NCBI GenBank assembly: GCA_041649475.1 | Contig: JBAZNA010000001.1 | Location: forward strand, 611,308-675,307 | From: Patescibacteria group bacterium | GTDB taxonomy: Bacteria; Patescibacteriota; Patescibacteriia; Magasanikbacterales; GWA2-37-8 | Direction of reading: 5' to 3' | Length of the DNA: 64,000 bases | Shown: positions 1-64,000 of the stretch, piece by piece | How the letters are laid out: every line of letters begins with the position of its first letter | Position numbering within the stretch: the stretch's first letter is position 1 | Made by a program: the position numbers and the translations under genes | The notes under the pieces: generated by a model | What the model was told of the DNA's origin: nothing | The model's database searches: none | The model's input: the letters and a program-made list of their open reading frames with translations, nothing else

Positions 1-1461
1 ACCCAGATTGAAAAAATCCCGCCGCAAAGCATAGAAGCGGAGTCCTCTCTCTTGGGCTCTATTTTATTGGATAAAGACGCAATGCTTAAAATCGCCGACA
101 TTGTTCAACCGGATGATTTCTACAAAAACAGCAACGGACAAATTTATGAGGCCATTTTGGAACTGTACCAAAAAAACGAACCGATTGATTTGTTAACCGT
201 GAGTAACCGTTTGGCTGAAAGAGGCCAGCTAGAAAGCGCCGGCGGCTACAGTTATCTGGTTTCTTTAACCAATTCGGTGCCAACCTCTTCCCATGCCGTC
301 AATTACGCGCATATCATCCATAAAAAAGCCACCCGGCGCCGGATGCTCTCCGCGGCCCAGGAAATCGGCCGGCTCGGTTATGATGAAGAAGAAGAACTGG
401 AGACCTTGCTTGACCAGGCCCAGAGACAGTTGTTTGGTGTTTCCCAAAACTACATGAAGCAAACATTTTCACCAATTCGCGGCGTCTTGGCCGAGGCCTT
501 TGACCGCATTGATGAACTTCATAAAAATAAAGGGCAATTACGCGGATTGCCGACCGGATTTGGTGACCTGGATAATTTGCTGGCCGGCTTGCAAAAATCT
601 GACTTAGTAATTTTAGCCGCTCGCCCCAGCGTCGGAAAAACTTCTTTGGCTTTGGACATTGTACGCAACGTGGCTGTTAAAAGAAAAACACCGGTCGGAT
701 TATTTTCTCTGGAAATGAGCAAGGAACAATTGGTTGACCGCTTGCTTTGTTCAGAGGCCAATGTTGACTTGTGGAAAATGCGTACCGGCCGTTTGAGTGA
801 GCGCCCGGAAGACGACGATTTTCCGCGCATCGGCCACGCCATGGGCGTACTCTCCGAAGCGCCGATTTTTATAGACGACTCCCCCAATATAAATATAATG
901 CAGATCAGAACCAAAGCCCGCCGTTTGCAAATGGAGCACGGACTGGGATTGATTGTGATTGATTATTTACAACTAATGGAATCAAGAGGCGGCGTGGAAA
1001 ACCGCGTGCAGGAAGTGGCGGAAATCACCCGCGGATTAAAGGGTATTGCCAGAGAATTGAACATCCCGGTTTTGGCTCTATCACAATTGTCGCGCAGTGT
1101 GGAAATGAGTAAGCCGGCAATTCCAAAGTTGGCGCATTTACGAGAATCAGGATCAATTGAACAAGATGCGGACGTGGTTTTGTTTATTTACCGCAAATCC
1201 GCTGACCGGGGCTACCGCATGGAAGATATTTCTCCGGATGAAAGATTTGTAGCGGAAATTCATATTGCCAAACACCGCAACGGTCCGACCGGTTTGGTGA
1301 AAATGATTTTTGACGAACCGCGGGCGTCGTTTAGAAATATGACCACGCAGTATAATTCCGGCAGTGCGCCCCAGCAACAAAATCCGGCTCCGCAACCGCA
1401 GGTATTAAAACCAAAATCGGCGTTTATACAAAATACCAATCCGGAATTACCTCCGGTATAA
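1..1461 (+). CDS. dnaB: Replicative DNA helicase DnaB, 5'-truncated by window edge (reading frame is open from nt 1; the listed ORF start at 52 is a TTG inside the gene)
   Basis: DnaB N-terminal domain motifs (IEAE.S.LGSILLD) are visible. The C-terminal RecA-like domain carries Walker A ARPSVGKTSLALD and Walker B LIVIDYLQLM. The frame continues upstream to nt 1. Confidence 0.9.
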   Translation, partial: TQIEKIPPQSIEAESSLLGSILLDKDAMLKIADIVQPDDFYKNSNGQIYEAILELYQKNEPIDLLTVSNRLAERGQLESAGGYSYLVSLTNSVPTSSHAVNYAHIIHKKATRRRMLSAAQEIGRLGYDEEEELETLLDQAQRQLFGVSQNYMKQTFSPIRGVLAEAFDRIDELHKNKGQLRGLPTGFGDLDNLLAGLQKSDLVILAARPSVGKTSLALDIVRNVAVKRKTPVGLFSLEMSKEQLVDRLLCSEANVDLWKMRTGRLSERPEDDDFPRIGHAMGVLSEAPIFIDDSPNINIMQIRTKARRLQMEHGLGLIVIDYLQLMESRGGVENRVQEVAEITRGLKGIARELNIPVLALSQLSRSVEMSKPAIPKLAHLRESGSIEQDADVVLFIYRKSADRGYRMEDISPDERFVAEIHIAKHRNGPTGLVKMIFDEPRASFRNMTTQYNSGSAPQQQNPAPQPQVLKPKSAFIQNTNPELPPV

Positions 1462-1471
1462 ATTTAAACAT

Positions 1472-1765
1472 ATGTCAATGTTTTCAAAATTAAAACAGTT
1501 TAAAGACATGCGCGATCAGGGTAAAAAACTGCAGGGCGCACTCTCCGGCGAATCAGTGACCACACAAAGCGGCGGCGTGGCCGTAACCTTAGACGGCAAT
1601 ATGCAGATGACCGGCATTGCTATAGACGACGAATTGCTAAATCCCGCCAGAAAAGAAAAACTGCAGAACTCAATTAAAGACGCTTACGGCGACGCTCTCA
1701 AAAAAATCCAAAGAATCATGGCTAATAAAATGCAGGCCATGGGCGGATTTCCAGGATTAAAATAA
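1472..1765 (+). CDS. ybaB: YbaB/EbfC family nucleoid-associated protein
   Basis: 97 aa with a typical YbaB sequence (MQMTGIAIDDELL...KDAYGDALKKIQ). Lies between dnaB and recR, as in the conserved dnaX/ybaB/recR neighbourhood. Confidence 0.8.
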   Translation: MSMFSKLKQFKDMRDQGKKLQGALSGESVTTQSGGVAVTLDGNMQMTGIAIDDELLNPARKEKLQNSIKDAYGDALKKIQRIMANKMQAMGGFPGLK

Positions 1766-1787
1766 CTGCCGGCGCGGACGCGGTTTT

Positions 1788-2390
1788 ATGTACTCCAAAT
1801 CCATAAATAATTTGATTGAGGCCTTCAGACAACTGCCTTCGGTCGGCCAGCGCACTGCCGAAAGGTTTGTTTTTCATTTATTAAAATCCGGTAAAAAAGA
1901 AGTGGGCGAACTTACCCTGGCTTTAAAAGATTTAATTGATAATATTAAGAGTTGTGAAGTGTGCTGGGATTTCAGCGACGAAAATCCCTGCCGGATTTGC
2001 GCCAACAAAAACCGCGAGCAGGATATAATGTGCGTGGTCGCTGACCCGCAGGATGTTCCGGTGATTGAACGCACCAATGCTTTTGCCGGGTTATACCATG
2101 TTTTGCGCGGAGTGATTGAACCGGGCGATGAAGACGGTCTGGATAAATTAAAAATCAAGGAATTATTCGGGCGAATAAAAGCTCAAAAAAATCTGAAGGA
2201 AATCATTCTGGCGTTGAACCCTGATTTGTCCGGCGAAACCACCATGCTCTATTTGGACAAAGAAATTAAAAAAATAAATCCAAAAATAAAAATCTCCCGC
2301 CCGGCGCGCGGTTTACCTATGGGAAGCGACTTGCAATACGCTGATGAAATAACCTTAGGAAGCGCGTTGAAAAATAGAACGGTGAAATAA
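1788..2390 (+). CDS. recR: Recombination protein RecR
   Basis: 200 aa with HhH motif LPSVGQRTAERFVFHL, a C4 zinc finger (CEVC...CRIC) and a Toprim domain. Confidence 0.9.
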   Translation: MYSKSINNLIEAFRQLPSVGQRTAERFVFHLLKSGKKEVGELTLALKDLIDNIKSCEVCWDFSDENPCRICANKNREQDIMCVVADPQDVPVIERTNAFAGLYHVLRGVIEPGDEDGLDKLKIKELFGRIKAQKNLKEIILALNPDLSGETTMLYLDKEIKKINPKIKISRPARGLPMGSDLQYADEITLGSALKNRTVK

Positions 2391-2416
2391 AAAAGACCCC
2401 ATGTGGGGTCTTTTTA
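2390..2416. terminator. Bidirectional rho-independent terminator between convergent recR and rplU
   Basis: Sequence AAAAGACCCCATGTGGGGTCTTTTT: a 7-bp GC-rich stem with 4-nt loop, flanked by an A-run and a T-run. Confidence 0.65.
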
Positions 2417-2418
2417 GT

Positions 2419-2724
2419 TTACATTATCTTCACTTGGCTATATCTCTGTCTTTGTCCGTGCGCTTTATGGTATCGCACTTTGCGTTTGAATTTCTGCACC
2501 AAGAGTGTTCGGTTTTTGCCTTGTTTTTCCAAAGTCGCTTTAACTGTAACACCTGACAGATACGGCGCGCCGATTTGGACATCACCGCCGTCGTCATTGG
2601 CAGTAAGCAAAACCTCATCAAACACAACCTTCTCCCCTTCTGCCTGGGGCAACTTTTCTATTTTTAAAACTTCACCGGTTTTAACCAAGTATTGTTTTCC
2701 ACCGGTTGCAATTACTGCGTACAT
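2419..2724 (-). CDS. rplU: 50S ribosomal protein L21
   Basis: 101 aa matching the L21 family: MYAVIATGGKQY.V..G....IEKL. Confidence 0.9.
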   Translation of the reverse strand: MYAVIATGGKQYLVKTGEVLKIEKLPQAEGEKVVFDEVLLTANDDGGDVQIGAPYLSGVTVKATLEKQGKNRTLLVQKFKRKVRYHKAHGQRQRYSQVKIM

Positions 2725-2771
2725 ATATGAAAATATTATCTTAAATTGTGTGGCCTAGTATATATGAAAAC

Positions 2772-3242
2772 CTAAATTTTGTCAAACACCACCTCATCCC
2801 CTATTTTTATCCCGGTTTTATCCATAAATCCGGCCGGAAGCTCCAAAACCATGTTTGACGGCTGGCTGGAGAAAAACGGAGTCAGCTGGGCCTCGGTTTT
2901 ACCCGGTTCGGTCTGGATATTTGGCGCAATCTCAACAATTTTATTGCCATTTAACCAGACAATATCCAAAGGAAATCTCATATCCCTCATAACCATGGTG
3001 TGCTGACCAAAATCCGGAAAAACAAACAGCATGCCACCGTAGTTGCCCATATCTTTTTTATTACTCCAGCCCTCCACCTGGTGCGCCGGGGTGTTGGCAA
3101 CCAAAACCTTCAAAACCTCACCGCCGATTTTAACATTCGCTTTCGGCCACATAGATTGATATATCTTAAAAACTATCGCAATTACCAGTATAACCGCAAA
3201 GAAAATTAAATGCCATTTTTTAAGAGGTTTTGATTGTGACAT
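2772..3242 (-). CDS. DUF192 domain protein (membrane-anchored, uncharacterised)
   Basis: N-terminal TM helix plus a conserved DUF192 core (FPLDIVWLN...IVEI). Confidence 0.55.
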   Translation of the reverse strand: MSQSKPLKKWHLIFFAVILVIAIVFKIYQSMWPKANVKIGGEVLKVLVANTPAHQVEGWSNKKDMGNYGGMLFVFPDFGQHTMVMRDMRFPLDIVWLNGNKIVEIAPNIQTEPGKTEAQLTPFFSSQPSNMVLELPAGFMDKTGIKIGDEVVFDKI

Positions 3243-4227
3243 ACGCCATTAATAATACCAAAAATACCAAAGCAAACAACTTTTGCTGGCTTTGAAACAA
3301 TAAAGTGGTAATGCCAAATATAAATGCTAGAGCATACATTAACAGCACGGATTGTTTATGACTCCAGCCGGCGTCCATCAGCCGAAAATGCAAATGCTCA
3401 CGATCACCTTTAAAAATTGATTGCTTGCGGCGGATGCGCGCTACAGCCACTCTGATTAAATCCAAAATCGGTATAGCCATAACCAGTAATGCAGTGGCCA
3501 CTTTACCGCCGGAAATGATTGCCAAAATTCCCAAAATAAAACCGATAAACAAACTGCCACCTTCGCCTAAAAATATTTTAGCCGGATTAAAATTAAAAAT
3601 TAAAAACCCCAGACAACTGCCGGCAAAAATGATCGCCAGCAAGCCGACATTGGGCTGAAAAAATGTCTTGGTATTTGTTAAAAAGAAAATCATCAAAGCG
3701 CCGATAAAAACTATGCCTGTGGATAAGCCGTCTAGCCCGTCTAAAATTTTTGTCGTATACATCATGCCCATCAGCCACAAAAAAGCAAAAATACCGCCGA
3801 CTATCAAACCAAAATTAATAATGCCGCCGAATGGGTTGGTAATTTTTTCCAAGCCCACTCCGCCGATGACAGCCACTAGCGCCGCCAAGGCAGTAATCAG
3901 TAACCGAAACTGCGGACTTAATTGTTTGGCATCATCAACCGCGCCCATGATAATTAAAATCAAACCGGCAGCCGCGATCCAAATCAATTTATTTTTAAAA
4001 ATTTCAATGCCGTAAATCGGGTTTAATAATAAAAACCCAACCACCAAAGAAAAAGAAATAAAAATGGCCACACCCCCCAAAAGCGGAGTTGGCCCAAAAT
4101 GTTTTTTTCGCTGTTGATCCGGCACATCCACAATTTGAAAACGCAAAGCCAATCGCCTGACGACGATGGTAAACAAAATTGATGACGCTAACGCGGCTAA
4201 AAAATATATCAAGTAAGTATAAAACAT
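3220..4227 (-). CDS. Glycosyltransferase family 4 polyprenyl-phosphate HexNAc-1-phosphate transferase (WecA/TagO/MraY family)
   Basis: Polytopic membrane protein with a DDxxQ motif and C-terminal GDREHLHFRLM, which resembles WecA HIHHRL more than MraY HHHFE. Confidence 0.7.
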   Translation of the reverse strand: MFYTYLIYFLAALASSILFTIVVRRLALRFQIVDVPDQQRKKHFGPTPLLGGVAIFISFSLVVGFLLLNPIYGIEIFKNKLIWIAAAGLILIIMGAVDDAKQLSPQFRLLITALAALVAVIGGVGLEKITNPFGGIINFGLIVGGIFAFLWLMGMMYTTKILDGLDGLSTGIVFIGALMIFFLTNTKTFFQPNVGLLAIIFAGSCLGFLIFNFNPAKIFLGEGGSLFIGFILGILAIISGGKVATALLVMAIPILDLIRVAVARIRRKQSIFKGDREHLHFRLMDAGWSHKQSVLLMYALAFIFGITTLLFQSQQKLFALVFLVLLMAYVTIKTS

Positions 4228-4229
4228 AA

Positions 4230-6959
4230 CTATTCCACGCGAATATTCCCGCCTTCGCCAATGACTACAGTATCTCTCCTTTTCAGTTTTCCGGCAAGCA
4301 ATAAATCAGCCAGCTTGTTTTCCACTCTCTCCTGTAAAACACGGCGCATGGGCCTGGCGCCAAACTCCGGATCAAAACCGGCTTCGGCCAAATAACTGAT
4401 GGCCCCATCTTCAACTTTCATTTGCACGCCTTTGACTTCCAATTCTTTAACAATTCTCTGTAACATCAATCCGGCCACTTTCTGTATCGCTTCTTTATCC
4501 AGCGGTTTGAATAATATTATGCCGTCAAAACGATTTAAAAATTCCGGCCGGAAATATTGTTTTAATTCCCCGTGCAACAATCTTTCTTTTATCGCTTCCT
4601 GTGATAAACCGGCGCGCATTTGTTCTGACACATAACTTGTGCCGGCATTGGAGGTGGCAATCAAAATTATATTGGTAAAATCAACCGCCCGGCCGGTGCT
4701 GTCTGACAGGCGCCCGTCATCCATCACCTGTAAAAACAAATTTAAAATATCCGGGTCGGCTTTTTCAATTTCATCTAAAAGCAAAAGCGCAAACGGATGG
4801 CGGCGCACTGATTCCGTCAAAATACCGCTGCCTTTTTGTCCGGCCGCGCCGATAAGCCGCGACAGACCGGATTTTTCCTGGTATTCACTCATATCCAAAC
4901 GGATCATGCGATCTTCGCCGCCAAAATATACTTCGGCAATGGTTTTTGCCAGTTCGGTTTTGCCGACGCCGGTGGGGCCGAGAAATAAAAAGTTGGCGAT
5001 TGGTCTTTTGGCGGAACGGATTTCGGCGCGGGCGCGGCGCAAAGAACTGGCCACCGCATCAACGCCTTCGTCCTGGCCGATTACCCGCTTGTGCATTTCT
5101 GCTTCCAGATTTAATAACTTGGTTGACTCGTCACTTGATACAGTGGTAAGCGGGATTTTTGTTTTTTCCGCAATCACGGCCGCCACTTCTTCTCCGGTCA
5201 CCAAAGTGTTGGCACCTTTTTTGTTATGAGCAAAACTGGCCGCTTCAGTCATTATCTCCAAGGCGCTGCCCGGCAGATATATTTCGTGGATAAATTTGGC
5301 GGAAAACTGCGCTGCCTTTTCAATCGCGTCATAAGAAAAGAAAACATTTTGTTTGTATTCCGCCTCCCCTACTTTTGATTCCAAAACCTGAATCGCTTGG
5401 TTGACATCCATCTCCGGCACATCAATTTTTGTAAACACGTTGCCCATAGTTGAATTGGCAATGTGTTTGGCAAAATCCTCATTAGTGGTGGTGGCAACGG
5501 TTAAAAACCGGCCGCTGGTTAAAAATTCCGCCAAAGTGTCGGCGACATCCAAACTACCCTCTTGCCCGCCGGCAGACACACCTATCAGTTCATGAATATT
5601 GTGGATAAACAAAATCACATTGCGGGCGCGAGAAATTTCATGCATAATATTTCGCAATCTATCAACCGCTCCGGCCGGGTCTGTACCACCCAACAATGCG
5701 GACACGCTTAAGCGCACCATGCGCTTGTCTTTGAGGCGATCCGGCACATCATCAGCCACCATGCTTTGAGCAACCCCTTCCACAATTGATCTTTTACCCA
5801 CGCCATGATCACCAACCAGCAAAACATTATGCTGACCGCCCTCAACCACCCGGTATATTTCTTCAATTTCTTTTACTCGCGCCACGCAGGGATTTAAATG
5901 TCCGAATTGCGCGAGTAAAGTTAAGTCGTCACTGAATTGATTTAAATAGGGAGTGGCCAAGGCGGTCATGGCTTTGTCCATGCCATATTTTGACCGATGC
6001 GACGCGGCCCGGGCAAATTTTACGTATTGGCGATGCAGTCGCTCCCGAATTCGCGCCCACTCAATCACATTGGCCAATTTTTGATTATTAATATCTAAAG
6101 CAAACATTATTTCCTGGATTTCCGGCGACTCTTTGACCGCGCAAATTAAAAGCTCGGTTACGCTCACATATTCCTGGTGAGCGTTATAGGCCTCTTCATA
6201 GGCCTGAAAAATTATTTGTTGGAAATCGGCCGACAGAACCGGCGCTGATTTGATTTTTTCTTCAGTTAATTCCAATTTACTGATTTGTTCTTCAAACACG
6301 CTGGCCGGAATGCCCAAACGGATAAAAATATTGCCGATGCGATTAAATTTTAACAGGGCCAAAAACAAATCAATCGGCCCGACTTCTTTTTTCCCGTATT
6401 TATCCGCCAATTTATACGCACTACCCAGGGCAGACATGGCCTCGGCAGTAAAGGTCTCAGTAATATTCAATCGTTTTTTCCACGGCACGCGCTTGATCTG
6501 GTCCCAGACATTTATATTTAAGCCCTCATCTTTTTCCGGCTGTTTATCAAACTCATACTCAAATCTTTCCACCATGCCCGTAAATTCGCCTTGTTTAATA
6601 ACGCGATACCATAAATACAATAATCCGATGACGCCGAGATAAAATAAATATGAAAAAACCATTTGCCCGGATTTATACACTCCAAATCCGACCCAGATCC
6701 AACAAGTTAGAGTAAAAACCAAAGCCGTAATCACCCGGATTTTATTAAGTATTCGCCTGCCTCTTTGTAAAGCAATGTTATAACGCGTGAGCGGATAATT
6801 CCAATACAGCCATTTACTTCGTAAATAAACACCCATCCGCGTTTCAGCGCGCTTGTTATTGGTTAAAATATTCAGTGGTGGAGATTTTTGAAAATCCATA
6901 TTCAGGTCAGGCGCCAAAAGGCAATTTAATAGAAAAAGGATGGAGAAAACCGTAGACAA
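4230..6959 (-). CDS. ClpA/ClpC-like two-domain AAA+ chaperone with N-terminal membrane-anchor extension and degenerate D1 ATPase motifs
   Basis: Clp_N repeats are present. D1 P-loop is GDHGVGKRS (consensus GEPGVGKT) and the D1 Walker B position reads FIHN instead of FIDE. D2 has intact Walker A GPTGVGKT and Walker B LLLLDEIEKA, plus sensor-2 GARP.R. There is no long ClpB-type M-domain. The N-terminal ~130 aa hold two hydrophobic helices. Start codon is uncertain (TTG at 6959, ATG at 6899 or 6829). Confidence 0.8.
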   Translation of the reverse strand: MSTVFSILFLLNCLLAPDLNMDFQKSPPLNILTNNKRAETRMGVYLRSKWLYWNYPLTRYNIALQRGRRILNKIRVITALVFTLTCWIWVGFGVYKSGQMVFSYLFYLGVIGLLYLWYRVIKQGEFTGMVERFEYEFDKQPEKDEGLNINVWDQIKRVPWKKRLNITETFTAEAMSALGSAYKLADKYGKKEVGPIDLFLALLKFNRIGNIFIRLGIPASVFEEQISKLELTEEKIKSAPVLSADFQQIIFQAYEEAYNAHQEYVSVTELLICAVKESPEIQEIMFALDINNQKLANVIEWARIRERLHRQYVKFARAASHRSKYGMDKAMTALATPYLNQFSDDLTLLAQFGHLNPCVARVKEIEEIYRVVEGGQHNVLLVGDHGVGKRSIVEGVAQSMVADDVPDRLKDKRMVRLSVSALLGGTDPAGAVDRLRNIMHEISRARNVILFIHNIHELIGVSAGGQEGSLDVADTLAEFLTSGRFLTVATTTNEDFAKHIANSTMGNVFTKIDVPEMDVNQAIQVLESKVGEAEYKQNVFFSYDAIEKAAQFSAKFIHEIYLPGSALEIMTEAASFAHNKKGANTLVTGEEVAAVIAEKTKIPLTTVSSDESTKLLNLEAEMHKRVIGQDEGVDAVASSLRRARAEIRSAKRPIANFLFLGPTGVGKTELAKTIAEVYFGGEDRMIRLDMSEYQEKSGLSRLIGAAGQKGSGILTESVRRHPFALLLLDEIEKADPDILNLFLQVMDDGRLSDSTGRAVDFTNIILIATSNAGTSYVSEQMRAGLSQEAIKERLLHGELKQYFRPEFLNRFDGIILFKPLDKEAIQKVAGLMLQRIVKELEVKGVQMKVEDGAISYLAEAGFDPEFGARPMRRVLQERVENKLADLLLAGKLKRRDTVVIGEGGNIRVE

Positions 6960-7281
6960 CAGCGAGCGGCAACGCCAGCCATACTAAAAATAAAAGCAAA
7001 CAAACCGCCAGCCAGAACATTAAACCGATGGTTCTGATAATTATTTGAAAAAACCGCATGATAAAACTGATGATTCTGCCCTGGATGTCATACTGGCCAA
7101 ACATTGGCACAAAAATATTGGCCAGCCACAAACCGGGCGCCAGATTTTGATTGCCGCTTCTAAATAAATTTAAACACCACTTGGCCGCGTGCAAAGTTCC
7201 TTTCGTATACCACCAAAGCGGAAAATAAAAAAAATCTAAAATTATTTCTAGAAAAAGCCTTTGAAAAACTATCAAAAACAT
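6907..7281 (-). CDS. Small polytopic membrane protein, hypothetical
   Basis: 124-aa hydrophobic ORF. Overlaps the annotated 5' end of the Clp-like ORF by about 50 nt. Confidence 0.35.
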   Translation of the reverse strand: MFLIVFQRLFLEIILDFFYFPLWWYTKGTLHAAKWCLNLFRSGNQNLAPGLWLANIFVPMFGQYDIQGRIISFIMRFFQIIIRTIGLMFWLAVCLLLFLVWLALPLAVVYGFLHPFSIKLPFGA

Positions 7282-7303
7282 ACAACAGTATTATACCACA
7301 CTT

Positions 7304-10300
7304 TTACCTCATCATCTCCACAATCTTCGCCCGGGTCTTCGGTCCGAAGATGCCGTAGCCGTAAATGGAGGGGCTGGTGATTTTGTATTTAAGCTGGAAT
7401 CTCTGCACGGCTTTTTTGGTGGCAGAATCGAAATAGCCGGTGATTTTAGCTTCCGGATAGATGGCTTTGTTCTGGGCGAGGATGGTTTGGAGGACTTTGA
7501 CGTCTGTGCCGGATGAACCCAGTTGCAGGCTTCTGGTAAAAAGGTACTTGGGTGAGGAGGTGGGCAGTTGGTAAGTTTTGGTGAGATAGCCTCTGGTTAT
7601 GGTATCAAACCGGCCAATGGTGGTGGAAGCGATAGTGTTGGCGGTTTGATAGTTCTTTACTGCATTTTTGGTTAAAGGGCCATAGTAACCGGTTTTCAGC
7701 TTCTGGGGATAGATGCCGGGTATTTCAGAGAGGATGTTTTGCAATATTTTGACATCATAGCCGATGTTTCCGACATAGAGATTTCTGCCAAAGACGGTGG
7801 ATAAGATAAGCTTGGAGAGATCAGATAAAACCGAGGTAACTACAGTGATTGGGGTGGAGGTGGTGGTTGTGAGATTGGTGTTGCTGTTATTGTTGTTTTG
7901 CTGATTGGTTGAAGTGGAAAAAAGGTTAAACAAAGTGGAGGTGGAGAGGGAGGAAGTGGAGAGAACAGCCCCCGACCCCGACGAAATTGGAAACACCACG
8001 CTGGGACCGCCGCCGCCGTTTTTATGAATAGTGACCGGAATAGAGACAATGGCGATGCCTTCATAACCGGAGTCAGAGCTGGAAGCGGTGTTAGAGATAG
8101 TGACATTGTGATTGCCGGTAAAGGTACTGCCATTGGCGGCCATGGTGACGGTTTGAGCTGTATACCAGGTGGTGGAGGTGAAGGTTAAGGTGGAGGGATA
8201 AAAGACCATCTGGGTGCTGGTGGGAGCGGAGACAGTGATAATGACACTAGCAGAGGGCTGTGCGGCCAAAACAATGCTGAAGGTGTCGGTCATGCCGTCT
8301 TCCCAGACATTGGTGCTGGCTTTCTGGGAGACGGTGACGCCGGCGCCGGTGGTGTGGGTGTTGAGGAGGATGGATAGAGAACCGGTGAAATCTACCACAG
8401 CCAGATCGGGTTTAGAATCTTTATTAAGATCATCAGCAGTCACCCAATATACCTGACCGCCTATGGCATACGTTGTGGCTGAACCAAAGGTGCCGTTGCC
8501 TAAACCTAAAAGAACAGAAACAGAGCCATTCCCGCCGCTTCCTATATTGGCCACAGCTAAATCTTCATTACCGTCTTCATTAAAATCTTCCGAGGCTATA
8601 CCCGTCGGGGATGTGCCAACCGTATAATTTGTCGCCGAACCAAAGGTGCCATTGCCGTTGTTTAAAAGAATGGAAACGGTGGTACCAGGGTTTGAAGAAT
8701 CATAAAGAGTATTGTTATTGGCCACAGCTAAATCAAAGTAGCCGTCTCCATTAAAATCAGTTGTAGCCGTGTAAAATGGACCAGCACCAACAGTATAAGG
8801 TGTGGCCGCGCCAAAAGTGCCGTTGCCGTTGCCTAAAAGCACAGAGACGGTACTGCCCATACCACTAGGCGCAATCAAATCAATTTTACCATCAGAATTA
8901 AGATCAGCGGCTGAAACCGTAACAATTCCCATGCCAACCGTATAATTTGTCGCCGAACCAAAGGTGCCATTGCCGTTGTTTAATAAAACATAAACATCTG
9001 TACCTACGAAATCTCCTTCTATCAGATCGGATTTATTATCTCCATTAACATCAGCGGTAGTTACCCAAAGCCCCCCAGACGCAGCACCATAAGGAGTCAA
9101 ATCTCTGAATGTGCCGTCACCATTACCAAAAACAACAGAAACAGTCCCTGCCGTATAATTGGCAAAAGCCAAATCAAGGTGGCCGTCAGAATTAAAGTCA
9201 GAGACAGCCATACCACCGACATAAGTTTCCATGGGTACACTACCTAATGCGGAGAACGAGCCGTCACCATTGCCAAGGACAACAGTAAGGGTGCCTGTTA
9301 ATAAACTACCAACTACCAGATCTGTGTTTCCATCTTCATTAAAATCAGCGGCCACAGTATGAACAGGATATGAATCAACATCATAAGCAACCGGATCGGC
9401 AAATAAAGAACTTGAAAATAGTCCTCCCCTATTCCCAATTAAAATTGAATAACTGCTAGCAGAAGAATCTGCCACAACAATATCCGGCCAAAAATCTCCA
9501 CTGAAGTCAGTCGTTAATACAGTAAGGGGTTTGGTGCCAAGAGAATAGGCAGTGGAAGTGGCAAAGGTGCCAATACCGGTGCCAAAGAGAGTAGAGATGG
9601 TATTAGCGCTATAGTTGGAGGTGATAAGATCTCTTTTGCCGTCACCATTAAGGTCGTAATTGGTTATTGATCTGGGAGAGGCACCAACAGCGTAGGTGGT
9701 GTTTTGAAGGGTAAATGTTCCGGAACCTGAATTTAAAAGAATGGATACGGTATTAGAGGCGCTATTAGCAGTGACAATATCATATAAATTATCCGAATTG
9801 AAATCATAGGTAGTGATTGAGTAAGGAAAAGTTCCATCGCCAATATTGTAATTTACTGCCGCCGAAAAAGTGCCGGTAACAGAAGAATTTAAAAGAATAG
9901 AGACAGTACTGCTGCTAAAGTTGGCCACGGCCAAATCATTTTTATTGTCAGAATTAAAATCAGCGGAAATGATTGATATTGGCTTGCTGTTGACACTGTA
10001 GTTAGTGACTGATCCAAAAGTGCCGTTGCCAACTCCGAACAAGACAGAGACATTGTCTGAACCATAATTGGCGACGGCTAAATCGGTCTTGCCGTCAACA
10101 TTAAAGTCACCGGTAGTTACAGAATAGGGAGAAGAAGAAACAGTGTAATTAGTGGCTGTGCCAAAAGTGCCGTTACCGACACCGAGGAGAATGGAGATGT
10201 TATCACTGCCGCTATTGGCCACGGCCAAATCCAGATAACTATCACTATTAAAATATCCTAAAACAATGGCTTTGGGGCTGGTGCTGACATTGTAGTTAAC

Positions 10301-13300
10301 GGCTGACCCAAAGGTGCCATCGCCAACTCCAAGAAGAATAGAGACAATGTTGCTTGAACCTTTGGAGATGGCCAAATCCTGATAGCCGTCGCCGTTAAAA
10401 TCTCCATAAACCGTGGAAGTGGTAGTGCCACTGGTGTCATTGTCGGTGATGGTAGCGGTGACAGAAGAAACGGAGATGTTGTTATACATTACATCTGTAC
10501 TGGTGGCAGTATGAGTAATGGCGCTGGTATGATTTCCTTCTACCAAAGCATCATCTATAGCCGAAGCCATGACGGTTTGAGGAGTGTTCCAATTGGAGGA
10601 GGTAAAAGTCAGACGAGCTAAACTGGTGGTAACCTGGGTAGTGGAGGCGGTGACGGAAATATTGACATTAGCCGTGGGTTGGGAAGTAAGAACCACAGTA
10701 TAAGTATCCGTCAGGCCATTTTCGGATATATTGGTTGAACCGCCGGATTGGGTGAGAGTGACACCGGCAGTGTCATTATCAGTGTAGGTGCCTATAATAC
10801 TTTGCGTAATGAAACCTTCAAAACGGGAATCAGTGCTGGAAACAGAATGGGCAATGGTGGCAAAACGCCTTCCGGTTGCCACACTATCATCTGATGCTGT
10901 TATAGTTACTGTCTGGGGCGTATCCCAATTAGCGGAAGTAAAAGTAAGAGATGACACATCTGTTGAAATATATGAACTTATAGGGCTTACATGCACAATC
11001 ACATTGGCGGTTGGCTGACCATCAAGCACCACACTGTAAGTATCTGCTCCGCCTTCATTTATAACAGTTGATCCGCCTGATTCTGCAATCGTTACAGAAG
11101 ATGAAGTATAGGAATTAAATAATATATTAACAAGAGGATCTCCGTATCTTTCCGAAGCGGCCGCCAAATCAACCTTACCATCATGATTAAAATCAGCCGC
11201 AGTTAAAGGACCGTGATACAGGGCATAACTTGGACCACTATACGTCTTAACAAAATAAGATGTTGGGGGTGCGAAGCTCCCATTGCCATTATTTAATAAT
11301 ACATTGACTTTGCTTGAGGGAACGGCGAGATCATTTACTCCATCATTATTAAAATCAGCCGCCACCAATGAATAAAGCGCGGTAGATGTTACAGTGTAAT
11401 TTACCGAGGCCGAAAAGGTCCCGGTTGGCGTTCCATTGAGAAAAACCGCAATATAACTTAAAGAGCCGTTTGTTACGGTAGAGGCCGCCAAATCAATCTT
11501 TCCGTCATTATTTAAATCAGAAGATGTTATGTTGCGTGGGTAATAAGAGCCACTCACTGGAATACTTATACCCGACTGGAAAGTACCGTCGCCTATGCCC
11601 AGCAAAACAGTCACATTAGTACTTGAATAATTTGCAACAGCCAAATCAGTAAAACCATCTCCGTTAAAATCACCCGCAGTTATTGAATAAGGACTGGAAC
11701 TCGCGCTATAACTTACCGCGGCATTAAAGGTACCGTCACCTACACCTAAGAACACAGATACATTATTACTGGTCTTATTGGCTGTGGCCAAATCTTGTTT
11801 ATTATCTCCGTTAAAATCAGCGGCTGTTAAAGAACGGGGGTATGTGCCGGCACCATAGTTTGAAGCCGCACCAAAAGTTCCATCTCCCACGCCTAAAAGC
11901 ACAGAAACATTATTACTGTCATTATTGGCAGATGCTAAATCAATGTTATTATCTCCGTTAAAATCAGCGCTGGCCACCGAGCTTGGGCCGGTGCCTACCG
12001 CAAAGCTTGTTTTTAAACCAAAGGTGCCTGTGGCGGTACTAAGCAACACGGAAACCGTATTACTTCCATGATTGGCAACGGCTAAATCAAAATTTCCATC
12101 ATCATTAAAGTCATCATTAATCAACTGCCGATCATTATAAAACAAGTACATGGGTAAATTTCCATCTTCCGGAACATAGTGCGGAAGCACAAAATTTCCG
12201 GATCCATAATTATATAAAACAGATACATTACCATAACTATAAGCTTGAGTCACAGCAACAGCCAAATCATTTTTCCCATCATTATCAAAGTCAGCGCGGG
12301 TTATAGCTGTAACTGGACCATACAACTGATACACGGTGGAAGATCCAAAGGTTCCGTCGCCGTTGCCGAACCTGGTATCAAACGAACCATTTTCGTTGCC
12401 AACCAACAAATCTTCCTCACTATCATCATTTAAATCTGCAACTAAAAGAGAGCCGTAATAACCCCATGAACCAACACTTATTGCTGAACCCATCAAATAA
12501 TCCGTAGAAGAGGCGAAAGTGCCGTCACCTGCTCCTAAAAGAATGGAAACTGTGTTACTAACAAAACTGGCCGCGGCTATATCCATTTTTCCGTCGTCAT
12601 TAAAATCATTAGTTTTTACATCTTTTGCATAAGGGTTGACTATAAAATAAGTTGATGAATTAAACGTGCCGTCTCCATTTCCCAAAAGAACAGCCACCGA
12701 ACTACTTGTATAAGTAGACACCACCAAATCAACCTTATTATCACCGTTAAAATCAGCTGTAGTCGCATAATACGGATTTCCTACCAGGGTATAATTTACA
12801 GCTGACTGGAAAGTGCCGTCGCCTCTATTCAATAAAACCGAAACCGAAGGAGTGACTTGGGTAAGGTTTGGCACCGCTATATCAGGATAGCCGTCATTAT
12901 TAAAATCGTCTGATACTAAATGCCAAGGATAAGTAACTACCGAATAATTGCTGGCCGCCAAAAAACTACCGTCTCCCCTGCCCAAAAAAATTGAAACATT
13001 GCCGGCACCTCTGTTAGCGGTGGCCAAGTCCATATACCCGTCTAAATTGAAGTCATCCGCGATAACCCCCGTTGTTCCCTCACCACTCTGTGAAGTCGAA
13101 GTTGCCAGAAAGGTACCATCCCCTTGATTTAAATAAATATGAAGAGTATCGGTATCATCAAAAGGAACGGCCACATCAATTTTCCCATCACCATTAAAAT
13201 CACCGCTGGCAATGGTGGTTATATAGCCGATCCCTGATCCGAGAGTAATATCATCCCTAGTTTTGAATACCTCCGCGGCTGCCCACACATACCCCACCGA

Positions 13301-13396
13301 TGCCAAAATTACCGCATACATAAAAATAGCCAAAAAAATGGCTGCGGCTTTTTGTTTTACATCTGTATAATCCTTAATCGGCTTAAAAGCAGTCAT
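7304..13396 (-). CDS. Giant cell-surface protein: signal-anchor, about 30 FG-GAP/VCBS repeats (integrin-alpha-like beta-propellers), three Ig/cadherin-like domains, Asn-rich linker, two C-terminal peptidoglycan-binding (PG_binding_1) domains
   Basis: 2030 aa. The repeat unit DFNxDGxxDLAVAN...VSVLLGxGDGTF recurs with a period of about 55 aa. Segments such as TVTITASDDSVATG resemble Ig/Calx-like modules. The C-terminus carries two LxxGxxGxDVKxLQxxL...GYFGxxTxxAVxxFQ peptidoglycan-binding modules. Confidence 0.85.
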   Translation of the reverse strand: MTAFKPIKDYTDVKQKAAAIFLAIFMYAVILASVGYVWAAAEVFKTRDDITLGSGIGYITTIASGDFNGDGKIDVAVPFDDTDTLHIYLNQGDGTFLATSTSQSGEGTTGVIADDFNLDGYMDLATANRGAGNVSIFLGRGDGSFLAASNYSVVTYPWHLVSDDFNNDGYPDIAVPNLTQVTPSVSVLLNRGDGTFQSAVNYTLVGNPYYATTADFNGDNKVDLVVSTYTSSSVAVLLGNGDGTFNSSTYFIVNPYAKDVKTNDFNDDGKMDIAAASFVSNTVSILLGAGDGTFASSTDYLMGSAISVGSWGYYGSLLVADLNDDSEEDLLVGNENGSFDTRFGNGDGTFGSSTVYQLYGPVTAITRADFDNDGKNDLAVAVTQAYSYGNVSVLYNYGSGNFVLPHYVPEDGNLPMYLFYNDRQLINDDFNDDGNFDLAVANHGSNTVSVLLSTATGTFGLKTSFAVGTGPSSVASADFNGDNNIDLASANNDSNNVSVLLGVGDGTFGAASNYGAGTYPRSLTAADFNGDNKQDLATANKTSNNVSVFLGVGDGTFNAAVSYSASSSPYSITAGDFNGDGFTDLAVANYSSTNVTVLLGIGDGTFQSGISIPVSGSYYPRNITSSDLNNDGKIDLAASTVTNGSLSYIAVFLNGTPTGTFSASVNYTVTSTALYSLVAADFNNDGVNDLAVPSSKVNVLLNNGNGSFAPPTSYFVKTYSGPSYALYHGPLTAADFNHDGKVDLAAASERYGDPLVNILFNSYTSSSVTIAESGGSTVINEGGADTYSVVLDGQPTANVIVHVSPISSYISTDVSSLTFTSANWDTPQTVTITASDDSVATGRRFATIAHSVSSTDSRFEGFITQSIIGTYTDNDTAGVTLTQSGGSTNISENGLTDTYTVVLTSQPTANVNISVTASTTQVTTSLARLTFTSSNWNTPQTVMASAIDDALVEGNHTSAITHTATSTDVMYNNISVSSVTATITDNDTSGTTTSTVYGDFNGDGYQDLAISKGSSNIVSILLGVGDGTFGSAVNYNVSTSPKAIVLGYFNSDSYLDLAVANSGSDNISILLGVGNGTFGTATNYTVSSSPYSVTTGDFNVDGKTDLAVANYGSDNVSVLFGVGNGTFGSVTNYSVNSKPISIISADFNSDNKNDLAVANFSSSTVSILLNSSVTGTFSAAVNYNIGDGTFPYSITTYDFNSDNLYDIVTANSASNTVSILLNSGSGTFTLQNTTYAVGASPRSITNYDLNGDGKRDLITSNYSANTISTLFGTGIGTFATSTAYSLGTKPLTVLTTDFSGDFWPDIVVADSSASSYSILIGNRGGLFSSSLFADPVAYDVDSYPVHTVAADFNEDGNTDLVVGSLLTGTLTVVLGNGDGSFSALGSVPMETYVGGMAVSDFNSDGHLDLAFANYTAGTVSVVFGNGDGTFRDLTPYGAASGGLWVTTADVNGDNKSDLIEGDFVGTDVYVLLNNGNGTFGSATNYTVGMGIVTVSAADLNSDGKIDLIAPSGMGSTVSVLLGNGNGTFGAATPYTVGAGPFYTATTDFNGDGYFDLAVANNNTLYDSSNPGTTVSILLNNGNGTFGSATNYTVGTSPTGIASEDFNEDGNEDLAVANIGSGGNGSVSVLLGLGNGTFGSATTYAIGGQVYWVTADDLNKDSKPDLAVVDFTGSLSILLNTHTTGAGVTVSQKASTNVWEDGMTDTFSIVLAAQPSASVIITVSAPTSTQMVFYPSTLTFTSTTWYTAQTVTMAANGSTFTGNHNVTISNTASSSDSGYEGIAIVSIPVTIHKNGGGGPSVVFPISSGSGAVLSTSSLSTSTLFNLFSTSTNQQNNNNSNTNLTTTTSTPITVVTSVLSDLSKLILSTVFGRNLYVGNIGYDVKILQNILSEIPGIYPQKLKTGYYGPLTKNAVKNYQTANTIASTTIGRFDTITRGYLTKTYQLPTSSPKYLFTRSLQLGSSGTDVKVLQTILAQNKAIYPEAKITGYFDSATKKAVQRFQLKYKITSPSIYGYGIFGPKTRAKIVEMMR

Positions 13397-13420
13397 AAAA
13401 GCTGCACTTTTATGTATATA

Positions 13421-13428
13421 TTATAGCA
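13421..13428 (-). promoter_or_regulatory. Putative extended -10 promoter element (TGcTATAAT) about 25 nt upstream of the giant surface-protein ATG
   Basis: Reverse complement of ATTATAGCACA gives TGTGCTATAAT. No convincing -35 was seen. Confidence 0.3.
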
Positions 13429-13505
13429 CAATTTTATCCACAAAAAAATCCCCTACTCTTGGGGAAATTATGTTAGGGAAGATTTTGCTAAATAAGATTT
13501 ATTCT

Positions 13506-13871
13506 CTACTGCTTTGCCACTGTCACATCCTTTATGCCGACACTCAAATACTTTATCCCGCCGGCCGCCACCATATCCATCTTTGCCAATCTTTCCTGTA
13601 TATTGCTTAGCGAACTATTTTCGGCGATTTGGATGTTGGTTTTTTCAATGTCCTGTTCCAGAGCCGCGGTTTGTGTTTCCAATTTGTGCAATTCATAGCC
13701 GCTGGTGGTTGAAGATGTAGTTTTAAATACATAAGCAGCACCAACAAGCACAATCACTCCCACAAAAACAAAACGAATCGTATTTCCATCAATCCATTTG
13801 GGCAAACTCAAAAATCGTAAAGCATTGATGAAATTATGATATTTGAATTGAATTTGCCTTTTAATAGTCAT
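13506..13871 (-). CDS. ftsL: FtsL-like cell-division membrane protein (septum formation initiator family)
   Basis: 121 aa with a single TM helix followed by a coiled coil. It sits immediately downstream of rsmH, as in the dcw cluster. Confidence 0.45.
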   Translation of the reverse strand: MTIKRQIQFKYHNFINALRFLSLPKWIDGNTIRFVFVGVIVLVGAAYVFKTTSSTTSGYELHKLETQTAALEQDIEKTNIQIAENSSLSNIQERLAKMDMVAAGGIKYLSVGIKDVTVAKQ

Positions 13872-14776
13872 AATTTTTCTATTATGCGTAGTTTCGCGCT
13901 TCTTGATTTGGGATTATTTTTTACCTCCTCACTTGTCGGCGCAATTGGTTTTTTATTAATTAATTTGGCTGTTTTTGCCCCCGCGAAATATTGTTTTACG
14001 ATTCTGTCTTCGAGCGAATGAAAACTGATTACTGCCAGTCGTCCGCCCGGAGCCAGAATTTCAATTGCTTGCGGCAATGTATTTTTTAAATTTTCCAGTT
14101 CATGATTGACTTCTATGCGCAAGGCCTGAAAGATCTTTGTGGCCGGGTGTATATCGCCTATTCGCGGCACATCCTTATCAGTGTGTAACTCTTGCCTATA
14201 AACCTCTAAAATCGTTTCCACCAGCTGGCCAACCTTTTCAAACGGAACTTGTTTTCTTTTTTCTTTTATGGCCTGGGCAATTTCCGCACTGAATTTTTCT
14301 TCTCCGTATAATTTGAAAATTTTATTTAAATCAACTTGACTGTAAGTGTTTAAAATTTCGGCGGCTGTCAGCGATCCGTTTTGTTTAATTTCATAGCGCA
14401 TGTCCAGCGGTTCATCCGGCAAATTGAAGCTCAATCCTCTGCCCCGCTCTTCAAACTGCGGCGTTGACCAGCCCAAATCCATTAAAATCCCGTTAACTTC
14501 AAAGAACTTATTTTCTTCAGCTATTTTTTTTAAATTTGTAAAATTGTCTCTGATTAAAATCGCCCGCTCTTGCCAACTGTATAAAAACCTTTTTGCCCGC
14601 AGAACCGCTTCAATATCCGCGTCTATTCCGAGCAATCTTCCGTTCGGCCCGATACGCTCCAAAATCGCTTCGCTGTGGCCCGCATCCCCTAAAGTACAAT
14701 CCACAATATTCGCCCCGGGCTTTAAAGCCAGTGCCTCAATCGCCTCCTTTAGTAATACGGGGACATGGCGGCTCAT
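13868..14776 (-). CDS. rsmH: 16S rRNA (cytosine1402-N4)-methyltransferase RsmH (likely true start at the internal ATG, MSRHVPVLL)
   Basis: Shows the N-terminal HVPVLL motif and the SAM-binding GxG DCTLG.GGHS-like motif. Ordered after mraZ on the minus strand. The ORF track extends it to 14908. Confidence 0.9.
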   Translation of the reverse strand: MSRHVPVLLKEAIEALALKPGANIVDCTLGDAGHSEAILERIGPNGRLLGIDADIEAVLRAKRFLYSWQERAILIRDNFTNLKKIAEENKFFEVNGILMDLGWSTPQFEERGRGLSFNLPDEPLDMRYEIKQNGSLTAAEILNTYSQVDLNKIFKLYGEEKFSAEIAQAIKEKRKQVPFEKVGQLVETILEVYRQELHTDKDVPRIGDIHPATKIFQALRIEVNHELENLKNTLPQAIEILAPGGRLAVISFHSLEDRIVKQYFAGAKTAKLINKKPIAPTSEEVKNNPKSRSAKLRIIEKL

Positions 14777-14789
14777 AATTTGGAAAAAA

Positions 14790-15221
14790 TTAAACTCCCA
14801 ACTCGGCCATTCGTTCGGCGATAGCGCCGCTTTCGGCTTCGGTTGTGCCTTTATACTTTGACCAGTTCTCCTGGTCCCAAATTTCCAATCGATTGTAAAG
14901 ACCGGCAATAACCACTGATTTTTTTAAACTTGCGAACTTTCTTAAATATTCCGGCAGGATCGCCCGGCCCTGCGAGTCAAGATCAACATCCATGGCTCCG
15001 GCCAGCATCAGGCGTGAAAACGCGCGGCTGTTGGCCTGGCTGATCGGGAGTGCGGCTAATTTTTCCGCCAACTTCGCCCATTCGGTTTTTGTATAAAGAA
15101 ATAAACAATTGTCTAACCCTCTGGTGACCACCGCGCCCTTTGCCAATTCACGTCTAAACTTGGCCGGTATTGCCAGCCGTCCTTTGTCATCAAGATTATG
15201 TGCATATTCTCCAATAAACAT
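14790..15221 (-). CDS. mraZ: Transcriptional regulator MraZ (true start likely MFIGEY)
   Basis: Duplicated MraZ/SpoVT-AbrB halves (DDKGRL..P and DSQGRI.LP). The ORF track extends it to 15278. Confidence 0.85.
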   Translation of the reverse strand: MFIGEYAHNLDDKGRLAIPAKFRRELAKGAVVTRGLDNCLFLYTKTEWAKLAEKLAALPISQANSRAFSRLMLAGAMDVDLDSQGRAILPEYLRKFASLKKSVVIAGLYNRLEIWDQENWSKYKGTTEAESGAIAERMAELGV

Positions 15222-15355
15222 ACCGGGCAATAAATTTTGTGGGATATGTTGTCCCCACTTTTTTCCACCTATTCCCATTTTACTCCACTACAAAACACAA
15301 GTCAACAATATCCACCAAAATTATACCGCTAAATTTTGGCTAAAATATAACAAAA

Positions 15356-15378
15356 CAGTCCCGACTTAGTCGGGACTG
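15356..15378. terminator. Hairpin CAGTCCCGAC-TTAG-TCGGGACTG downstream of the beta-CASP RNase gene
   Basis: Perfect 10-bp inverted repeat located between the RNase stop and the mraZ start region. Confidence 0.45.
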
Positions 15379-15401
15379 TGGATAAGTAACCAAATTTTTT
15401 G

Positions 15402-16757
15402 CTAAACCTCAACCTCTAACCCAAAATTCACCACTGTCGCCTTCACGCCCAAATCCCCTGTCAATCTCTTTGCCAGCGCTTCAGACGCATTCGGTTCGCC
15501 GTGATTTATAAAAACTTTTTTTGGCAGAGATGTTCCGCCGCCGACCCAATCCAATAATTTATTCTGATCGCCGTGCGCGGATAAGGCGCCAATCGCTTTC
15601 ACCTGGCAGTGCACCGGAATTCTCTCGCCCATAATCTCCACCGGCGACTCGCCGTCCAAAATCCGGCGGCCCAAAGTTCCCTGGGATTGATAACCCACAA
15701 TCAACAAAGAATTTCTTTCATCAGACAAATAACGCATGGCATGATGCACTATGCGTCCGCCGTTCATCATACCGGCACCGGCGATAATTATTTTCGCGCC
15801 GGGCGTTTGATTTATGCGTTTTGATTCTTCTTTGGTTTCGGTCATCATCAGGCCCGGAAATTGGAACAAATCATCCCCGTCTTTAAATAATTTTTCCGCT
15901 TCTTCGTCATAATACTCCGGAAACTCACGATAAACTTTGGTGGCATTTATGGCCAAGGGACTGTCCAAATATATCGGCACACGCGGCAACCTTTGTTTTC
16001 TATCAACCAAATCATTTAAATCATACAAAAGCTCCTGGGTTCTTTCCAAAGAAAAAGACGGGATCATCAAAACCCCGCCGCGGCCCAAACCGTTTATAAC
16101 CAAATTTTCAATTAACTGTTGTCTTGCCTCGGTTGATTCATGCAATCTGTCGCCATAAGTTGATTCACACACTAAAGCATCCACATCAGCCGGTAAAATT
16201 TCCGTATCCCGCAGAATCGGCACATTAACATTGCCGATGTCGCCGGAAAAAACAACTCTTTTTCCTTCGGTTTCAAACAAAACAAAAGCCGAACCAAAAA
16301 TATGGCCGGCATCAAAAAACTTGAATCTTATGTCCGGAGCCAACTCAAACTCCTCTCCGTAATCAACCTCTTTAAACTGTTGCATCACAGCCGCTATATC
16401 CGGCTCTTCATACAAAACCTTGTGTCCGAATTTGCGCTGGTTATAATTCATCACCTCTAAAGCGTCCTCCAAAATAAGGCGGGTCAGCTCAATTGTGGCC
16501 GGAGTAGCATAAAAAAATCTGGTGTAGCCGCCCTTTATGAGCAATGGCAGACGGCCAACATGATCCAAATGAGAATGGGTTACAATCACTGCCGATAATT
16601 CCTTGGGGTCAAATCCAAGCGGATTAAAATTTTTCTCTTCATTGAATTGACCACCCTGAAACATTCCGCAATCAATTAAAATCTTCTGCCCGCCGGCTTC
16701 AAACAAATTGCAGGACCCGGTTACCTCCCTGGCCGCGCCGTAAAAGGATATTTTCAT
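15402..16757 (-). CDS. MBL-fold beta-CASP ribonuclease (RNase J / CPSF-like)
   Basis: Contains the HSHLDH metal-binding motif followed by beta-CASP and RNA-metabolising MBL C-terminal motifs. 451 aa. Confidence 0.75.
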   Translation of the reverse strand: MKISFYGAAREVTGSCNLFEAGGQKILIDCGMFQGGQFNEEKNFNPLGFDPKELSAVIVTHSHLDHVGRLPLLIKGGYTRFFYATPATIELTRLILEDALEVMNYNQRKFGHKVLYEEPDIAAVMQQFKEVDYGEEFELAPDIRFKFFDAGHIFGSAFVLFETEGKRVVFSGDIGNVNVPILRDTEILPADVDALVCESTYGDRLHESTEARQQLIENLVINGLGRGGVLMIPSFSLERTQELLYDLNDLVDRKQRLPRVPIYLDSPLAINATKVYREFPEYYDEEAEKLFKDGDDLFQFPGLMMTETKEESKRINQTPGAKIIIAGAGMMNGGRIVHHAMRYLSDERNSLLIVGYQSQGTLGRRILDGESPVEIMGERIPVHCQVKAIGALSAHGDQNKLLDWVGGGTSLPKKVFINHGEPNASEALAKRLTGDLGVKATVVNFGLEVEV

Positions 16758-16839
16758 AGTTTGTGCATATCTTTACCTTTGAACTATCTTACATTAAAAA
16801 TCTATACAAATCAATATCTTTTTGTTATAATATTTCCAT

Positions 16840-17538
16840 ATGCGACGTAATATCGATAATATTGAGATTGTTGAACCGCCATTTGAAGAACTGACAAAAA
16901 AATATTCCACCTTTTCCGCGGTTAAACGCACTTGTCTGGCCGGTTGCGGCTGTTTGGTTATCTTTATAATCGGGATAATTATTTTATTAAAAGTTTTAAT
17001 GGGCGCCGGGCCGCAAAATCTTAGCAAGGTGCCGGCCAATTTTCCTGCTGATATACCTGTCTATGATAAAGACAGTATTCAAAGAATCACCTACGTTTCC
17101 GGAAATTATAAAAACAAAGGCATAGAAATCGCGGCGATTTTTCCAAAAATAATTCTGTCTCCCCTGCTGATGTCTCTGGAAAACAAGCAACCGGCCAGTT
17201 CCACAAATAGTGGTGGATTTTCCATTGGCAATCTGTGGCAGTTGCTTACAGCACCGATAAGCGACCACCGGGACACGGTTCAAATAGAATGGCGGAGTTT
17301 GGCTGCCGACCCGTTCTTTATCGTCGGATATTACAAAACCGAACTGCAAAAAAATAATTACAATATAGATCTGGAAAGCGAAGGCAATGATGTCAGACAA
17401 TTTTCTTTTAGCCGCGGCGACATAAACGGTTCTCTTTATGTGGAAAGTGGCGGCGGAAAAGCCGGCACCAATGATATGATTTTAACGGTCAATATCGGCA
17501 GCGGGGTTGCCACCGGTACGCCCGCAAGCGCGCCTTAA
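16840..17538 (+). CDS. Hypothetical membrane-anchored protein
   Basis: One N-terminal TM helix and no recognisable domain. A TGTTATAAT -10 like element lies just upstream, at about 16823-16831. Confidence 0.4.
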   Translation: MRRNIDNIEIVEPPFEELTKKYSTFSAVKRTCLAGCGCLVIFIIGIIILLKVLMGAGPQNLSKVPANFPADIPVYDKDSIQRITYVSGNYKNKGIEIAAIFPKIILSPLLMSLENKQPASSTNSGGFSIGNLWQLLTAPISDHRDTVQIEWRSLAADPFFIVGYYKTELQKNNYNIDLESEGNDVRQFSFSRGDINGSLYVESGGGKAGTNDMILTVNIGSGVATGTPASAP

Positions 17539-17539
17539 T

Positions 17540-19159
17540 ATGCTGGGAAAATTTTTGAACGGACAATCAAAAAGCATAACCGGCGCGGCCATAATTATTG
17601 CCGCGGCCACCTTGCTTAGCCGCGTAGTCGGTCTTTTTCGCGATCGAATTTTTGCCCATTATTTTGGCGCCGGCCCGACTATGGATGCCTACTATGCCGC
17701 GTTCAAAATTCCCGATTTGGTTTACAGTTTGCTTATTGTCGGCGCTTTAAGCGCGGGTTTCATTCCCACTTTCACAAAATTATTTACCAATAGCGACGAT
17801 AAGTCCCCGGCATGGCAATTAGCCAATAATGTTTTAAACATTACCGCTGTTTGCTTGGCCGGATTAAGTTTGTTGGGGATAATTTTCACTCCGTTTATTG
17901 CTCCTCTAATTGCTCCGGGGTTTTCTTCCGCAACCAGAGATTTGGTGGTTAATTTTACCAGGATAATGTTCGGTTCAACATTTTTGCTCGGACTATCAAT
18001 GGTAGTGGGCGGAATTTTGCAATCTCTGCGCAGTTTTGTATTGTATTCTTTGGCGCCGATATTTTATAATCTGGGCATTATCTTAGGCGTGGTTGTCCTG
18101 GTACCGGCCATGGGTATAACCGGCTTGGCCTGGGGTGTTGTTTTGGGTGCGGCTCTACACTTTGGAGTGCAAACCTTTAGCGCTTACGCCAACGGCTATC
18201 GTTGGAAATGGGTTTTAAACTGGAAAGATAAAAACACAAATTTGATCTGGCGGCTGATGATTCCGCGCACTATGGGTTTGGCCATCAGCCAAATTAACTT
18301 GGTTATCGTAACTATTTTGGCATCGCTCTTACCGGTTGGCAGCGTGGCCATTTTTAATTACGCCAATAATTTACAAGGCGTGCCCACCGGCATTATCGGC
18401 ATTCCTTTTGCTTTAGCCGTATTCCCGGTGCTCTCCGCGGCCATTGCCAAAAATGACAAAGAAGAATTTATAAAAAATTTATCTTCCACCATCAGACAAA
18501 TTTTATTTTTAATTATTCCGATTTCAATAGTTGTTTTACTTTTGCGCGCCCAGTTGGTTCGGGTAATTTTAGGCAGTGGTGAATTTGATTGGACCGCCAC
18601 CATACACACAGCCAATGCCCTGGCGCTGTTTGCCTTAAGCTTATTCGCACAATCTTTAATCCCGTTATTCGCCCGGGCCTTTTACGCTTTATCAAATACA
18701 AAAACACCGTTTATAATCGGAGTTATATCTGAATTAATCAGTATCATTTCGGCGTTAGTATTAATGAAGCCGTTGGGGGTCTCCGGATTGGCTTTGGCAT
18801 TTTCTATCGGATCGATTTTAAACTTTTTCATGCTGGCCATTGCCCTGCGCGGGGTTTATAAAACGCTTGATGAAGAAAAAATATTCGCTTCATTTTTTAG
18901 AATCGCGATTGCGGCTATTCCCATGGCTCTGGTTATACAACTGCTGAAATATCCGCTGGCTGATATTTTTGATCAAACCCATTTTTGGGGCATTTTCGGA
19001 CAGGGATTTGTGGCGGGAATAGCCGGTCTGGCGGTTTATGTGGTTTTATGTTATATATTGAAAGTACCCGAACTTATACAACTAAAAGACAGTTTAAAAA
19101 AGCGCTGGTTACAGGCCAGGAATATCCCGACTGAAGAATCAATTACTAGCGGGGAATAA
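17540..19159 (+). CDS. murJ: Lipid II flippase MurJ (MviN)
   Basis: Polytopic protein with the MurJ N-terminal signature (AA.LLSR..G..RD...A.YFGAG...DAY..AF.IP) and about 14 TM segments. The ORF track extends the start to 17507. Confidence 0.85.
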   Translation: MLGKFLNGQSKSITGAAIIIAAATLLSRVVGLFRDRIFAHYFGAGPTMDAYYAAFKIPDLVYSLLIVGALSAGFIPTFTKLFTNSDDKSPAWQLANNVLNITAVCLAGLSLLGIIFTPFIAPLIAPGFSSATRDLVVNFTRIMFGSTFLLGLSMVVGGILQSLRSFVLYSLAPIFYNLGIILGVVVLVPAMGITGLAWGVVLGAALHFGVQTFSAYANGYRWKWVLNWKDKNTNLIWRLMIPRTMGLAISQINLVIVTILASLLPVGSVAIFNYANNLQGVPTGIIGIPFALAVFPVLSAAIAKNDKEEFIKNLSSTIRQILFLIIPISIVVLLLRAQLVRVILGSGEFDWTATIHTANALALFALSLFAQSLIPLFARAFYALSNTKTPFIIGVISELISIISALVLMKPLGVSGLALAFSIGSILNFFMLAIALRGVYKTLDEEKIFASFFRIAIAAIPMALVIQLLKYPLADIFDQTHFWGIFGQGFVAGIAGLAVYVVLCYILKVPELIQLKDSLKKRWLQARNIPTEESITSGE

Positions 19160-19180
19160 GGCGGGTGAAGAATAGAAAAC

Positions 19181-20986
19181 ATGTCAATTCAAACAGATAA
19201 AATCAGAAACTTCTGTATTATTGCTCACATAGACCACGGAAAATCCACACTGGCGGATCGTTTTTTGGAATACACGGGCACGGTCTCTAAGCGTGACATG
19301 AAGGACCAACTTTTGGATTCAATGGATCTGGAGCGCGAACGCGGGATAACTATAAAGCTCACGCCGGTCAGGATGAATTATAAAGAATATATTTTAAATT
19401 TAATTGACACCCCGGGCCATGTTGATTTTAATTATGAGGTCTCACGTTCACTGGCCGCGGTTGAAGGCGCGGTGCTGTTGGTTGATGCTTCACAAGGCGT
19501 ACAGGCCCAAACAATTGGCAATTTGTATCTGGCTCTTGAACAAAATTTAACCATCATTCCGGTAATCAACAAAATTGACATGCCGATTGCCAATGTGGAA
19601 AAAACCAAAGCCGAAATCATCCACTTAATCGGCTGTAAGCCCGAAGAAATTATTTTGGCCTCCGGCAAAACCGGCCAGGGGGTTGAGGATATTTTAAACG
19701 CCATTGTGGACCGCATTCCCCCGCCCCAGGATAATTCTACTAAAGAAACCCGGGCTTTAATTTTTGATTCTGAATATAATGATTATAAAGGCGTGATCGC
19801 GTCAGTCGGCATGGTTGACGGCGAACTAAAAAAAGGCGACAAAATATTTTTACTGGGCACCCGCGCCGAAGCGGAAATTTTAGAGATTGGTTATTACACC
19901 CCCAAATTCAAACCCATGGAAAATTTGCGCAATGGTGAAATTGGCTATGTAGTCACCGGTCTAAAAGAATTAAAAGATTGCCGGGTTGGCGATACCATCA
20001 CAAAAATTACCGGCGAAATCAAAGAGATTCACACCGCACAGCTTCCGGGCTACAAAGAAGTCAAGCCCATGGTCTATGCCGGAATTTTTCCCAAAGAAGG
20101 AGACAACTACCAACTGCTTCGCGATGCCATAGATAAATTAAAATTAAACGACGCTTCCCTGTTTTATGAACCCGAACACTCGCTCGCGCTCGGGTTTGGT
20201 TTTCGCTGCGGATTTTTGGGCTTACTGCATTTGGATATTTTTCAAGAAAGATTACGGCGCGAACATAACTTAGACATAATCATCACCGTGCCCAGCGTGG
20301 CTTATAAAATTTTTAAAACCGGGGGTGAAGAAAAAATTATCCACAGCCCCCAGGAAATGCCCGACCCCAACCATTTGGAAAAAACCCAGGAACCATGGAT
20401 GCGATTGGATATTATCACCCCGAAAGATTTTGTCGGAAATGTGATGTCGCTTATTTCTGAACGCAAGGGAAAATACATCAATACCGAGTATTTAAGCTCT
20501 GACACCGACCAGCGCGCCATGCTTCATTATGAGATCCCCCTTGCCTCGCTTATCACTGACTTTTATGATAAACTTAAAACAGTCACTTCCGGCTACGCGT
20601 CCATGAATTATGAGTTTAAGGACTACGAGGAAACCGACGTGGTTAAACTTGATATTATGGTGGCCGAAGAGCCGGTGGAAGCGCTCTCTACGCTGGTTTG
20701 GCGAGATCAGGCCTATAAAACCGGTAAAAAAATCGTTGAGTCCCTAAAGGACTCATTGCCCAGACAACAATTTGTGGTAAAAATTCAGGCCGCTGTGGGT
20801 GGAAAAGTTATTGCGGCAGACCGTTTATCCGCTTTGCGAAAAGATGTATTGGCAAAAATGAGCGGCGGCGACTATACCCGCAAAATGAAGTTGTTGCAAA
20901 AACAGAAGAAAGGGAAGAAACGATTAGTGGCGCACGGCAAGGTGGATATCCCAACCGAGACATATTTAGCGGTATTAAAAAGATAA
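19181..20986 (+). CDS. lepA: Elongation factor 4 (LepA)
   Basis: GTPase motifs AHIDHGKST and DTPGH, plus the LepA-specific C-terminal domain. Confidence 0.95.
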   Translation: MSIQTDKIRNFCIIAHIDHGKSTLADRFLEYTGTVSKRDMKDQLLDSMDLERERGITIKLTPVRMNYKEYILNLIDTPGHVDFNYEVSRSLAAVEGAVLLVDASQGVQAQTIGNLYLALEQNLTIIPVINKIDMPIANVEKTKAEIIHLIGCKPEEIILASGKTGQGVEDILNAIVDRIPPPQDNSTKETRALIFDSEYNDYKGVIASVGMVDGELKKGDKIFLLGTRAEAEILEIGYYTPKFKPMENLRNGEIGYVVTGLKELKDCRVGDTITKITGEIKEIHTAQLPGYKEVKPMVYAGIFPKEGDNYQLLRDAIDKLKLNDASLFYEPEHSLALGFGFRCGFLGLLHLDIFQERLRREHNLDIIITVPSVAYKIFKTGGEEKIIHSPQEMPDPNHLEKTQEPWMRLDIITPKDFVGNVMSLISERKGKYINTEYLSSDTDQRAMLHYEIPLASLITDFYDKLKTVTSGYASMNYEFKDYEETDVVKLDIMVAEEPVEALSTLVWRDQAYKTGKKIVESLKDSLPRQQFVVKIQAAVGGKVIAADRLSALRKDVLAKMSGGDYTRKMKLLQKQKKGKKRLVAHGKVDIPTETYLAVLKR

Positions 20987-21111
20987 ATACTCATTTCGCT
21001 TATGAAACCAAAAACAGCCAAAAAAATCTGGTTTGTCATTTCACTGATCGGCATTCTGGCAATGCTGCTTTTTACAATGTTGCCGGCATTTCAATAATTT
21101 GCGCCCGGACT

Positions 21112-21510
21112 ATGCGTTTGCTCCGTAAATACCAACTGGACATAATTTTCTTATTTTTTGCCTTTCAAATATACATTTGGCTGGGTTTTATTGCTTTAAA
21201 TAAATATTTACTGATTGATCCCCGCGACTACGAATGGTACATCGTCGGGCCGTTTATAATTTTATACTTTCTTTATATCTGGCAAATCAGAAATAAAATT
21301 AATATTTCAGAAAGAAGACAGGTAACCGGAAAAAGTTTAATTTATTGGATCGCCCTGGGAATACTGCTTTTTGCCACCTATGGCGGACCAATCCCGGCCG
21401 CGGAATATTGGTCCATTGACGCCTTCTTTATAATGTTTACACTGTTTCTAGCCGACTCATACTGGGATTTTAAAAAAATGACTCTAAAGGAAATCGCCAA
21501 CACCAAGTAA
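21112..21510 (+). CDS. Small polytopic membrane protein, hypothetical
   Basis: 132 aa with 3-4 hydrophobic helices. Confidence 0.4.
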   Translation: MRLLRKYQLDIIFLFFAFQIYIWLGFIALNKYLLIDPRDYEWYIVGPFIILYFLYIWQIRNKINISERRQVTGKSLIYWIALGILLFATYGGPIPAAEYWSIDAFFIMFTLFLADSYWDFKKMTLKEIANTK

Positions 21511-21514
21511 CTCT

Positions 21515-23293
21515 ATGCCCAAAAAATGGATTATCAGTTCTCCGCCGTCAGCGGATTTTATAAATTCTCATCCGGAGTTGCCGCCGATTATCGCCCGCCT
21601 GCTTTGGAATAGAAATCTTCATGCGCAGGAGCAAATTGATGAATTTTTAAACCCCGACTACTCCCAGGATATTCATGATCCGTATTTATTTAAGGACATG
21701 AAAAAAGCGCTGGAGATAATTTTTAAAGCGATCAAGGCGCAAAAAAATATTGTCGTGCATGGCGACTATGACGCCGACGGCGTCTGTGCGACCGCAATTT
21801 TAGTCAGCACGCTAAAAAAATTGGGTGCGCAAAATGTCAGCGTCTTTATTCCCCACCGCGAAATTGACGGCTATGGCTTAAACACCAATACCGTGGAATC
21901 TTTGTCCGCGCAAAAAACCGATTTAATCATCACTTGCGACTGCGGCATCAGTAATTTTGAAGAAGTAGCTTTGGTAAAAAAGAAAGGGATGCAAATTATT
22001 GTAACTGATCATCACACCGTGCCGAAAAAAAATCCGGCGGCGGACGCGATTATTCACCCCTTGGTTGATAAGAACTACCCGGATAAGGGCTTGTGCGGCG
22101 CCGCCGTGGCCTTTAAACTGGTTCAAGGCCTGCTTAAAAAACACACCGAAGATAACGACACTTTGCCGGACGGACAAGCTCATGAGGCCTTTGAAAAATG
22201 GCTGCTTGATTTGGTGGCTATTGCCACCATCGGCGACATGGTGCCGCTCCTTGGCGAATCCCGCACCCTGACCAAATACGGACTTACGGTTTTAAATAAA
22301 ACCAGAAATATCGGTTTAAAAAAATTATGTGTTGTGGCCGGCATTGCCGACGAAAAAGGCCAGAGCAAACGCGGCGCTTATGACGCCCACAGCGTCAGTT
22401 TTCAAATCGTACCGCGACTGAACGCCGCCGGGCGCATGGATCACGCCAATACCGCCTATGCCCTGCTCATGGCCACGGACGAAAAAGAAGCGGAGGCCTT
22501 GGCCGCGCAGCTTAATAAAAATAATACTGACCGCCAAAAACTGACCGAACAATATGTCAGCGAAGCGCGCAAACAAATAAAAGAAACCCACCAGGAAAAT
22601 AACAGCGTGCTTTTTGTTTTGGGCCAGAACTGGCCAACCGGTATTTTCGGGCTGGTTTCCGGAAAATTAAAAGATGAATTTTATAAACCGGCTATAGTCA
22701 TGGGCGAAGCAAAAGACGAGATCAGCGGTTCGGGCCGAAGCATAAAAGAATTCAATTTGATTGCGGCGCTTCAATCCATGCCTGAAATTTTTGAAAAATT
22801 CGGCGGCCATCCGCAGGCCTGCGGTTTTGAATTAAAAAGCAAAGATAAACTGGAAGAATTTAAAAATAAATTATCTAAAGCGGCCGCTTTGCAGACCGCC
22901 GGCGTTGAACTTCTGCCGCAAATAAATATTGACGCCGAGGTTGATTTGGATGAAGTGAATTGGAAATTATATGATCTGCTGCAAAAATTTGAACCGTTTG
23001 GCATGGCTAACGAAGAACCGGTGTATACGGCCGGCTCGCTCACGCTCGCCGGTATTGAACCGGTCGGTCAGGACGGCAAGCATCTGCGCCTGATGGTAAA
23101 ACATAATTCCCAGGTGATTAAAAAAACCATTGGCTTCGGCTTGGGCGACAGCAACAGAAATGAAACCAACTGGAAAGAAATCCTCAAACCCGGCGACAAA
23201 ATTGATATGGTTTTTACGGTCGGCGTAAATGAATGGAATGGAAATAGAGAACTACAACTTACGATAGAGGATATAAAGAAAACAAAAGAGTGA
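21515..23293 (+). CDS. recJ: Single-stranded-DNA-specific exonuclease RecJ
   Basis: DHH motifs (HGDYDADG, DHH), a DHHA1 domain and a C-terminal OB-fold-like domain. Confidence 0.85.
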   Translation: MPKKWIISSPPSADFINSHPELPPIIARLLWNRNLHAQEQIDEFLNPDYSQDIHDPYLFKDMKKALEIIFKAIKAQKNIVVHGDYDADGVCATAILVSTLKKLGAQNVSVFIPHREIDGYGLNTNTVESLSAQKTDLIITCDCGISNFEEVALVKKKGMQIIVTDHHTVPKKNPAADAIIHPLVDKNYPDKGLCGAAVAFKLVQGLLKKHTEDNDTLPDGQAHEAFEKWLLDLVAIATIGDMVPLLGESRTLTKYGLTVLNKTRNIGLKKLCVVAGIADEKGQSKRGAYDAHSVSFQIVPRLNAAGRMDHANTAYALLMATDEKEAEALAAQLNKNNTDRQKLTEQYVSEARKQIKETHQENNSVLFVLGQNWPTGIFGLVSGKLKDEFYKPAIVMGEAKDEISGSGRSIKEFNLIAALQSMPEIFEKFGGHPQACGFELKSKDKLEEFKNKLSKAAALQTAGVELLPQINIDAEVDLDEVNWKLYDLLQKFEPFGMANEEPVYTAGSLTLAGIEPVGQDGKHLRLMVKHNSQVIKKTIGFGLGDSNRNETNWKEILKPGDKIDMVFTVGVNEWNGNRELQLTIEDIKKTKE

Positions 23294-23357
23294 GAGAAAA
23301 AGTTTTGAGCACTAGGCGTATGCCTTGGCGAAAAACTTTTTCTCTCACTCTTTTGTT
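23283..23357. repeat. Palindromic intergenic repeat element, copy A (arm 24 bp, core GAGCACTAGGCGTATGCCTTGGCG, inverted arm)
   Basis: Left arm AAAAGAGTGAGAGAAAAAGTTTT is perfectly complementary to the right arm AAAACTTTTTCTCTCACTCTTTT. The recJ stop codon lies inside the left arm. Copy A is flanked by T-runs and sits between convergent genes. Confidence 0.8.
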
Positions 23358-23366
23358 TTTTAAGTA

Positions 23367-23678
23367 TTATCTATTCTTAATCTCATTCTCCAGCTTCCCC
23401 CATCTCTTTTTCAGTTCCTTCACCAATCCCGCTTTTACATCCATAGCCATCTCGCGCTTATTCGCGTACTCCTCGGTGGCACGCTCCACCAACGCGTCAT
23501 ACATTTCTTTGGTGGGCCCCTCCAGCTGTTTCATGCTTTCTTTGAGCTGCATAAACAAAGCATCGGCATGTTCCATTATTTTATCTCTCATCTCTTTTCC
23601 TTTTGGCGTAACATTGAGCCACATCAAAGCCGCGCCTAAAATGCCGCCCAACAAAAGTCCTTTCTTAAATCTGCCCAT
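23367..23678 (-). CDS. YtxH-like membrane-anchored coiled-coil protein
   Basis: N-terminal GLLLGGILGAALMW helix followed by a charged helical region, which is the YtxH architecture. Confidence 0.45.
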   Translation of the reverse strand: MGRFKKGLLLGGILGAALMWLNVTPKGKEMRDKIMEHADALFMQLKESMKQLEGPTKEMYDALVERATEEYANKREMAMDVKAGLVKELKKRWGKLENEIKNR

Positions 23679-23704
23679 ATAATAATAAATTATTATTAAA
23701 CAAT

Positions 23705-24568
23705 TTATTGAGCTGGAGTAGCGCAGTCAGCGCTTCCGGTGTTTGCGCCGGCAGTGTAGCCAAAGCCCGCCGAATATGAGGTGTTGTCTAATGTGGTATT
23801 ACATTCTGACGGCTGATTGGTAAAACTGGCGCAGATTGCCTCTTTTACGCCCTCGGCCGTACGATTGGCATCCGCCTGTGTGCCGTTGATAACCAAGGTC
23901 GGCGACCCCTGCACGCCATATTGTGTATTCAAATCAGTATAAATCGGATATAAAGGATACTGGCCGCTAAGCCAAGTGCTCTGATCATTATACTTATCCA
24001 TTATACCATAAGTTTTGTTGGTGGCATCAACACAACTGTTTAATTTGGAAACATCCACGCCGGCTGAAGTCAGACACGACTGAAAATCATCCTTGCCGGT
24101 AAAGCATTTCAGGTAAGAAATATATTTTGTCGGCTGTTCTTTTTGAATACAATATTGCCTGGTATTCTCTTCAATTTCTTTTAAGCCGTGCATGGCATAA
24201 TCAACAAATTTTACAGTGATGTCGGCTTTATTTTTTAATAAATCCCAAGCCGGCAAATAGGCCTTTTCCATCTGCAGTCCATACGGGCAATAGGCCATAA
24301 CAAACAATTCAACCTTCGGTTTGGCTGATTTGGTCACAGTCGCGGCGGCCGGAGTTTGCGGTGTCTGGTTGGTATTGGCTGTATTAGCGGCCACAACCTC
24401 ATTACCGGTTCCTTTTGCTGTTGTGCTATCAGCCAATCCGCCTTTTAACATTACAGCGCCTAACACCACAAAACCAACGGTACCAAGAAGCAGAACGCCG
24501 CCGATGGCGCCAACCAGCAGAGCGCTTTTGGGCTCCAAACTGGCAAAAAATGTCTTTTTTTCGTCCAT
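23705..24568 (-). CDS. Membrane-anchored thioredoxin-fold (DsbA-like) thiol:disulfide oxidoreductase
   Basis: TM helix, a Thr/Ala/Asn-rich linker, then a CPYG active-site motif within a thioredoxin-like fold. Confidence 0.55.
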   Translation of the reverse strand: MDEKKTFFASLEPKSALLVGAIGGVLLLGTVGFVVLGAVMLKGGLADSTTAKGTGNEVVAANTANTNQTPQTPAAATVTKSAKPKVELFVMAYCPYGLQMEKAYLPAWDLLKNKADITVKFVDYAMHGLKEIEENTRQYCIQKEQPTKYISYLKCFTGKDDFQSCLTSAGVDVSKLNSCVDATNKTYGIMDKYNDQSTWLSGQYPLYPIYTDLNTQYGVQGSPTLVINGTQADANRTAEGVKEAICASFTNQPSECNTTLDNTSYSAGFGYTAGANTGSADCATPAQ

Positions 24569-24577
24569 AGATAAAAA

Positions 24578-25090
24578 TTATTTATTTATTAAAATTTTAG
24601 ATGCTAGATTATTATATGCCATTTCGTAGTCAAGCGCAAGCTGTTTTTCCTTCCTTTCATCAATAACTAGATCTGCCGCTTTTAACAAACGCGGAACATA
24701 ATAAACATTATACAGCTGTATCAACAAACTGAACAGGTCAGCAGTAATAATATTACGATGGCGGGTAACTAGCAAAGGAATCTCGGGGTGCAAAACTTTC
24801 CACTTCAGGATTTTTCCGGCCAGGCCAAATAGCGGCGTGTGTAAATGAACAATATCAAATTTTTCTAAGGATGAAATTATGTCACTGACATTTTCAGTAC
24901 CGGCCAAGCTGTGCGATGAAGCAACTTTTTGAACCTCACGCTCCATTCTTCGGGAAGTGTTTCCGTACTGCAAAGTAACCGCTTCAGTTTCAATTCCCAA
25001 CTTATATAAGTCCTCCACCAGCTTAAAGGCCTCTGATTTTATCTGATCAAAGTACTCAAAGGCGGCGGGAATTATATGGATGACTTTCAT
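24578..25090 (-). CDS. Glycosyltransferase family 4 N-terminal domain only (truncated paralogue of the downstream GT4)
   Basis: 170 aa. Its N-terminal motifs (MKVIHIIPAAF and KFDIVHLHTPLFG) parallel those of the GT4 at 25896-27005 (MKIAHIVSTFPP, EFDLVHLHYPFYG). No catalytic C-terminal domain is present. Confidence 0.5.
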   Translation of the reverse strand: MKVIHIIPAAFEYFDQIKSEAFKLVEDLYKLGIETEAVTLQYGNTSRRMEREVQKVASSHSLAGTENVSDIISSLEKFDIVHLHTPLFGLAGKILKWKVLHPEIPLLVTRHRNIITADLFSLLIQLYNVYYVPRLLKAADLVIDERKEKQLALDYEMAYNNLASKILINK

Positions 25091-25096
25091 GTTTAA

Positions 25097-25909
25097 CTAA
25101 AGTTTCTTCATTGTTATGTGTATGTTCGGAGATGGAATCCTAGAAAATATCACTGATTCCAAATATATCAAACTATTTACCAATTTTTTAATCACGCCAA
25201 TCCCCTTGCCGTCTAACTGCGAAAAATATTTTTCATTATTCATTTGCTCCACACCTTGTTTTTTTGCCGCCCTATCCATTAAATAAAAGGATAAAATTCC
25301 TACCCACTGTCCCAAAACATGCTCACTGTATCTTACCTTTGCTTTTTTAAACCCGGCCTCTGCCAATTTTTTTAAAAGCTCTTTACGGGAAAAATAATTT
25401 ATATGCCCGGCATATTTTTTTGTCAGATCTTTTTTTAAACCAAAATTTTCCAAACAATGCCAATAGGAAAGCCAGTCGCCTTCGCAGGGCACAAAACAAT
25501 AAAATACTCCGCCAGTTTTTAAAACCCTTTTAATTTCCGACAAAACCGCGTCCACGTCCTCAACATGCTCCAACACGTCATAAATCAGCACGGCTTCAAA
25601 AAAATTATCCGCGTAAGGCAATTTTGCGCTTTCGTTTAAAGCGTAAGTAACGCCGTCATTTTCTTTTTTAGCCAAACTTATCGCCGACTCACTGATATCA
25701 CAGCCGTAACATTCCAATTCCGGACGAAGTTTTTTTATCGTTCTGATAAACTGGCCGGCCCCGCAACCCAATTCCAAAACACTTCCGGCCGCCGGCACGC
25801 CGCGCAAAGCCCGCAAACTTTGCTTTAAGCGAAAACTGGTCGGCGAACTCCATTTTAAATTCGCCACACCCTGTCCCCAGACGGATTTTTCGTAATCAAA
25901 CATCTCCAT
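25097..25909 (-). CDS. Class I SAM-dependent methyltransferase
   Basis: Motif I LELGCGAG, motif II near DISE, and a post-I acidic region. Confidence 0.8.
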   Translation of the reverse strand: MEMFDYEKSVWGQGVANLKWSSPTSFRLKQSLRALRGVPAAGSVLELGCGAGQFIRTIKKLRPELECYGCDISESAISLAKKENDGVTYALNESAKLPYADNFFEAVLIYDVLEHVEDVDAVLSEIKRVLKTGGVFYCFVPCEGDWLSYWHCLENFGLKKDLTKKYAGHINYFSRKELLKKLAEAGFKKAKVRYSEHVLGQWVGILSFYLMDRAAKKQGVEQMNNEKYFSQLDGKGIGVIKKLVNSLIYLESVIFSRIPSPNIHITMKKL

Positions 25910-27005
25910 AAACAGCTTCTAGTTTTTCAACATGCGTATCCCAGCTATATTTTTCAATTATTTTTTTGCGGCCATTTTCGCCCATTTGTTTTTTGGTTTC
26001 CGCCGGCATGGCCAGCACCTGTAAAATTTTAGCGGCCAAATCATCGGCCGATCCTTTGGCAAATAAAAGTCCGTCAACCCCGTCGGTAATTCTGTTTCTG
26101 ATGGCCGGAATATCAGTGCCGACAACCGGCACTCCGCAGGACATAGCTTCAGAAACAACCATGCCGAATGATTCATAATCAGACGACAAAACAAAGCAAT
26201 CGGAAATATTATAATAATCAGCCAAAAGCTGACTGTTGGCGCAAGCGCCGACAAATCTCACTTGGGAATAAATGCCCAATTCATTCGCCATTTTTACATA
26301 TTTATCCAATTCATATCCCCCACCGACAACCACCAGCGCGATATTGGAGTCATTTATTTTTTTAATCGCTTCCAGCAAGAGGTCCAAGCGTTTGAGCGGA
26401 ATCGGATTGCCCACAAATGAAATAATTTTTTTACCGCTCAAATCCTGCAAATCAACTTCGGATAAATCAACGCTCATTGGTTTAAAAATTTTCGTATCAA
26501 CGCCGTTGGCAATCTCTGCCACATTTTCCGGTTTCACTTTTTTGGCATACTGCACGGTTTTAAAATAATCACTGTCAACCACAATGACTTTTTTCGCCCG
26601 GGAAAAAATAAACGGCGGCCAAACCAGATCATACATTTTTTGTAAAACGGATTTTATGCCGGTTGTTTGGGCATCCATGTGATAAGTGAGCACAAACGGC
26701 TTACGGCTGAAACAAAGCCATTCGGCGGCGCCATAAAACGGATAATGCAAGTGCACCAAATCAAATTCTTTTAAATGCCACGCTAATTGCGGGATTTCAC
26801 CGGCATCGCCGTATTTAAACAAAGCCGGAATCCGAACTACTGAAAATGAATTGATGGTATCATCATAAACCGTGTCCGGATATTTTAAAGTGAACACGGT
26901 CACATCGTGTCCTTTGTCGGACAACAAATCCGCCTCATGCCAACAGACACTGCCCATGCCGCCCAAATGCGGCGGAAAAGTTGAAACAATATGGGCGATT
27001 TTCAT
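25896..27005 (-). CDS. Glycosyltransferase family 4
   Basis: Two-domain GT-B fold with the E.FG...EAM..G.PVV signature. Confidence 0.85.
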   Translation of the reverse strand: MKIAHIVSTFPPHLGGMGSVCWHEADLLSDKGHDVTVFTLKYPDTVYDDTINSFSVVRIPALFKYGDAGEIPQLAWHLKEFDLVHLHYPFYGAAEWLCFSRKPFVLTYHMDAQTTGIKSVLQKMYDLVWPPFIFSRAKKVIVVDSDYFKTVQYAKKVKPENVAEIANGVDTKIFKPMSVDLSEVDLQDLSGKKIISFVGNPIPLKRLDLLLEAIKKINDSNIALVVVGGGYELDKYVKMANELGIYSQVRFVGACANSQLLADYYNISDCFVLSSDYESFGMVVSEAMSCGVPVVGTDIPAIRNRITDGVDGLLFAKGSADDLAAKILQVLAMPAETKKQMGENGRKKIIEKYSWDTHVEKLEAVYGDV

Positions 27006-27014
27006 ACTTTATAT

Positions 27015-27350
27015 TTATACTTTATCTTTGGTTTTTTCCTCAAGAGCGTTTTGTCTTGTCAGTTTGGTGATATTCCTGTTCATTTGTTCTATTTTTATCA
27101 TCAGGCGAAAAATTACGAAGAAAAGCAGAGTGAGCGCGACATAAACTACCAAATCGGCGCCGCGGCCGATGCCGACCAATTTTGCCAAATAAGCGGCTGA
27201 ATTGGGGAGCAGAACCACCACGCCGGCGGCAAGCCAAAACAACACCCAGACCGACAAACCGCGCCAGCTTAATTCACCGGCCTGATAACGGCTGATTACT
27301 TTAATAATGGCGAAGATGAAAAAAATGATTAAAAATACTTGGATAAGCAT
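27015..27350 (-). CDS. DUF2304 small membrane protein (GT2 partner)
   Basis: 111 aa with 3 TM helices. It lies immediately downstream of the GT2 gene, which is the usual DUF2304 context. Confidence 0.55.
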   Translation of the reverse strand: MLIQVFLIIFFIFAIIKVISRYQAGELSWRGLSVWVLFWLAAGVVVLLPNSAAYLAKLVGIGRGADLVVYVALTLLFFVIFRLMIKIEQMNRNITKLTRQNALEEKTKDKV

Positions 27351-27351
27351 A

Positions 27352-28014
27352 TTATTTTAATAAACGGGCTTTAAAAAGATCCCATAATATTTTTACACCA
27401 CCAGCGGGTCCTTGTCCATAACCGTGGTAAGTCACCCGCACGGGAAATTCCCTAAAAGTCAGTCCGGCTTTTTTTATTTGTTTAACAATCTCCGAATTAT
27501 GCGCCATGCGATCCTGGGTAATTTTTATTTTTTCCAGAGCTTTTCTTGATAATACACGAAAACCATTGTGAACATCCGAGAGCTTTACGCCTGTAAAAAT
27601 TTTATTAATCGCCCGTGCAACCGGAAAGATAATATATTTTTTTGACCACGGCATCTGCGAGCGCCCGTCTAAAAATCTTGATCCGAAAATAACGTCAACA
27701 TTATTTTTATTCATCGTCTCCAGCGCCGGACTTATATCAGCCGGATCAAACTGCCCGTCAGCGTCAAAATGCACGACCGCCTCCGCGCCGCGACTTATGG
27801 CAAACTCGTCGCCGGTTTGTAGGGCCGCACCCTGTCCCCTGTTTATTTTATGTTTTAAGGCGTAGACGCCGGCAGCCGTCGCCGCTTGAAAAGTTTGGTC
27901 GGCTGACCCGTCATCAACAACTACGATATTTTTAAACCCATGATTAAAAAGGCCGCTGATTACGCGGCCGATATTTTTTTCTTCATTGTAGGCCGGAATA
28001 ACTATAAAAACCAT
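27352..28014 (-). CDS. Glycosyltransferase family 2 (dolichyl/polyprenyl-phosphate sugar synthase-like)
   Basis: N-terminal IVIPAYNEE motif, plus VVDDGS.D.T and DAD motifs. Confidence 0.8.
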   Translation of the reverse strand: MVFIVIPAYNEEKNIGRVISGLFNHGFKNIVVVDDGSADQTFQAATAAGVYALKHKINRGQGAALQTGDEFAISRGAEAVVHFDADGQFDPADISPALETMNKNNVDVIFGSRFLDGRSQMPWSKKYIIFPVARAINKIFTGVKLSDVHNGFRVLSRKALEKIKITQDRMAHNSEIVKQIKKAGLTFREFPVRVTYHGYGQGPAGGVKILWDLFKARLLK

Positions 28015-28029
28015 AACCGGTAATTGTGT

Positions 28030-29052
28030 CTAGTAATTATGATCAAATAGCATTGCCTCTTTATTGGCAATGGTATAATCTACGGTTTTCTCAAGCCCGT
28101 CCTGCAAACGCACCAAAGGCATCCAGCCCAGAGCTGATTTTGCGTAGGCCAAATCCGGCGCGCCCTTGCGGGTTAAAAACAGCAATGGTTTTTCAAAGCG
28201 AATTTTTGAACCGGAATTGGTGGCCTCAATAATCATTTTGGCCACATCCGCGTATTTTACCACTTTGTCATGGCCCAGGTTCACTATGTTTACATCAGGC
28301 GCGCTATCCATCAGCCGCACCAAGCCGTCAATTAAATCAGTCACATAGCAAAGTGAGGTGGAAAAATTTTCATCGCCATAAACAACCAGATCCTTGCCGT
28401 CCAAGGCATTGATGATAAAATCAGGAATCAGCTGGCCTTCAAAAAGTTTCATGTGCGGGCCGTAAACCGTAAACACCCTGGCGATCTTGGCGTCTATACC
28501 GTGCACTTGCCGGTATGTGGCCACGCAGGTCTCGGCAAAACGCTTGCCTTCATCGTAACAGGCGCGCGGAGACAAGTGATCAACAATTCCCTGATCCGTT
28601 TCTTTAAAAACATCTTTGCTGTCGGTTGCGTTGCCATAAACTACCGAGCTAGAGGTAAAAACATATTTAGCGTGATATTTTACCGCCAAATCCAAAGTAT
28701 TAATCATGGCCGAAGAATTTGACCACAGCGACTGCATTTTTAATTTTTCAAAATCATTCGGGCTGGTCGGACAGGCCAGGTGATAAATTTCCTGTATGCC
28801 CTGAAATTTAACCCTGAACTTGTCCAGCTCTTCAAATTTTTCTAAATCAATCGGCTGATTAACGTCAAATTTAATAAATTCAAAATCCGGATATTGCAAT
28901 AAGTGATTGATGTTGGCCGGATTGGAATTGGAAAAATCATCCAGACAAATAACTTTTGCTTCCTTAAGCAGGCGTTCGCACAAATGCGAACCGATAAATC
29001 CCGCTCCGCCGGTTACGAGGACGTTTTTTTTCTCAAAAATTGGAGTATCCAT
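28030..29052 (-). CDS. NAD-dependent epimerase/dehydratase, UDP-glucuronate decarboxylase (UXS)-like
   Basis: Rossmann motif GGAGFIGSH and YDEGKR.AE catalytic motifs, typical of UXS/ArnA-decarboxylase enzymes. Confidence 0.75.
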   Translation of the reverse strand: MDTPIFEKKNVLVTGGAGFIGSHLCERLLKEAKVICLDDFSNSNPANINHLLQYPDFEFIKFDVNQPIDLEKFEELDKFRVKFQGIQEIYHLACPTSPNDFEKLKMQSLWSNSSAMINTLDLAVKYHAKYVFTSSSVVYGNATDSKDVFKETDQGIVDHLSPRACYDEGKRFAETCVATYRQVHGIDAKIARVFTVYGPHMKLFEGQLIPDFIINALDGKDLVVYGDENFSTSLCYVTDLIDGLVRLMDSAPDVNIVNLGHDKVVKYADVAKMIIEATNSGSKIRFEKPLLFLTRKGAPDLAYAKSALGWMPLVRLQDGLEKTVDYTIANKEAMLFDHNY

Positions 29053-29112
29053 AAATATCTAAATTATATATAAGCGATAAGTATTTTATCATTTTTAGCT
29101 AAAATTTGCAAT

Positions 29113-30519
29113 TTACTCCACATCGCGCATCCAGCTCTTGCTTTCCAGGTCAACAACGAACTGCACTAACTGTTTATTTTGGGTGGCCTTAATCAAAACC
29201 TGTTCGCCGCTCTTCCAATAGTTTCCAACTCGCACCGCGCTTACATCCGTAACACCGTTCGCGCTCCACAGGGGCTGTTTGTTGCCCTTAAAGTCCACTG
29301 TTTCCAAAGTTAATTTTTTCTTTTTTAAATTCACAAAAATCAAGCCGCCGCTATAAACGTCCCATTTTAAGGGCGGCTTAATTATCCGGCTGACCACGGC
29401 CTTGGCCACAGCCCGGCCGACGTTAAGGCGGCCATAACCCAATTGACCGATAAATTGTGGATTTAATCCGTCAATGTCATCAGCTGTGCTTAAAAGATCG
29501 GCGATTATTTCTTTTGCGTCCCAATCGGGCCTGATTGATTTAACCAGGGCCGCGGCTCCGGCCGCGAGCGGAGCTGAAAAAGAAGTTCCATACCAGGCAC
29601 CGTCAAACTCTTTTGTGTAACCGTTTGCCGGCGACAAAAGCTCTGTGCTAAAAATTCCTTCCCCGGGAGCCGACAAATCAACACAACTGCCGTAATCAGC
29701 AAAATCGCTTAATTTATCTTTTAAATCCACTGCTGTCACGCCCAAAATCCAATTATCCAGGTCTCCGGAATCGGCACAGATTGGGTAGTGCTTGTTTTTG
29801 CTTAAATCACCATCACCGAACAAGCGGTCATTTCCGGCTGCCGAAACAATTAGCACGCCTTTTTTATAGGCATTCTTTAAACTTTGTTCAAAAACCGAAT
29901 CATTCACATCACCGATTATGCTTAAACTGATAATACCGGCTCCATTGGCCACGGCATAATCAACTGCCTTAGCCACACTAATCAAAGCGCCGTTGCCGCT
30001 GCTATCCATCACGCGCAAAGGCATAATTTTTACATTCCAATTTACACCCGTTCCGTCAATGCCGTTATTTCCGACCGCGCCGATAAGTCCGGCCAAAACC
30101 GTGCCGTGAACCACTGCTTGCGAATCATCGGATTGTTTAATGGCCGACAGGGTTACGTCGTTATTATCTTCAACAAAATTCCAACCATAGACATCGTCAA
30201 CATATCCGTTGCGATCATCATCAACACTGTTATTTGGAATTTCCTTGGTATTGGTCCAAATGTTATTTTCTAAATCCGGATGATCAATATCAACTCCGGT
30301 GTCAGTAACCGCCACAACCACGCTTTTAGTGCCGGTTGTATAACCCCAAGCTCCGGGAGCATTGATTTGTTGCAAATACGGCGCCTGTAAAGCATACTTA
30401 GGGTCGTTGGGCGCCTGGGCCTTGGCCGCAGAAACAAACAAAAATGGCAAAATTAAAAAAATAACAGCCAGCGTGATTTGGCTTGATTTTTTAAGCAAAA
30501 AGTAGTACGATTTAGGCAT
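29113..30519 (-). CDS. Secreted subtilisin-like serine protease (peptidase S8)
   Basis: Signal peptide plus the catalytic triad motifs VAVTDTGVD (Asp), HGTVLAG (His) and GTSFSAP (Ser). Confidence 0.85.
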   Translation of the reverse strand: MPKSYYFLLKKSSQITLAVIFLILPFLFVSAAKAQAPNDPKYALQAPYLQQINAPGAWGYTTGTKSVVVAVTDTGVDIDHPDLENNIWTNTKEIPNNSVDDDRNGYVDDVYGWNFVEDNNDVTLSAIKQSDDSQAVVHGTVLAGLIGAVGNNGIDGTGVNWNVKIMPLRVMDSSGNGALISVAKAVDYAVANGAGIISLSIIGDVNDSVFEQSLKNAYKKGVLIVSAAGNDRLFGDGDLSKNKHYPICADSGDLDNWILGVTAVDLKDKLSDFADYGSCVDLSAPGEGIFSTELLSPANGYTKEFDGAWYGTSFSAPLAAGAAALVKSIRPDWDAKEIIADLLSTADDIDGLNPQFIGQLGYGRLNVGRAVAKAVVSRIIKPPLKWDVYSGGLIFVNLKKKKLTLETVDFKGNKQPLWSANGVTDVSAVRVGNYWKSGEQVLIKATQNKQLVQFVVDLESKSWMRDVE

Positions 30520-30543
30520 ATTTGGCTTTAATTATTATACCAC

Positions 30544-31920
30544 ATGTACCGCTTTAAACAATTCACCTTATTTTTAGGAGACATGGCCGGACTGTTTTTG
30601 GGCCTTTATTTGGCTGTCTATCTGCGAAATTTGGCCCTAACCGGGCACAAACTGTCAGATTTGTTAGCGCCCATGACCATACTGTTTATTCTGGCCGCCG
30701 TCATTTTGTTTATCGCCGGCCTATACGACATCACTAAGGCCAAAAATAACTTCAAATTTTTCCAAAAAATCATTATCGCGGCGCTCTCCTGGATGGTTAT
30801 CGGCGTCCTTTATTTTTACATCAGACCGCAACAAAACGTATCGCCAAAGACCATACTTCTGCTCACGGTTGTTATCGGTTTTGGTATAATTTCTGGTTGG
30901 CGGTTTCTTTATAATAAATTTATCTCCACCAATGTCTGGCAGTTGAACGTGACTTTTGCCGGAATTACCGACGAAGTGAAAGAATTGATCAAATTTATAC
31001 AAAACGAACCGCAAAGCGGATATTTCGTGGTTGGAATTATTTCCAGAAATGAAGCGGATAAAAATATTTTTCCGGACTTGCCGTTTGGAAAAACCATTGA
31101 AGAAATCAAATTACAAAATCAAACTCGGCCGATTAATCTGATCGTCCTGTCCCCGCAACTAACCAGCGATGAAGAACTCCTAAAAAATCTATACAAAAGT
31201 TTGTTTGAACAAATCAGCATAGTCAGTTTGGCTGATTTTTACCAGACGCTGATGGCCCGCATTCCGCCGTTTACTTTTTCCGAGGGCTGGTTTATCGCCC
31301 ATTTGCAGGAACAGCAGAAAAAAATTTATGATCGTATAAAAATACTGGCGGATTATTTATTCGGCGTCATCATCGGCCTGTTCTTTGCGATTACCTACCC
31401 GTTCATTGTCCTGGCCATAAAACTTGATTCCAAAGGCGCAGTATTTTTTTCACAAAAAAGAATCGGCCGGGGCGGGGCGCAGTTTACGATTTATAAATAT
31501 CGCACCATGAAAAGTTTAGCCGCCGACGGCAGCGCCGAAACGCAGGGTCCGCAGTTTGCCGCCACCGCCGACAATCGCGTCACCGAGGTGGGAAAATTTT
31601 TGCGCGCCACCAGGCTGGATGAAATCCCGCAATTTATTAATATTTTAAAAGGCGAAATGTCAATCATCGGCCCCAGACCGGAACGGCCGGAATTTGTAGA
31701 ACAGCTCACGCAAAAAATGCCTTACTATCCTTTAAGGCATCTGATAAAACCGGGCTTAACCGGCTGGGCCCAGCTCCACCGATCATATTACGGAACCATA
31801 GAAGAAAATCTGCGAAAATTGGAGTATGATTTGTATTACATCAAAAATCGGGGCTTTATGCTTGATCTCTCAATCGCCTTGCACACGGTAAACACGGTCT
31901 TAAAAATGATGGGAAGATAA
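30544..31920 (+). CDS. Polyprenyl glycosylphosphotransferase (WbaP/initiating sugar transferase, Bac_transf domain)
   Basis: N-terminal TM region followed by a C-terminal Bac_transf domain (KRIGRGG..F.IYKYRTM, DEIPQF.NILKGEMS.IGPRPE). Confidence 0.85.
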   Translation: MYRFKQFTLFLGDMAGLFLGLYLAVYLRNLALTGHKLSDLLAPMTILFILAAVILFIAGLYDITKAKNNFKFFQKIIIAALSWMVIGVLYFYIRPQQNVSPKTILLLTVVIGFGIISGWRFLYNKFISTNVWQLNVTFAGITDEVKELIKFIQNEPQSGYFVVGIISRNEADKNIFPDLPFGKTIEEIKLQNQTRPINLIVLSPQLTSDEELLKNLYKSLFEQISIVSLADFYQTLMARIPPFTFSEGWFIAHLQEQQKKIYDRIKILADYLFGVIIGLFFAITYPFIVLAIKLDSKGAVFFSQKRIGRGGAQFTIYKYRTMKSLAADGSAETQGPQFAATADNRVTEVGKFLRATRLDEIPQFINILKGEMSIIGPRPERPEFVEQLTQKMPYYPLRHLIKPGLTGWAQLHRSYYGTIEENLRKLEYDLYYIKNRGFMLDLSIALHTVNTVLKMMGR

Positions 31921-33555
31921 TTATAAAGATAACTTCGCCGCTTTGATCAGACCGACAAACAACGGATGCGGCTCAAGCGGACGGGATTTAAACTCCGGAT
32001 GAAACTGACTGGCCACAAAATACGGGTGGTCCTTTAGTTCAATAATTTCAACCAGGTTAGCTTCCGGATTGACACCGGCGATTTGCATACCGGCTTTGGT
32101 CAATCTCTCGCGATAATCATTATTAAATTCATAACGATGACGGTGGCGTTCGCTCACAATCTTTTTGCCGCCATAGGCCTTAAAAACCCTAGTGCCCTTC
32201 ACCAAGACGCATTTGTACGCACCCAAGCGCATAGTGCCGCCGTAATGATTATTTTTTACGTTCTCCGCCTGCTTGTTATTTATATGAATAATCGGCTCCG
32301 GGGTCTTGGCATCTATTTCCGTGGTGTGCGCCCTGGCCAAACCCAAAACATTGCGCGCAAATTCAATGCTGGCCAGTTGCATGCCGTAGCATAACCCTAA
32401 AAACGGAATCTTGTGTTCTCTGACATATCTGATGGCCGAAATAATGCCTTCCACTCCGCGCGCGCCAAACCCGCCCGGCACAATCAGAGCATTATAAGAA
32501 CTCAACTCTTTTAGTTTGGCCGGATTCTTTTCATATTCCTCACTGTCAAGCCATGTTAGTTCCGGTTTCAGGCCATTATGCCAACAGGCGTGCTTAATTG
32601 CTTCAATTACCGAGATGTAGGAATCGGCTAAAGTAAAATTGCCGGTGCCAAAATATTTTCCCACCACCGCGATTTTTATAACCGTTTCCGCTTTTTTCAT
32701 TTTACGGATAAAGTCGCGCCATTTTTTTCCGTCTTTTGGTCTCGGTTTTAATTGTAATTTTTTTAAAAGCAAATTGCTGAAATTTTGTTTTTCAAATAAA
32801 TCCGGAATTTCATAAATGGTTTTTACATCCGGCGCGGCAATCACATCTTTTTCGCTGCGCAGACCGCAAAACAGGGCCAGCTTTTCCCGTCTGGGCTTGT
32901 CCAGCTCCAGCCGGCCACGGGCGATGATAAAATCGGCCTGAATACCGCTGCTGTTTAAGGTTCTGGCCGCGTACTGGGTCGGTTTGGTTTTCATTTCTCC
33001 CAAGTGCCCGGGAATCGGCAAATAACTGACCAGCACAAAAACCACATTGTCCGGTTCTTTAAGCTTCATCATGCGGGCGGCTTCCAAAAACAAAATATTT
33101 TGATATTCCCCGGCGGTGCCGCCGATTTCTATAATCATCACGTCGGCCTTGGCCTTTTTTGCCGCCGCCTTTATCCGGCCCACGACTTCCATGGGAATAT
33201 GCGGCACCACCTCCACGCACTTGCCTTTGTAATACATGCTCCGCTCTTTTTCAATCACGCTTAAATACACCCGGCCGGTGGTCATGTAATTTATTGAGTA
33301 AATGTTTGTGTCTAAAAATCGTTCGTAATTGCCCAGGTCCTGATCGGTCTCATCGCCGTCTTCGGTCACATAAACCTCGCCGTGTTCAATCGGATTCATC
33401 GTGCCGGCATCAACATTGATATACGGATCAATTTTTATGGCCGAAACATTAAGACCCTTATTTTTCAAAATTCTGCCGATTGACGCTGCTGATACCCCCT
33501 TGCCGACCCCGCTTAAAACTCCGCCTATGATAAAAATATACTTGGTTTTGGCCAT
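31921..33555 (-). CDS. pyrG: CTP synthase
   Basis: N-terminal synthetase domain (GGV.SG.GKG) and C-terminal GATase domain (GLCYGMQ). Confidence 0.95.
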   Translation of the reverse strand: MAKTKYIFIIGGVLSGVGKGVSAASIGRILKNKGLNVSAIKIDPYINVDAGTMNPIEHGEVYVTEDGDETDQDLGNYERFLDTNIYSINYMTTGRVYLSVIEKERSMYYKGKCVEVVPHIPMEVVGRIKAAAKKAKADVMIIEIGGTAGEYQNILFLEAARMMKLKEPDNVVFVLVSYLPIPGHLGEMKTKPTQYAARTLNSSGIQADFIIARGRLELDKPRREKLALFCGLRSEKDVIAAPDVKTIYEIPDLFEKQNFSNLLLKKLQLKPRPKDGKKWRDFIRKMKKAETVIKIAVVGKYFGTGNFTLADSYISVIEAIKHACWHNGLKPELTWLDSEEYEKNPAKLKELSSYNALIVPGGFGARGVEGIISAIRYVREHKIPFLGLCYGMQLASIEFARNVLGLARAHTTEIDAKTPEPIIHINNKQAENVKNNHYGGTMRLGAYKCVLVKGTRVFKAYGGKKIVSERHRHRYEFNNDYRERLTKAGMQIAGVNPEANLVEIIELKDHPYFVASQFHPEFKSRPLEPHPLFVGLIKAAKLSL

Positions 33556-33559
33556 AAAT

Positions 33560-34000
33560 TTATTTTGCTGACACTATAATTATAATATCCGCTTCCAAAC
33601 CGTGACGAAACTTTATCTTGGCTTTAAACTCCCCCGCTTCTTTTATGGGCTTCATCACAATTTGATTTTTATCCACGGAAAAACCTGATTTTTTCAAAAT
33701 TTCGGAAACTTTCTGCGGACCGACGGCCGCGTAAAGCGAACCACCGTCGCTGACTTTTTCCTTCAGTTCGGTTTCCCAGCCGTCTAACTTTTCAGCCAGC
33801 TCCTGTTGTTCGCGCAAATCTTTTTCATGATCCTTGGCTTCCTTTGTGCTTTTGGCCTGCAAATCAACCATAATTTTTTTGGTGGCCGGCACGGCTAAAT
33901 TTTTGGCAAACAGAAAATTGCGGGCATAACCGTCGGCTACGTCTTTGACTTCGTTTATCTTGCCCAGCCCGGGAACATTTTGAATTAAGATTACCTTCAT
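33560..34000 (-). CDS. rplI: 50S ribosomal protein L9
   Basis: N-terminal [27 protein letters not shown]. Confidence 0.85.
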
Positions 34001-34048
34001 ACCCCTATTGCTTTAGCTAACAATTAGTAGTAGTATACTACATACTTA

Positions 34049-34951
34049 TTGCAAAAATCAAACATGAAAAATATGGAAAGTCAACAATCGGAAACCCTGC
34101 CTTTTAAATCCGGATTTGTCACCCTGGTGGGTCGTTCAAACGTGGGCAAATCAACCCTGCTTAATACGCTGGTCGGGACCAAAATCGCCGTCGTAACCGA
34201 CAAACCCCAGACCACACGCAATATTATACACGGAGTACTCAACTACCCGCAAGGACAGGCGGTTTTTATTGATACCCCGGGTGTTTTTAAACAAAACAGA
34301 AGCGCTTTATCAGGCATTCTAACCCAACGGGTTTGTGAAGCAATCCAAAATATAAATCTGATAATTTATGTTGTTGATCCGACCAAAAGTTTGGGCGCCG
34401 AGGAACGGGCCACTTTGGCCTTGATCAGGAATTTAGCCATTCCCAAGCTGCTCGTGATAAACAAATCAGATCTGCCGGAAAAGGAAAAGGTCTATCTGGA
34501 AAATTATCGCGAATTGAGTGATCAATTTGCCGCGGTCTTTGAACTTTCGGCTTTGCGTAATAGCCATGTCCAGCCCTTGCGCGATAAGGTTTTGGAATTT
34601 TTACCTGTTGGTGAAGCAATTTATCCGCCCAATCAACTGACAAACGTGGATGAACGTTTTTGGGTGGCGGAAATTATCAGAGAAAAAATTTTTAAAGCCC
34701 TGCGCAAAGAAGTGCCATACACCACGCATGTTGAAATTGAAGATATTGAAGACAAACCGGACATGTTTGTCATTAAAGCAAACATTTATACCACTGACAG
34801 CAGGTACAGAAAAATGATTGTCGGCGCCGGCGGCCGGGCCATAAAAGAAATCGGCATTGCCGCGCGCAAAGAACTGGAAACAGCCCTGAATAAAAAAGTA
34901 TTTTTAGAGCTTGAAGTTGAGGTTGATAAACACTGGGAAACTAGGGTGTAG
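34049..34951 (+). CDS. era: GTPase Era
   Basis: G1 motif GRSNVGKST, G3 DTPG, G4 NKSD, and a C-terminal KH domain. The true start may be an internal Met. Confidence 0.9.
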   Translation: MQKSNMKNMESQQSETLPFKSGFVTLVGRSNVGKSTLLNTLVGTKIAVVTDKPQTTRNIIHGVLNYPQGQAVFIDTPGVFKQNRSALSGILTQRVCEAIQNINLIIYVVDPTKSLGAEERATLALIRNLAIPKLLVINKSDLPEKEKVYLENYRELSDQFAAVFELSALRNSHVQPLRDKVLEFLPVGEAIYPPNQLTNVDERFWVAEIIREKIFKALRKEVPYTTHVEIEDIEDKPDMFVIKANIYTTDSRYRKMIVGAGGRAIKEIGIAARKELETALNKKVFLELEVEVDKHWETRV

Positions 34952-36221
34952 AAGTCGGGGTCAAAATTTCCATCGCCTTACTTAAAACCGTATCCTGACC
35001 AACTACTTCTTTACTCCAATCAACACTCATAACAATATCCGGAGTGACACCTTCTTTGTTTATATTTTTTCCGCTGGGTGTAAACCATTCAGCCACGGTC
35101 AACTTCAAAGCCGAACCATCCGGGAACGGCTCATAATCTTGTACCGATCCCTTGCCAAAAGTTTTTTCACCAATAATGGTGGCGGCTTTGGTGTCCTGTA
35201 AAGCGCCGGCCACAATTTCCGAAGCTGAAGCCGAACCCTTATCCACCAAAACTACGGTTTTCATACCGGCCAATCGGTGATCACCCAGAGTTTGGTGTTC
35301 ATTGTTTAAACCGTCAACACCCTTTTCGCTGACAATCACACCCGTCTTAATCCATTCACTGGCCACATACACGGCCGAGTCCAAATATCCGCCCGGATTG
35401 CTTCGCAAATCCAAGATTATTCCCTTAGCGCCCTTGGCCTTCAAATTTTTTATGGTTTTATCCAATCCGGTATTGGTACTATCATTAAATTGTAAAAGCC
35501 GGATATAAGCAATATTATTCGGCTTCATTTCGTACATCACTGACGGCACATTGATTTTAGCCCTGGTAATTATAATATCCTGTGATTTGGTGGCACCGTC
35601 TCTGGCAATAGTCAACTTCACCTGGGTGTTGGCTTTGCCTCTGATTTTGCTAACCGCCGTATTCACATCCATGCCAAAAGTACTTGTCCCATCAATCGCC
35701 AAAATGCTGTCACCCGGCCGCAATCCGGCTTTTTGGGCCGGCGAATCAGGCAAAGGCGCGATCACCATTAATTGATCATTTTTAATACCAATTTCAGCGC
35801 CGATACCTTCAAGCTCGCCGGACAAATCTTTGGCAAATTCTGTAGCTGCTTGCGGAGGAAAATACAAAGAATACGGATCGCCAAGCGAAGCCACCAAACC
35901 CTGAATAGCGCCATAAAACATGTCCGCATCCTTGACCGGCTGTTTTACATACTGGCTTTTTATCTGATCCCAGACCGTCCAAAATTGAGTGAAATCAACA
36001 CTATCCGAATGATTAACAGTTCTGTCTAAATTTATTACTTTGCTAATTTGCACATTGCCGGAATCATCTGTTATCTGATGATTGACATACCAAACCCGGC
36101 CGACAATAACACCCAAGCCAAAAGAAATGATAAACAAAATCACGGAAATATAAATGCCGATATATTTCTGCGCGCGGGTTTTTATTGGACTGGTTACGGG
36201 GTTATTGATGGGACTTTCCAT
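34941..36221 (-). CDS. ctpA: Carboxyl-terminal processing protease (peptidase S41, CtpA) with PDZ domain
   Basis: TM anchor, a PDZ domain (GLRPGDSILAIDG) and S41 motifs (ILDLRSNPGG, catalytic Ser/Lys). Confidence 0.85.
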   Translation of the reverse strand: MESPINNPVTSPIKTRAQKYIGIYISVILFIISFGLGVIVGRVWYVNHQITDDSGNVQISKVINLDRTVNHSDSVDFTQFWTVWDQIKSQYVKQPVKDADMFYGAIQGLVASLGDPYSLYFPPQAATEFAKDLSGELEGIGAEIGIKNDQLMVIAPLPDSPAQKAGLRPGDSILAIDGTSTFGMDVNTAVSKIRGKANTQVKLTIARDGATKSQDIIITRAKINVPSVMYEMKPNNIAYIRLLQFNDSTNTGLDKTIKNLKAKGAKGIILDLRSNPGGYLDSAVYVASEWIKTGVIVSEKGVDGLNNEHQTLGDHRLAGMKTVVLVDKGSASASEIVAGALQDTKAATIIGEKTFGKGSVQDYEPFPDGSALKLTVAEWFTPSGKNINKEGVTPDIVMSVDWSKEVVGQDTVLSKAMEILTPTSTP

Positions 36222-36237
36222 AATGGCAAAGATAAAT

Positions 36238-37542
36238 TTATTTATTTTTTATTATTTTTATACTGGCCCCGGCTTTATTTAGCGTTTCGTATAAATTTTC
36301 ATAACCGCGGTCAATCACATAGGTACTGCGCAAAAGTGATTTTCCCGGCGCGGCCAGCATGGCAATTAAGACATTGACGGCCGGCCGCAGTGCCGGCGGG
36401 CAAATCACTTCATTGGGCTTGAACTTGGTCGGGCCTTCCACCCAGACGCGGTGCGTATCTATCAGAGTCACATCCACGCCAAACTTTTTTAATTCCAAGC
36501 TATAAATCGCCCGGTCTTCATAAACCCAGTCATGGACCAGTGTCCGGCCTTTGGCTTTGGCCAAAATGGGAATAAACAAGGGCAGATTATCAATATTTAA
36601 ACCCGGAAACGGCCGGCACTCAATCTTATCCGGCAAGCAAACAAGCTTGCTGGGTATGATTTCTATGTCCGCCACCGCAAATTGGCCGTTGGTGGATTTC
36701 CTTTTATTTAAAATTTTATACTTTTGTCCCATCACCTCAAGCTTGCACAATTCCAGTTCCAAAAATTCCAGCGGGCAATTGGAAACGGTCAAATGCGAAC
36801 CAGTGACAATCGCGGCCGAAATATAGGTCATGGCCACAATTGGATCCGGCATTATCGGATAACTTGCCATCGGACGCAATTTACTGACGCCGTCAATTGT
36901 TAAAGTGGTGGTGCCGATGCCGCTAATTTTTGCTCCGGCTTGATTTAAAAAATAACACAAGTCCTGCACCATGTAATTGGCCGAAGCCATCTTTATAATA
37001 GTTTGACCCGGCGCCAAGACCGCGGCCATAATCGCATTTTCAGTTGAAGTATCCCCCGATTCATACATCACAATATTGGCGGCTTTAAGGGCGCCATTTT
37101 TTACCTCATAGAACTTCGGCTTTGACGCCACTTCCACTCCATACGCTTGCAGGGCAAACAAGTGCGGCCTGACCGTGCGCTGACCCAGCCGACAGCCGCC
37201 TGATCTATATAATTTATAACTGATTTTTCGCGACGCCAAAGCGCCCAGCAAAAGCAAAGACGATCTGGTTTTTTCTGAAGCGGTGGCATCAATTTTTTCA
37301 AAATTCAAACCACCGGTTGTGTCTATGGTTAAATCAGAGCCATTTTGAATCACCTTCGCGTCCATGCTAAGTAACAGTTCACACATCCGGTTCACTTCTT
37401 CAATTTGCGGCACATTTTTTAAAACGGTCTTGCCGTCTATCATTAAACTGGCGCACATTATGGCCACGGCCGAATTTTTGGCCGACTGGTTTTTAATCTC
37501 GCCATGCAATTTTTTTCCGCCGTTTACGATTAAATAAGGCAT
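36238..37542 (-). CDS. murA: UDP-N-acetylglucosamine 1-carboxyvinyltransferase
   Basis: EPSP-synthase fold with the MurA N-terminal signature (I.GG..L.GE....AKNSA.A.M.ASL) and an active-site Cys region. Confidence 0.9.
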   Translation of the reverse strand: MPYLIVNGGKKLHGEIKNQSAKNSAVAIMCASLMIDGKTVLKNVPQIEEVNRMCELLLSMDAKVIQNGSDLTIDTTGGLNFEKIDATASEKTRSSLLLLGALASRKISYKLYRSGGCRLGQRTVRPHLFALQAYGVEVASKPKFYEVKNGALKAANIVMYESGDTSTENAIMAAVLAPGQTIIKMASANYMVQDLCYFLNQAGAKISGIGTTTLTIDGVSKLRPMASYPIMPDPIVAMTYISAAIVTGSHLTVSNCPLEFLELELCKLEVMGQKYKILNKRKSTNGQFAVADIEIIPSKLVCLPDKIECRPFPGLNIDNLPLFIPILAKAKGRTLVHDWVYEDRAIYSLELKKFGVDVTLIDTHRVWVEGPTKFKPNEVICPPALRPAVNVLIAMLAAPGKSLLRSTYVIDRGYENLYETLNKAGASIKIIKNK

Positions 37543-37599
37543 AATTTTGACTAGAAGGGCTTTTTAGGTTAAGATAATTATACTCAAATTTCAAACTAA

Positions 37600-38979
37600 A
37601 TGCAACTTTTACGCTTAAGTATGGAATACCCGGGCACTAAATTCACTTATCCCATCAGGCGCGCCACTCTAATTTTCTTTATTGCGTTTTTTATAATTGC
37701 TTCGCCGATTATCATAATGTACACGGCCGGCTACAGGTATGACTGGGCCAATGGACTGCTCAAAGAAACCGGAGCGATTAGTATTGATGTAGAACCGCCG
37801 CAGGCCAGTGTTTATCTAAATGGCATAAAATTAAAAGATAACATGCCGATTCGCCTGAATAATATCGCACCCGGAAGATACGGCCTAAACATCAGTGCGT
37901 CCGGCTATTACGATTGGGTAACGGAAATTGACGTAAAAAACAAACAAACCGTTTACATCAAAGAAATTTCTCTGCTTAAAAAAAATAGACCGCAAATCCT
38001 GATATCCGGAAACATGCAAACATTCGCTCTGTCCGATGACTATAAATATATAATTTATACCACACAAAAAACCAACAACACCGAAATTTGGCTTTGGAAC
38101 ACGGCCGATCATTCGGCCGCAATTCTAACAAAAATTAACACTCTAAATCCGCTTAAAATTTCCTGGTCAAAAAATGGCGACTACGCCGTAGTGTCCAATC
38201 AAACCTCTCCATATACCACGCTACTGCTCTTGAACGCTAACAATCCCCTATCAATAACAAACATCTCCGCCAACACCGCCCAGGCAATAGAAAAATATCA
38301 GTGGGATCCGCAAGGTTTGGCCTTATATTTTTCCACAAAAAACAATATAATTTCCTACGATCCCCAAAATCAGCAAACACAAATTGTAACTAAAAACAGT
38401 TACCTGGATTGGTACATGTATCGCGGCGGGCTCCTAACCCTGCAAATTAACACCACCAGCAAACAATATAAAATCATTTCAGATACTCTGGGATTTAAGT
38501 CCGCCTTTAATTCAATGGCTTACACCGGTTCGGATGATTTGGCCCGCAATCAATACAAGATCGCTATGGCCGATGCCGGTAAAGTTCTTTTAAAAAACAC
38601 CCGCACCGCGGAGATGGAACTGGTGACGGCAAACAACGCCTTTCAAATTTCCGGCGATAAATTCCTGGTATCAAAATATAACAACTGGCTGATTGTTTGG
38701 ACGCCTTGGGAACTGTGGACATACAGCGACGGAGCCAGTGAACCGAACCTGTTAAACCGATCCGGAGAAAATTTACAGCAAGCGATTCCGCTTGATCAGT
38801 ACAACACCTTGGCTTTGGTTTGGGCAAATAAAACCACTGCCCTTTTCCCCTATTATCTGGTATCGCATGATTTATTTAATGACAAAATAAACATTGCCGA
38901 TGCCGATACTGATAAAAAAATCTTATATTATATTGATAATACAAAAGGAAACGAAGGTATTTGGAGTTTAGAATATTAA
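37600..38979 (+). CDS. Membrane-anchored PEGA-domain protein with C-terminal beta-propeller-like domain, hypothetical
   Basis: TM helix, a PEGA domain (ISIDVEPPQASVYLNG...PGRYGLNISASGY) and WD/TolB-like repeats. Confidence 0.5.
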   Translation: MQLLRLSMEYPGTKFTYPIRRATLIFFIAFFIIASPIIIMYTAGYRYDWANGLLKETGAISIDVEPPQASVYLNGIKLKDNMPIRLNNIAPGRYGLNISASGYYDWVTEIDVKNKQTVYIKEISLLKKNRPQILISGNMQTFALSDDYKYIIYTTQKTNNTEIWLWNTADHSAAILTKINTLNPLKISWSKNGDYAVVSNQTSPYTTLLLLNANNPLSITNISANTAQAIEKYQWDPQGLALYFSTKNNIISYDPQNQQTQIVTKNSYLDWYMYRGGLLTLQINTTSKQYKIISDTLGFKSAFNSMAYTGSDDLARNQYKIAMADAGKVLLKNTRTAEMELVTANNAFQISGDKFLVSKYNNWLIVWTPWELWTYSDGASEPNLLNRSGENLQQAIPLDQYNTLALVWANKTTALFPYYLVSHDLFNDKINIADADTDKKILYYIDNTKGNEGIWSLEY

Positions 38980-38992
38980 AAAAATTTAACCT

Positions 38993-39394
38993 ATGAAACT
39001 GAGTATTTATTCAGATGGCGGGGCGCGCGGAAATCCGGGACCGGCCGCCGCAGGCATTGTTATAAAAAATGAAGCCGAAAAAACCGTGGCTGAATTTGGC
39101 GAATTTTTGGGTGAACAAACCAATAATTTTGCCGAGTACTCGGCTCTGATTTTAGGACTAAAAAAAGCCAAAGAGTTGGGCGCCGCTGAAGTGGAGTGTA
39201 TTTTGGACAGTGAACTGGTGACCAAACAGATGCGCGGCGAATACAAAGTACGCGAGCCCAATTTGCAAAAATTATTTGTCCAGGCCTATAACGCGGCCAG
39301 TCAGTTTAAAAAAGTGGCATATAAACACACTCTGCGGGCCGGAAATAAGGAAGCGGACGACTGGGTAAATAAAACTTTAGACCAAATAAGGTAA
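38993..39394 (+). CDS. rnhA: Ribonuclease HI
   Basis: RNase H fold with catalytic residues within DGGARGNPGPAA, E in NNFAEY, D in LDSEL and a C-terminal D. Confidence 0.85.
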   Translation: MKLSIYSDGGARGNPGPAAAGIVIKNEAEKTVAEFGEFLGEQTNNFAEYSALILGLKKAKELGAAEVECILDSELVTKQMRGEYKVREPNLQKLFVQAYNAASQFKKVAYKHTLRAGNKEADDWVNKTLDQIR

Positions 39395-39395
39395 T

Positions 39396-39465
39396 AAAAG
39401 AGGGAGAGAAAAAGTTTTTCGCCAAGCTTCGCTAGTGCTCAAAACTCTTTCTCTCCCTCTTTTTT
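39396..39465. repeat. Palindromic intergenic repeat element, copy B (core in inverted orientation: CGCCAAGCTTCGCTAGTGCTC)
   Basis: Arms AAAAGAGGGAGAGAAAAAGTTTT and AAAACTCTTTCTCTCCCTCTTTT have 1 mismatch between them and match the arms of copies A and D. The element lies between convergent rnhA and the secreted-protein gene. Confidence 0.8.
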
Positions 39466-39471
39466 AGTTAA

Positions 39472-40152
39472 TTACTGTTTAATCAAACGTACCGTTTTGG
39501 CCGTATAAACAGTTTTGGTATTGCTGTTAATCAGTCCGCTGACCGCAACGGTGCTGCTCACGGTAAAATTTGACAATGTCGGATTGGTGACTTTGGCCAC
39601 TTTGAACTTTGTGTTAGCATCGGTCTTTACTGTCACTACAGTCGCGTTGTGTTTGCCATAAGCGAACACAAAACTTCCGCTGGCTGTGTCTATGGAAACA
39701 ATTTTGCCGGTTCGTGAAAATACATGAATGGAATTATCTTTTACAAGCTGGGCGGTCACCGTGCCGTCTTGGTTGGTCTTAGCTATAACGCTCACCGCGT
39801 CGCCAATTTGCAATTCAGACAATCCGGATTTGGCATAAAATTCTCTTATTACTCTGGTAGTGGAAGTAATCTGAATTGTTAAATTCTGGGTGGACGTAGG
39901 ATACGCACCGGTCCAATTTTTTAATTTCTTTGGTAACACTTTGTTAACGGTGATGACCATACTGGTAGGCGCGGTTGTGCCGGCCAAACTCACAATTTTG
40001 CCGGTCAAGGTAACGGCGCGGCGGGTAAATTTAGCCGCAGCAACCAACTTCGCCGGTTTTATTTTTGCATGTTCAGTGTTTTGCGCCAATGCCGGGGCTA
40101 CCAACATAAACGAAAACATGCTGATCAAAACTATTGTAAATATTTTTTTCAT
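39472..40152 (-). CDS. Secreted hypothetical protein (possibly DUF5666-like), last gene of the heat-shock/ECF operon
   Basis: Signal peptide and a Thr/Val-rich beta-strand composition. Follows directly after the anti-sigma-like gene. Confidence 0.4.
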   Translation of the reverse strand: MKKIFTIVLISMFSFMLVAPALAQNTEHAKIKPAKLVAAAKFTRRAVTLTGKIVSLAGTTAPTSMVITVNKVLPKKLKNWTGAYPTSTQNLTIQITSTTRVIREFYAKSGLSELQIGDAVSVIAKTNQDGTVTAQLVKDNSIHVFSRTGKIVSIDTASGSFVFAYGKHNATVVTVKTDANTKFKVAKVTNPTLSNFTVSSTVAVSGLINSNTKTVYTAKTVRLIKQ

Positions 40153-40160
40153 ATGGCTAA

Positions 40161-40760
40161 TTAATTATTATAATTATTATCCCTATTTATTTGCCTGTCC
40201 GACCTATGCAGGCCTTCATTAAATTTAAAATTTGAATTATTTTTTAATTTATTTTTTATTTCCGTGCGTAATTTGAGAACTTTGTTGTTTTGAGGATTTA
40301 TTTTTTCCAATTTTTTGTCCACCTTCTGCAATTTATCGGCAACCTTTTGTATTTGCTTATCAACAGAATCAAGCTTTTGTCCGCGCTTTTTAATTACCAC
40401 GGCTTCGGCCTCGCGCTTATCAATTTGTTTTAACAAAAATTTAGCTTTGGCTTCCGGAGTCACCTGCACTGTTTCTTCAACTTTTTCAATCTCCTGTTTA
40501 ATCGGGTAAAGCGGAGTGCCTTCAGTTACATCCGGACTGGTGTAAGCATAGGAGCCGGTAACCAAACTGGCGCCGATAATAACAACAGAAGTAAAAGCAA
40601 CCGCTCTTTTAAACCAAACGGTTTGGTACCAATTCAGTTGAGTCGCGTATTTCTTTTGCCAAGCCGAGTCCAATTTGGCTTTTAAAGCAATTTTAAATTT
40701 ATTGTCCGGCGACAAATCCCTCTGTGCTTTCCATAAATTGTATCTGGCTTTGAAGTTCAT
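40161..40760 (-). CDS. Anti-sigma-factor-like single-pass membrane protein (DUF5667-like)
   Basis: Cytoplasmic N-terminus, TM helix, extracytoplasmic coiled-coil K/E-rich region. Located immediately downstream of an ECF sigma factor. Confidence 0.4.
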   Translation of the reverse strand: MNFKARYNLWKAQRDLSPDNKFKIALKAKLDSAWQKKYATQLNWYQTVWFKRAVAFTSVVIIGASLVTGSYAYTSPDVTEGTPLYPIKQEIEKVEETVQVTPEAKAKFLLKQIDKREAEAVVIKKRGQKLDSVDKQIQKVADKLQKVDKKLEKINPQNNKVLKLRTEIKNKLKNNSNFKFNEGLHRSDRQINRDNNYNN

Positions 40761-40763
40761 AAT

Positions 40764-41285
40764 TTACTCGTTTTGGGCGAATTTAGAAAGTTTTTTTATG
40801 GCCCGATGGGCCGCTACTTTAACCGCCGTTTCCGTCATGCCTTTCATTTCCGCGATTTCTAAATAGCTATACCCAAAAATATAATGAAAGGTTACAATTT
40901 CACGGGTATTTTCGTCTAATTTGGCTAATAATTCATAAATTTCTTTTTTTATTGATTCTTTTTTAAAGGCGCGCGAGGCCAAATTCAGCCAAAAACTATC
41001 AACATTTTCGTCTGTTTCTTCCGGCAATGAGCCGACCGGCTTTTTATCCCGGTAGTAGTTAGCCATGTGATTTTTGCAAATTGTCATGATCCAGGCGGAT
41101 TGGCTGATTTTTGGGTCATAGGTCTCAAAATGCTCCAGGGCTTTCATAAAAATTTCCGATACCAAATCCTCGGCCAGTTCTTTATTGGCGCTAACGCGAA
41201 AAAAGACAAAGCGGTAAACTTTGTCTAAATGGGTTTGATAGAATTTTTCAAAATCGTGCTTTTTCACACTATCATTATAACTCAC
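40764..41285 (-). CDS. ECF-type RNA polymerase sigma-70 family factor
   Basis: Region 2 ([17 protein letters not shown]....AEDLVSE.F.K) and region 4 HTH ([28 protein letters not shown]). The start overlaps dnaJ by 11 nt. Confidence 0.8.
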
Positions 41286-42426
41286 TTTTCAAATCATCCA
41301 AAATCTTACGGGCGTTTTTGTTTAAATGTTTGGGCACGCGGATTTTTATTTTCACATACTGGTCTCCCCTGCCGTTGTCATTTAAATGCCCAACGCCTTT
41401 ATTTTTTAATCTGATCAATTGCCCGGATTCGGTGCCTTCCGGAACCACTAACCGAGTTTGCCCTTCAAGTGTTTCAATATTTATGGTGTCGCCGAGCACA
41501 GCTTGCGGAAAATTTATTTCGGCCTCGATGTAAATATCATACCCCTCGCGTTTGAATCCTTTTAGCGGCCTGACGTGAACCAAGACATACAAATCACCGG
41601 ACGAACCGCCGCGGCCTGCCGCTTCGCCGTGGCCGGAAAGGCGGATTGATTGACCATCATCAATGCCAGCCGGAATTTTTACTTTTATTTCCGAGTTGGA
41701 AGTGATCACGCCCGAGCCGTTGCAGTGTTTGCATTTTTTACTCGGCTTCTCGCCTTGGCCGTGACAATCCGGGCAAGTGGTGACGGTCTGCATTGTGCCC
41801 AAAAATGTCCGTTGGTTTTGCACAACTTGTCCTTGGCCGTGACAGGTCGGACAATTTTCCATCTTACTCCCCGGCTCGGCGCCAGTGCCACCGCAGACAT
41901 CACATTTATTTTGTTTTCGCAGTGATATTTGTTTTTCCACGCCAAAGGCCGCTTCTTTAAAATCTATCTGCGCGTCAATTTGAATATCGCGGCCGCGGCT
42001 TTGTCCACCGCGCCTGGAACCTCCTCTGGAACCGCCGCCGCCAAAACCGAACAAGTCCCCAAACATGTCGTTTAAATCCATCCCGCCAAAATCAAAAGAA
42101 AAATTTTGGAAACCACCCTGGCCACCGGCGCCGCCCTGACCGCGGGCTGCGCGCATGAAATCTTCCCATGTCATGCCCTGACCAAAACCGCCCTGCTGTT
42201 CAAAATCAGAGCCAAACTGATCATAGCGCTTGCGTTTTTCCGCGTCACCCAAGACCTGATATGCCTCATTCACTTCTTTGAATTTGGCCTCGTTCCCGCC
42301 CGGTCTGTCCGGGTGATGTTCCATGGCCGCCTTCTTAAAGGCCTTTTTTATATCATCTTGTGAAGCGTTTTTATCAACTCCGAGAATTTTGTAATAATCT
42401 TTTCCCATAACGAAGTTACTAGCCAA
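41275..42426 (-). CDS. dnaJ: Chaperone DnaJ
   Basis: J-domain with HPD, a G/F-rich region, four CxxCxGxG zinc-finger repeats and a C-terminal domain. Confidence 0.95.
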
Positions 42427-42428
42427 AG

Positions 42429-42749
42429 TTACCTTTTCAGCCCGATATTAATTTCTGATTCCACTTCTCTTCTTAATTCTTCATAAAATTCTAAATTTTC
42501 TTTAGCAAAATCAACATCTTTCCAGTTGGGGTTATCTTCCGGCGGAATCCATTTAGTATTTTCGGCCATCTCTTCTTTAAGACCATCCTTTAAATCTTTC
42601 ATCAAATCCGAATTTTTTCTAACCGCGGCTATTGTGCCCCCTCTATATTGGGGTGTAGCAATTGCGCATCTTCCACAAAGCCCATGAGAAATTGGCTCCC
42701 CTGATGTACCAGCTTTTTCTCTTCCACAAACCATGCAAATGGATTTCAT
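42429..42749 (-). CDS. Small zinc-ribbon protein (CxxC-x15-CxxC) inserted between dnaK and dnaJ, hypothetical
   Basis: 106 aa with N-terminal CMVCG...CGRC and an acidic C-terminal helical region. Confidence 0.45.
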
Positions 42750-42752
42750 ATA

Positions 42753-44666
42753 TTATTTTTTATCATCAACAACCTCGCCCTCAATCGGGCCTTCTTCTTT
42801 CTTGGGACCTTGATCACCGGGGTTTGGGCCGGCCTGCGCCCCACTTTGTCCGGCCTGCCCCTGCTGGTACATCTTGGCGCCAACAACCTGCGCGGCTTTG
42901 GATAATTCTTCAGCCGCCTTTTTCATGGCCTCAACATCATCTTTATCTTTAACTTCCTTCATCTTGACCAGCGCCTCACTCACCGCTTTTTTCTCGTCAT
43001 CGGTAACCGCGATTTTCTTTTCCTCAATTTCTTTCATCATTTTTTCGGTTGTATAAACCATGGTGTCGGCCAAATTTCTGGTTTCAATCAGTTCCTGCTT
43101 TTTCTTATCTTCGGCCGCGTGCGCTTCCGCGTCTTTTCTCATGCGTTCAACTTCGTCTTTTGACAAGCCCGAAGATGACTCAATCCTGATTGATTGTTCT
43201 TTGTTGGTGGCCTTGTCTTTGGCTTTGACGTTCAAAATGCCATTAGCATCAATATCAAAACTCACTTCCACCTGCGGCACACCGCGCGGAGCCGGCGGGA
43301 TTCCGTCCAGGATAAACTTGCCAAGAGTTTTATTATCACCTGCCATCGGACGCTCTCCCTGCAAAACATGAATTTCCACTGCCGGCTGATTATCGGCCGC
43401 CGTAGAAAAGACCTGTGATTTGGAAGTCGGGATGGTGGTATTTCTTTCAATGAGTTTAGTCATCACACTGCCAAAGGTTTCAATGCCGAGAGATAATGGC
43501 GTGACATCTAAAAGCAAAACATCTTTGACATCGCCTTTTAACACCCCACCCTGCACAGCCGCGCCAACCGCCACCACCTCATCCGGGTTCACACTGATAT
43601 TTGGCTTTTTGCCAAAAAACTTTTCCACAGTCGCGAGAACCAGGGGCATACGGGTCATACCGCCAACCATCACCACTTCATGTAAATCATTCGGAGTCAG
43701 CTTGGCATCGTCAAGCGCTTTGCGCACCGGCCCTAAAGTTTTCTCCACCAATTCCCCGACTAATTCTTCCAATTTTGATCGGGTCAGTTTCATCACCATG
43801 TGCTTTGGACCGCTTGAGTCAGAAGTAATAAACGGCTGATTGATTTCCGATTCCTGGGCCGTTGAAAGTTCAATCTTGGCTTTTTCGGCCGCTTCTCTTA
43901 TGCGTTGAAGTGCCAATGGATCTTTACTCAAATCAATCCCCTGGTCCTTTTTGAATTCATCCAAAATCCATTGAATAATCACCTGGTCAAAATCATCGCC
44001 GCCCAGATGAGTATCGCCGTTTGTTGAGAGCACCTGAACATTATCCGGCGCCACTTCCAAAATGGAAATATCAAAAGTTCCGCCGCCCAAATCATAGACC
44101 GCAATTTTTTGTTCGGTTTTTTTATCAAAACCATAAGCAAGCGCGGCCGCGGTCGGCTCGTTGATAATTCGCAGAACCTCCAAACCGGCAATTGCTCCGG
44201 CATCTTTGGTGGCCTGACGTTGTGAATCATCAAAATATGCCGGCACGGTAATTACCGCTTCAGTGATTTTTTCTCCCAAGCGTTCTTCGGCGTCAGCTTT
44301 CATCTTTCCCAAAATCATGGCCGAAATTTCCTGCGGGGAATATTCTTTGCCTTGCATCGCAACCTTCACGCCGCCGCCGGCATTAACAATTTTATACGGC
44401 ATGAGTTTAAGGTCGCGCTGGACTTCGGCGTCTTCCCATCTGCGGCCAATCAAACGCTTGATTGAATACAGCGTGTTTTCCGGATTGGTGACGGCCTGGC
44501 GTTTGGCCAGTTGGCCAACCAGCCGCTCGCCATTTTTGGAAATGGCCACAACCGACGGCGTGGTGCGCGCGCCTTCTTTATTTTCCAAAACCTTTGGCTG
44601 GCCGCCTTCTATAATGGCCATGCATGAATTAGTTGTACCGAGATCTATTCCGAGAACTTTGGACAT
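42753..44666 (-). CDS. dnaK: Chaperone DnaK (Hsp70)
   Basis: Full-length Hsp70 with motifs [18 protein letters not shown] and the EEVD-less bacterial C-terminus. Confidence 0.97.
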
Positions 44667-44701
44667 AATTTTAAAATAAGTTAATTTTTAATTATTTATT
44701 T

Positions 44702-45019
44702 TTATGATTTTTCGGCTTTTGGCGCGGTAATTTTCAAAACTCCATCCTGAAATTCGGCGCTGACCTTATCTTCCAACACTGCTGTCGGCAAAGCCACTTC
44801 CCGGTAAAACGCACCGCTTCTAATTTCTTTGCGGTAATAATTTTTTTCATCAACCTCATGTTCGTTTTTTGATCCGCCTTTAATCACCAACACGCCTTTT
44901 TCTACACTTATACTAACATCTTCCGGCTTGATTCCGGCCAAAGGCAATTTCACCACTACATCCTTGTCGGTTTCATACATATCCATTGCCGGCACAAATG
45001 CCCAAGGAATGATATTCAT
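44702..45019 (-). CDS. Hsp20/alpha-crystallin family small heat-shock protein
   Basis: 105-aa alpha-crystallin domain with the A.F.DGVL.I..PK motif. Confidence 0.85.
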   Translation of the reverse strand: MNIIPWAFVPAMDMYETDKDVVVKLPLAGIKPEDVSISVEKGVLVIKGGSKNEHEVDEKNYYRKEIRSGAFYREVALPTAVLEDKVSAEFQDGVLKITAPKAEKS

Positions 45020-45046
45020 ATAAATTAAAGTTAAAAGTCAGTTAAA

Positions 45047-45924
45047 TTATTTAGCAATTATTACTCTGGCGGGCCTAACTACCCTATCTCCCATTTTATA
45101 ACCGCCAGAAACCTCTTTCAAAATCGTGTCTGCGTCAACCTCTTCATTTTCTTCCTCGCCAACCGCTTCGTGATATTTCGGATCAAACTTTTCGCCCACA
45201 GTTTTTATTTCCTCCAAATTATGCGCTTTCAAAATATCTCCAAACTGCTTCATTATATGTCCAACTCCTTCTGACCATTGTTTCCAGCCATTTTCTTCAT
45301 TCATCTGCTCCCGGTGCGCAAACGCCTTTTTAAAATTTTCATAAACCGGTATGAATTCTTCCAAAATTTGCAGTTCGCTCATTTTCACCCACTCACCGCG
45401 TCTGGCCGCAATTTCATTCTGTAAATTTTTGTAATCGGCCAAAGCCCTCTGCCAACCCTTTTTATATTCTTCAGTTTCCAGCATTTTTTTATACATTTTT
45501 ACATTTTCTTTAATCGTCTCATGTATATCTTTCTTTTCCAGAATTTCATCCGGTGAAAGCCAAACTACTTCTGTCCCTTCCTCACCATCTAATTTAATTT
45601 CATTTTTATTTGATACTAGATCAACCAAATAATTTAAGGCAATAAAATGATCCTTACCATCTTTATAATCTTTATCATGAACAAGATCAAAAGCATTTAA
45701 CAGACGTGGGTTTTCCACAACTGCGCCGGTTTCTTCTTCAACTTCGCGGAGTAGTGCATCCTGAACTTTCTCTCCCCACTCCACATGTCCGCCTGGGATT
45801 GTTAATTTATTCTGCCATTTTGGGCTTTTCATTAAGAAAAATTTTCCATCCTGGCTAAGTATCATTGCCCCGGCCGATACCCATGGATATTTCTTTTCTT
45901 CTTTTTTATTTTGGTCATCTGACA
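45047..45924 (-). CDS. grpE: Nudix hydrolase-GrpE fusion protein (N-terminal Nudix domain, C-terminal GrpE nucleotide-exchange-factor domain)
   Basis: Nudix box GGHVEWGEKVQDALLREVEEETGA. C-terminal GrpE motifs: coiled coil, FDPKYHEAV, GYKMGDRVVRPARV. Occupies the grpE slot of the hrcA-grpE-dnaK-dnaJ operon. The true start is probably the ATG near 45924; the GTG at 45964 would sit inside repeat element C. Confidence 0.75.
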
Positions 45925-45935
45925 TATATTGTATA

Positions 45936-46002
45936 GGTAGATATTTATTAAGCATTTTGAGCACTAGCGATAGCTTGGCGAAAAATGCTTAATAAATATC
46001 TA
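45936..46002. repeat. Palindromic intergenic repeat element, copy C (core GAGCACTAGCGATAGCTTGGCG; divergent arms)
   Basis: Perfect 22-bp arms GTAGATATTTATTAAGCATTTT and AAAATGCTTAATAAATATCTAC flank the conserved core. Lies between hrcA and the Nudix-GrpE gene. Confidence 0.8.
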
Positions 46003-46016
46003 CATGTGAAATAATG

Positions 46017-46703
46017 TTAAATAATCTCTAAAACTTTTTTAAGTAAGACAAAATTATGCTTGTAATCCATCCGCTTCGGTCCCAGCAAGGCAATCAAACT
46101 TTTTCCGTTGCCGCCAAAACGCGCGGACAAAACGCTTAAAATCGGGCCGAACGGATGCTCCTTGCCGATAAAATATTTCGGCTCTTCGTCAACTTTATCA
46201 AAAAAATCTTCCAGACATTCTTCGCAGTGATCAAAAATGCTAGAAATATCCGCCACTAAATTCAATTCTTTAAATTCGGGCTTATTAAATAAATTTGACA
46301 GACCGGTATAATATATTTTTTCCAAAGAAAAGGCCAGAATAACGGTTTCATTTGAAAGTTCAACCAATGACTTAGCCAGATTTTTTCTGGAGATTTCGTA
46401 ATCAGAATCGCTTTTGGCCGCATTGGAAATAAAACTGGCATCGCGTTTTGAGATTCTCAAATTATCCGCTTTTAAATTATCAATATAATGATGATAGCCC
46501 TTTTCGGTTGGCACGCGGCCGGCCGAGGTGTGAGGATGGGTTAAAAATCCTTCTTCTTCAAGCGCGCGCAGTTCATTGCGCACCGTAGCTTCGCTTAATT
46601 TTAAACCGCCGGCGGAAATCAAAAAACGTGAGCCGATTGGCTCGGCATTAGCAATATAGTTTTCCATGACGAGGTTAAAAAGTTTTTCTTTGCGAGTATC
46701 CAT
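46017..46703 (-). CDS. hrcA: Heat-inducible transcription repressor HrcA (short form; true start ATG at about 46703)
   Basis: N-terminal winged-HTH region (SRFLISAGGLKLSEATVRNEL..LE..GFL..PHTSAGRVPT) and a CIRCE operator 17 nt upstream. The ORF track extends it to 46757. Confidence 0.85.
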   Translation of the reverse strand: MDTRKEKLFNLVMENYIANAEPIGSRFLISAGGLKLSEATVRNELRALEEEGFLTHPHTSAGRVPTEKGYHHYIDNLKADNLRISKRDASFISNAAKSDSDYEISRKNLAKSLVELSNETVILAFSLEKIYYTGLSNLFNKPEFKELNLVADISSIFDHCEECLEDFFDKVDEEPKYFIGKEHPFGPILSVLSARFGGNGKSLIALLGPKRMDYKHNFVLLKKVLEII

Positions 46704-46719
46704 AATATTGATACGGATT

Positions 46720-46746
46720 TTATCACTCAAAGCTTCCGAGTGATAA
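46720..46746. promoter_or_regulatory. CIRCE operator (TTATCACTC-N9-GAGTGATAA), HrcA binding site
   Basis: Perfect 9-bp inverted repeat with a 9-bp spacer. Each half differs by one position from the consensus TTAGCACTC-N9-GAGTGCTAA. It overlaps the -10 element of the upstream promoter, as in classical dnaK/groE promoters. Confidence 0.85.
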
Positions 46747-46773
46747 TATACCACCAAGCAAAAAAGCCGTCAA
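46745..46773 (-). promoter_or_regulatory. Sigma-A type promoter of the hrcA-grpE-dnaK-dnaJ operon (TTGACG-17 nt-TATATT)
   Basis: Read on the minus strand: -35 TTGACG, a 17-nt spacer, and -10 TATATT running directly into the CIRCE left half. Confidence 0.7.
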
Positions 46774-46800
46774 GAGGGGCACCATAGGCGAAAAATAAAT

Positions 46801-46857
46801 AAAAAAAGTCCCAACGAAACTCTGTCGGGACCGGACTGGGCGCCTCTATGAGCGCCC
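46801..46857 (-). terminator. Tandem hairpin rho-independent terminator downstream of the high-GC gene
   Basis: Hairpin GGGCGC-N8-GCGCCC sits right after the stop codon. It is followed by GTCCCGAC-N8-GTTGGGAC and a T7 run on the minus strand. Confidence 0.6.
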
Positions 46858-47538
46858 TTAGTTGTGCGGGGTACGCCGTCGGCGGCTGGCCGGGACGGAG
46901 ATCTCCAGCACCAGGGTGTTGGCGTTGATCTCCACGATCATACGCTTCTCCAGCTCATGCTGGCGGCGCTCCTCCTCCGGGAGCGATGCCGTGTAGAGCT
47001 CCTCTGCTGTCTTCTCATCCAAGGGGAGACCGGCCTGCTTCATCTCCGCGAACAGAACGGCTGCCTCCATGACCGTAACCGTGTTCTTGCCGGCCGCACC
47101 ACGACAGTAGCCGAAGCCGGCTTCCAAACTGTGGACCGGGTTGCTGGCCCGCTCACCGTTCTGGGTCATGACGTTGCCGTGCGGGTACTTGAACGGGCAG
47201 TTGGAACTGGAACAGGTCTGAAACTTGAACCGGGGCGTGATACCCTCCGTCGGAGGCGGTGCACAGCCCGCCATTCGCTCACAGACAGCGGCGAAGTCGG
47301 GCAGGAGTCCGGCGTCCCTCATCACGGCCTCCACCGCCGGCGCCTCATCGCTGGTGATCATTCCGCTCTTGATGGCCTTGTACAGAAACGCCTTGCCATC
47401 GGCCAGACAGATGACTGGATGGGGTTCAAGATCCTCATCCGTCACGAAACAACCGTAGGCAATACCGAGGATTTCCAAGAACAAGTCCTGGATACCCTTA
47501 AGGAACATCATAGACATGGTCGCCTCCCATTTCTCCAA
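46858..47538 (-). CDS. Hypothetical Cys-rich protein encoded in an abrupt high-GC (about 60%) segment; probable horizontally acquired gene
   Basis: 226-aa ORF with a diverse amino-acid composition and a strong SD (GGAGG) 6 nt upstream of the ATG. The antisense frame is also open, but its product is R/G/L-rich, typical of a high-GC antisense artefact. No family was recognised. Confidence 0.55.
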   Translation of the reverse strand: MEKWEATMSMMFLKGIQDLFLEILGIAYGCFVTDEDLEPHPVICLADGKAFLYKAIKSGMITSDEAPAVEAVMRDAGLLPDFAAVCERMAGCAPPPTEGITPRFKFQTCSSSNCPFKYPHGNVMTQNGERASNPVHSLEAGFGYCRGAAGKNTVTVMEAAVLFAEMKQAGLPLDEKTAEELYTASLPEEERRQHELEKRMIVEINANTLVLEISVPASRRRRTPHN

Positions 47539-47582
47539 AGTTGATAAGCTAAAAATACAGCTTTATACCAAAAATGTCAACA

Positions 47583-47651
47583 AAAAGAGGGAGATAGGAA
47601 GTTTTGAGCACTAGCGCCAGCTTGGCGAAAAACTTCTTATCTCCCTCTTTA
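47583..47651. repeat. Palindromic intergenic repeat element, copy D (core GAGCACTAGCGCCAGCTTGGCG)
   Basis: Arms AAAAAGAGGGAGATAGGAAGTTTT and AAAAACTTCTTATCTCCCTCTTT have 1 mismatch between them. The element lies between the SPFH gene stop and the high-GC gene start. Confidence 0.8.
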
Positions 47652-47660
47652 TTATTGGTA

Positions 47661-48233
47661 TTATTGACTAATCTTCCCTATTTCACTCAACAAAATATTT
47701 TCCACGTAAATCCCGCGTGCGTAAAATATGCGCTCCAGTTCATTCTTGAGTTCCATTTCCACCGCATCTCTCTTTGTAGCCACAATATCCTGATAATCAA
47801 ACTTGGAAAAAACCATGCGGATGCGGCTTCTAATGGTCGGTCGCACAATTTTTGAAACAAAATCCTCGCCGATGGTCTGCCAAATGGCCGGGATTTGGTG
47901 CACGTCTAACCGCAACAAAATAGTGCCTTCAGCGCTGATTCTGTGGCCGTCTTTGGTCACGGCCGCGATTGGAATATCACCCAGGGCTTTTTCATTTACC
48001 GCATTAAACTGCCTGTTAATATTGTATTCCAAGGTTTGGGTGTTGAACAATTTAGCTTTTTGCCAAAACGGAATTTTTAAATGCAGCCCCGGTGTTAAAA
48101 CCTTTTTCAAAACTCCCCTGCCCAAATCGTAAACGCAGGCCACATATCCGGGTGGAACGTGAATAAACAAGCCCTTTAAAACATCCTCCATTACGAACGA
48201 ATACATTAACTTATCCAATGAATCCTCGGACAT
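47661..48233 (-). CDS. SPFH/Band 7 domain protein (no N-terminal TM anchor)
   Basis: Band-7 core motifs (KIPFWQKAKLFNTQTLEYNIN...AVTKDG..I...TILLRL). Confidence 0.65.
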   Translation of the reverse strand: MSEDSLDKLMYSFVMEDVLKGLFIHVPPGYVACVYDLGRGVLKKVLTPGLHLKIPFWQKAKLFNTQTLEYNINRQFNAVNEKALGDIPIAAVTKDGHRISAEGTILLRLDVHQIPAIWQTIGEDFVSKIVRPTIRSRIRMVFSKFDYQDIVATKRDAVEMELKNELERIFYARGIYVENILLSEIGKISQ

Positions 48234-48241
48234 ATTTTAAA

Positions 48242-48937
48242 TTAATTAGTATTTTTGATTGGAAACAGCATTTTTCTAAACAGCGCTATGGTATCAGAAA
48301 AAATCATGGTTGTCAAAATGAAAAGCGACTTGACCATGGGCAAAACCCAGAGTGCGGCAAAGGTAAAAGCCGGGAATAAAAACAAAAAGACCGCCTCTCC
48401 GGGCGTCCATTTATGTTTGCGGTGATCTATCAGGTTTGAAATAAACAAATAACCGGCCGCGATTCCGGCCCAAATGCTGTCATGTATTTGACCAACGTAA
48501 AATCCGTAAAAATCAGTATTAATCTTGCCCGGAAATTCAATCCAGGGATATAAAAATTTAATAACCTTGTCGCCGGTAATACCCCGCAAGAACACCTGAT
48601 AAAGTAAAACTAAAACCAATAATTGAATCCCTATGGTGAGCGCTTTGGCCCAAGGCGACACCCGGTGTTTTTTCATTATATTTCTAATCACCTCTTTTTG
48701 CGCCACCTGATCATTTTTAAAAGATGCGGCCGCCTCGCGCGCTTCTTTTTCCATTGTTTGTTTTCTGATAACATCGCGTTCAGAAATAATGGTTAAAGGC
48801 AATAGTATGACGCGTAAAAAAATAGTGAGCCAGACCACGGCCCAACCCAAATTTTGATTGGCTATGTTTAAATAGATCCAAATCAGGGCGTTAAACAGCG
48901 GCTGATAAAGAAAAGTGATCCAAAAATAACTGAACAT
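48242..48937 (-). CDS. yidC: YidC/Oxa1 family membrane protein insertase (short form)
   Basis: 231 aa with about 5 TM helices. Conserved segment FLYQPLFN...GWAVVWLTIFLRVILLPLT resembles the YidC TM2 motif. Confidence 0.65.
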   Translation of the reverse strand: MFSYFWITFLYQPLFNALIWIYLNIANQNLGWAVVWLTIFLRVILLPLTIISERDVIRKQTMEKEAREAAASFKNDQVAQKEVIRNIMKKHRVSPWAKALTIGIQLLVLVLLYQVFLRGITGDKVIKFLYPWIEFPGKINTDFYGFYVGQIHDSIWAGIAAGYLFISNLIDHRKHKWTPGEAVFLFLFPAFTFAALWVLPMVKSLFILTTMIFSDTIALFRKMLFPIKNTN

Positions 48938-48980
48938 AACGCTATAATTCTACCATAAAACCGGGAATTTGGCAATCAAA

Positions 48981-49724
48981 TTATATATCCATTTCCAATC
49001 CGTCTAAAGCAGCCGTTGAATTAGGGAATATGCCTTTAGCCACCTGCTCGGCCTGTTTACGCAGACCTAATGTATTATAACCATTCGCGCCAAAATGAGT
49101 AAGAACTAATTTTTTAACATTGGCTTTTTGGGCGAGTTCGGCCGCCTCTTCCGGACCGGTATGACCCCAGGCATTATCCACCTTGTGTTTAAACGAACAT
49201 TCATGAATTAACAAATCGCAGTCCTGCGCCAGCAAAAAATCATTTTCACAGATGGCGGTGTCTGAACAATAACTGATAATTTTTTTATCTAAAAACAATC
49301 TGTAGCCCATGGTTGAATCAACATGTTTGAGCGCTCTTGAGATAAATTTTATTGGTTTTTGATGTTCACCTTCTTTTAACCCGATTAATTTTACGGAGTA
49401 CGGCAATTCTTTAAGCGGCATCATGTACGGATGATTCAATAAATTTTGTAAAAATTTCTCCATCTTTTTGGGAAATAAAATCGTCAGTCCCTGTTTGAAA
49501 TCAAACTTGGGCAGGGTGTGAAAACCGCAGGTATGGTCCAAATGCAGATGAGTTATAAAAACATAAATCGGTTTGTCACTTTTGATATATTTATCCAATT
49601 TCGCAAAACCAAAACCGGCGTCAAGCACGACATATGCCTCGGGCGCGTCAATTATGGCGCAAGGTGTATTGCCGGTACTGGTGTTGTCAAACCAACCGTT
49701 GGTGCCTAAAAAAGTAAGTTTCAT
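48981..49724 (-). CDS. MBL-fold metallo-hydrolase (RNase Z/ElaC-like short form candidate)
   Basis: HLHLDH metal-binding motif, plus downstream His/Asp ligands (DTAI..., HECSF, LTHF). Confidence 0.6.
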   Translation of the reverse strand: MKLTFLGTNGWFDNTSTGNTPCAIIDAPEAYVVLDAGFGFAKLDKYIKSDKPIYVFITHLHLDHTCGFHTLPKFDFKQGLTILFPKKMEKFLQNLLNHPYMMPLKELPYSVKLIGLKEGEHQKPIKFISRALKHVDSTMGYRLFLDKKIISYCSDTAICENDFLLAQDCDLLIHECSFKHKVDNAWGHTGPEEAAELAQKANVKKLVLTHFGANGYNTLGLRKQAEQVAKGIFPNSTAALDGLEMDI

Positions 49725-49742
49725 AAGAAGTTATTTGAAAAA

Positions 49743-50372
49743 TTATTTACCCACATTGGATAACTTTATCCATTTATTCGCCTGCAAATGCCAATCGGCA
49801 ACCTCAGCATCCTGTAGAGTTTCCCAAATTTTCTTGGCTGAATCAGTATATAATTTTTCATCATAAACTAGTTGGCGAAACTTTTCCATTTTCGCCGGCA
49901 ATTTAGAACCACGCTCCTCCAGTTCCTTAAGTTCCAAATCAACATCCAAATTATCAGCGTCTTTAACAATTTTTGCTTCAATGGTTTCCCGGGCTTCATA
50001 TTCTTTTAAAATCGTTTCATGCAAATCATTAAGCAAGGTGCCGCCAAATAAATCTTGTGCCGCTTTTTCTTCGTCGGCTTTGACGTATACTTTTTGCACA
50101 TAACCAAGATCAGAAGTTCTCGTTTCAACAATATCATGAACTAAAGCCATCTTTATAATTTTTTCTTCACTTTTTACCCCTTCCATTCGGGCAATCATAA
50201 GAGCGAGCCAGACCACTCTGATAGTATGCTCGAGCACGCTGGCACAATCCATGCCAAGATGCTGCCCCCAACCCCTTTGCATATTTCTTAGCGAGCCAAC
50301 CTCAAATAAAAAATCCAGATCTTTTTTATTCATAAACGAGGCGCTTATTTTTTTATCACCACGATTGTGCAA
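49743..50372 (-). CDS. HD-domain phosphohydrolase (YfbR-like 5'-deoxynucleotidase family)
   Basis: HD motif H...RV...ALVHDIVE and downstream conserved D residues. Confidence 0.7.
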   Translation of the reverse strand: MHNRGDKKISASFMNKKDLDFLFEVGSLRNMQRGWGQHLGMDCASVLEHTIRVVWLALMIARMEGVKSEEKIIKMALVHDIVETRTSDLGYVQKVYVKADEEKAAQDLFGGTLLNDLHETILKEYEARETIEAKIVKDADNLDVDLELKELEERGSKLPAKMEKFRQLVYDEKLYTDSAKKIWETLQDAEVADWHLQANKWIKLSNVGK

Positions 50373-50590
50373 TTGGCCAAAAGCGCGGCCAAAGCGCCGA
50401 CCGCGGCCAAAACCGGTAACAGCACCGTGCCCACCACGCCGATGGTTAAAGGAATTTCTATAACCGAATCCCCTTTGTCGTTTTTAATAATAATCTTTCG
50501 GGCATTGCCTTCGGCGATGATTTCTTTGATTTTTTTGACAATATCTTCGCCGGAAACCTTAAACTCCTCCTTTTGTTCATTTTGGTCCAT
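50345..50590 (-). CDS. DUF4342 domain protein
   Basis: 81 aa with the VSGEDIVKKIKEIIAEGNARKIIIKNDKGDSVIEIPLTIG pattern of DUF4342 plus a C-terminal hydrophobic helix. Confidence 0.5.
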   Translation of the reverse strand: MDQNEQKEEFKVSGEDIVKKIKEIIAEGNARKIIIKNDKGDSVIEIPLTIGVVGTVLLPVLAAVGALAALLANCTIVVIKK

Positions 50591-50613
50591 ACAGTTATTT
50601 GTTAGATGAATAT

Positions 50614-50853
50614 TTAATAATTATATCCTAAAAGGCGCTGCCTTTGCAAATAAAGCCGCTCAATTTCTTTGGCCAACAAATAATCTTTTTCAGTCACCTT
50701 ACCACCGGCATCATGCGTTTTGAGATCAAAAATAATTTTGTTGTAATAGATGTGAATATCCGGGTGGTGATTTATTTCATTACAGTATGGCGCCAGTTTA
50801 TTTACGAAACTGACGGCTTCTGAAAAATCTTTAAATTGATATTCTTTAGTCAT
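50614..50853 (-). CDS. Pterin-4a-carbinolamine dehydratase (PCD/DCoH) family protein
   Basis: Conserved HHPD motif (EINHHPDI) and surrounding PCD core. The start is probably the internal MTKEYQ; the ORF track extends it to 50979. Confidence 0.7.
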   Translation of the reverse strand: MTKEYQFKDFSEAVSFVNKLAPYCNEINHHPDIHIYYNKIIFDLKTHDAGGKVTEKDYLLAKEIERLYLQRQRLLGYNY

Positions 50854-51121
50854 CTTGGGAATCGTTAATCTCGTTTTCAAGCTGATCACTTCCAAGCCGA
50901 CTACTGCGTTCTGGCGTAGAGGTTGAAACATGTTCGTTTTCAGATGTTGAAGTGGAAACACGTTCTCTTTCACTGTCATCGCCTTTTGCAGTCACACTAT
51001 ATTTTGGGTGATTCGCAGTCCCCGGCAAAGGCGTGGCCACTTTGGCCAACGACAGAACCGGCAAAAGAACAGACGCGCCCGCTAAAAGCGAAGCTGATGC
51101 ATACTTTATAATATTTTTCAT
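50846..51121 (-). CDS. Small secreted Ser/Thr/Glu-rich protein, hypothetical
   Basis: Signal peptide, then a low-complexity acidic region. Confidence 0.35.
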   Translation of the reverse strand: MKNIIKYASASLLAGASVLLPVLSLAKVATPLPGTANHPKYSVTAKGDDSERERVSTSTSENEHVSTSTPERSSRLGSDQLENEINDSQDD

Positions 51122-51192
51122 AAAATTAGTAATTAAATATAAAAATCATACCTACTTAGTAGGTTATCAGAGCATAAAAATATTGTCCAGTC

Positions 51193-51957
51193 CTATCTAA
51201 AAAATACGAGGAGTAAAATTACGGCGCCCAGGAACAGCCGGTACCAGAAAAAAACCGCGTATCCGCGCTTCTCCAAAAATCTCAATAAATATTTAATGGC
51301 CAAAAAACCGCTGATGGCTGAAGCCAAGATTCCGATCAGAAGCGGCGCATTAAAATCCGACTCAAATAAATGCGGCAATTTCACCAGAGCCGCGCCGGCG
51401 ATTATTGGCGTGGAAAGCAAAAATGAAAATCGGGCCGCGCTGATTTTGTTTAATTTTCTGGCCAAACCGGCAGTGATAGTGGCGCCTGACCTTGAGATAC
51501 CGGGAATAATAGCCAAAGTTTGGGCCAAACCAATCCAGATGGCATCTTTTAAATTCACTTCTTTAATATCTTTGCCATCTTTTGATTTTTTATCAACGAA
51601 GTATAAAACAATACCGGCCAAAATTAAAGTGCAGGCAATAATAATCGGCGACCGAAAAACAGTTTCAGCTTTGCTTTCCAGCAAGACCCCAAAAATCGCG
51701 CCCGGAATCGTGCCAATAACTAGCCACAGTAACATGCCATTTTTCCAATTTTTGAAAATATCTAACCAGTCCCTCCAAAAAAATGCCAGCACAGCCAATA
51801 ACGTGCCGACATGCAAGGCCACATCAAAAGATAGACCCGGATCAGGCCAATTAAAAAAATATGGAATTAAGATGAGGTGCGCTGTGGATGAGATCGGCAA
51901 AAATTCGCCAATCCCCTGCACCAGACCCAAAATTAGGGCTTGAAAAATGGTTAACAT
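51193..51957 (-). CDS. uppP: Undecaprenyl-diphosphatase UppP (BacA)
   Basis: Signature GLVQGIGEFLPISSTAH and a PGISRSG.TI motif. Confidence 0.9.
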   Translation of the reverse strand: MLTIFQALILGLVQGIGEFLPISSTAHLILIPYFFNWPDPGLSFDVALHVGTLLAVLAFFWRDWLDIFKNWKNGMLLWLVIGTIPGAIFGVLLESKAETVFRSPIIIACTLILAGIVLYFVDKKSKDGKDIKEVNLKDAIWIGLAQTLAIIPGISRSGATITAGLARKLNKISAARFSFLLSTPIIAGAALVKLPHLFESDFNAPLLIGILASAISGFLAIKYLLRFLEKRGYAVFFWYRLFLGAVILLLVFFR

Positions 51958-52049
51958 AAGAAATATTATAGACCCTTTTTATGATTCTTGCAAAAATGAT
52001 ATTGTTGTGTTAGTTTTAAGGCAAACCTTTACGTAAATGGAGGGAAGTC

Positions 52050-52691
52050 ATGACCCAGCGAGAGATCCTGGATCTGTTCGCGTCTCTGGGCGCCATCATA
52101 ACGGGCACCCACGTGGTGTACAAGTCACATAAGCACGGCAGTACCTATGTCAACAAGGACGCCATCTACCCCCACACCAGGGCGATTTCCGTCCTCTGCC
52201 GGAGGATCGCCAATGACTGCGCCTTGACCAAAGCGGGCATTGAAGTGGTGGTCGGCCCAGCCATGGGAGGCATCATCCTGTCCCAGTGGGTGGCCCACCA
52301 CCTCTCTACATTCGGCACAGATGAGGTCCTAGCCGTCTACGCCGAGAAGAATGGGGATGACTTCATCATCAAACGCGGCCAGGACAAGCTGCTCAAGGAC
52401 AAACGGGTCGTGGTGGTGGAGGACGTCCTGACCACCGGCGGATCGGTGAAGAAGGTGGTCCAGGCCGTGCGCGACTGCGGCGGACACGTGGACTGCGTCT
52501 TCGCCCTCTGCAACCGCGGCGGCGTGACCGCCAGCATGATCGACGCGCCCATCCTCTGCTCCCTGGTCAATGTCACCATGGACGCCTTCGACCCGGCGGA
52601 CTGCCCGCTCTGCCGCGGCCACGTGCCGATCAACACCGAGGTCGGTCACGGGGCCGAGTTCCTGGTCGCGCATCCCGAGATGAAATTCTAA
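52050..52691 (+). CDS. pyrE: Type I phosphoribosyltransferase, orotate phosphoribosyltransferase-like (high-GC island)
   Basis: PRPP-binding motif VVVVEDVLTTGGS. 213 aa, about 62% GC, with a strong SD (GGAGGG) before the ATG. Confidence 0.7.
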   Translation: MTQREILDLFASLGAIITGTHVVYKSHKHGSTYVNKDAIYPHTRAISVLCRRIANDCALTKAGIEVVVGPAMGGIILSQWVAHHLSTFGTDEVLAVYAEKNGDDFIIKRGQDKLLKDKRVVVVEDVLTTGGSVKKVVQAVRDCGGHVDCVFALCNRGGVTASMIDAPILCSLVNVTMDAFDPADCPLCRGHVPINTEVGHGAEFLVAHPEMKF

Positions 52692-52726
52692 CCCTGACAG
52701 GACCACACAACTGGAAGGAGAAGGCC

Positions 52727-53446
52727 ATGTCCGATAGGTGCAATCCCGCCAACGAGGCGGTTAACCCGATCGTGGTCGCGCTCGACGGCAAAAGCTGGGA
52801 TGAGATCCTGACGCTCATTCTCCAGCTCCGGACCACGGGCTGTATCCTCAAGGTCAACGACCTGCTCTTTGCCGAGGGCATCAACAACCTCCTGCCGAAG
52901 CTCTCGGCCCACGGCCGCGTGATGGCCGACCTCAAGTGCCACGACATCCCCAACACGGTGGAAAACACCGTCAAGCGCTTGCGGGCCTGCCCGCCCTGGG
53001 CAGTGACCATCCACGCTTCGGCCGGCATGGAGGCGCTCGAGTCGGCCGTCAAGGTGCTGGAGGACACCCCCACGAAGGTGCTGGCCATCACCGTGCTCAC
53101 CTCCATCGATCCGGTGGCCTGCCAGGAGATCTACAACCGCAACCCCCTGGATCAGATCCTGAACCTGGCGAACATCGCCAAGGAGGCCGGCGTCCACGGC
53201 TTTGTTTGCTCGCCGGAGGAGGTCGGGCAACTCAAGAGGGTGTACCCGAAGATGACCTACGTCGTGCCGGGCATCCGTTCGCCCGGCATCAACCCTGGCG
53301 ACCAGAAGCGTATCTCTACGCCCAAGGCCGCGATGGAGGCCGGCGCCAACCACATCGTGATGGGGCGCCAGATCCTGAACGCGCCGAACCCGGTGGAGGA
53401 GGTTCGCCGGGTACTCAAGGAGGAACTGAACATCGAACTGAAGTAG
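52727..53446 (+). CDS. pyrF: Orotidine-5'-phosphate decarboxylase (high-GC island)
   Basis: OMPdecase motifs: IVVALD, K in ILKVND, DLKCHDIPNTV, VPGIR, and a GANHIVMGR phosphate-binding loop. Confidence 0.85.
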   Translation: MSDRCNPANEAVNPIVVALDGKSWDEILTLILQLRTTGCILKVNDLLFAEGINNLLPKLSAHGRVMADLKCHDIPNTVENTVKRLRACPPWAVTIHASAGMEALESAVKVLEDTPTKVLAITVLTSIDPVACQEIYNRNPLDQILNLANIAKEAGVHGFVCSPEEVGQLKRVYPKMTYVVPGIRSPGINPGDQKRISTPKAAMEAGANHIVMGRQILNAPNPVEEVRRVLKEELNIELK

Positions 53447-53449
53447 TGA

Positions 53450-53488
53450 CGGGGGCACTCTGCGCCATCGCGGAGCCGCCCCTTTTTT
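53450..53488. terminator. GC-rich hairpin plus T6 terminator at the 3' boundary of the high-GC pyrEF island (between convergent genes)
   Basis: GGGGGCACTCTGCGCC...GCGGAGCCGCCCC followed by TTTTTT. Confidence 0.55.
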
Positions 53489-53505
53489 AATTTATTATAA
53501 AAATC

Positions 53506-54618
53506 TTATTTCCAAAAAACAAAATCAGCCGCTTTGTCTTCCGGCTCAACAAACCTTATCACTTTAATCATTTGGTCGCTGGTGATGGTCCAATCAATAC
53601 CTTTGCCGGCCGGAAAAACTAAACGATAGGGATCACCGGCATCCGTAAGGCAGTTTGGGCAGACCACCCGGCTATCTGTCTTAAAATTAATTTTTTCATT
53701 GTCCGTTTCAACTTTTGTAAATTGGATGTCTTTCTGGAGCGGTTCAAGCAATTGCAGATGATAAATATATTTCTTACTGGACGGATCAAAACGTGAAGTA
53801 AAATCACCCGCTTTGTTGTAGCGATCCACAAAAGTAAGCGACTGCTGTGTATAAACGAGAGGCAAATCCCCGCCGATCGCGATATTCACATTCTCCGTCC
53901 GGTCACGCAATCTTACTTTACCAAAAAACGGATAAACCAAAAGCGTTGCTGAAACAATAAATAAAGAAATGAAATAAAAAAAATTGCGCCAAACCGTGCT
54001 GGTTTTAAAATAGACAAAAATATTGCCTAAAACATTTCTAATCGCAAGAGAAATGAAAATAAGCGGGGCGATGCTAAAAAATGTTGATATTACATAAAAA
54101 TTAAAACCATTAAGCCGAATTTCTTTTAAACCGCGAAAAATTCCCCAATCAAGGGGCGGAATAGGAACAAAATAAATGCCAAGGGCAAAAATTAAAAAAA
54201 TAATATTGGCCACCGGATGATATTTTTTACCAAACCACAGGAACAAAACAAACACCGCAAAAAGAATAATTGTCGGGAGGGATAATATGTTTAAAAAAAG
54301 AGGAATAGTGGACAAAACCAGTAAAACCGCAAACAGCCGGTTAAAAACCATCTCCAACGTGGTTAAAGCAAACTGACTTTGCTTTGGCACCGTTACCGGT
54401 GTGACCACTTCCGGACGCGACTTCATTCTTTTGGAAATCGGCGCAAATATAGCCCACACAATTCCGGCCACAAAAATAAAAACGCAGATAAAAAAGATGA
54501 TGGCGGCAATTCCTTCCAACCCATTACCAGGAAAAATTGTTTTATTGGCTAAAACAAAAAAATCCAATAATAATAAAATTATTGAACCGATGATGAGATG
54601 AGAGGGGTGAATTTTCAT
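53506..54618 (-). CDS. Polytopic membrane protein with C-terminal extracytoplasmic domain, hypothetical
   Basis: About 8 TM helices over 250 aa, then a soluble C-terminal domain of about 120 aa. Confidence 0.4.
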   Translation of the reverse strand: MKIHPSHLIIGSIILLLLDFFVLANKTIFPGNGLEGIAAIIFFICVFIFVAGIVWAIFAPISKRMKSRPEVVTPVTVPKQSQFALTTLEMVFNRLFAVLLVLSTIPLFLNILSLPTIILFAVFVLFLWFGKKYHPVANIIFLIFALGIYFVPIPPLDWGIFRGLKEIRLNGFNFYVISTFFSIAPLIFISLAIRNVLGNIFVYFKTSTVWRNFFYFISLFIVSATLLVYPFFGKVRLRDRTENVNIAIGGDLPLVYTQQSLTFVDRYNKAGDFTSRFDPSSKKYIYHLQLLEPLQKDIQFTKVETDNEKINFKTDSRVVCPNCLTDAGDPYRLVFPAGKGIDWTITSDQMIKVIRFVEPEDKAADFVFWK

Positions 54619-54624
54619 AGTTTC

Positions 54625-54990
54625 CTAAACTTTTTGCAAAACCACTGACCGAAATTTGCAATCCACAATGGCTTTATACCCAAACTTGGTCAATAAATTA
54701 ATACCAGCCAAAGGTGAACTTTCGGAAATTAACACTTCAACATATTTTGTTTCTCCCTCCATTGCCGCAACTGCCAGAGCAACCGGCACGTCAACCACAT
54801 CACCATTGGCAATCTGCGTCTTGGTAACACCAGCAACTTTCACACCGAGTTCTTCGGCTATTTGGGGCGTCACTTGCAAATCTCCGGTAAATCCAGTGTC
54901 CAAAATAACAAAAGGAACTTGCACTGATCGTACCCAAGCCACGACCACTTTAATCCATGGCGTATTTTCAACAAACCCTCCTTTTATCAT
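54625..54990 (-). CDS. Retropepsin-like (clan AA) aspartic protease
   Basis: Catalytic motif ILDTGFTGDL within a 121-aa protein. Confidence 0.6.
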   Translation of the reverse strand: MIKGGFVENTPWIKVVVAWVRSVQVPFVILDTGFTGDLQVTPQIAEELGVKVAGVTKTQIANGDVVDVPVALAVAAMEGETKYVEVLISESSPLAGINLLTKFGYKAIVDCKFRSVVLQKV

Positions 54991-54993
54991 AAA

Positions 54994-55269
54994 TTATTTA
55001 TGCTTAAATGATCTGACCGTTGTTTCAGCAGAATCAAAACCTATTTTAACAACATAAAATACTTTATCAGGGTGATGCTCTCGCGCCAATCTTAACGCCT
55101 CAGCACTGGTTTCGCCCAAATATACACCCTTACTATCAATGTCAATGGCCAAAAATTTTCCACGTTCTTGGGGATCATATTTTACCTTGATCTGTTCATA
55201 AATTTTTTCTCCCTCATCAGCAATTTTCTGGATATCGGCTTTGTTAATGAACTCTTCATCGTTACTCAT
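54994..55269 (-). CDS. Small hypothetical protein (DUF5678-like), partner of the retropepsin-like gene
   Basis: 91 aa. Separated from the protease gene by 3 nt, so probably co-transcribed. Confidence 0.35.
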   Translation of the reverse strand: MSNDEEFINKADIQKIADEGEKIYEQIKVKYDPQERGKFLAIDIDSKGVYLGETSAEALRLAREHHPDKVFYVVKIGFDSAETTVRSFKHK

Positions 55270-55407
55270 AGATAGCTAGTTAAAAGGAAAATTATATAAT
55301 CAGTATATCATAAAGATTAAAAAAATGAATAATTTTATAATACTCCTAACGACCTTAGGAAAAGATAAATTTAGAGTAAAATTTTGATAAAAAGACCCCT
55401 GTTGGAT

Positions 55408-55493
55408 GCGGAAGGGGCGAGATTCGAACTCGCGATGGCTTGCGCCAAACCGCCTTTCCAGGGCGGCGCCATAGACCAACTAGGCGACCCTTC
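55408..55493 (-). tRNA. tRNA-Ser (anticodon GGA), class II with long variable arm; CCA not encoded
   Basis: Manual cloverleaf folding gives a 7-bp acceptor stem GGAAGGG/CCCTTCC. The D-loop carries GG. The 5-bp anticodon stem has loop CU-GGA-AA. The 15-nt variable arm has a 4-bp stem. The T-arm is GCGAG-TTCGAAT-CTCGC. Coordinates are ±2 nt. Confidence 0.9.
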
Positions 55494-55501
55494 CAGTTTG
55501 C

Positions 55502-56296
55502 CTAAACTTCGTAAGTAGCTGAAGTTTTCCGCTTAATCTTATGCCAAAACAAAGCCAAAGTCAACCCGATCACAACCGCAATCATCCCCCACTGCGCCGG
55601 AGTCAAATAAAAATACCGGACATCAGCGCCGGGCAAATCGCTGGCACGCAAAAAATCCAGAAAAAATCGCACCACCGCATAACCCAAAAAAGACAAACCA
55701 GCCGCCAAGCCCCAACGAATTTTTACCAATTTCTTAAACAGCACAAAGAAGATGATAAAAAGTCCAAATCCAAGTATAGAATCCATGAGTCCCAGATCAA
55801 ATCTGGCTCCGCCCGGATAATTCACAGCCAAAAAGAAATTTGTCAGCTTTCCCGGATGATCATTTATCATATAACAACCAATCCGGCCAATTCCCCACCC
55901 CAGCCACAAACTCACGGCCGCCACATCAAAATACGGCAGAAGTTCGCGCCAGGAAAATTTTTTTATTTTTGCAAAAATCCAAACTGCCATTAAGGCGCCC
56001 ACAAACCCGCCCAAAGAAGACGCTCCGCCATTCCAAAATTTTATAATCTCCGCCGGATGCAAAACATAATAATACGGCTCATAAAAAACTACATGAAAAA
56101 CGCGCGCCATAATAAACGCGCCAATCACTGCCCAAGTAGCCAAATCCAGCATCACCACTTCGGAAAGTATATACTTTTGCGACAACTTATACGCCAAAAT
56201 AATGGCCGCCACCAAACCCAAAGACACCCATAGTCCCCACACTTGTATAGGGACCGGGCCTAAATCAATTGTGCTGAAATGAAAATACGGAAGCAT
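55502..56296 (-). CDS. lgt: Prolipoprotein diacylglyceryl transferase
   Basis: Polytopic membrane protein with the Lgt signature region (GGASSLGGF.G...GRIGCY.N.). Confidence 0.85.
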   Translation of the reverse strand: MLPYFHFSTIDLGPVPIQVWGLWVSLGLVAAIILAYKLSQKYILSEVVMLDLATWAVIGAFIMARVFHVVFYEPYYYVLHPAEIIKFWNGGASSLGGFVGALMAVWIFAKIKKFSWRELLPYFDVAAVSLWLGWGIGRIGCYMINDHPGKLTNFFLAVNYPGGARFDLGLMDSILGFGLFIIFFVLFKKLVKIRWGLAAGLSFLGYAVVRFFLDFLRASDLPGADVRYFYLTPAQWGMIAVVIGLTLALFWHKIKRKTSATYEV

Positions 56297-56317
56297 TTTA
56301 TTTACGATGTGAGTGAG

Positions 56318-56345
56318 AGAAGAGCAAATGTTTTTGCTCTTCTGA
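56318..56345 (-). terminator. Hairpin AGAAGAGCAAA-TGTT-TTTGCTCTTCT downstream of the LOG gene
   Basis: 11-bp perfect stem located 30 nt after the stop codon. Confidence 0.5.
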
Positions 56346-56373
56346 ACGAACGAGTAAATATATCCCGCAGGGT

Positions 56374-57726
56374 CTACTTTTTTAAGTATGGCAAAATTTC
56401 GTCCGGCCGATTTATCAATCGCAAATAATCTTCATCCAATTGGGAAATGGTTTTATACTCCTGATGCAAATTATGAATAATATCCAAAAGCGGCTGCCAA
56501 AATTCCTGGCCATATAACAAGGTTGGTATCGGCGCAATTTTTTTGGTTTCCTGCAAAGTGAGCATTTCAAACAATTGATGCATTGTGCCGAATCCGCCCG
56601 GAAAAAACACAAACGCCTCGGAGGGCGCGGTGATAATTAATTTTCTCACAAACGGAAAGAAAAAACTGATTGATTTGGACAAATAACTATTTATTCGTTC
56701 TTTTCCTTCCACGCGCATGGTGATGCCGATGCTCTCTCCGTTTTTTTCAAATGCGCCCTTGTTAGCCGCTTCCATGATGCCCGGACCGCCGCCGGTCAAA
56801 GTTAAGTACTGATGCTGTGCTAAAAGTTTTCCCATCTCATAGGCCGCGTTGTAATAGGTCGTACCCGGCAAAATGCTTTTCGTTCCCAAAATAGTTACGT
56901 CGCGGGAAATTTTTGTCAAAAATTCAAAACCGTCAACCAGTTCGGCCATAATCCTGAAAATCCGCCAATCAAGTCCGCCCTGGCACAAGGGGCTATCATC
57001 CCCCACTTTACAAAAATTGGAGCGATCAGAAGATGTTTTAATTATTTCAAAGGCCTCTTCGGCAGTGCCAACAATATGCCACTTATCCAGATCAGCTTCG
57101 TTTATGGCGTGTATTTCTTTGGAGGATTTATTCCGCAAAAAATCAACCACCGGCTGCCAAAACTCGCGGCCGACTAAAACCACGGGCACTTTTTCCATAT
57201 GCCCCATTTCCATAGAATCAACCACTTCAAAAAATTCATCAAACGTGCCGAATCCGCCCGGAAAAAACACGAAAGCATTGGCCGGCGACGTCAGCATCAC
57301 CTTGCGGGTGAAGAAATAATAAAGAGCGATTGATTTTTTTACGTAAGGGTTAACCCGCTGTTCCAGCGGCAGTTGGATATTTAAGCCGACTGATTCGCCG
57401 CCGGCTTCAAACGCACCTTTGTTGGCCGCTTCCATGATGCCCGGACCGCCGCCGGTAATGGTGGTAAATCCGTTCTTGCCCAACAACTTTCCCAGCTCTT
57501 CCGCAATTTTGTAATATTTATTATTGCTCGGGATGCGGGCCGAACCCAAAATGGTAACCTCTTTGGAAAAGCCGGCCAAAAATTGATAACCTTCCACAAA
57601 CTCGGTCATGACTTTAAAAATTCTCCAGCTGTCGCGGTAGTTGACCACTTCACCGGCAGTGGCAATAGGAGGGGCCAGAAGCGCCGGAACCGCGTTTTTT
57701 TCTTTGGTAGCTTTGGGCATAAACAA
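56374..57726 (-). CDS. Tandem-duplicated LOG family protein (two cytokinin riboside 5'-monophosphate phosphoribohydrolase / TIGR00730 domains in one polypeptide)
   Basis: Two copies of the PGGxGTxxE and GGGPGIMEAANKGA motifs. Identical 32-nt and 26-nt segments recur exactly 660 nt apart (near 56765 and 57425, and near 56585 and 57245). Confidence 0.75.
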   Translation of the reverse strand: MFMPKATKEKNAVPALLAPPIATAGEVVNYRDSWRIFKVMTEFVEGYQFLAGFSKEVTILGSARIPSNNKYYKIAEELGKLLGKNGFTTITGGGPGIMEAANKGAFEAGGESVGLNIQLPLEQRVNPYVKKSIALYYFFTRKVMLTSPANAFVFFPGGFGTFDEFFEVVDSMEMGHMEKVPVVLVGREFWQPVVDFLRNKSSKEIHAINEADLDKWHIVGTAEEAFEIIKTSSDRSNFCKVGDDSPLCQGGLDWRIFRIMAELVDGFEFLTKISRDVTILGTKSILPGTTYYNAAYEMGKLLAQHQYLTLTGGGPGIMEAANKGAFEKNGESIGITMRVEGKERINSYLSKSISFFFPFVRKLIITAPSEAFVFFPGGFGTMHQLFEMLTLQETKKIAPIPTLLYGQEFWQPLLDIIHNLHQEYKTISQLDEDYLRLINRPDEILPYLKK

Positions 57727-57729
57727 AAA

Positions 57730-59154
57730 TTATTGTTCAAGTTTGTTGCCAATATTTAAAACGATTTCCTCTTTCAGACGCGGGCCGGTAATTTGCACCC
57801 CGACCGGCAGACCGGCAGAATTTTTTTCCGCAAAAACGTTTAAAGCCGGCATACCCGCCACGGCGGCCGGAGAAACCATTACGTCAGCCATATACAGAGC
57901 GAGCGGATCGTTAATTTTTTCACCAATGCCAAAAGCCGCAAACGGCGAAGTTGGTGTAATCAGTGCGTCAACTTTTGTAAACACCTCGTCAAAGTCCTTT
58001 TTAATCAAAGTTCGAACGGTCTGCGCTTTTTTGTAATATGCGTCATAATAGCCGGCCGAAAGCGCGTAGGTGCCAATTAAAATTCGGCGCTTTACCTCTT
58101 CCGGGAAACCTTGCTCGCGCGAACGGGCATATAAATCATATAAATTTTTATTTGGTTTGCGCACGCCGTAACGAACACCATCTAAGCGTCCCAAATTTGA
58201 ACTGTCTTCGCTGGGAACAATAATATAGTAAACCGCGATTGAATATTTGGTGTAGGGCAAACTGACATCAACAATTTTACAGCCCAACTTTTTTAATTTT
58301 TCAATTTGTTTAAAAGTGATGGCTTTGACTTCATCATCCAAACCCTCGGCCTCAAAATATTCTTTGGGAATGCCGATTTTCATGCCTTTCAAATCTTTTT
58401 CAATAGTTTTTGTATATTTTGGGACTTTGTCCGTCACGGTCGTGGCGTCAAGCGGATCATTGCCGGCGATTAGTTCCATAACCAAAGCCGTGTCGTAAAC
58501 GGTTTTCGTAATCGGACCGACTGTATCCAAAGAAGAACCCATCGGCATAATTCCGTATCGGGAATTGCGACCATAACTTGGACGCAGACCGTCAACTCCG
58601 CAAAAACTGGCGGGCTGGCGAATTGAACCGCCGGTATCTTCGGCAATGGAATAAATACACATGTGATCAGCCACGCTGGCCGCCGACCCGCCCGATGAAC
58701 CGCCGGCCACTTTGGTTAAATCGTGCGGATTTTTTACCGGACCATACATGCTGTTTTCATTGCTGGCGCCGTGGCCGAAGGCGTCACAATTTGTTTTGCC
58801 GATTAAGACCCCGCCCTGCGCCCGGATTTTTTTTATCACCGTGGCATCGTAAGGCGGAATATAATTATCCAAAATTTTGGCCGAGCCGGTTGAACGCACG
58901 CCGGCCGTGCAAATCGCGTCTTTTACAGAAAATGGAATGCCGGTTAAAACCGTGGCCTCACCTTCAGCAATCAAACCATCGGCCACTTCGGCATCTTCCA
59001 AAGCGCCTTCTTCGTTTATAGTGATAAAGGCATTTATCTCTTTATTTCTTTTTGAAATTTTTTTTAAGCAGGCCTCGGTGAGTTCAACTGAAGTAAAATC
59101 GCCTTTTTTCAAGCCCTCGGCCGCTTCTTTAATTGTCAGTTCGTTTAAGTTCAT
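57730..59154 (-). CDS. gatA: Glutamyl/aspartyl-tRNA amidotransferase subunit A
   Basis: Amidase signature GGSSGGSAA and Ser-cisSer-Lys catalytic residues. Confidence 0.95.
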   Translation of the reverse strand: MNLNELTIKEAAEGLKKGDFTSVELTEACLKKISKRNKEINAFITINEEGALEDAEVADGLIAEGEATVLTGIPFSVKDAICTAGVRSTGSAKILDNYIPPYDATVIKKIRAQGGVLIGKTNCDAFGHGASNENSMYGPVKNPHDLTKVAGGSSGGSAASVADHMCIYSIAEDTGGSIRQPASFCGVDGLRPSYGRNSRYGIMPMGSSLDTVGPITKTVYDTALVMELIAGNDPLDATTVTDKVPKYTKTIEKDLKGMKIGIPKEYFEAEGLDDEVKAITFKQIEKLKKLGCKIVDVSLPYTKYSIAVYYIIVPSEDSSNLGRLDGVRYGVRKPNKNLYDLYARSREQGFPEEVKRRILIGTYALSAGYYDAYYKKAQTVRTLIKKDFDEVFTKVDALITPTSPFAAFGIGEKINDPLALYMADVMVSPAAVAGMPALNVFAEKNSAGLPVGVQITGPRLKEEIVLNIGNKLEQ

Positions 59155-59165
59155 ATGGGCGCTGA

Positions 59166-59465
59166 TTAATTTTCCTCTTCAGCAAAAACGGCGGGCACTA
59201 CTAGTTCATTTTCCCGCACCTCCGGCATCTGCCCGATTAAGTCCTTTTTAATTTCACTATCTCTTGGCACATCCTCGCGCACCACATCTTCCAAACCCGT
59301 CACCTGCGAAGTTTGTTCCACGCCTTTGGTATTAACCTCATTTAAAATTTTCATATAATCCAAAACCGCGGAAATTGTTTCCGCGTGGCGCTTTTCCTCT
59401 TCGGCTGTTAAATTTAACCGCGCCAAAGTGGCAATCTTCTTTACCTCTTCTATCGAGATGGACAT
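59166..59465 (-). CDS. gatC: Glutamyl/aspartyl-tRNA amidotransferase subunit C
   Basis: 99 aa with the GatC motif V.K.A.LARL.L..EE. Confidence 0.85.
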   Translation of the reverse strand: MSISIEEVKKIATLARLNLTAEEEKRHAETISAVLDYMKILNEVNTKGVEQTSQVTGLEDVVREDVPRDSEIKKDLIGQMPEVRENELVVPAVFAEEEN

Positions 59466-59584
59466 AATGGCTATATTTTACTGGAATTACAAGAGTTTGG
59501 CAAATGACAAGTTTTAAAAAAAGAAGCTCCGCACGCGAACGCGCACGGAGCATGTCTGACCTCATTCGTCATTTGTTTTCTCGC

Positions 59585-59845
59585 CTACCCCTCCACGAAC
59601 ACAGTCCCAAACGTCAGACGTTCGCCTTCCGGCGTCCGGATTCCCTCCTGGATCTGCTTGTGCCACTGGTTCTTGGCCCGCCACCAGTCAGCGCTTCTGA
59701 CTTTGGTGTTGTGCCAATGTCCATTGCGCCAAATCAAATAGTGGGCCTTGTGCCTCCCGGGTTTTCTGGACATCACCCGCAGTACTTCGCCTACAAAGCG
59801 TGGAGCAATACCATCAGCTGTCTGCATTATCTTGACTAAAGCCAT
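59585..59845 (-). CDS. Small hypothetical His/Trp/Arg-rich protein in a locally GC-elevated (about 55%) segment
   Basis: 86 aa with a strong SD (GGAGG) before the ATG. The composition is atypical for this genome. No family was recognised. Confidence 0.4.
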   Translation of the reverse strand: MALVKIMQTADGIAPRFVGEVLRVMSRKPGRHKAHYLIWRNGHWHNTKVRSADWWRAKNQWHKQIQEGIRTPEGERLTFGTVFVEG

Positions 59846-59882
59846 GAGGTTGCCTCCTCTTTGGAAAACTTTTTGCCATTAT

Positions 59883-61070
59883 TTAACCACTAGAAGAAGA
59901 GTTTGTCAATTTTGGGGCTGTGGAAAAGGTAAACATCACCGCCGCTATAGCCGCCATAATCCCGCCAAAATAAAACGGCGCGCTCGGGCTAACTTTTGTC
60001 CACAAAAGTCCGGCGATGATTGAAGCAAATAACACACAAATTCCAACGACCATCTGCTGGGCGCCAAAAGCCGTACCGGATTTTTCCGTCGGTACCATCG
60101 TTGACATATAAGCGCGGCTTATTCCGTCGGTCAGGCCTATGTAAATTCCATAAAGAGGAAATAAAATCCAAATAAATACCGGGCTCTGAATAAACCCAAA
60201 CAACAGATAAACAATCGCAAACAGCCAAAGCCCGACTGCTAAAACTTTTTTCGGGCCGATTTTGTCGGTAATCACTCCGGCCGGGTATGAGAAAATAGTG
60301 TAAGCAATATTATACAAAACATAAGCCCCCACCGTGAGCGTTACATCCAAGCCCAAATTCTGCGCCCTTAAAATCAAAAACGCGTCCGAACTGTTGCCAA
60401 TGGAAAAAATCAGCATGATCAGTAAAAAATATTTAAAAGACGGACTGAAATCAGACCACTTAAATTTTAAAACTGCCGGCACCTGCGCCGGCAACACAGC
60501 TTCTCTCTTTTTTTCTTTAACCAACAAAATCAACAATAACACACCGATAACCGAAGGAATGGCAGCCAAGAAAAATACATTGCGGTAATTTTCAGAATAG
60601 ATGTCCACCAAAATCAAAGCCAGAATCGGGCCGATCACCGCGCCCATACTGTCCATGGAGCGGTGCAAACCGAATGCCCGCCCGCGTTGCTGTGGCTCCA
60701 CACTTTCCAAAATCAAAGCGTCGCGCGCGGCTACGCGTGTGCCTTTGCCGAAACGATCAATAAACCGGGCAAATAAAACAAACGGCCAGCTCTGGGCCAA
60801 ACCGATTAAAACTTTGGCGATTCCCGATAAAGAATAACCAATGGTGACAAAAATTTTTCTCTTCTTCAGTTTATCTGAAATCCAGCCGGAAAATAATTTA
60901 AACAAACTGGCGGTGGACTCGGCCACCCCTTCAATCAAACCGATAATCGCCACCGGCGCGCCCAAAATGGTTTTCAAAAAAATCGGTATGATCGGATAAA
61001 TCATTTCCGAAGAAATGTCGTTAAATAAACTCACCAAACCCATGGCCACCACGTTTCTTGGCATCTTCAT
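59883..61070 (-). CDS. MFS transporter
   Basis: 12-TM topology and the MFS loop motif G...DK.G.RK. Confidence 0.8.
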   Translation of the reverse strand: MKMPRNVVAMGLVSLFNDISSEMIYPIIPIFLKTILGAPVAIIGLIEGVAESTASLFKLFSGWISDKLKKRKIFVTIGYSLSGIAKVLIGLAQSWPFVLFARFIDRFGKGTRVAARDALILESVEPQQRGRAFGLHRSMDSMGAVIGPILALILVDIYSENYRNVFFLAAIPSVIGVLLLILLVKEKKREAVLPAQVPAVLKFKWSDFSPSFKYFLLIMLIFSIGNSSDAFLILRAQNLGLDVTLTVGAYVLYNIAYTIFSYPAGVITDKIGPKKVLAVGLWLFAIVYLLFGFIQSPVFIWILFPLYGIYIGLTDGISRAYMSTMVPTEKSGTAFGAQQMVVGICVLFASIIAGLLWTKVSPSAPFYFGGIMAAIAAVMFTFSTAPKLTNSSSSG

Positions 61071-61084
61071 ATGTCCTGGAGATT

Positions 61085-61354
61085 TTATTTTTGCTGCAGG
61101 TCTTTCTTTTTTTGTTCGTATTCTTCTTTATTGATTTCACCCTTTGCGTATCTCTCGTCCAAAATCTTGAGAGCGCTGTTTCCTTCCGGCTCATGAAACC
61201 GGCCATAATATCCGCCTCGCATTCCGGCTCTGCGCACCAGCGACACAATCGCCCAAACAATCACGACCCAAAAAATAACTATAAGAATCATCATAATTAT
61301 GCCTCCTGATCCAAAATTCATTCCCCAACCATTGTAATAGTATGGATACATCAT
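61085..61354 (-). CDS. SHOCT-domain membrane protein
   Basis: TM helix plus C-terminal LKILDERYAKGEINKEEYEQKK, the SHOCT motif. Confidence 0.6.
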   Translation of the reverse strand: MMYPYYYNGWGMNFGSGGIIMMILIVIFWVVIVWAIVSLVRRAGMRGGYYGRFHEPEGNSALKILDERYAKGEINKEEYEQKKKDLQQK

Positions 61355-61413
61355 AGAATTATACTATGTATCTACATTATCATTCTCCGAAAATTCCCGT
61401 CAAATCGGCACAG

Positions 61414-61854
61414 CTAAACTTTAATGTTCTTTAATTCTCTTCGCATGGTTCTGTAATCCGGAAAAGTTTTTGCCACCAAGGCCCAAAATCTTTTTGAATG
61501 GTTCATCTCACCCAAATGACACAATTCATGTACCACCAGGTAGTCAGCCAAGTGATTAGGTAAATATACCACCTTATAATTAAAATTCAAATTTCCTTTT
61601 TTGGAACAGCTCCCCCATCTGGTTTTTTGATTGCGAATGCTGATCTTTCTGTATTTAAACTTATAAATCTCGTTAAAATTTTTTAATTTCTCCAAAACTA
61701 AATCATACGCCCGGCCGCGCTGGCGTATGAATTCTTTTTTTGGCAGAAGACGCTTGGTTTTAGTTTTGAACCAAAATAGACGCCGACCCGCCGCCGTTAC
61801 AAGTAATATAATATGTTCCGGCCTTATTCGGCGCGGTAGCAATTGCATAGCCAT
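61414..61854 (-). CDS. YgjP/DUF45 (WLM/SprT-like) zinc metallopeptidase-like protein; 5' region overlaps the upstream gene
   Basis: HExxH zinc-binding motif (VVHELCHL.E.NHS..FW). The only in-frame ATG start codons lie about 95 nt or more inside the upstream gene, which stops at 61760. Confidence 0.5.
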   Translation of the reverse strand: MAMQLLPRRIRPEHIILLVTAAGRRLFWFKTKTKRLLPKKEFIRQRGRAYDLVLEKLKNFNEIYKFKYRKISIRNQKTRWGSCSKKGNLNFNYKVVYLPNHLADYLVVHELCHLGEMNHSKRFWALVAKTFPDYRTMRRELKNIKV

Positions 61855-62317
61855 AAGCTCCAACCGTAAATGTCTGATATTGATAAATCGCAATTTTGCG
61901 TGAAAAACCATCACGATTGTCAAGCATGAATTTTTTGCCTTTCTTCATGGTTAAAGAACCGGGAGAAGCATGACAATCAACAAACTGAAAATAATAGCCG
62001 GAATTTTTATAAATCTTTAAGGCATCAAGGTATCTTTGGGTGGCGGAAATCGGGGTAGAAACCTTGGTTGTGGATTTTTTCGCAGCGTTTGGCGTGCTGG
62101 TCGGAGTTGAGGTTGGGACAACGGCTGATGTCAAACTTGAAGTCGGGTTTAGACCTTGTTCATTTTGGTTGGGTGTGCCAATAGGCGTCTGACCATTTTT
62201 CCAAAACAAATAGACAATCAACAAAACTGCCAAAATCCCCAATCCGATTACCCAATACTTTTTATTATTGTCATGCATATTTTCTGTAGGCGTAGGTGTA
62301 GGTGTTTGCGTTTCCAT
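61760..62317 (-). CDS. Membrane-anchored secreted hypothetical protein
   Basis: TM helix, a Thr/Pro/Ser-rich linker, and a small C-terminal globular domain with Cys residues. Confidence 0.4.
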   Translation of the reverse strand: METQTPTPTPTENMHDNNKKYWVIGLGILAVLLIVYLFWKNGQTPIGTPNQNEQGLNPTSSLTSAVVPTSTPTSTPNAAKKSTTKVSTPISATQRYLDALKIYKNSGYYFQFVDCHASPGSLTMKKGKKFMLDNRDGFSRKIAIYQYQTFTVGAYGYAIATAPNKAGTYYITCNGGGSASILVQN

Positions 62318-62403
62318 AATATATAAAAAATTAAAACTTACTTAAAATGAAACCTGATTTAGTGTAGCAAAAAAACACGCTTGAGGCAAGTATTTTAAAA
62401 AAA

Positions 62404-62433
62404 CAGCCCGGTCGCATTATTTGCGATGGGCTG
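62404..62433 (-). terminator. Hairpin CAGCCC-N18-GGGCTG overlapping the KGG gene stop codon, flanked by A/T runs
   Basis: Inverted repeat with an A7 run on one side and T4 on the other. Confidence 0.4.
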
Positions 62434-62599
62434 CTTTTCCGCCTTTCCGACCGGCTCGACGGGCTTCTTCGGGTGTAAATTCATGCGCCGTCCCTCTCTG
62501 ATGCGCGGCTTGTCCGCCGATACGGGCGATCTCCCGCTGTCTGGTCGGACTCATGGAGGCGAACCCTCTTTTGCTTTTATTGGTAATTGTATATTCCAT
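62417..62599 (-). CDS. KGG-repeat stress-induced protein (YciG-like)
   Basis: Motifs GFASMSPTRQREIARIGGQA and AGRKGGKA. Local GC is elevated. Confidence 0.6.
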   Translation of the reverse strand: MEYTITNKSKRGFASMSPTRQREIARIGGQAAHQRGTAHEFTPEEARRAGRKGGKAAHRK

Positions 62600-62676
62600 A
62601 ATAGAAATTTTATAAACCTTTATAATTCATACCTAACTGGTATATATTTCTATTATCCAACATGGCCGACACGTTG

Positions 62677-63936
62677 TCAAGGCACGGGCTTCTTAAAATA
62701 ATTGACGGCGAATGAAATCAGCCGAAATAACAAAATCAAAAATGTCAGCCAAAAAATGCCTAGGGCAATTCCGGCCAAAACATCGCTTAACCAATGCACG
62801 CCCAGATACACGCGGCTGAAACCGATTAAAATAAAAAGAAAGATATTGACGCCGATGTATAGGGCTTTTAAAATTTTATTTTTAAAATAATCTTTAAAGG
62901 CATAGATCAGCAGGCCAAAAAATATGGTTGAGAGCACTGCGTGTCCGCTCGGGAAGCTATACCCCGATACGAAGAGCAGCTCCACCGGCGGCCGCGGCCG
63001 GTGAACCCAAGATTTTATCAAAATATCAAACAGCGTTCCGCCGGCTAAACTGAAAAAAAATAAAAGCGCATAATACCATTTCTTTTTTATAATCAAAAAT
63101 ACCAGTAACAACAAGACCAGCGCCAGCAATGTATAGGGGCTGGCGACAAAAGTTAAACCCAGCATTATTTTATTTAAAATCGCGCTATGGAGAAAAACCA
63201 TTTTTTGATTCACCCAAAGATCAATTTTGGTAATCAATTCACCGTCAACTACATCTTCGGTGATTTTTGAAAACAAATATATACAAATCACGTTAAAGGA
63301 AATGGCGTAAATATAATATTTTTTAAAAATATGCCGGCGTTTATTGATGAAATGATAGCCGTAAATCATAAACAATCCGGCCACTATTCCCCAAAAAACT
63401 ATGCGTCCGATATATTTTGAAGCGACCGCATAGCTGGCGCCAAAAATATAACCGATCAAGACCGAGGAAACGGCCCAGCTGATGCCGCCGATGAGGTTAA
63501 AAAACAAAAATTTTGCTAGCGGTATATCGGACAGGCCGGCGGCAAACGGGGCAAAAGATCTGGTAATTAAATTGAATCTGCCGATAATGAGTGTTTTGCC
63601 GGTATGGGTTTCCACCAACTTTTTTGTTCTTTCCAAATATTCTTCTTTGAAAAAGAAATACTTGCCGTATTTTTTTACAAAATTATAGCCGTATCTGCGT
63701 CCAATCGCATAACCCGCCAAATCACCGGCGATGGCGCCCAAAGACGCGACCGCCATCACCATAAAAATATTGAGCAATCCGATATTGGCAAAAAAACCGC
63801 CGGCAATAACAACCGTATACCCGGGCAGAAATACGCCGACAAGCGGTATGGTCTCAAGCAAAGCGGATAAAAAAATAATCCAATAACCCCAATGGCCAAG
63901 TTGAGATACAATTTGCAATAAATTAGCAATGCTCAT
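62677..63936 (-). CDS. Bifunctional DedA-family / PAP2 phosphatase-family membrane protein
   Basis: N-terminal DedA/SNARE-associated region (VGVFLPGYTVVIAGGFFA). C-terminal PAP2 motifs: KxxxxxxRP (KSWVHRPRP), PSGH, and SRxxxxxHxxxD (SRVYLGVHWLSD). Confidence 0.7.
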   Translation of the reverse strand: MSIANLLQIVSQLGHWGYWIIFLSALLETIPLVGVFLPGYTVVIAGGFFANIGLLNIFMVMAVASLGAIAGDLAGYAIGRRYGYNFVKKYGKYFFFKEEYLERTKKLVETHTGKTLIIGRFNLITRSFAPFAAGLSDIPLAKFLFFNLIGGISWAVSSVLIGYIFGASYAVASKYIGRIVFWGIVAGLFMIYGYHFINKRRHIFKKYYIYAISFNVICIYLFSKITEDVVDGELITKIDLWVNQKMVFLHSAILNKIMLGLTFVASPYTLLALVLLLLVFLIIKKKWYYALLFFFSLAGGTLFDILIKSWVHRPRPPVELLFVSGYSFPSGHAVLSTIFFGLLIYAFKDYFKNKILKALYIGVNIFLFILIGFSRVYLGVHWLSDVLAGIALGIFWLTFLILLFRLISFAVNYFKKPVP

Positions 63937-64000
63937 GAAGTTATTATAGCAAAACCCTACTTGAGAATAAAGACCTTGTCGCCAACTTTAACTTTCTGCG

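What the first reader, a model, noticed from the sequence alone, without database searches (positions are those of the whole stretch)
4230..6959. Membrane-anchored ClpA/C-like unfoldase whose first AAA+ domain looks catalytically dead
About 130 residues with two strongly hydrophobic helices sit in-frame upstream of the Clp_N repeats. An open 128-codon extension is unlikely by chance at this AT content. In D1 the P-loop reads GDHGVGKRS, with Arg where the Ser/Thr belongs, and Walker B reads FIHN instead of hhhhDE. D2 is canonical. There is no ClpB-type M-domain and no clear IGF/IGL ClpP-docking loop (AGL is at that position). Together this suggests a membrane-tethered, single-active-ring Clp-family ATPase of unclear partner and function. 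A small polytopic membrane ORF overlaps its 5' end.
Basis: partly seen in the sequence, partly recalled or inferred. Interest (0 to 1): 0.6.

Follow-up and report, generated by a model that had tools for sequence, protein, structure and literature searches.

The report
Membrane-anchored Clp-like ATPase beside cell-wall genes
This conserved gene of ultra-small Patescibacteria encodes a Clp/Hsp100-type ATPase that is anchored in the membrane, has a dead first ATPase ring and lacks the substrate-gripping tyrosines in both rings; it always sits between a small membrane protein and cell-wall/division genes, so it is probably an uncharacterised envelope-biogenesis factor rather than an ordinary protein unfoldase.

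Summary
The CDS is 4230..6899 (-), 889 aa. It starts at ATG 6899, not TTG 6959. It encodes an N-terminal two-helix membrane hairpin, a divergent Clp_N domain, a dead D1 and an ATPase-competent D2. There is no M-domain.

More than 120 homologues (58-81% identical, about 920 aa) and 147 GTDB species carry it, nearly all Candidatus Magasanikbacteria/Patescibacteria. The dead D1 is a family trait.

- D2 is not fully canonical. The pore-loop GYVG tyrosine is replaced (GAAGQKGSG), so neither ring has an aromatic pore loop.
- Most homologues have a CxxC..CxxC zinc ribbon before the hairpin. This genome has deleted it.
- The "overlapping" small ORF is a conserved, tightly linked partner, 7 nt upstream.
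- The pair sits in the division/cell-wall cluster: mraZ-rsmH-ftsL-[small protein]-[Clp-like]-[WecA/MraY-family GT4]-DUF192.

Shorter relatives without D2 keep the GT4 neighbour. My best reading is a membrane-tethered, single-motor Hsp100 derivative that regulates or remodels envelope-synthesis proteins without threading them. I found no paper describing it. It is a new variant of a known kind. Interest 0.6.

The parts
4230..6899 (-). CDS of the membrane-anchored Clp/Hsp100-like ATPase (889 aa plus stop). The start is ATG 6899.
   Evidence: ORF. It is 100% identical to database protein P0001 (889 aa). The homologues' N-termini align to M21. The start lies 7 nt after the upstream stop.
6831..6872 (-). 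Vestige of the N-terminal zinc ribbon (NILTNNKRAETRMG). It results from a 14-codon in-frame deletion plus loss of all four Cys.
   Evidence: Alignment A1. 74 of 76 species loci and the nearest relative (79% identical) keep CxxC..CxxC.
6675..6740 (-). Transmembrane helix 1 (IRVITALVFTLTCWIWVGFGVY), preceded by the basic GRRILNK stretch.
   Evidence: Hydropathy 2.03. AF2 helix 39-77. K+R average 4.45 before TM1 and 3.16 after TM2, against 2.0 in the loop.
6606..6662 (-). Transmembrane helix 2 (MVFSYLFYLGVIGLLYLWY). The TM1-TM2 loop is 4 residues here, because about 18 residues are deleted relative to homologues.
6000..6464 (-). Divergent Clp_N-like N-domain (residues about 146-300, eight helices).
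   Evidence: TIGR02639 aligns residues 174-900 of the 909-aa ORF to model positions 5-732. phmmer aligns it to the ClpC N-domain. AF2 helices 152-301. Pfam Clp_N is below E 0.01 on this sequence.
5100..5864 (-). D1 pseudo-ATPase module. Walker A GDHGVGKRS is at 5787-5813, the pore loop GGTDPAGAV at 5664-5696, Walker B FIHNIHEL at 5586-5618, and the lost Arg fingers (STMGNVFTKI) at 5424-5453.
   Evidence: Mean conservation of the D1 large domain is 0.75.
4233..5099 (-). D2 module. Walker A GPTGVGKT is at 4956-4979 and Walker B LLLLDEIEKA at 4758-4787. Sensor 1 IATSN is at 4647-4661, the Arg finger RPEFLNRFD at 4524-4550 and sensor 2 GARPMRR at 4341-4361. The pore loop RLIGAAGQKGSGILTE (4812-4859) has no aromatic residue. 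AGL sits at the ClpP-loop position (4602-4619).
   Evidence: PF07724 E 6.6e-54 and PF10431 E 2.5e-24. Motif survey.
6907..7281 (-). Conserved small membrane protein (124 aa, no known family). It is the probable partner subunit.
   Evidence: It lies immediately upstream in all 76 species loci that have upstream DNA. It has 233 homologues, all named 'hypothetical'. It is also present beside distant family members at E 1e-32 to 1e-35. AF2 pLDDT is 90.6 and the model is a two-helix hairpin.
3220..4227 (-). GT4 polyprenyl-phosphate HexNAc-1-P transferase (WecA/TagO/MraY family), starting 2 nt after the Clp-like stop.
   Evidence: PF00953 E 1e-30. TIGR02380 WecA scores 130 bits and TIGR00445 MraY 67 bits, both below cut-off. 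Orthologues 46-47% identical lie downstream of distant and D2-less relatives.
2772..3242 (-). DUF192 protein, the last gene of the conserved run.
   Evidence: PF02643 E 1e-23. Synteny.
13506..13871 (-). FtsL-like bitopic protein.
   Evidence: NF053549 FtsL_Actino E 2.3e-9, below cut-off. It holds a conserved position after rsmH.
13868..14908 (-). rsmH (mraW) 16S rRNA methyltransferase. The ORF start is probably over-extended.
   Evidence: PF01795 E 3e-99, with the match starting at residue 46.
14790..15278 (-). mraZ, the first gene of the dcw-type cluster. A promoter-like site lies at 15305-15277 and a terminator-like hairpin at 15379-15355 upstream.
   Evidence: PF02381 E 4e-42. Consensus scan, which is weak evidence.

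Best explanation
What it is (shown). The gene encodes a member of an uncharacterised Patescibacteria-wide subfamily of Clp/Hsp100 AAA+ proteins. The family's domain order is zinc ribbon (lost in this genome), cytoplasm-in/cytoplasm-out transmembrane hairpin, flexible linker, Clp_N-like domain, D1, D2.

D1 is a conserved pseudo-ATPase. It has lost the Walker A Ser/Thr, the Walker B Asp-Glu, both Arg fingers and the pore-loop Tyr. D2 keeps every ATP-hydrolysis motif but has no aromatic pore loop. The gene is tightly linked to a 124-aa two-helix membrane protein upstream and a WecA/MraY-family GT4 downstream, inside an mraZ-rsmH-ftsL cluster.

How it most likely works (inferred). The protein forms a hexamer tethered under the membrane, with its N-domain/D1 face towards the bilayer, as in FtsH. 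D1 serves as a nucleotide-independent assembly and scaffold ring. D2 is the only motor. The small membrane protein docks the complex through its conserved cytoplasmic loop.

ATP turnover in D2 would drive non-processive remodelling, assembly/disassembly or switching of membrane-bound envelope-synthesis proteins. The likely targets are the adjacent polyprenyl-phosphate sugar transferase and/or divisome components. This differs from threading polypeptides into ClpP.
For: Fold and family. PDB phmmer finds ClpC at E 4e-132. Foldseek places ClpC, ClpB and ClpA on top.

The membrane hairpin is conserved and follows the positive-inside rule.

D1 is degenerate throughout the family and superfamily, yet conserved (0.75 against 0.855 for D2). 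None of 30 distant representatives has DE in D1.

D2 catalytic motifs are invariant. GPTGVGKT occurs in 120/120, and DE-IEKA and GARPMRR are conserved.

Pore loops. GTKYRGEF becomes GT(T/D)PAGAV and GAPPGYVGYEEGG becomes GAPGEKGTG. None of the 30 distant representatives has GYVG.

The ClpP tripeptide position is [A/N/S/K]-G-[V/L/I/T/M/A], which is poorly conserved.

Synteny. The small protein lies upstream in 76/76 species loci, at -14 to +18 nt in 58/76. MraZ-RsmH-FtsL-like lie upstream. GT4-DUF192 or a 117-aa membrane protein plus FtsW lie downstream.

Distant members keep the small protein and the GT4. D2-less 583-631-aa relatives still sit directly upstream of the GT4.

Precedents exist for non-threading or half-dead Hsp100 relatives. 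Torsin lacks aromatic pore loops and is membrane-associated (PMC5425593). Apicoplast ClpM has a degenerate D1 and no ClpP motif (bioRxiv 10.64898/2026.05.20.726455).
Against: There are no experimental data of any kind. Oligomeric state, topology, ATPase activity and partners are all inferred.

Gene neighbourhood does not prove physical or functional interaction. In six loci the GT4 is replaced downstream by a 117-aa membrane protein plus FtsW, and in one distant locus (L093) no GT4 follows.

The geometry (D1 face towards the membrane, D2 face free) and an A-G-L turn at the tip of a helix-loop-helix are also what a ClpP-coupled membrane-protein dislocase would need. S. aureus ClpC has AGF at the aligned position. 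ClpP is common in Patescibacteria (PMC12361377).

Non-aromatic pore loops do not formally exclude substrate gripping.
Confidence: 0.45

Rival explanations
1. It is a membrane-anchored ClpP-dependent unfoldase/dislocase, an FtsH-like quality-control protease built from ClpA/C. It would pull membrane proteins out through the D1 face and feed them to ClpP docked on D2 through the AGL loop.
For: N-terminal anchoring puts the substrate-entry face towards the membrane, as in FtsH. D2 is hydrolysis-competent. A-G-L lies at the tip of a helix-loop-helix (residues 754-776), aligned with VGF/AGF of ClpC. Spacing is ClpA-like with no M-domain. ClpP is frequent in Patescibacteria.
Against: Both pore-1 loops lack any aromatic or bulky hydrophobic residue across the family and superfamily. 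The tripeptide is weakly conserved: the first position is A/N/S/K and the third is V/L/I/T/M/A. The loop is 7 residues shorter than in ClpC. Some lineages have lost D2 or its motifs but keep the rest and the neighbourhood. No clpP lies in the window or in 1.38 Mb of syntenic loci.
Confidence: 0.17
2. It is an essentially non-enzymatic membrane scaffold or regulator. The Hsp100 body is a structural platform, and ATP binding at D2 only stabilises the oligomer. It would organise the GT4/dcw proteins, and hydrolysis would be dispensable.
For: D2-less relatives of about 600 aa (N-module + Clp_N + dead D1) remain directly upstream of the orthologous GT4. Two distant full-length representatives also have degenerate D2 motifs (P0247, P0258). 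The D1 Walker A Lys itself is replaced by R/M/T/V in several lineages.
Against: In the Magasanikbacteria-type family, every D2 catalytic residue is invariant or nearly so in 106-120 sequences, including the Walker B Glu, sensor 1, the Arg finger and sensor 2. D2 is the most conserved part, at 0.855. That pattern argues for selection on hydrolysis.
Confidence: 0.22
3. It is a soluble ordinary ClpC/ClpA mis-called at its 5' end. The true start would be the internal ATG near 6574 (M129 of the 909-aa ORF), and the hydrophobic region would be untranslated.
For: An ATG exists there (MVERFEY...). No obvious Shine-Dalgarno sequence precedes ATG 6899.
Against: The region upstream of that ATG is conserved as protein in over 100 homologues and 76 species loci, including invariant W33, V110, E111, Y115 and W132. 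A profile of it finds 145 cluster representatives. The start at 6899 abuts the upstream stop. All curated Clp equivalog models score at roughly half their cut-offs or less.
Confidence: 0.02
4. In this particular genome the gene is decaying and on its way to becoming a pseudogene. It has lost the zinc ribbon and most of the extracytoplasmic loop.
For: Two in-frame deletions (14 and about 18 codons) are confined to the N-module and absent from the 79%-identical nearest relative. A 6-kb FG-GAP gene is inserted in the cluster just upstream.
Against: The 889 codons are uninterrupted and all D2 motifs are intact. Both TM helices are retained, and the deletions are in frame. Two other species (L079, L084) also lack the Cys ligands while keeping the gene.
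Confidence: 0.05

Closest known systems
ClpC (B. subtilis / S. aureus / M. tuberculosis ClpC1)
   Same: It is the best sequence and fold match (E 4e-132, 33-41% identity). It shares the Clp_N-type N-domain, two stacked AAA+ modules and the D2-small domain.
   Different: This protein has no M-domain and a dead D1. It has no pore-loop tyrosines and no [LIV]-G-F loop. It adds an N-terminal zinc ribbon and a transmembrane hairpin. It has a dedicated small membrane partner and a dcw/GT4 neighbourhood.
ClpA (E. coli)
   Same: N-domain, D1 and D2 without an M-domain. TIGR02639 aligns end to end. ClpA's Walker A spacing is about 281 from my own knowledge of the K220/K501 positions, against 278 here.
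   Different: The score of 531 bits is far below the 993-bit cut-off. ClpA has two active rings, KYR/GYVG pore loops and an IGL loop, is soluble, and partners ClpS and ClpP.
ClpE
   Same: A Hsp100 with an N-terminal Cys4 zinc ribbon, as in most members of this family.
   Different: ClpE is soluble, lacks Clp_N, has two active rings and docks ClpP. The window protein has lost the ribbon.
Torsin ATPases
   Same: They are Clp/Hsp100-related and membrane-associated through an N-terminal hydrophobic segment. They lack aromatic pore loops and are thought not to thread substrates (PMC5425593).
   Different: Torsins are eukaryotic and live in the ER lumen. They have a single AAA+ module and no Arg finger, which cofactors supply. 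Here D2 keeps its own Arg finger and a dead D1 ring is present.
Apicoplast ClpM (Plasmodium)
   Same: A ClpC-type protein with non-canonical D1 Walker motifs and no ClpP-binding motif (bioRxiv 10.64898/2026.05.20.726455).
   Different: ClpM has no membrane anchor, is an organellar gene and has an unrelated context. The state of its pore loops was not examined here.
FtsH / Msp1-type membrane-anchored AAA+ machines
   Same: They have an N-terminal transmembrane anchor, with the ring's entry face towards the membrane.
   Different: They belong to the classic AAA clade, have a single ring and carry aromatic pore loops. FtsH also has a fused protease. They are not homologous beyond the AAA+ core.

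Membership tests
Clp/Hsp100 class-I AAA+ (double-ring) superfamily | Two tandem AAA+ modules of the Hsp100 type with a C-terminal D2-small domain | tested here: met
   PF07724 E 6.6e-54, PF10431 E 2.5e-24 and AAA_lid_9. phmmer to ClpC, ClpB and ClpA. Foldseek TMt up to 0.77 over D1-D2.
Clp/Hsp100 class-I AAA+ (double-ring) superfamily | Clp_N double-repeat N-domain | tested here: met
   The domain is divergent. Pfam is below threshold on this sequence. It is aligned by TIGR02639 positions 5-732 and by phmmer to ClpC residues 6-108. AF2 gives eight helices. PF02861 is precomputed for the homologues.
Clp/Hsp100 unfoldases (functional class) | Aromatic pore-1 loops (KYR in D1, GYVG in D2) that grip and translocate substrate | tested here: not met
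   D1 reads GGTDPAGAV and D2 reads GAAGQKGSG. The family consensus is GTTPAGAV / GAPGEKGTG. None of 30 distant representatives has GYVG.
Clp/Hsp100 unfoldases (functional class) | Catalytically competent D1 (GxxxxGK[ST], hhhhDE, Arg fingers) | tested here: not met
   The motifs read GDHGVGKRS, FIHN, and ALERRFQ replaced by TMGNVFT. The same holds across the family.
Clp/Hsp100 unfoldases (functional class) | Catalytically competent D2 | tested here: met
   GPTGVGKT, LLLLDEIEKA, IATSN, RPEFLNRFD and GARPMRR are all invariant or nearly so. This is a sequence-level test only.
ClpC | Short coiled-coil M-domain inserted in D1-small | tested here: not met
   ClpC residues about 412-460 have no counterpart. 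Walker A spacing is 278 here against roughly 337 in the aligned ClpC chain. AF2 shows no coiled coil.
ClpA / ClpC / ClpE / ClpX (ClpP partners) | [LIV]-G-[FL] ClpP-docking loop in D2 | tested here: inconclusive
   AGL is present here. The family column composition is A67/N24 - G112 - V40/L38/I16/T9 of 120. S. aureus ClpC has AGF at the aligned site. The loop is short.
ClpA / ClpC / ClpE / ClpX (ClpP partners) | A clpP gene in the same genome and physical docking to ClpP | not testable with these tools
   Only 64 kb of the 963-kb contig is visible. There is no clpP in the window or in 90 related loci. ClpP is common in Patescibacteria in general.
ClpA (TIGR02639), ClpB (TIGR03346), ClpV (TIGR03345), ClpG/ClpK (NF033607/NF033606) equivalogs | Score at or above NCBIfam's curated cut-off | tested here: not met
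   Scores against cut-offs are 531/993, 547/1232, 448/885, 459/1900 and 453/1900 bits. A zinc-ribbon-bearing homologue gives the same pattern.
ClpB/Hsp104 disaggregases | Long M-domain coiled coil that couples to Hsp70 | tested here: not met
   There is no insertion between D1-small helices.
dcw (division and cell wall) gene cluster member | Conserved position among mraZ, rsmH, ftsL, mraY/ftsW-type genes across species | tested here: met
   The order mraZ-rsmH-ftsL-like-small protein-Clp-like-GT4/FtsW holds in the window and in most of 80 species loci. A functional role in division was not tested.

The most novel reading that the evidence does not exclude
Patescibacteria have converted a Clp/Hsp100 chaperone into an integral-membrane, non-threading ATPase complex: a pseudo-ATPase D1 ring, a single D2 motor and a dedicated two-helix membrane subunit. 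This complex would be a core component of their division/cell-wall gene cluster. It would control the polyprenyl-phosphate sugar transferase or divisome assembly. That would make it the first Hsp100-type protein with a dedicated envelope-biogenesis role and a bacterial counterpart of Torsin-like non-threading AAA+ switches.
Probability: 0.35. Interest if true: 0.8.

Novelty: new variant of a known kind. Interest (0 to 1): 0.6.

Why it matters
Patescibacteria (CPR) are a large fraction of bacterial diversity, and very little is known about how they build their envelope or divide. This gene is annotated everywhere as an ordinary 'ATP-dependent Clp protease ATP-binding subunit ClpC/ClpA'.

The evidence points elsewhere. 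It is a lineage-wide, membrane-embedded Hsp100 derivative whose sequence argues against the textbook threading mechanism. It has a fixed place next to cell-wall and division genes.

If the inferred role holds, three things follow:
- It adds a new component to the dcw cluster.
- It gives a natural example of a pseudo-ATPase ring kept under purifying selection in a bacterial Hsp100.
- It offers a tractable bacterial model for non-threading AAA+ proteins such as Torsins.

It also flags a systematic mis-annotation that would distort proteostasis inventories of CPR genomes.

Tried and rejected
1. Internal start at ATG about 6574. Rejected on conservation and gene linkage.
2. TTG 6959 start and a true overlap with the upstream ORF. 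Rejected, because homologues and the database call start at the ATG 60 nt downstream.
3. Search for clpP and clpS. There were no hits. These loci are all the same syntenic region, so this says nothing genome-wide.
4. Profile of the N-module in the search for related loci failed because it had no sufficiently conserved stretch. I replaced it with the N-domain/linker alignment A2.
5. Third word-indexed homology search with the N-module profile returned only 14 fragments and no taxonomy.
6. The listing of cluster members for distant representatives gave only 'Patescibacteria group bacterium' or 'bacterium'.
8. Calling the downstream GT4 'MraY'. I withdrew this. NCBIfam favours WecA (130 bits against 67), the protein has a DRxHLH[HF]R motif and lacks HHH, and PDB contains only MraY hits (E 2e-10). 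The subfamily is left open.
9. Literature searches for any description of this family found nothing relevant.
10. The promoter/terminator scan gave counts not above shuffles. I used it only as weak support for an mraZ-proximal promoter.
11. My first regex-based script for start-codon distances found only 3 loci. I redid it with tblastn.


Full report
**1. The observation**

The minus-strand ORF 4230..6959 is present as 909 codons from a TTG. The same protein is in public databases as an 889-aa product starting 20 codons later. That entry is P0001, 100% identical, named 'MAG: ATP-dependent Clp protease ATP-binding subunit [Patescibacteria group bacterium]', on a contig of 963,177 bp.

Homologues begin with the same M-[DLQ]-F-x-K...LNIL motif. 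ATG 6899 lies 7 nt after the TGA of the upstream ORF...GGCGCC TGA CCTGAAT ATG. The CDS is therefore 4230..6899. The overlap with the small upstream ORF is an artefact of taking the longest ORF.

Two hydrophobic helices lie at residues 54-75 and 80-98, with Kyte-Doolittle means of 2.0 and 1.7. AF2 models them as helices 39-77 and 83-103 (mean pLDDT 81, pTM 0.72). The flanks are basic, averaging 4.45 K+R before TM1 and 3.16 after TM2, against 2.0 in the loop. This fits a hairpin with both ends in the cytoplasm.

A 128-codon open stretch has P about 4e-4 at this base composition. The decisive evidence is conservation of the region as protein in more than 100 homologues.

**2. The AAA+ body**

Pfam finds AAA_2 (E 6.6e-54), ClpB_D2-small (E 2.5e-24) and AAA_lid_9. 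The best solved relatives are ClpC (E 4e-132), ClpB and ClpA. Foldseek with the AF2 model gives the same ranking.

The residue-level alignment to ClpC shows that D1 has lost four sets of functional residues:
- Walker A is GDHGVGKRS, against GEPGVGKTA.
- Walker B is ILFIHNIHEL, against ILFIDELHTL.
- The pore loop is GGTDPAGAV, against GTKYRGEF.
- The double Arg finger ALERRFQ is replaced by TMGNVFT.

This is a family trait. Among 120 close homologues the Walker A residue after Lys is mostly R/K. Walker B is H/N/D/S/P/Q followed by N/D/K/G, and never DE. None of 30 distant representatives, each from a different 50%-identity cluster, has DE. Several have even lost the Walker A Lys. Yet D1 is strongly conserved, with mean majority-residue frequency 0.75 against 0.855 for D2-large and 0.55 for the N-module. 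D1 is therefore a pseudo-ATPase under purifying selection.

There is no M-domain. ClpC residues about 412-460 are unmatched. The Walker A to Walker A spacing is 278 residues, against roughly 337 in the aligned ClpC chain. ClpA's spacing is about 281, from my own knowledge of its K220/K501 Walker A lysines.

**3. D2 is only partly canonical**

Five D2 ATPase motifs are invariant or nearly so: Walker A (GPTGVGKT, 120/120), Walker B (LLLLDEIEKA), sensor 1 (IATSN), the Arg finger (RPEFLNRFD) and sensor 2 (GARPMRR).

The pore-1 loop is different. In ClpA/B/C/X it carries the translocating tyrosine (GAPPGYVGYEEGG). Here it reads GAAGQKGSG, and the family consensus is GAPGEKGTG. It is four residues shorter and has no aromatic residue. 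None of the distant representatives has GYVG. One retains a recognisable GAPPGFEG. Neither ring therefore has the element that established work on Clp/Hsp100 proteins treats as essential for processive unfolding, as summarised in PMC5425593.

At the ClpP-loop position the protein has AGL at the tip of a short helix-loop-helix (helices 754-762 and 767-776). Across the family this position is [A67/N24/...]-G112-[V40/L38/I16/T9/M7/A7]. S. aureus ClpC has AGF at the aligned site, so this test is inconclusive.

All curated NCBIfam Clp equivalogs score at roughly half their cut-offs or less: ClpA 531/993, ClpB 547/1232, ClpV 448/885 and ClpG/K about 455/1900.

**4. The N-terminal module**

In 105 of 120 homologues, a CxxCx[ST]G...CxxCxG zinc ribbon precedes a conserved W-x-Y/F-P-L-T-R-Y...GRR-x-LN motif and the hairpin. 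The same ribbon is present in 74 of 76 species loci.

The window protein has lost the ribbon through a 14-codon in-frame deletion plus Cys substitutions, leaving NILTNNKRAETRMG at 6831-6872. About 18 residues of the TM1-TM2 loop are also deleted. Its nearest relative, 79% identical, keeps the ribbon once its mis-called start is corrected.

A profile of the module searched against 1.84 billion cluster representatives finds 145 proteins. They are fragments, full-length proteins of about 890-960 aa from many clusters, and a class of 583-631 aa. The short class consists of N-module + Clp_N + degenerate D1 with no D2 at all. Two of these are complete genes inside their contigs.

**5. Genomic context**

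On the minus strand the window reads:
- beta-CASP RNase (15402-16757)
- mraZ (14790-15278)
- rsmH (13868-14908)
- an FtsL-like protein (13506-13871; FtsL_Actino E 2e-9, below cut-off)
- a 2030-aa FG-GAP/PG-binding protein (7304-13396)
- the 124-aa membrane protein (6907-7281)
- the Clp-like gene
- a GT4 transferase (3220-4227, 2 nt after the Clp-like stop)
- DUF192 (2772-3242)

Six genomes looked up individually show the same order without the FG-GAP gene.

A scan of GTDB species representatives found 147 species with the gene, mostly Candidatus Magasanikbacteria. In the 80 loci fetched:
- The small protein lies immediately upstream in all 76 loci that have upstream DNA.
- mraZ-rsmH-ftsL-like precede it wherever the contig reaches that far, in nearly every locus.
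- GT4-DUF192 follow in most loci, and a 117-aa membrane protein plus FtsW follow in six.
- The distance from the small gene's stop to the Clp-like start is -14 to +18 nt in 58/76 loci.

Distant full-length members keep a homologue of the small protein upstream (E 1e-32 to 1e-35). Two of three keep the orthologous GT4 downstream, at 46-47% identity. The D2-less variants keep the GT4 but not the small protein.

The GT4 scores better against WecA (130 bits) than MraY (67 bits), both below cut-off. It has a DRxHLH[HF]R motif and no HHH. I therefore call it a WecA/TagO/MraY-family polyprenyl-phosphate HexNAc-1-P transferase, subfamily open.

**6. The small partner**

It has 233 homologues, all named 'hypothetical', with no Pfam or NCBIfam match. 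AF2 (pLDDT 90.6) gives two helices of about 46 residues each (2-47 and 66-113). They are joined by the most conserved segment, APGLWLxNxFVPMFGQYDxQGR.

**7. Mechanism**

Shown:
- the domain architecture;
- the loss of every D1 catalytic element and of both aromatic pore loops;
- the retention of D2 catalytic motifs;
- the conserved membrane hairpin;
- the conserved gene pair and its neighbourhood.

Inferred:
- The protein forms a hexamer under the membrane with the N-domain/D1 face towards the bilayer. The N-terminal anchor imposes this geometry, as in FtsH.
- D1 acts as a scaffold ring and D2 as the sole motor.
- The small protein is a docking subunit.
- ATP-driven, non-processive remodelling or switching acts on membrane-bound envelope-synthesis proteins, either the adjacent transferase or divisome components.

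I give this 0.45. The main rivals are:
- A ClpP-coupled membrane dislocase (0.17). The geometry, the AGL turn and the general presence of ClpP in Patescibacteria (PMC12361377) favour it. The pore loops and the weak tripeptide count against it.
- A largely non-enzymatic scaffold (0.22). The D2-less relatives favour it. The near-invariance of D2 catalytic residues counts against it.
- Gene decay in this genome (0.05).
- A mis-called soluble ClpC (0.02).

**8. Comparison with known systems and novelty**

By homology it is a Clp/Hsp100 protein, closest to ClpC and with ClpA-like domain spacing. It fails defining features of ClpA, ClpB and ClpC as functional families: an active D1, pore-loop tyrosines, an M-domain for ClpB/C, and curated score cut-offs.

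Partial precedents exist:
- apicoplast ClpM has a degenerate D1 and no ClpP motif;
- Torsins are Hsp100-related, membrane-associated and lack aromatic pore loops;
- ClpE has an N-terminal zinc ribbon;
- FtsH and Msp1 are membrane-anchored AAA+ machines.

None combines these features, and none sits in a dcw cluster. Six literature searches found no description of this family. Databases call it ClpC/ClpA.

I rate it a new variant of a known kind, with interest 0.6. The sequence-level picture is solid and unusual. The function rests on inference alone.

Noticed in passing
window 7304-13396 (-): A 2030-aa FG-GAP/VCBS-repeat protein with two C-terminal peptidoglycan-binding domains is inserted in the dcw-type cluster, between the ftsL-like gene and the small membrane gene. 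Its first 600 aa hit none of 80 related species loci. At least four of those loci (L013, L045, L079, L080) have other 2-8 kb insertions at the same site.
   Followed up: partly
window 6831-6872 (-) and 6663-6674 (-): This genome's copy has lost the family's N-terminal CxxC..CxxC zinc ribbon through a 14-codon in-frame deletion. It has also lost about 18 residues of the TM1-TM2 loop. The 79%-identical nearest relative keeps both. Two other species (L079, L084) lost the Cys ligands independently.
   Followed up: yes
L088:2894-4717, L094:6001-7896 (and P0155, P0158, P0161, P0165-P0167, P0178, P0196, P0217, P0226, P0261): A class of relatives of about 583-631 aa has the same N-module, Clp_N and degenerate D1 but no D2 at all. 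They are complete genes directly upstream of the orthologous GT4 transferase, and they lack the small membrane partner.
   Followed up: partly
window 52050-53446 (+): A GC-rich island (0.56 against about 0.43 background) holds a phosphoribosyltransferase (pyrE-like) and OMP decarboxylase (pyrF). Spurious long ORFs appear on the opposite strand. This may be a horizontally acquired pyrimidine module.
   Followed up: partly
window 45047-45964 (-): GrpE is fused to an N-terminal NUDIX hydrolase domain. It lies next to DnaK (42753-44666), with DnaJ nearby (41275-42426).
   Followed up: no
window 13868-14908 (-) vs 14790-15278 (-): The rsmH ORF as listed (TTG start) overlaps mraZ by 119 nt. The Pfam match begins at residue 46, so the real start is probably about 135 nt downstream. 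This is the same longest-ORF artefact seen in the Clp-like gene.
   Followed up: no
window 15355-15379 (-) and 15277-15305 (-): An 11-bp GC-rich terminator-like hairpin follows the beta-CASP RNase gene. A TTGACT-17-TAAAAT promoter-like site lies just before mraZ. A second terminator-like hairpin lies at 13449-13466, after the ftsL-like gene. Site counts were not above shuffled controls.
   Followed up: no
window 17507-19159 (+), 36238-37542 (-), 51193-51957 (-), 30544-31920 (+): The window is rich in envelope genes: MurJ flippase, a MurA-type enolpyruvyl transferase, UppP/BacA undecaprenyl-pyrophosphate phosphatase and a WbaP-type sugar transferase.
   Followed up: no
L011, L013-L017 and many other GTDB loci: Many species-representative MAGs that carry this Patescibacteria-specific gene cluster are titled 'uncultured Gammaproteobacteria bacterium', and one 'Candidatus Udaeobacter sp.'. 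These record titles look like placeholder or erroneous taxonomy.
   Followed up: no

Follow-up and report, generated by a model that had tools for sequence, protein, structure and literature searches.

A 2030-residue protein encoded in a 64,000-nucleotide stretch of Patescibacteria (CPR) DNA, referred to here as the window, combines four predicted FG-GAP propellers with three Ig-type modules and a peptidoglycan-binding tail, and is on balance probably a Sec-exported, Ca2+-dependent surface adhesin attached to its own cell wall. Its gene occupies 7304..13396 on the minus strand (stop codon at 7304-7306) as an intact open reading frame with an ATG start, as the initial annotation had described it. 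The mature protein is calculated at approximately 206 kDa with a pI of 4.1 and contains no cysteines, and its acidic body (pI 4.1) is set against a basic C-terminal tail (pI 9.9). Codon usage is native (r 0.85, compared with 0.19 for a clearly foreign island), and the NCBI name of the protein is "FG-GAP-like repeat-containing protein".

Misassembly or repeat collapse of this reading frame is unlikely, since the 28 repeat units have diverged, the homolog P0003 is colinear with the protein, and an identical 2030-residue protein is present in both the ENA and NCBI records. The idea that collapsed or chimeric repeats generated the frame draws on the repetitive nature of a gene recovered in a short-read metagenome assembly (contig name k141_...), yet it is extremely improbable in view of the nucleotide identity among the units (mean 51%, maximum 69%), a longest exact DNA repeat inside the gene of 51 nt, shorter than the 141-nt k-mer inferred from the contig name, the agreement of the two database records, and a perfect 14+14 architecture shared with an independently assembled homolog.

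Repeats, modules and terminal regions

Pfam searches recovered FG-GAP_3 (PF13517; E 9e-159, 516.7 bits against a cutoff of 26.9, in 27 stretches), FG-GAP (PF01839; E 3e-96, 314.5 bits against a cutoff of 22.1) and PG_binding_1, all of which the initial annotation had anticipated, and the protein can be assigned by sequence to the FG-GAP/FG-GAP_3 (VCBS) repeat proteins. Motif parsing resolves 28 repeats of approximately 49 residues, 14 of them at residues 66-745 and 14 at residues 999-1666, so that the earlier estimate of about 30 repeats is lowered slightly while the proposed set of about four 7-bladed propellers stands. The Ca2+-loop motif D-[FLV]-[NDS]-x-D-x-x-x-D is intact in 27 of the 28, and one repeat in the second block carries a degenerate YFNSDSYLD motif; these D-x-[DN]-x-D-x-x-x-D loops would be expected to bind Ca2+.

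The first block (block A, residues 46-766; 11099..13261, minus strand), in which each repeat has a D-x-N-x-D-x-x-x-D loop, is supported by Pfam, motif parsing, AF2 and Foldseek, and the second (block B, residues 991-1685; 8342..10426, minus strand) by Pfam and motif parsing. The AF2 model of block A (pLDDT 85.8) is all-beta, with about 54 strands arranged in 14 four-stranded units; its confidence is low in the loop that links repeats 7 and 8. Foldseek matches it to tandem and multiple 7-bladed propellers, namely DDB1/SF3B3 and the tandem propellers of Utp21, in agreement with the fold expected earlier. Block A is thus predicted to form two tandem beta-propellers, and block B, the part of the protein best conserved in P0003, would form two more. 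The repeats accordingly appear in multiples of seven that are predicted to fold as 7-bladed propellers, an assignment based on the repeat count and the model matches rather than on blades counted from coordinates. FG-GAP propellers are also known in enzymes and nonadhesive proteins, an observation that counts against an adhesin reading.

Within block B, an exact 51-nt repeat was found, with one copy in blade 26 (8614..8664, minus strand, encoding LLNNGNGTFGSATNYTVG) and the other 318 nt (106 codons) away in blade 24 (8932..8982, minus strand); the pair extends to 88% identity over 73 nt. Near-perfect repeats of about 50 nt had been proposed to drive variation in repeat number, and recombination between the copies would delete 106 residues, about two blades. 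The repeat itself is real, but such variation is unsupported, because the units are old and have diverged, the copies span approximately two blades, and the 14+14 blade number is kept in P0003 at 44% identity.

Three modules of about 110 residues each separate and follow the propeller blocks. Modules 1 and 2 (residues 767-877 and 878-990; 10427..11098, minus strand) lie between the blocks, and module 3 (residues 1686-1793; 8018..8341, minus strand), which belongs to their Calx-beta-like family, shares the DNA/protein motif family D8 with them and has 47-48% identity to the modules of P0003, lies after block B. The AF2 model of modules 1-2 reaches a pLDDT of 95.6, their best fold matches in Foldseek include NCX1 CBD12 and CBD1, and acidic residues are conserved at E20, D76, D95 and D112/D114, the last forming a DND motif at the module junction. 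Modules 1 and 2 are therefore best described, at the level of the model, as tandem Calx-beta-like Ig-type beta-sandwiches. Identity to Calx-beta domains is 13-20%, and the scores of PapD-like/ASH and pilin folds are just as high. Sequence searches of the modules against Pfam and the PDB gave no match, the Pfam Calx-beta model (PF03160) matched none of the three even at E<=10, and a PDB profile search returned 3us9 alone (E 0.024). The annotation as three Ig/cadherin-like modules holds for their number and Ig-type fold, and cadherin identity was rejected, as neither a Pfam cadherin-family match nor a cadherin among the best fold matches was obtained. Giant proteins commonly use this module as an extender repeat; it is found in 15,253 representative proteins, in up to 59 copies, and its family has no Pfam model.

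The C-terminal part had been annotated as an Asn-rich linker with two PG_binding_1 modules, and both elements were recovered. The linker (residues 1794-1872; 7781..8017, minus strand) is a Ser/Thr-rich low-complexity segment with an Asn run, its core being NQQNNNNSNTN; P0003 has two Cys-containing domains in its place. The tandem PG_binding_1 domains (PF01471; residues 1873-2030; 7307..7780, minus strand) are detected in two stretches (E 4e-17, 62.6 bits against a cutoff of 23, the best at residues 1962-2024), match the N-terminal peptidoglycan-binding region of SleB (E 6e-8), and have as homologs small PG_binding_1 proteins, one of them from Nomurabacteria. By its sequence, the tail would hold the protein noncovalently on the cell's own peptidoglycan. 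Sortase anchoring as an LPXTG surface protein was ruled out, since the C-terminus (...GPKTRAKIVEMMR) contains neither an LPXTG motif nor a hydrophobic segment.

At the other end, residues 1-40 (13277..13396, minus strand) comprise a basic n-region, a hydrophobic segment of 22-25 residues, which is the only hydrophobic window of the protein, and an AAA|EV site fitting signal peptidase I; the N-terminus of P0003 is built likewise, its site reading VEA|A. Judged from hydrophobicity and this shared layout, the segment probably directs export, and together with the PG_binding_1 tail it agrees with the earlier prediction of a secreted, envelope-associated protein.

Genomic setting and expression signals

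Upstream of the giant gene and on the same strand lie mraZ (14790-15278; MraZ E 4e-42), rsmH (13868-14776; RsmH E 3e-99) and a 121-residue frame (13506-13871) that ends 109 bp from it. The similarity of this frame to FtsL is below threshold (NF053549 E 2.3e-9, 37 bits against a cutoff of 55; TIGR02209 17.7 bits against 42.45; Pfam FtsL_2 E 0.041), and its position after rsmH, single transmembrane segment and coiled-coil layout fit FtsL, which makes "FtsL-like" a fair name. These three genes are context and stand outside the functional unit of the giant gene.

The annotated order of mraZ, rsmH and an ftsL-like gene followed by the giant gene is correct, whereas the suggestion that the giant gene stands in place of ftsI and the mur genes was rejected, as the syntenic relatives lack both at this locus. 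In four of them (L003, L004, L006 and L007) the order is mraZ-rsmH-ftsL-orf124-clpC-wecA-like, which is the ancestral order of the clade, without the giant gene; more distant CPR genomes keep ftsL-ftsI-mur, and the content of the ftsL-orf124 junction varies among the genomes compared. The break of the dcw cluster after ftsL is older in this clade than the giant gene, which is a later insertion, in this lineage only, at the variable junction flanked by the terminator of ftsL and the promoter of orf124. The gene thus holds no conserved position in the cluster, being absent from the locus in the four relatives, and its homolog P0003 is encoded between tgt and DUF4015.

A terminator-like hairpin (13441..13466, minus strand) with a 5-bp GC stem, a 7-nt loop and a T7 run directly follows the ftsL-like gene, and L006 and L003 have equivalent hairpins in the corresponding position. 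Between this hairpin and the giant gene, the initial annotation had recognized a TGcTATAAT element, which is indeed present as the extended -10 TGTGCTATAAT (13420..13430, minus strand), 23 nt upstream of the ATG. The window contains eight occurrences of the motif TGNTATAAT where 2.7 would be expected, a count reached in none of 100 shuffles. No Shine-Dalgarno motif precedes the gene, and SD-like motifs precede only 5 of the 45 open reading frames in the window. On the distal side, the extended -10 TGTGGTATAAT of orf124 (7290..7300, minus strand) lies 8 nt before the orf124 ATG, is of the leaderless type and marks the edge of the insertion; in L006, whose junction is uninterrupted, the same element precedes the orf124 ATG by 7 nt. 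From these motifs, transcription of the giant gene from its own extended -10 promoter is proposed. Taken alone, the hairpin is weak (z -1.05), so that read-through from the mraZ operon is possible, which counts against stand-alone transcription.

A divisome accessory protein, co-transcribed with mraZ-rsmH-ftsL, acting at the septum and replacing ftsI/mur, would account for the same-strand neighbourhood at 109 bp, the weak terminator and the peptidoglycan-binding domains. It is very improbable, considering that all four syntenic relatives have the junction without the gene, that the P0003 gene lies far from dcw genes, that a hairpin and a separate promoter intervene, that the dcw break came first, and that the Glycos_transf_4 gene further downstream has a higher score for WecA-like than for MraY. 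The position beside the dcw genes is incidental and does not link the protein functionally to cell division.

Proposed surface role and alternative topologies

The initial annotation had proposed a wall-tethered adhesin in a reduced-genome organism; the organism does belong to the Patescibacteria, with contigs of 633-963 kb, and encodes MurJ, a MurA-type enzyme and BacA for wall synthesis, and the adhesin role may plausibly be inferred. In the arrangement favoured here, the N-terminal signal would export the protein through Sec, the basic PG_binding_1 pair would grip the cell's own peptidoglycan, and the Ser/Thr/Asn linker with one Calx-beta-like module would serve as a stalk. The part projecting outward would consist of two acidic heads containing two 7-bladed FG-GAP propellers each, with modules 1 and 2 as the spacer that links them and that Ca2+ probably stiffens. 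Since the integrin-type Ca2+ loop is intact in nearly all blades, the protein should need Ca2+ to fold and to stay rigid. Through its four propeller faces it could bind a partner or host cell, or other material outside the cell, in a multivalent manner, and the gene would be transcribed from its own promoter.

A Ca2+-dependent surface lattice, in which the protein is an S-layer-like coat anchored by its peptidoglycan-binding tail, is rather unlikely. Such a coat would suit the acidic, cysteine-free composition with a basic wall-binding tail, the near-complete set of Ca2+ loops and the consensus promoter, and S-layers reportedly occur on CPR cells. A coat gene would be expected to be more widespread than one that is missing from the locus in four close relatives and has one full-length homolog, an argument weakened by the variability of S-layer genes themselves. 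Additionally, heads on a stalk resemble adhesins more than lattice formers, and the mass falls in the highest part of the S-layer protein size range.

The length of the N-terminal hydrophobic segment bears on the orientation of the protein. It exceeds that of the other secreted proteins of the window, an S8 protease (approximately 16 residues) and a small secreted protein (approximately 15 residues), and the N-terminus may therefore stay in the membrane; an uncleaved signal counts against the topology of the adhesin reading. A reversed topology, with an uncleaved N-terminal anchor and the distal PG_binding_1 pair gripping the wall of a host bacterium or, as a membrane-to-wall strut, the cell's own wall, would follow from this length and from the placement of the peptidoglycan-binding domains opposite the anchor, and would suit a group whose cultivated members are all described as episymbionts in published abstracts. 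It is unlikely, as an AxA-type small-residue site follows the segment both here and in P0003, as in cleaved signals, as monoderm surface proteins usually carry their wall-binding modules at the C-terminus and direct the passenger outward, and as many candidate hosts have no exposed peptidoglycan. A more speculative and distinctly improbable elaboration is a grappling tether of an episymbiotic cell, whose N-terminus sits in the symbiont membrane while the PG_binding_1 pair locks onto peptidoglycan exposed on a bacterial host, with the four propellers and three spacers extending, by rough estimate, some tens of nanometres; this lineage would have gained it as a cassette of its own at a junction prone to recombination, and it would help set host range.

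If the adhesin reading is true, the protein is a candidate for partner attachment in one uncultivated lineage of Patescibacteria, its role probably being to stick to a partner cell, and its presence or absence among otherwise syntenic relatives could serve as a marker of specificity for a host or niche. The family of the modules, often present in dozens of copies per protein, would merit a family definition of its own.

Comparison with known systems

The gene adds an ordinary member to the very large, recognized class of FG-GAP surface proteins, with no bearing on cell division. At E<=1e-10 the protein matches more than 7,300 database entries, many of which span 2,100-3,400 residues, and the giant extracellular FG-GAP/VCBS proteins share its Ca2+-loop repeat of about 49 residues and tandem 7-bladed propellers. 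They differ in that, among the best 120 matches, only P0003 also carries PG_binding_1. This homolog, colinear over 1836 residues with 6% gaps, is the only full-length one found, and the layout of 14 blades, two modules, 14 blades, one module and a peptidoglycan-binding tail is found in just these two proteins.

Giant integrin-domain surface proteins have already been described in CPR. Vampirococcus lugosii encodes giant membrane proteins with integrin-type and fibronectin/Ig-type domains, proposed to function in host recognition and attachment (PMC8080830); by description, they are alike in the reduced-genome CPR setting, the very large predicted envelope protein and the integrin/Ig-type domains, whereas the present lineage is Parcubacteria/Magasanikbacteria-like and the term "peptidoglycan-binding" does not occur in that paper.

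The ectodomain of integrin alpha offers a structural likeness, with Ca2+-loop FG-GAP propeller heads on Ig-like beta-sandwich legs, and integrin alpha legs (4nen_A, 4mmx_A) are among the fold matches of the modules; a sequence search against solved integrins gave no match. The present protein has four propellers where integrin has one, lacks a beta subunit, and carries a PG_binding_1 wall anchor instead of a C-terminal transmembrane helix. Among Calx-beta domains (NCX1 CBD1/CBD2, Drosophila CALX, PF03160), NCX1 heads the Foldseek list and the conserved acidic residues likewise lie at module ends, while the modules described here would act as extracellular spacers and diverge in sequence as noted above.

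InlB with its GW modules, the CWB2 proteins of C. difficile and SLH S-layer proteins are exported by a Sec signal at the N-terminus, turn their passenger outward and end in basic wall-binding repeats. The giant protein would share this topology of monoderm proteins with noncovalent C-terminal wall-binding modules and, unlike sortase-anchored proteins, has no LPXTG/sortase signal; its anchor is PG_binding_1, a domain that is more often N-terminal and part of wall hydrolases, SleB being an example.

Domain organization and predicted fold of the giant protein

The giant gene is a single unbroken open reading frame on the minus strand (7304..13396), with an ATG start and 2030 codons. Pfam searches recovered FG-GAP_3 (E 9e-159, 27 stretches), FG-GAP (E 3e-96), and two PG_binding_1 domains at the C-terminus (E 4e-17), in agreement with the initial annotation, which had described a giant secreted-type protein carrying FG-GAP repeats and two PG_binding_1 domains. 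The NCBI record of an identical protein (MFA5062094.1, 'FG-GAP-like repeat-containing protein [Patescibacteria group bacterium]') bears an automatic name that is already correct, and the identical protein is also encoded on an ENA metagenome contig of 633,560 bp. The guess of a reduced-genome host is right; by RsmH (61-66% identity), the nearest species representatives are MAGs of the Parcubacteria group, Patescibacteria, and Magasanikiibacteriota. No further FG-GAP paralogs were found in the window.

The mature protein, of approximately 206 kDa, contains zero cysteine and combines a very acidic body (pI 4.1) with a basic tail (pI 9.9), the two PG_binding_1 domains being directly preceded by a linker (aa 1794-1872) that is rich in Ser/Thr and contains an Asn run. 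Its sole hydrophobic segment lies at aa 13-45, preceded by a basic n-region and ending in AAA|EV, and a matching layout ending in VEA|A is found at the N-terminus of P0003, the full-length homolog. Since the hydrophobic core, at 22-25 aa, exceeds in length those of two further secreted proteins from the window, both N-terminal cleavage and retention are possible.

Motif parsing identified 28 repeats in two groups of 14 (aa 66-745 and aa 999-1666), that is, four sets of seven, close to the approximately 30 FG-GAP/VCBS repeats and roughly four 7-bladed propellers first estimated. The integrin-type Ca2+ loop D-x-N-x-D-x-x-x-D is intact in 27 of them, with a degenerate motif in the repeat at aa 1048. 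Block A (aa 46-766), as modelled with AlphaFold2, is all-beta (mean pLDDT 85.8), with about 54 strands, corresponding to 14 four-stranded blades, and the principal loop of low confidence coincides exactly with the boundary between repeats 7 and 8. Foldseek aligned block A over its full length to the multi-propeller proteins DDB1, SF3B3, and CPSF160, and also to Utp21 with its tandem 7-bladed pair (4nsx, TMq 0.48); a phmmer search of block A against PDB sequences gave no match. On the basis of these models, the reading of each block as two predicted 7-bladed propellers is well supported.

Three modules of about 110 aa each, at aa 767-877 (module 1), aa 878-990 (module 2), and aa 1686-1793 (module 3), gave no match to Pfam or PDB sequences even at E<=10. 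The model of the tandem module pair (pLDDT 95.6) consists of two beta-sandwiches, for which Foldseek placed the tandem Calx-beta domains of NCX1 at or near the top (3us9, 8jp0, 8sgt), with further matches to PapD-like/ASH domains, pilins, intimin Ig domains, and integrin alpha legs. Additionally, a profile built from 49 module homologs matched 3us9 alone among PDB sequences (E 0.024). Acidic residues are conserved in the module alignment, including a DND motif at every module end; adhesins bind Ca2+ between tandem sandwiches at sites that may be of this type. Taken together, the modules appear to be Ig-like extenders of a Calx-beta-like type: of the three Ig/cadherin-like modules initially described, the three Ig-like units stand and the cadherin assignment does not, as sequence matches to cadherin are lacking and the predicted folds are Calx-beta-like. 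A Pfam Calx-beta identity was likewise ruled out for want of sequence matches. The modules (8018-8341 and 10427-11098; proteins P0268-P0417) also represent a large repeat family without a Pfam model, with matches in 15,253 cluster representatives at E<=0.001, the best-matching of them being giant proteins (1.1-7.9 kaa) that carry as many as 59 tandem copies. An exhaustive search with module 3 plus the tail for proteins of the same architecture was swamped by this module repeat and returned nothing on the tail.

At the DNA level, the near-perfect internal repeat of about 50 nt noticed at the outset is present as a 51-nt exact match (8614-8664 and 8932-8982) joining blades 24 and 26, and resembles a short tract of gene conversion. 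Among the 28 repeat units, nucleotide identity averages 51% and reaches at most 69%, without block structure, which indicates that the array is old. A crossover between the 51-nt copies would delete 106 aa, approximately two blades, and break the 7+7 geometry. P0003, only 44% identical, also has 14+14 blades, its extra 148 aa being two Cys-containing domains that replace the linker; blade number is therefore conserved, which argues against the suggestion that the internal repeats drive repeat-number variation. An assembly artefact is unlikely, since the diverged units and the equal blade count of P0003 both speak against collapse or misassembly.

Position of the giant gene relative to the dcw cluster

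Upstream on the same strand lie genes for MraZ (E 4e-42) and RsmH/MraW (E 3e-99), followed by a 121-aa ORF with specific but sub-threshold matches to FtsL models (NF053549, E 2e-9, 37 bits against 55), for which 'FtsL-like' is a fair name. The four closest genomes share the order RecJ-LepA-MurJ-orf232 and RNase J-MraZ-RsmH-FtsL-like-[ ]-orf124-ClpC-like-Glycos_transf_4-DUF192-L21-RecR, and at the bracketed ftsL-like/orf124 junction the giant gene is absent from all four (L003, L004, L006, and L007). The gap measures 78 bp in L006 and 127 bp in L007, both empty, 630 bp in L003, with a 131-aa membrane ORF (11388-11783), and 745 bp in L004, with a GC-rich fragment of about 700 bp holding overlapping spurious ORFs (11340-11950); in L010 (11329-13337) and L012 it holds CDP-alcohol phosphatidyltransferase and tgt genes. 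Within this clade, the ftsL/orf124 junction is a hotspot for insertions.

More distant Patescibacteria (L009, L013, and L014) retain the canonical ftsL-ftsI(PBP)-Mur ligase order, which indicates that the break of the dcw (division and cell wall) cluster after ftsL predates the giant gene. Judged from gene order, the giant gene was inserted later, as a lineage-specific event, at a junction of variable content. P0003, the only full-length homolog found (2178 aa, 44% identity over 1836 aa, with the same order of domains, modules and PG tail included), is encoded in a different CPR genome, flanked by tgt and a DUF4015 gene. A true dcw function is consequently unlikely: synteny rejects a functional tie, as four syntenic relatives lack the gene and the homolog is located elsewhere. 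Moreover, the downstream Glycos_transf_4 gene, considered as a candidate mraY, scores better as WecA-like (NCBIfam E 8e-38) than as MraY (E 3e-18), both below cutoff, so the cluster does not resume. The occurrence of tgt both at the junction in L010 and L012 and beside P0003 in L002 was set aside as coincidence, because the window contains no tgt and the two tgt genes share only 44% identity. A JGI metagenome scan for close relatives returned generic FG-GAP proteins only (22-46% segment identity), none with dcw genes or a PG tail.

Two further features of the neighbourhood were observed. In L005 (17650-20940, plus strand), the region after ftsL is rearranged, and an ORF of >1096 aa without a Pfam match runs off the contig end. 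A ClpC/ClpB-like double AAA+ ATPase (4230-6959, minus strand; L003 12218-14989; L004 12340-15135) conservedly adjoins orf124 and is always paired with this 112-124-aa membrane protein without a family match; in the relatives, it bears at its N-terminus a CxxC...CxxC motif resembling a zinc ribbon, with hydrophobic segments after it, and may be a membrane-anchored Clp ATPase.

Transcription signals and compositional origin

The -10 element proposed earlier is present as an exact extended -10, TGTGCTATAAT, 23 nt upstream of the ATG of the giant gene, and TGNTATAAT occurs at 8 sites in the window against 2.7 expected, a number that no shuffle reached. Past the ftsL-like stop, the minus strand reads a hairpin with a T7 run (13466-13441), 8 nt, the extended -10, the leader, and the ATG; past the giant-gene stop follow 3 nt, TGTGGTATAAT, 8 nt, and the ATG of orf124. 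In L006, the uninterrupted junction consists of terminator, 8 nt, TGTGGTATAAT, 7 nt, and ATG, from which it follows that the giant gene, together with its promoter, lies exactly between the original terminator and the original, leaderless-type promoter of orf124. The terminator-like hairpin is weak alone (z -1.05), so some read-through is possible, and since Shine-Dalgarno-like motifs precede only 5 of 45 ORFs, the absence of one at the giant gene is normal for this genome. The flanking 11-bp TGTG[C/G]TATAAT copies were considered as a target-site duplication and rejected; the element precedes other genes, including TGTGGTATAAT at 30534, and is more simply a local promoter consensus.

Elsewhere in the window, TGNTATAAT lies 6-8 nt before the ATG of orf124 (7290-7298), orf232 (16823-16831), and the 62677-63936 ORF (63943-63951), and 14 nt before an ATG at 30534-30542; such short distances suggest leaderless mRNAs. 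A nearly identical terminator hairpin, GTCCCGACTAAGTCGGGA(C/T), follows RNase J (15355-15379, minus strand) and, in L006, ftsL (3481-3500), the same terminator sequence thus being used at different junctions.

The giant gene has a GC content of 44.4% (43.7 ± 2.7% in the other genes of the window), a GC3 of 0.41 (against 0.47 ± 0.04), and a synonymous codon usage whose correlation with that of the remaining genome is r 0.85 (other long genes range over 0.78-0.97). On these native values, recent horizontal transfer from a distant donor was rejected; the gene is either a long-term resident or was gained from a related CPR lineage. By contrast, a separate 1.4-kb island (52050-53446, plus strand) with 58-67% GC between flanks of about 40%, GC3 of 0.86-0.90, and codon usage unrelated to that of the window's other genes (r 0.19) encodes a pyrE-like phosphoribosyltransferase and pyrF (OMP decarboxylase); these pyrimidine-synthesis genes appear to have been acquired recently by horizontal transfer from a high-GC donor.

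Proposed attachment role and comparison with known systems

The giant protein would be exported via the Sec pathway and kept on the cell's own wall by the basic PG_binding_1 pair; such a wall is expected from the presence of genes for MurJ, a MurA-type enzyme, and BacA. Together with module 3, the linker may form a stalk from which two double-propeller heads, separated by the two-module spacer, would point outward, with Ca2+ probably stabilising blades and module junctions and the propeller faces contacting a partner surface. A rival topology is reversed, with the N-terminus retained in the membrane, as the long hydrophobic core would permit, and the tail gripping either a host wall or the own wall; another rival is an S-layer-like coat protein. 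At 25097-31920, 12-18 kb from the giant gene, an envelope-glycan cluster encodes GT1/GT4 and GT2 glycosyltransferases, an NAD-dependent epimerase/dehydratase, a bacterial sugar transferase, and a methyltransferase, with a secreted S8 subtilase among them.

A literature search combining FG-GAP and Patescibacteria found no papers; giant integrin-domain envelope proteins have been described in Vampirococcus, also of the CPR, with a proposed role in host attachment (PMC8080830). Giant FG-GAP/VCBS proteins are very common, with >7,300 matches to the present protein at E<=1e-10, and it belongs to this recognised class. What is rarer is the PG_binding_1 anchor, found in one of its 120 best matches, and the 14-2-14-1-tail layout, an exact arrangement found in two proteins.

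Follow-up and report, generated by a model that had tools for sequence, protein, structure and literature searches.

Is the chaperone locus at positions 39472-46773 of this window one heat-shock operon throughout, and does its heat-shock promoter also govern the ECF sigma factor behind dnaJ? The window, the whole 64-kb stretch of DNA that was analysed, comes from an uncultured Patescibacteria (Magasanikbacteria-type) genome. On its minus strand the chaperone genes and the sigma module run in the order hrcA, Nudix-grpE, hsp20, dnaK, a 106-aa zinc-ribbon orphan, dnaJ, ECF sigma, DUF5667 and DUF5666, followed by hairpin B. On the basis of sequence comparison, we consider it fairly probable that the locus combines a class I heat-shock operon with an abutting autonomous sigma module and an intragenic attenuator.

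Gene identities were taken from Pfam and NCBIfam profile searches. The whole predicted gene set, including the ECF sigma factor, the Zn-ribbon gene and the secreted protein, is present on the minus strand. hrcA (46017-46703) encodes a short form of 228 aa with Pfam HrcA (5e-14) and a winged helix, and starts at ATG 46703, not at TTG 46757. Unlike the usual HrcA, it falls about 110 aa short of the 338 positions of the TIGR00331 model, which it matches at 1e-44, below the family cut-off, with residues 2-121 aligned to model positions 1-121. The Nudix-GrpE fusion (45047-45925; 292 aa; NUDIX 3e-22, GrpE 2e-37) starts at ATG 45925 with MSDDQNK, the same N-terminus as in the unfused GrpE of L066, the closest long relative. 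It is followed by hsp20 (44702-45019; a short alpha-crystallin protein of 105 aa; HSP20 6e-21) and dnaK (42753-44666; HSP70 1e-258). The orphan gene (42429-42749), recognised by its CxxC-x15-CxxC motif, matched no Pfam or NCBIfam family and had two matches among 5.8 billion proteins, itself and one at 55% identity; it sits in a variable dnaK-dnaJ slot that in most relatives holds an unrelated family of 145-160 aa instead. dnaJ (41275-42408) is type I with a CXXCXGXG zinc domain (Pfam DnaJ, DnaJ_CXXCXGXG, DnaJ_C). The ECF-type sigma gene (40764-41285) encodes 173 aa from GTG 41285 or 167 aa from GTG 41267, carries Sigma70_r2 and r4_2, and scored 97 bits against TIGR02937 (cut-off 42.9); its 294 homologues, where named, are from Patescibacteria or Magasanikbacteria. 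DUF5667 (40161-40760; 7e-9) is a single-pass membrane protein, and DUF5666 (39472-40152; 2e-7) is a secreted protein with the signal peptide MKKIFTIVLISMFSFMLVAPALA followed by Q.

The start of the locus is well defined. A predicted intrinsic terminator of an upstream high-GC orphan gene (46807-46832, minus strand; 9-bp stem then UUUUUUU; -14.3 kcal/mol) would shield the predicted hrcA promoter from upstream transcription. This promoter, TTGACG-17-(TGg)TATATT (46745-46773, minus strand), is of the sigma-70 type, with 10/12 matches and a TG extended -10. As predicted, it overlaps a CIRCE element upstream of hrcA, TTATCACTC-ggaagcttt-GAGTGATAA (46720-46746), which reaches 2 nt into the -10 and also covers the expected transcription start. 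The element had been called a perfect CIRCE; it is a perfect 9-N9-9 inverted repeat, but a variant of the canonical TTAGCACTC-N9-GAGTGCTAA, from which the two arms depart symmetrically, at position 4 of each (T/A, not G/C). A search of the 64-kb window that allowed up to 3 mismatches returned no other CIRCE-like site, and shuffled sequence would be expected to give 0.05; the claim of a single CIRCE is thus borne out for the window, which has no groESL, and limited to it. The operator lies before hrcA, always and only there, in all 19 relatives, with conserved arms and a free spacer, and the architecture TTGAC[GA]-16/17-TGnTATATT recurs in 16 of 18 loci (score at least 10). Among 119 metagenome sites of the same variant, 45 precede groES and 28 precede hrcA. 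These patterns indicate that the predicted promoter and the CIRCE variant together form a genuine operator-promoter, which is conserved.

From hrcA to dnaJ the genes are closely packed. Gaps of 40 nt or less or small overlaps had been described throughout, which is correct except at the first junction: hrcA and grpE are 91 nt apart, or 52 nt with the alternative GTG 45964, and the remaining junctions are at most 35 nt or overlapping. In L066 all junctions from hrcA to dnaJ are at most 24 nt. No promoter enrichment was detected upstream of grpE, hsp20, dnaK, dnaJ or DUF5667 in relatives (0-2 loci with a score of 10 or more; the background rate is 0.6% per 100-nt window). The promoter scan returned a TTGAAA-17-TAAAAT in the 3' end of grpE (45093-45121, minus strand), 73 nt before hsp20; relatives do not conserve it, and it is probably a chance match. 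The tight junctions and the lack of enriched internal promoters support hrcA to dnaJ behaving as a single unit, a conventional class I heat-shock operon of an already-known kind. To this extent the original prediction of one CIRCE promoter driving a 7-kb operon stands, but that operon does not include the sigma module as an integral component.

The hrcA-grpE gap holds hairpin C (45927-46013, minus strand), a 22-bp AU-rich stem with the conserved loop UCGCCAAGCUAUCGCUAGUGCUC (-36.7 kcal/mol, z = -8.3). Copies A, B and D of the repeat family to which it belongs resemble terminators; the two copies claimed earlier, B and C, are both real hairpins. Copy C had been put forward as an internal attenuator. 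If it terminated or strongly attenuated transcription after hrcA, as its great stability and its terminator-like sister copies would allow, grpE to dnaJ would be expressed separately. However, no U-tract follows the stem, and between hairpin C and grpE no promoter-like site was found: scores in the 100 nt before grpE reach 8 at most, which is background level. Moreover, the window contains no second CIRCE, the junction measures 3-20 nt in most relatives, and essential chaperones would have no promoter. We consider separate expression of this kind very improbable. With neither a U-tract behind the stem nor a promoter before the next gene, transcription of grpE-dnaK-dnaJ has to run through hairpin C; a terminating attenuator role is unlikely, and a role as an RNA processing or stability element seems likelier. 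Unrelated hairpins occupy this junction in 5 of 19 lineages, the window included.

The genes behind dnaJ show a different pattern of linkage. DUF5667 lies immediately downstream of sigma in 57 of 58 loci, and a DUF5666 gene comes next in most Magasanikbacteria-type loci. In contrast, sigma sits close behind dnaJ in 27 loci; inserts of 0.8-3.7 kb with unrelated genes separate the two in 10, and in 17, all Uhrbacteria-type, the module lies away from dnaJ. This distribution indicates that sigma and DUF5667 form an autonomous module. Its second protein, described earlier as single-pass and anti-sigma-like, is indeed single-pass and adjoins sigma, but no anti-sigma domain was detected in it, and it is an anti-sigma candidate by position and topology. 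At the downstream end, the predicted stop at repeat copy B was recovered: hairpin B (39396-39464) adjoins the end of the DUF5666 gene (minus strand), between it and a convergent RNase H gene (plus strand) for which its loop motif is oriented. It folds strongly on both strands (minus, -40.7 kcal/mol then UUUUAUU; plus, -35.9 kcal/mol then UUUUUU) and is a predicted bidirectional terminator.

At the dnaJ/sigma boundary, the 11-nt overlap noted earlier holds for a start at GTG 41285, and a start at GTG 41267 would leave a 7-nt gap. The terminator scan found no canonical terminator between dnaJ and sigma in the window, and in the closest relatives, too, sigma overlaps or abuts dnaJ with none between. 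Read-through from the predicted heat-shock promoter into the sigma module is therefore plausible. L068 and L072 keep the overlap architecture, TATAAT and GTG, and L068 has ATG at the overlapping start, which would favour translational coupling and pure read-through over an internal promoter. Seven further relatives have short junctions with no recognisable promoter (L071, L001, L003, L009, L011, L014 and L024). All this, together with the adjacency conserved in 27 loci, suits the model of the original prediction, in which the CIRCE promoter is the sole source for nine genes, and sigma is strictly heat-shock dependent through translational coupling with dnaJ, forming a cascade from heat shock to ECF sigma.

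Several observations speak against so strict a cascade. The module is autonomous elsewhere, and a leaderless-type -10 precedes sigma in 28 of 63 loci, compared with 0-3 for eight other genes. Such promoters consist of TATACT, then 6/9 nt, then ATG; L066 is among the 28 and has a 42-nt dnaJ-sigma spacer with TTGAAA-17-TGgTATACT-7-ATG. A candidate residual leaderless promoter of matching geometry is found in the window (41265-41301, minus strand), with TTGGAT (41301-41296), a 16-nt spacer, TATAAT (41279-41274), 6 nt and the in-frame GTG 41267. Its TATAAT is perfect, overlaps the dnaJ stop and is partly owed to the TAA stop codon; its -35 is poor (3/6). In addition, a comparison of the window with L068 and L072 shows two differing codons in the N-terminal extension, and both differences are non-synonymous, a pattern to be expected of an extension under no constraint. 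With the conserved hairpin and U-run inside sigma also counting against it, we regard the sole-source model as doubtful.

This intragenic hairpin, AGACAAAGU-UUACC-GCUUUGUCU (41226-41204, minus strand), is directly followed by a U-run (41203-41199). It occupies sigma codons 21-30 (region 2.1), about 60 nt into the ORF and within the first 90 nt of transcript/ORF, with an AU-rich stem of 8-9 bp, a 5-nt loop, 5-6 U and a folding energy of -10 kcal/mol. Its conservation extends over 62 distinct sequences, and synonymous recoding put 45 of the 62 in the lowest 5% (<=0.05); a comparable hairpin in hrcA, used as a negative control, failed the same test. The Phe-Phe pair of the hairpin is encoded by TTT in 106 of 108 codons, compared with a 70% background. 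Two base pairs covary, with compensatory CG/UA and GC/AU/CG, and 0 of 500 shuffles reached the score, a statistic inflated by the kinship of the sequences. RNAalifold returned the hairpin as the sole consensus helix in 120 nt, with no conserved alternative anti-terminator helix. In Uhrbacteria both the peptide, DRIYRYVFFR, and the palindrome that encodes it at this place, CGTATC-N4-GATACG plus T6, are different ones; in Firmicute ECF outgroups the element is absent. The comparisons thus indicate that in two CPR classes the element is conserved to a degree that codon bias does not explain, and make the hairpin and U-run a candidate attenuator or terminator that probably limits heat-shock transcription running into sigma. 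The AU-rich hairpin may be a weak terminator or no terminator, and selection could act on mRNA stability, ribosome pacing or a protein-binding site.

As the first terminator-like structure past dnaJ, the hairpin might instead be the terminator of the dnaK operon. Sigma would then be independent here too, made solely from the leaderless TATAAT promoter at times when the hairpin is suppressed by ribosomes or by conditions. The TATAAT-6 nt-GTG geometry is identical to that of the relatives' leaderless promoters, and the 167 aa product would fit the 165-170 aa of homologues. However, the candidate promoter has a weak -35, leaderless initiation at a GTG should be inefficient, and several relatives lack any promoter at this junction. 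Furthermore, the hairpin also lies downstream of the candidate sigma promoter and so cannot discriminate between the two transcript sources. We judge an independent sigma improbable.

Collectively, we favour two abutting units. In the first, hrcA, Nudix-grpE, hsp20, dnaK, the orphan and dnaJ would be transcribed from one sigma-70-type promoter, through hairpin C, with the CIRCE-variant operator over its -10 and start bound by the short HrcA as repressor. Because its first gene encodes its own repressor, this operon would be negatively autoregulated; derepression would occur, by analogy with Bacillus, when unfolded protein titrates the chaperones. The second unit, ECF sigma, DUF5667 and DUF5666, would be an ancestrally autonomous sigma/anti-sigma-like module that has its own leaderless-type promoter in many relatives and in this lineage was pushed against dnaJ. 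Given the 11-nt overlap and the missing terminator, it probably receives heat-shock read-through, and it may also be initiated at the residual leaderless promoter. Transcripts from either promoter would have to pass the intragenic hairpin and U-run, which as an intrinsic attenuator would set the amount of completed sigma/anti-sigma mRNA or make it translation- or temperature-dependent. Both units would end at hairpin B.

The first unit resembles the CIRCE/HrcA operons of Bacillus subtilis, Clostridium and many others in having hrcA first, a sigma-A-type promoter under a 9-N9-9 repeat and the order grpE-dnaK-dnaJ, and the occurrence of its operator variant before groES in metagenomes is a further likeness to class I systems. 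It differs in the Nudix fusion of GrpE, in the embedded hsp20 and orphan zinc-ribbon genes, and in having a sigma/anti-sigma-like module, not methyltransferase genes, after dnaJ. The heptacistronic dnaK operon of B. subtilis, which has heat-inducible transcription from a promoter ahead of hrcA and constitutive transcription from an internal one ahead of dnaJ, also carries extra genes after dnaJ (PMC2952846). The second unit is reminiscent of SigW-RsiW and RpoE-RseA: the sigma factor consists of regions 2 and 4 only, and after a 3-nt gap comes a single-pass membrane protein whose cytoplasmic N-terminus is short, with a secreted third protein next. Unlike those systems, it has no recognisable anti-sigma domain and no ECF-type autoregulatory promoter in the window, the relatives' sigma promoters resemble housekeeping extended -10 promoters and drive leaderless mRNAs, and the dnaK operon has the module physically attached to it. 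The hairpin shares with 5'-region Rho-independent attenuators a stem-loop and U-run early in the transcript/ORF with compensatory changes, but its stem is AU-rich and, instead of a leader, it occupies part of the regulated protein's own coding sequence.

In E. coli, the envelope-stress and heat-shock responses are cross-wired, as sigma-E transcribes rpoH. The wiring proposed here would likewise link a protein-folding stress response with an extracytoplasmic-type sigma factor, but in the reverse direction, with a heat-shock promoter feeding the ECF sigma, and through operon read-through rather than a dedicated promoter. The original prediction had named internal terminators that split the region as evidence against a single operon, and the intragenic hairpin could be such an element. 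It would be a new feature of a known kind of operon, and any regulation of it would have to come from the translating ribosome or from temperature.

On the minus strand, hrcA is preceded by a promoter with a TG-extended -10 element, TTGACG-17-TATATT (46773..46745). The final two bases of its -10 are also the first two of a perfect 9-N9-9 inverted repeat, TTATCACTC-ggaagcttt-GAGTGATAA (46746..46720), so that the promoter overlaps the operator by two bases, in agreement with the overlap of promoter and CIRCE ahead of hrcA that the original prediction had described. The element had also been called a perfect CIRCE. The palindrome is indeed perfect, but compared with the canonical form (a 9-bp inverted repeat with a 9-bp spacer, TTAGCACTC-N9-GAGTGCTAA) one base per arm deviates, giving 16 of 18 matches to the consensus. 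It was further said to be the only CIRCE; no other CIRCE-like site was found in the window at three or fewer mismatches (0.05 expected from shuffles), but this is a statement about the window alone, from which groESL is absent. The gene upstream of the hrcA promoter is closed by a terminator (46832..46807, identified by scan and folding), which insulates this promoter from upstream transcription.

For comparison, a profile-based scan with one genome per species provided 65 related loci with 10-kb flanks (designated here by L numbers), and seven further loci were taken from contigs encoding the closest proteins. Homologues of the sigma factor numbered 294, the named ones belonging to Patescibacteria, Magasanikbacteria or Parcubacteria. 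When the window proteins were used in tblastn, Magasanikbacteria-type loci displayed the conserved order SPFH, hrcA, grpE, (hsp20), dnaK, (small ORF), dnaJ, sigma, DUF5667, (DUF5666), followed by a convergent RNase H gene. The operator TTATCACTC-N9-GAGTG(A/C)TAA was present before hrcA, and nowhere else, in all 19 relatives that cover the upstream region, with its arms kept and its spacers unrelated; at the related locus L038, the operator is the canonical CIRCE sequence. Inside the operon, no second CIRCE was detected in relatives at four or fewer mismatches, except for a single weak four-mismatch match within the dnaJ gene of L020. The promoter TTGAC(G/A)-16/17-TGnTATATT reached a score of at least 10 in 16 of 18 loci (background for such a score, 0.6%), and the layout in which the operator overlaps a housekeeping promoter is conserved in the same proportion. 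An exact-match scan for the variant over metagenome contigs returned at least 119 sites; among those listed, at least 45 lie just upstream of groES, 28 or more upstream of hrcA, at least 5 before dnaK and at least 3 before hsp20. The sites before groES and hrcA argue that the variant is a widely used flavour of CIRCE, and that groESL, elsewhere in this genome, almost certainly belongs to the regulon.

The genes downstream carry the names originally assigned to them, Pfam and NCBIfam being in agreement: hrcA (46703-46017), a Nudix-GrpE fusion (45925-45047), hsp20 (45019-44702), dnaK (44666-42753) and dnaJ (42408-41275), all on the minus strand, together with a 106-aa CxxC-x15-CxxC protein (orf106, 42749-42429, minus strand) that matched no family in either library. 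An earlier hrcA start was corrected to the ATG at 46703, and the start of grpE was set at MSDDQNK by homology with L066, the closest long relative; the gap between the two genes, previously counted among those of 40 nt or less, measures 91 nt. HrcA, with a winged helix at its N-terminus, matched Pfam HrcA at 5.4e-14 and TIGR00331 at 1.1e-44 (153 bits). The latter score misses the cut-off of 197, HrcA being a short form here with 228 aa, a length shared by all relatives (226-230 aa throughout the clade, versus 338 positions in the model). Against TIGR00331, it aligns over the N-terminal 121 positions and again in the C-terminal part, and lacks the middle.

Neither in the window nor in the relatives did we find a conserved internal promoter or terminator between hrcA and dnaJ, and no promoter enrichment was seen in relatives upstream of grpE, hsp20, dnaK, dnaJ or the DUF5667 gene. 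A promoter-like TTGAAA-17-TAAAAT before hsp20, in the 3' end of grpE (45121-45093), was rejected, being unconserved and of a kind expected in about that number by chance. The hrcA-to-dnaJ junctions of L066, a relative with 79% identity in its sigma factor, measure 5, 24, -14, 5, 18 and 3 nt. The content of the operon is fluid, since relatives have acquired further co-directional genes both in the grpE-dnaK interval and in the one separating dnaK from dnaJ. The dnaK-dnaJ slot is usually occupied by a family of 145-160 aa (at 8417-8851 in L066) that has no Pfam match, carries the motifs LExFRxEI ... W..FK ... F.AW..N, and is unrelated to the zinc-ribbon orf106 of the window, an orphan with one homologue; in the window, L002 and L025 the slot holds such an unrelated zinc-ribbon orphan. 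About 12 N-terminal residues of GrpE precede the inserted Nudix domain in the window, and the same arrangement is seen in four further lineages (L018, L026, L031, L038). GrpE of L066 (5934-6488) has the same MSDDQNK start and is unfused, and an HD-domain (DUF4202) gene lies between hsp20 and dnaK at this locus. From these fusions and the HD-domain gene, nucleotide hydrolases seem to have been repeatedly recruited to the operon.

Several insertions of high GC content were observed around these genes. Between the SPFH gene and the hrcA promoter lies an orphan ORF of 219-226 aa (46858-47580, GC about 0.6) equipped with a separate promoter (TTGACA-17-TATTTT), a strong ribosome-binding site (GGGAGG) and a terminator of its own; it is absent from the relatives, and its only homologue in the protein collection has 72% identity. 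No function could be assigned to this ORF or to orf106, both orphans with one or two homologues. Other high-GC inserts occur between SPFH and hrcA in L009, between dnaJ and sigma in L017 and L022, and also in L005, and the window has a second high-GC island at 52-53.5 kb (52000-53500). In L066, the place of the high-GC insert and of the adjacent hairpin A is taken by a different long hairpin in the SPFH-hrcA spacer (4027-4247), with a stem of ~25 bp and a structured 55-nt loop.

The hrcA-grpE junction contains hairpin C (45927-46013), a 22-bp AU-rich stem whose 23-nt loop is common to hairpin A (47582-47650), hairpin B (39464-39396, bidirectional, after the DUF5666 gene) and a fourth copy at 23307-23331, in hairpin D (about 23285-23350). 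The loop shared by these four long hairpins reads UUUUCGCCAAG..(4-8 nt)..CUAGUGCUCAAAA, and each hairpin is located on the 3' side of a gene, whose sense orientation its loop follows. One stem is common to hairpins A, B and D, whose terminal U-runs give them the look of terminators. In hairpin C, this loop is carried by an entirely different stem and no U-run is present; the loop of the family is conserved and its stems vary. As hairpin C lacks a U-run and no promoter follows it, the chaperone genes must be transcribed through it. In most relatives, this junction spans 3-20 nt, and unrelated hairpins occur there in L001, L002, L018 and L053. A role for hairpin C in RNA processing or differential stability is plausible; such a role at the hrcA-grpE junction of B. 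subtilis was reportedly described by Homuth and co-workers in 1999.

Other origins for the repeat were considered and rejected. Hairpins A and B are inverted, 89-94% identical and 8.1 kb apart, as the ends of a composite transposon or an invertible segment might be, but the cluster is flanked by the same SPFH and RNase H genes in relatives without the repeat, and each of the two hairpins is placed as a terminator behind a gene. Rfam returned only spurious miRNA-precursor matches and hence no known RNA. The loop motif was absent from all 65 related loci, and its ten matches in viral contigs, without hairpin context, were read as chance, the chance level for 17 specified bases being a rough estimate rather than a computed one.

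The three genes following dnaJ encode an ECF sigma factor (41285-40764), a single-pass membrane protein with a DUF5667 domain (40760-40161) and a DUF5666 protein with a signal peptide (40152-39472), all on the minus strand. The sigma factor, of 173 aa, consists of regions 2 and 4 only (Sigma70_r2, 2.5e-14; Sigma70_r4_2, 1.6e-16) and exceeds the TIGR02937 cut-off with 97 bits. A DUF5667 gene follows sigma directly in 57 of 58 loci. Its product has a single-pass topology with ~50 cytoplasmic residues; Pfam and NCBIfam recognised no anti-sigma domain in it, the DUF5667 match covering the outer part only, and its position next to sigma suggests a putative anti-sigma function. The distance to dnaJ varies: dnaJ lies within 300 nt upstream of sigma in 27 loci and at 0.76-3.7 kb in 10, and in 17 loci of lower identity, the named ones mostly Uhrbacteria, no dnaJ occurs over at least 2.4 kb of upstream sequence. 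The intervening genes are unrelated and heterogeneous, with no common function, and include high-GC secreted proteins as well as pilin-like and RhuM-like proteins (judged by eye, without a family library). Judged from these neighbourhoods, the sigma module is an autonomous unit.

Upstream of sigma, 28 of 63 loci have a -10 element (mostly TGnTATACT or TATAGT) whose end is 5-10 nt away from the start codon, versus 0-3 loci when the same test was applied upstream of eight other genes. This spacing has the geometry expected of a leaderless mRNA. In L066, the 42-nt spacer between dnaJ and sigma carries TTGAAA-17-TGgTATACT-7-ATG, and in L025, L019 and L021 terminator-like hairpins and then leaderless-type promoters occur upstream of sigma. 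The window and the related loci L068 and L072 lack this spacer, so that dnaJ and sigma overlap in them, and all three keep a TATAAT that overlaps the dnaJ stop and is followed after 6 nt by GTG. Initiation at this GTG would yield a sigma factor of 167 aa, and homologues have 165-170 aa. The overlapping start codon of L068 is an ATG, and this favours coupling to dnaJ. No promoter was visible at this junction in L001, L003, L009, L011, L014, L024 and L071. Expression of sigma from its own candidate leaderless promoter and by coupling to, or read-through from, dnaJ are both possible.

No ECF-type autoregulatory promoter (AAC-N16/17-CGT-like) was found upstream of sigma in the window, and Magasanikbacteria-type relatives have a sigma-70-like TTGAAA-17-TGnTATACT there. 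Only Uhrbacteria loci show GTAAC(C/G)-N14-16-CGTGTATAGT before sigma, which resembles both an ECF-type AAC...CGT promoter and an extended -10, and may serve this ECF group as its autoregulatory promoter. The motif was seen in L036, L039, L041, L045, L046 and L049-L055; in the form GTAAC(C/G)-N14-16-(C)GTGTATAGT, it ends 5-9 nt before the sigma start.

The dnaJ/sigma junction combines a candidate leaderless promoter with a conserved hairpin and U-run. The terminator scan placed this hairpin inside the sigma coding sequence (41226..41204, minus strand), as AGACAAAGU-UUACC-GCUUUGUCU followed by UUUUUCG: a 9-bp stem with a 5-nt loop and UUUUU immediately after it (-10 kcal/mol, z = -3.2). The same DNA encodes 10 residues of sigma, and the structure is present in nearly all Magasanikbacteria-type loci. 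Uhrbacteria have the peptide DRIYRYVFFR at this place, and its coding sequence forms another palindrome, CGTATC-N4-GATACG, whose register is shifted and which likewise has TTTTTTCG after it. In Firmicute ECF outgroups, both palindromes are lacking. Each peptide was then recoded with locus-specific codon usage and the folding energies were compared. The natural sequence ranked in the lowest 5% for 45 of 62 distinct sequences, with a median fraction of 0.02. A superficially similar, terminator-like hairpin in the 5' coding region of hrcA (46646-46630), which served as a negative control, gave no significant result in this test. Furthermore, the two Phe codons are TTT in 106 of 108 cases versus a background of 70%, even where TTT is the minority codon.

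By these measures, and by covariation, the structure is conserved more strongly than its coding role would require. Across an alignment of 42 sequences, 93% of cells pair in the hairpin, and two base pairs show compensatory changes with none unpaired (CG 31, UG 6, UA 5 at one; GC 30, AU 7, GU 4, CG 1 at the other). None of 500 shuffles reached the covariation score, and RNAalifold on 120 nt predicted this helix as the sole one. We hypothesize that the element works as an intrinsic attenuator for every transcript running into sigma; alternatively, it may have been conserved for mRNA stability or protein binding. Under the attenuation hypothesis, at least two CPR classes (Magasanikbacteria- and Uhrbacteria-type) would carry a selected, terminator-like hairpin in sigma region 2.1 as a ribosome- or temperature-sensitive attenuator, and the Magasanikbacteria module would have been fused to the end of a CIRCE/HrcA operon, so that derepression feeds it with transcripts and the attenuator and a DUF5667 anti-sigma factor gate an envelope-type response. 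We propose this full scheme tentatively and consider it rather doubtful.

For the window, the following course of events can be envisaged. HrcA would repress the single promoter through the CIRCE variant. After derepression, RNA polymerase would run from hrcA to dnaJ through hairpin C, and a share of transcription would continue into the sigma, DUF5667 and DUF5666 genes, limited by the intragenic hairpin. The weak candidate leaderless promoter may supply basal expression of sigma, and all transcription would stop at the bidirectional hairpin B. In this scheme, the layout of the region, its conservation and the covariation of the hairpin are demonstrated, and HrcA repression, read-through, attenuation and the anti-sigma role of the DUF5667 protein are inferred.

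The core of the operon is of a known kind. The closest known system is the heptacistronic dnaK operon of B. subtilis, which likewise has unrelated genes after dnaJ, and which includes an internal constitutive promoter (PMC2952846). Three features are new: the placement of an ECF module next to dnaJ throughout the class, its alternation across lineages between having a leaderless promoter to itself and being fused to dnaJ, and a selected terminator-like structure within the sigma coding sequence. Literature searches on these three points found nothing, and those on DUF5667, on CIRCE/HrcA in Patescibacteria and on ECF sigma factors in CPR returned nothing relevant.

Bacteria of the Candidate Phyla Radiation (CPR) are uncultured and have tiny genomes, and to our knowledge almost nothing is known of their gene regulation. 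The locus presents an orthodox HrcA/CIRCE circuit in this group, in which the repressor is shortened and the operator deviates slightly, and which is adjoined by a class-wide ECF sigma module. Should the intragenic element not attenuate, the region would be no more than an ordinary chaperone operon beside a sigma module. If it does, it would offer a simple case of a regulatory signal placed in a regulator's own coding sequence, and would account for the way in which read-through from a stress operon is restrained. If the two-step reading is true, the locus would represent a compact stress cascade in organisms that have very few regulators.
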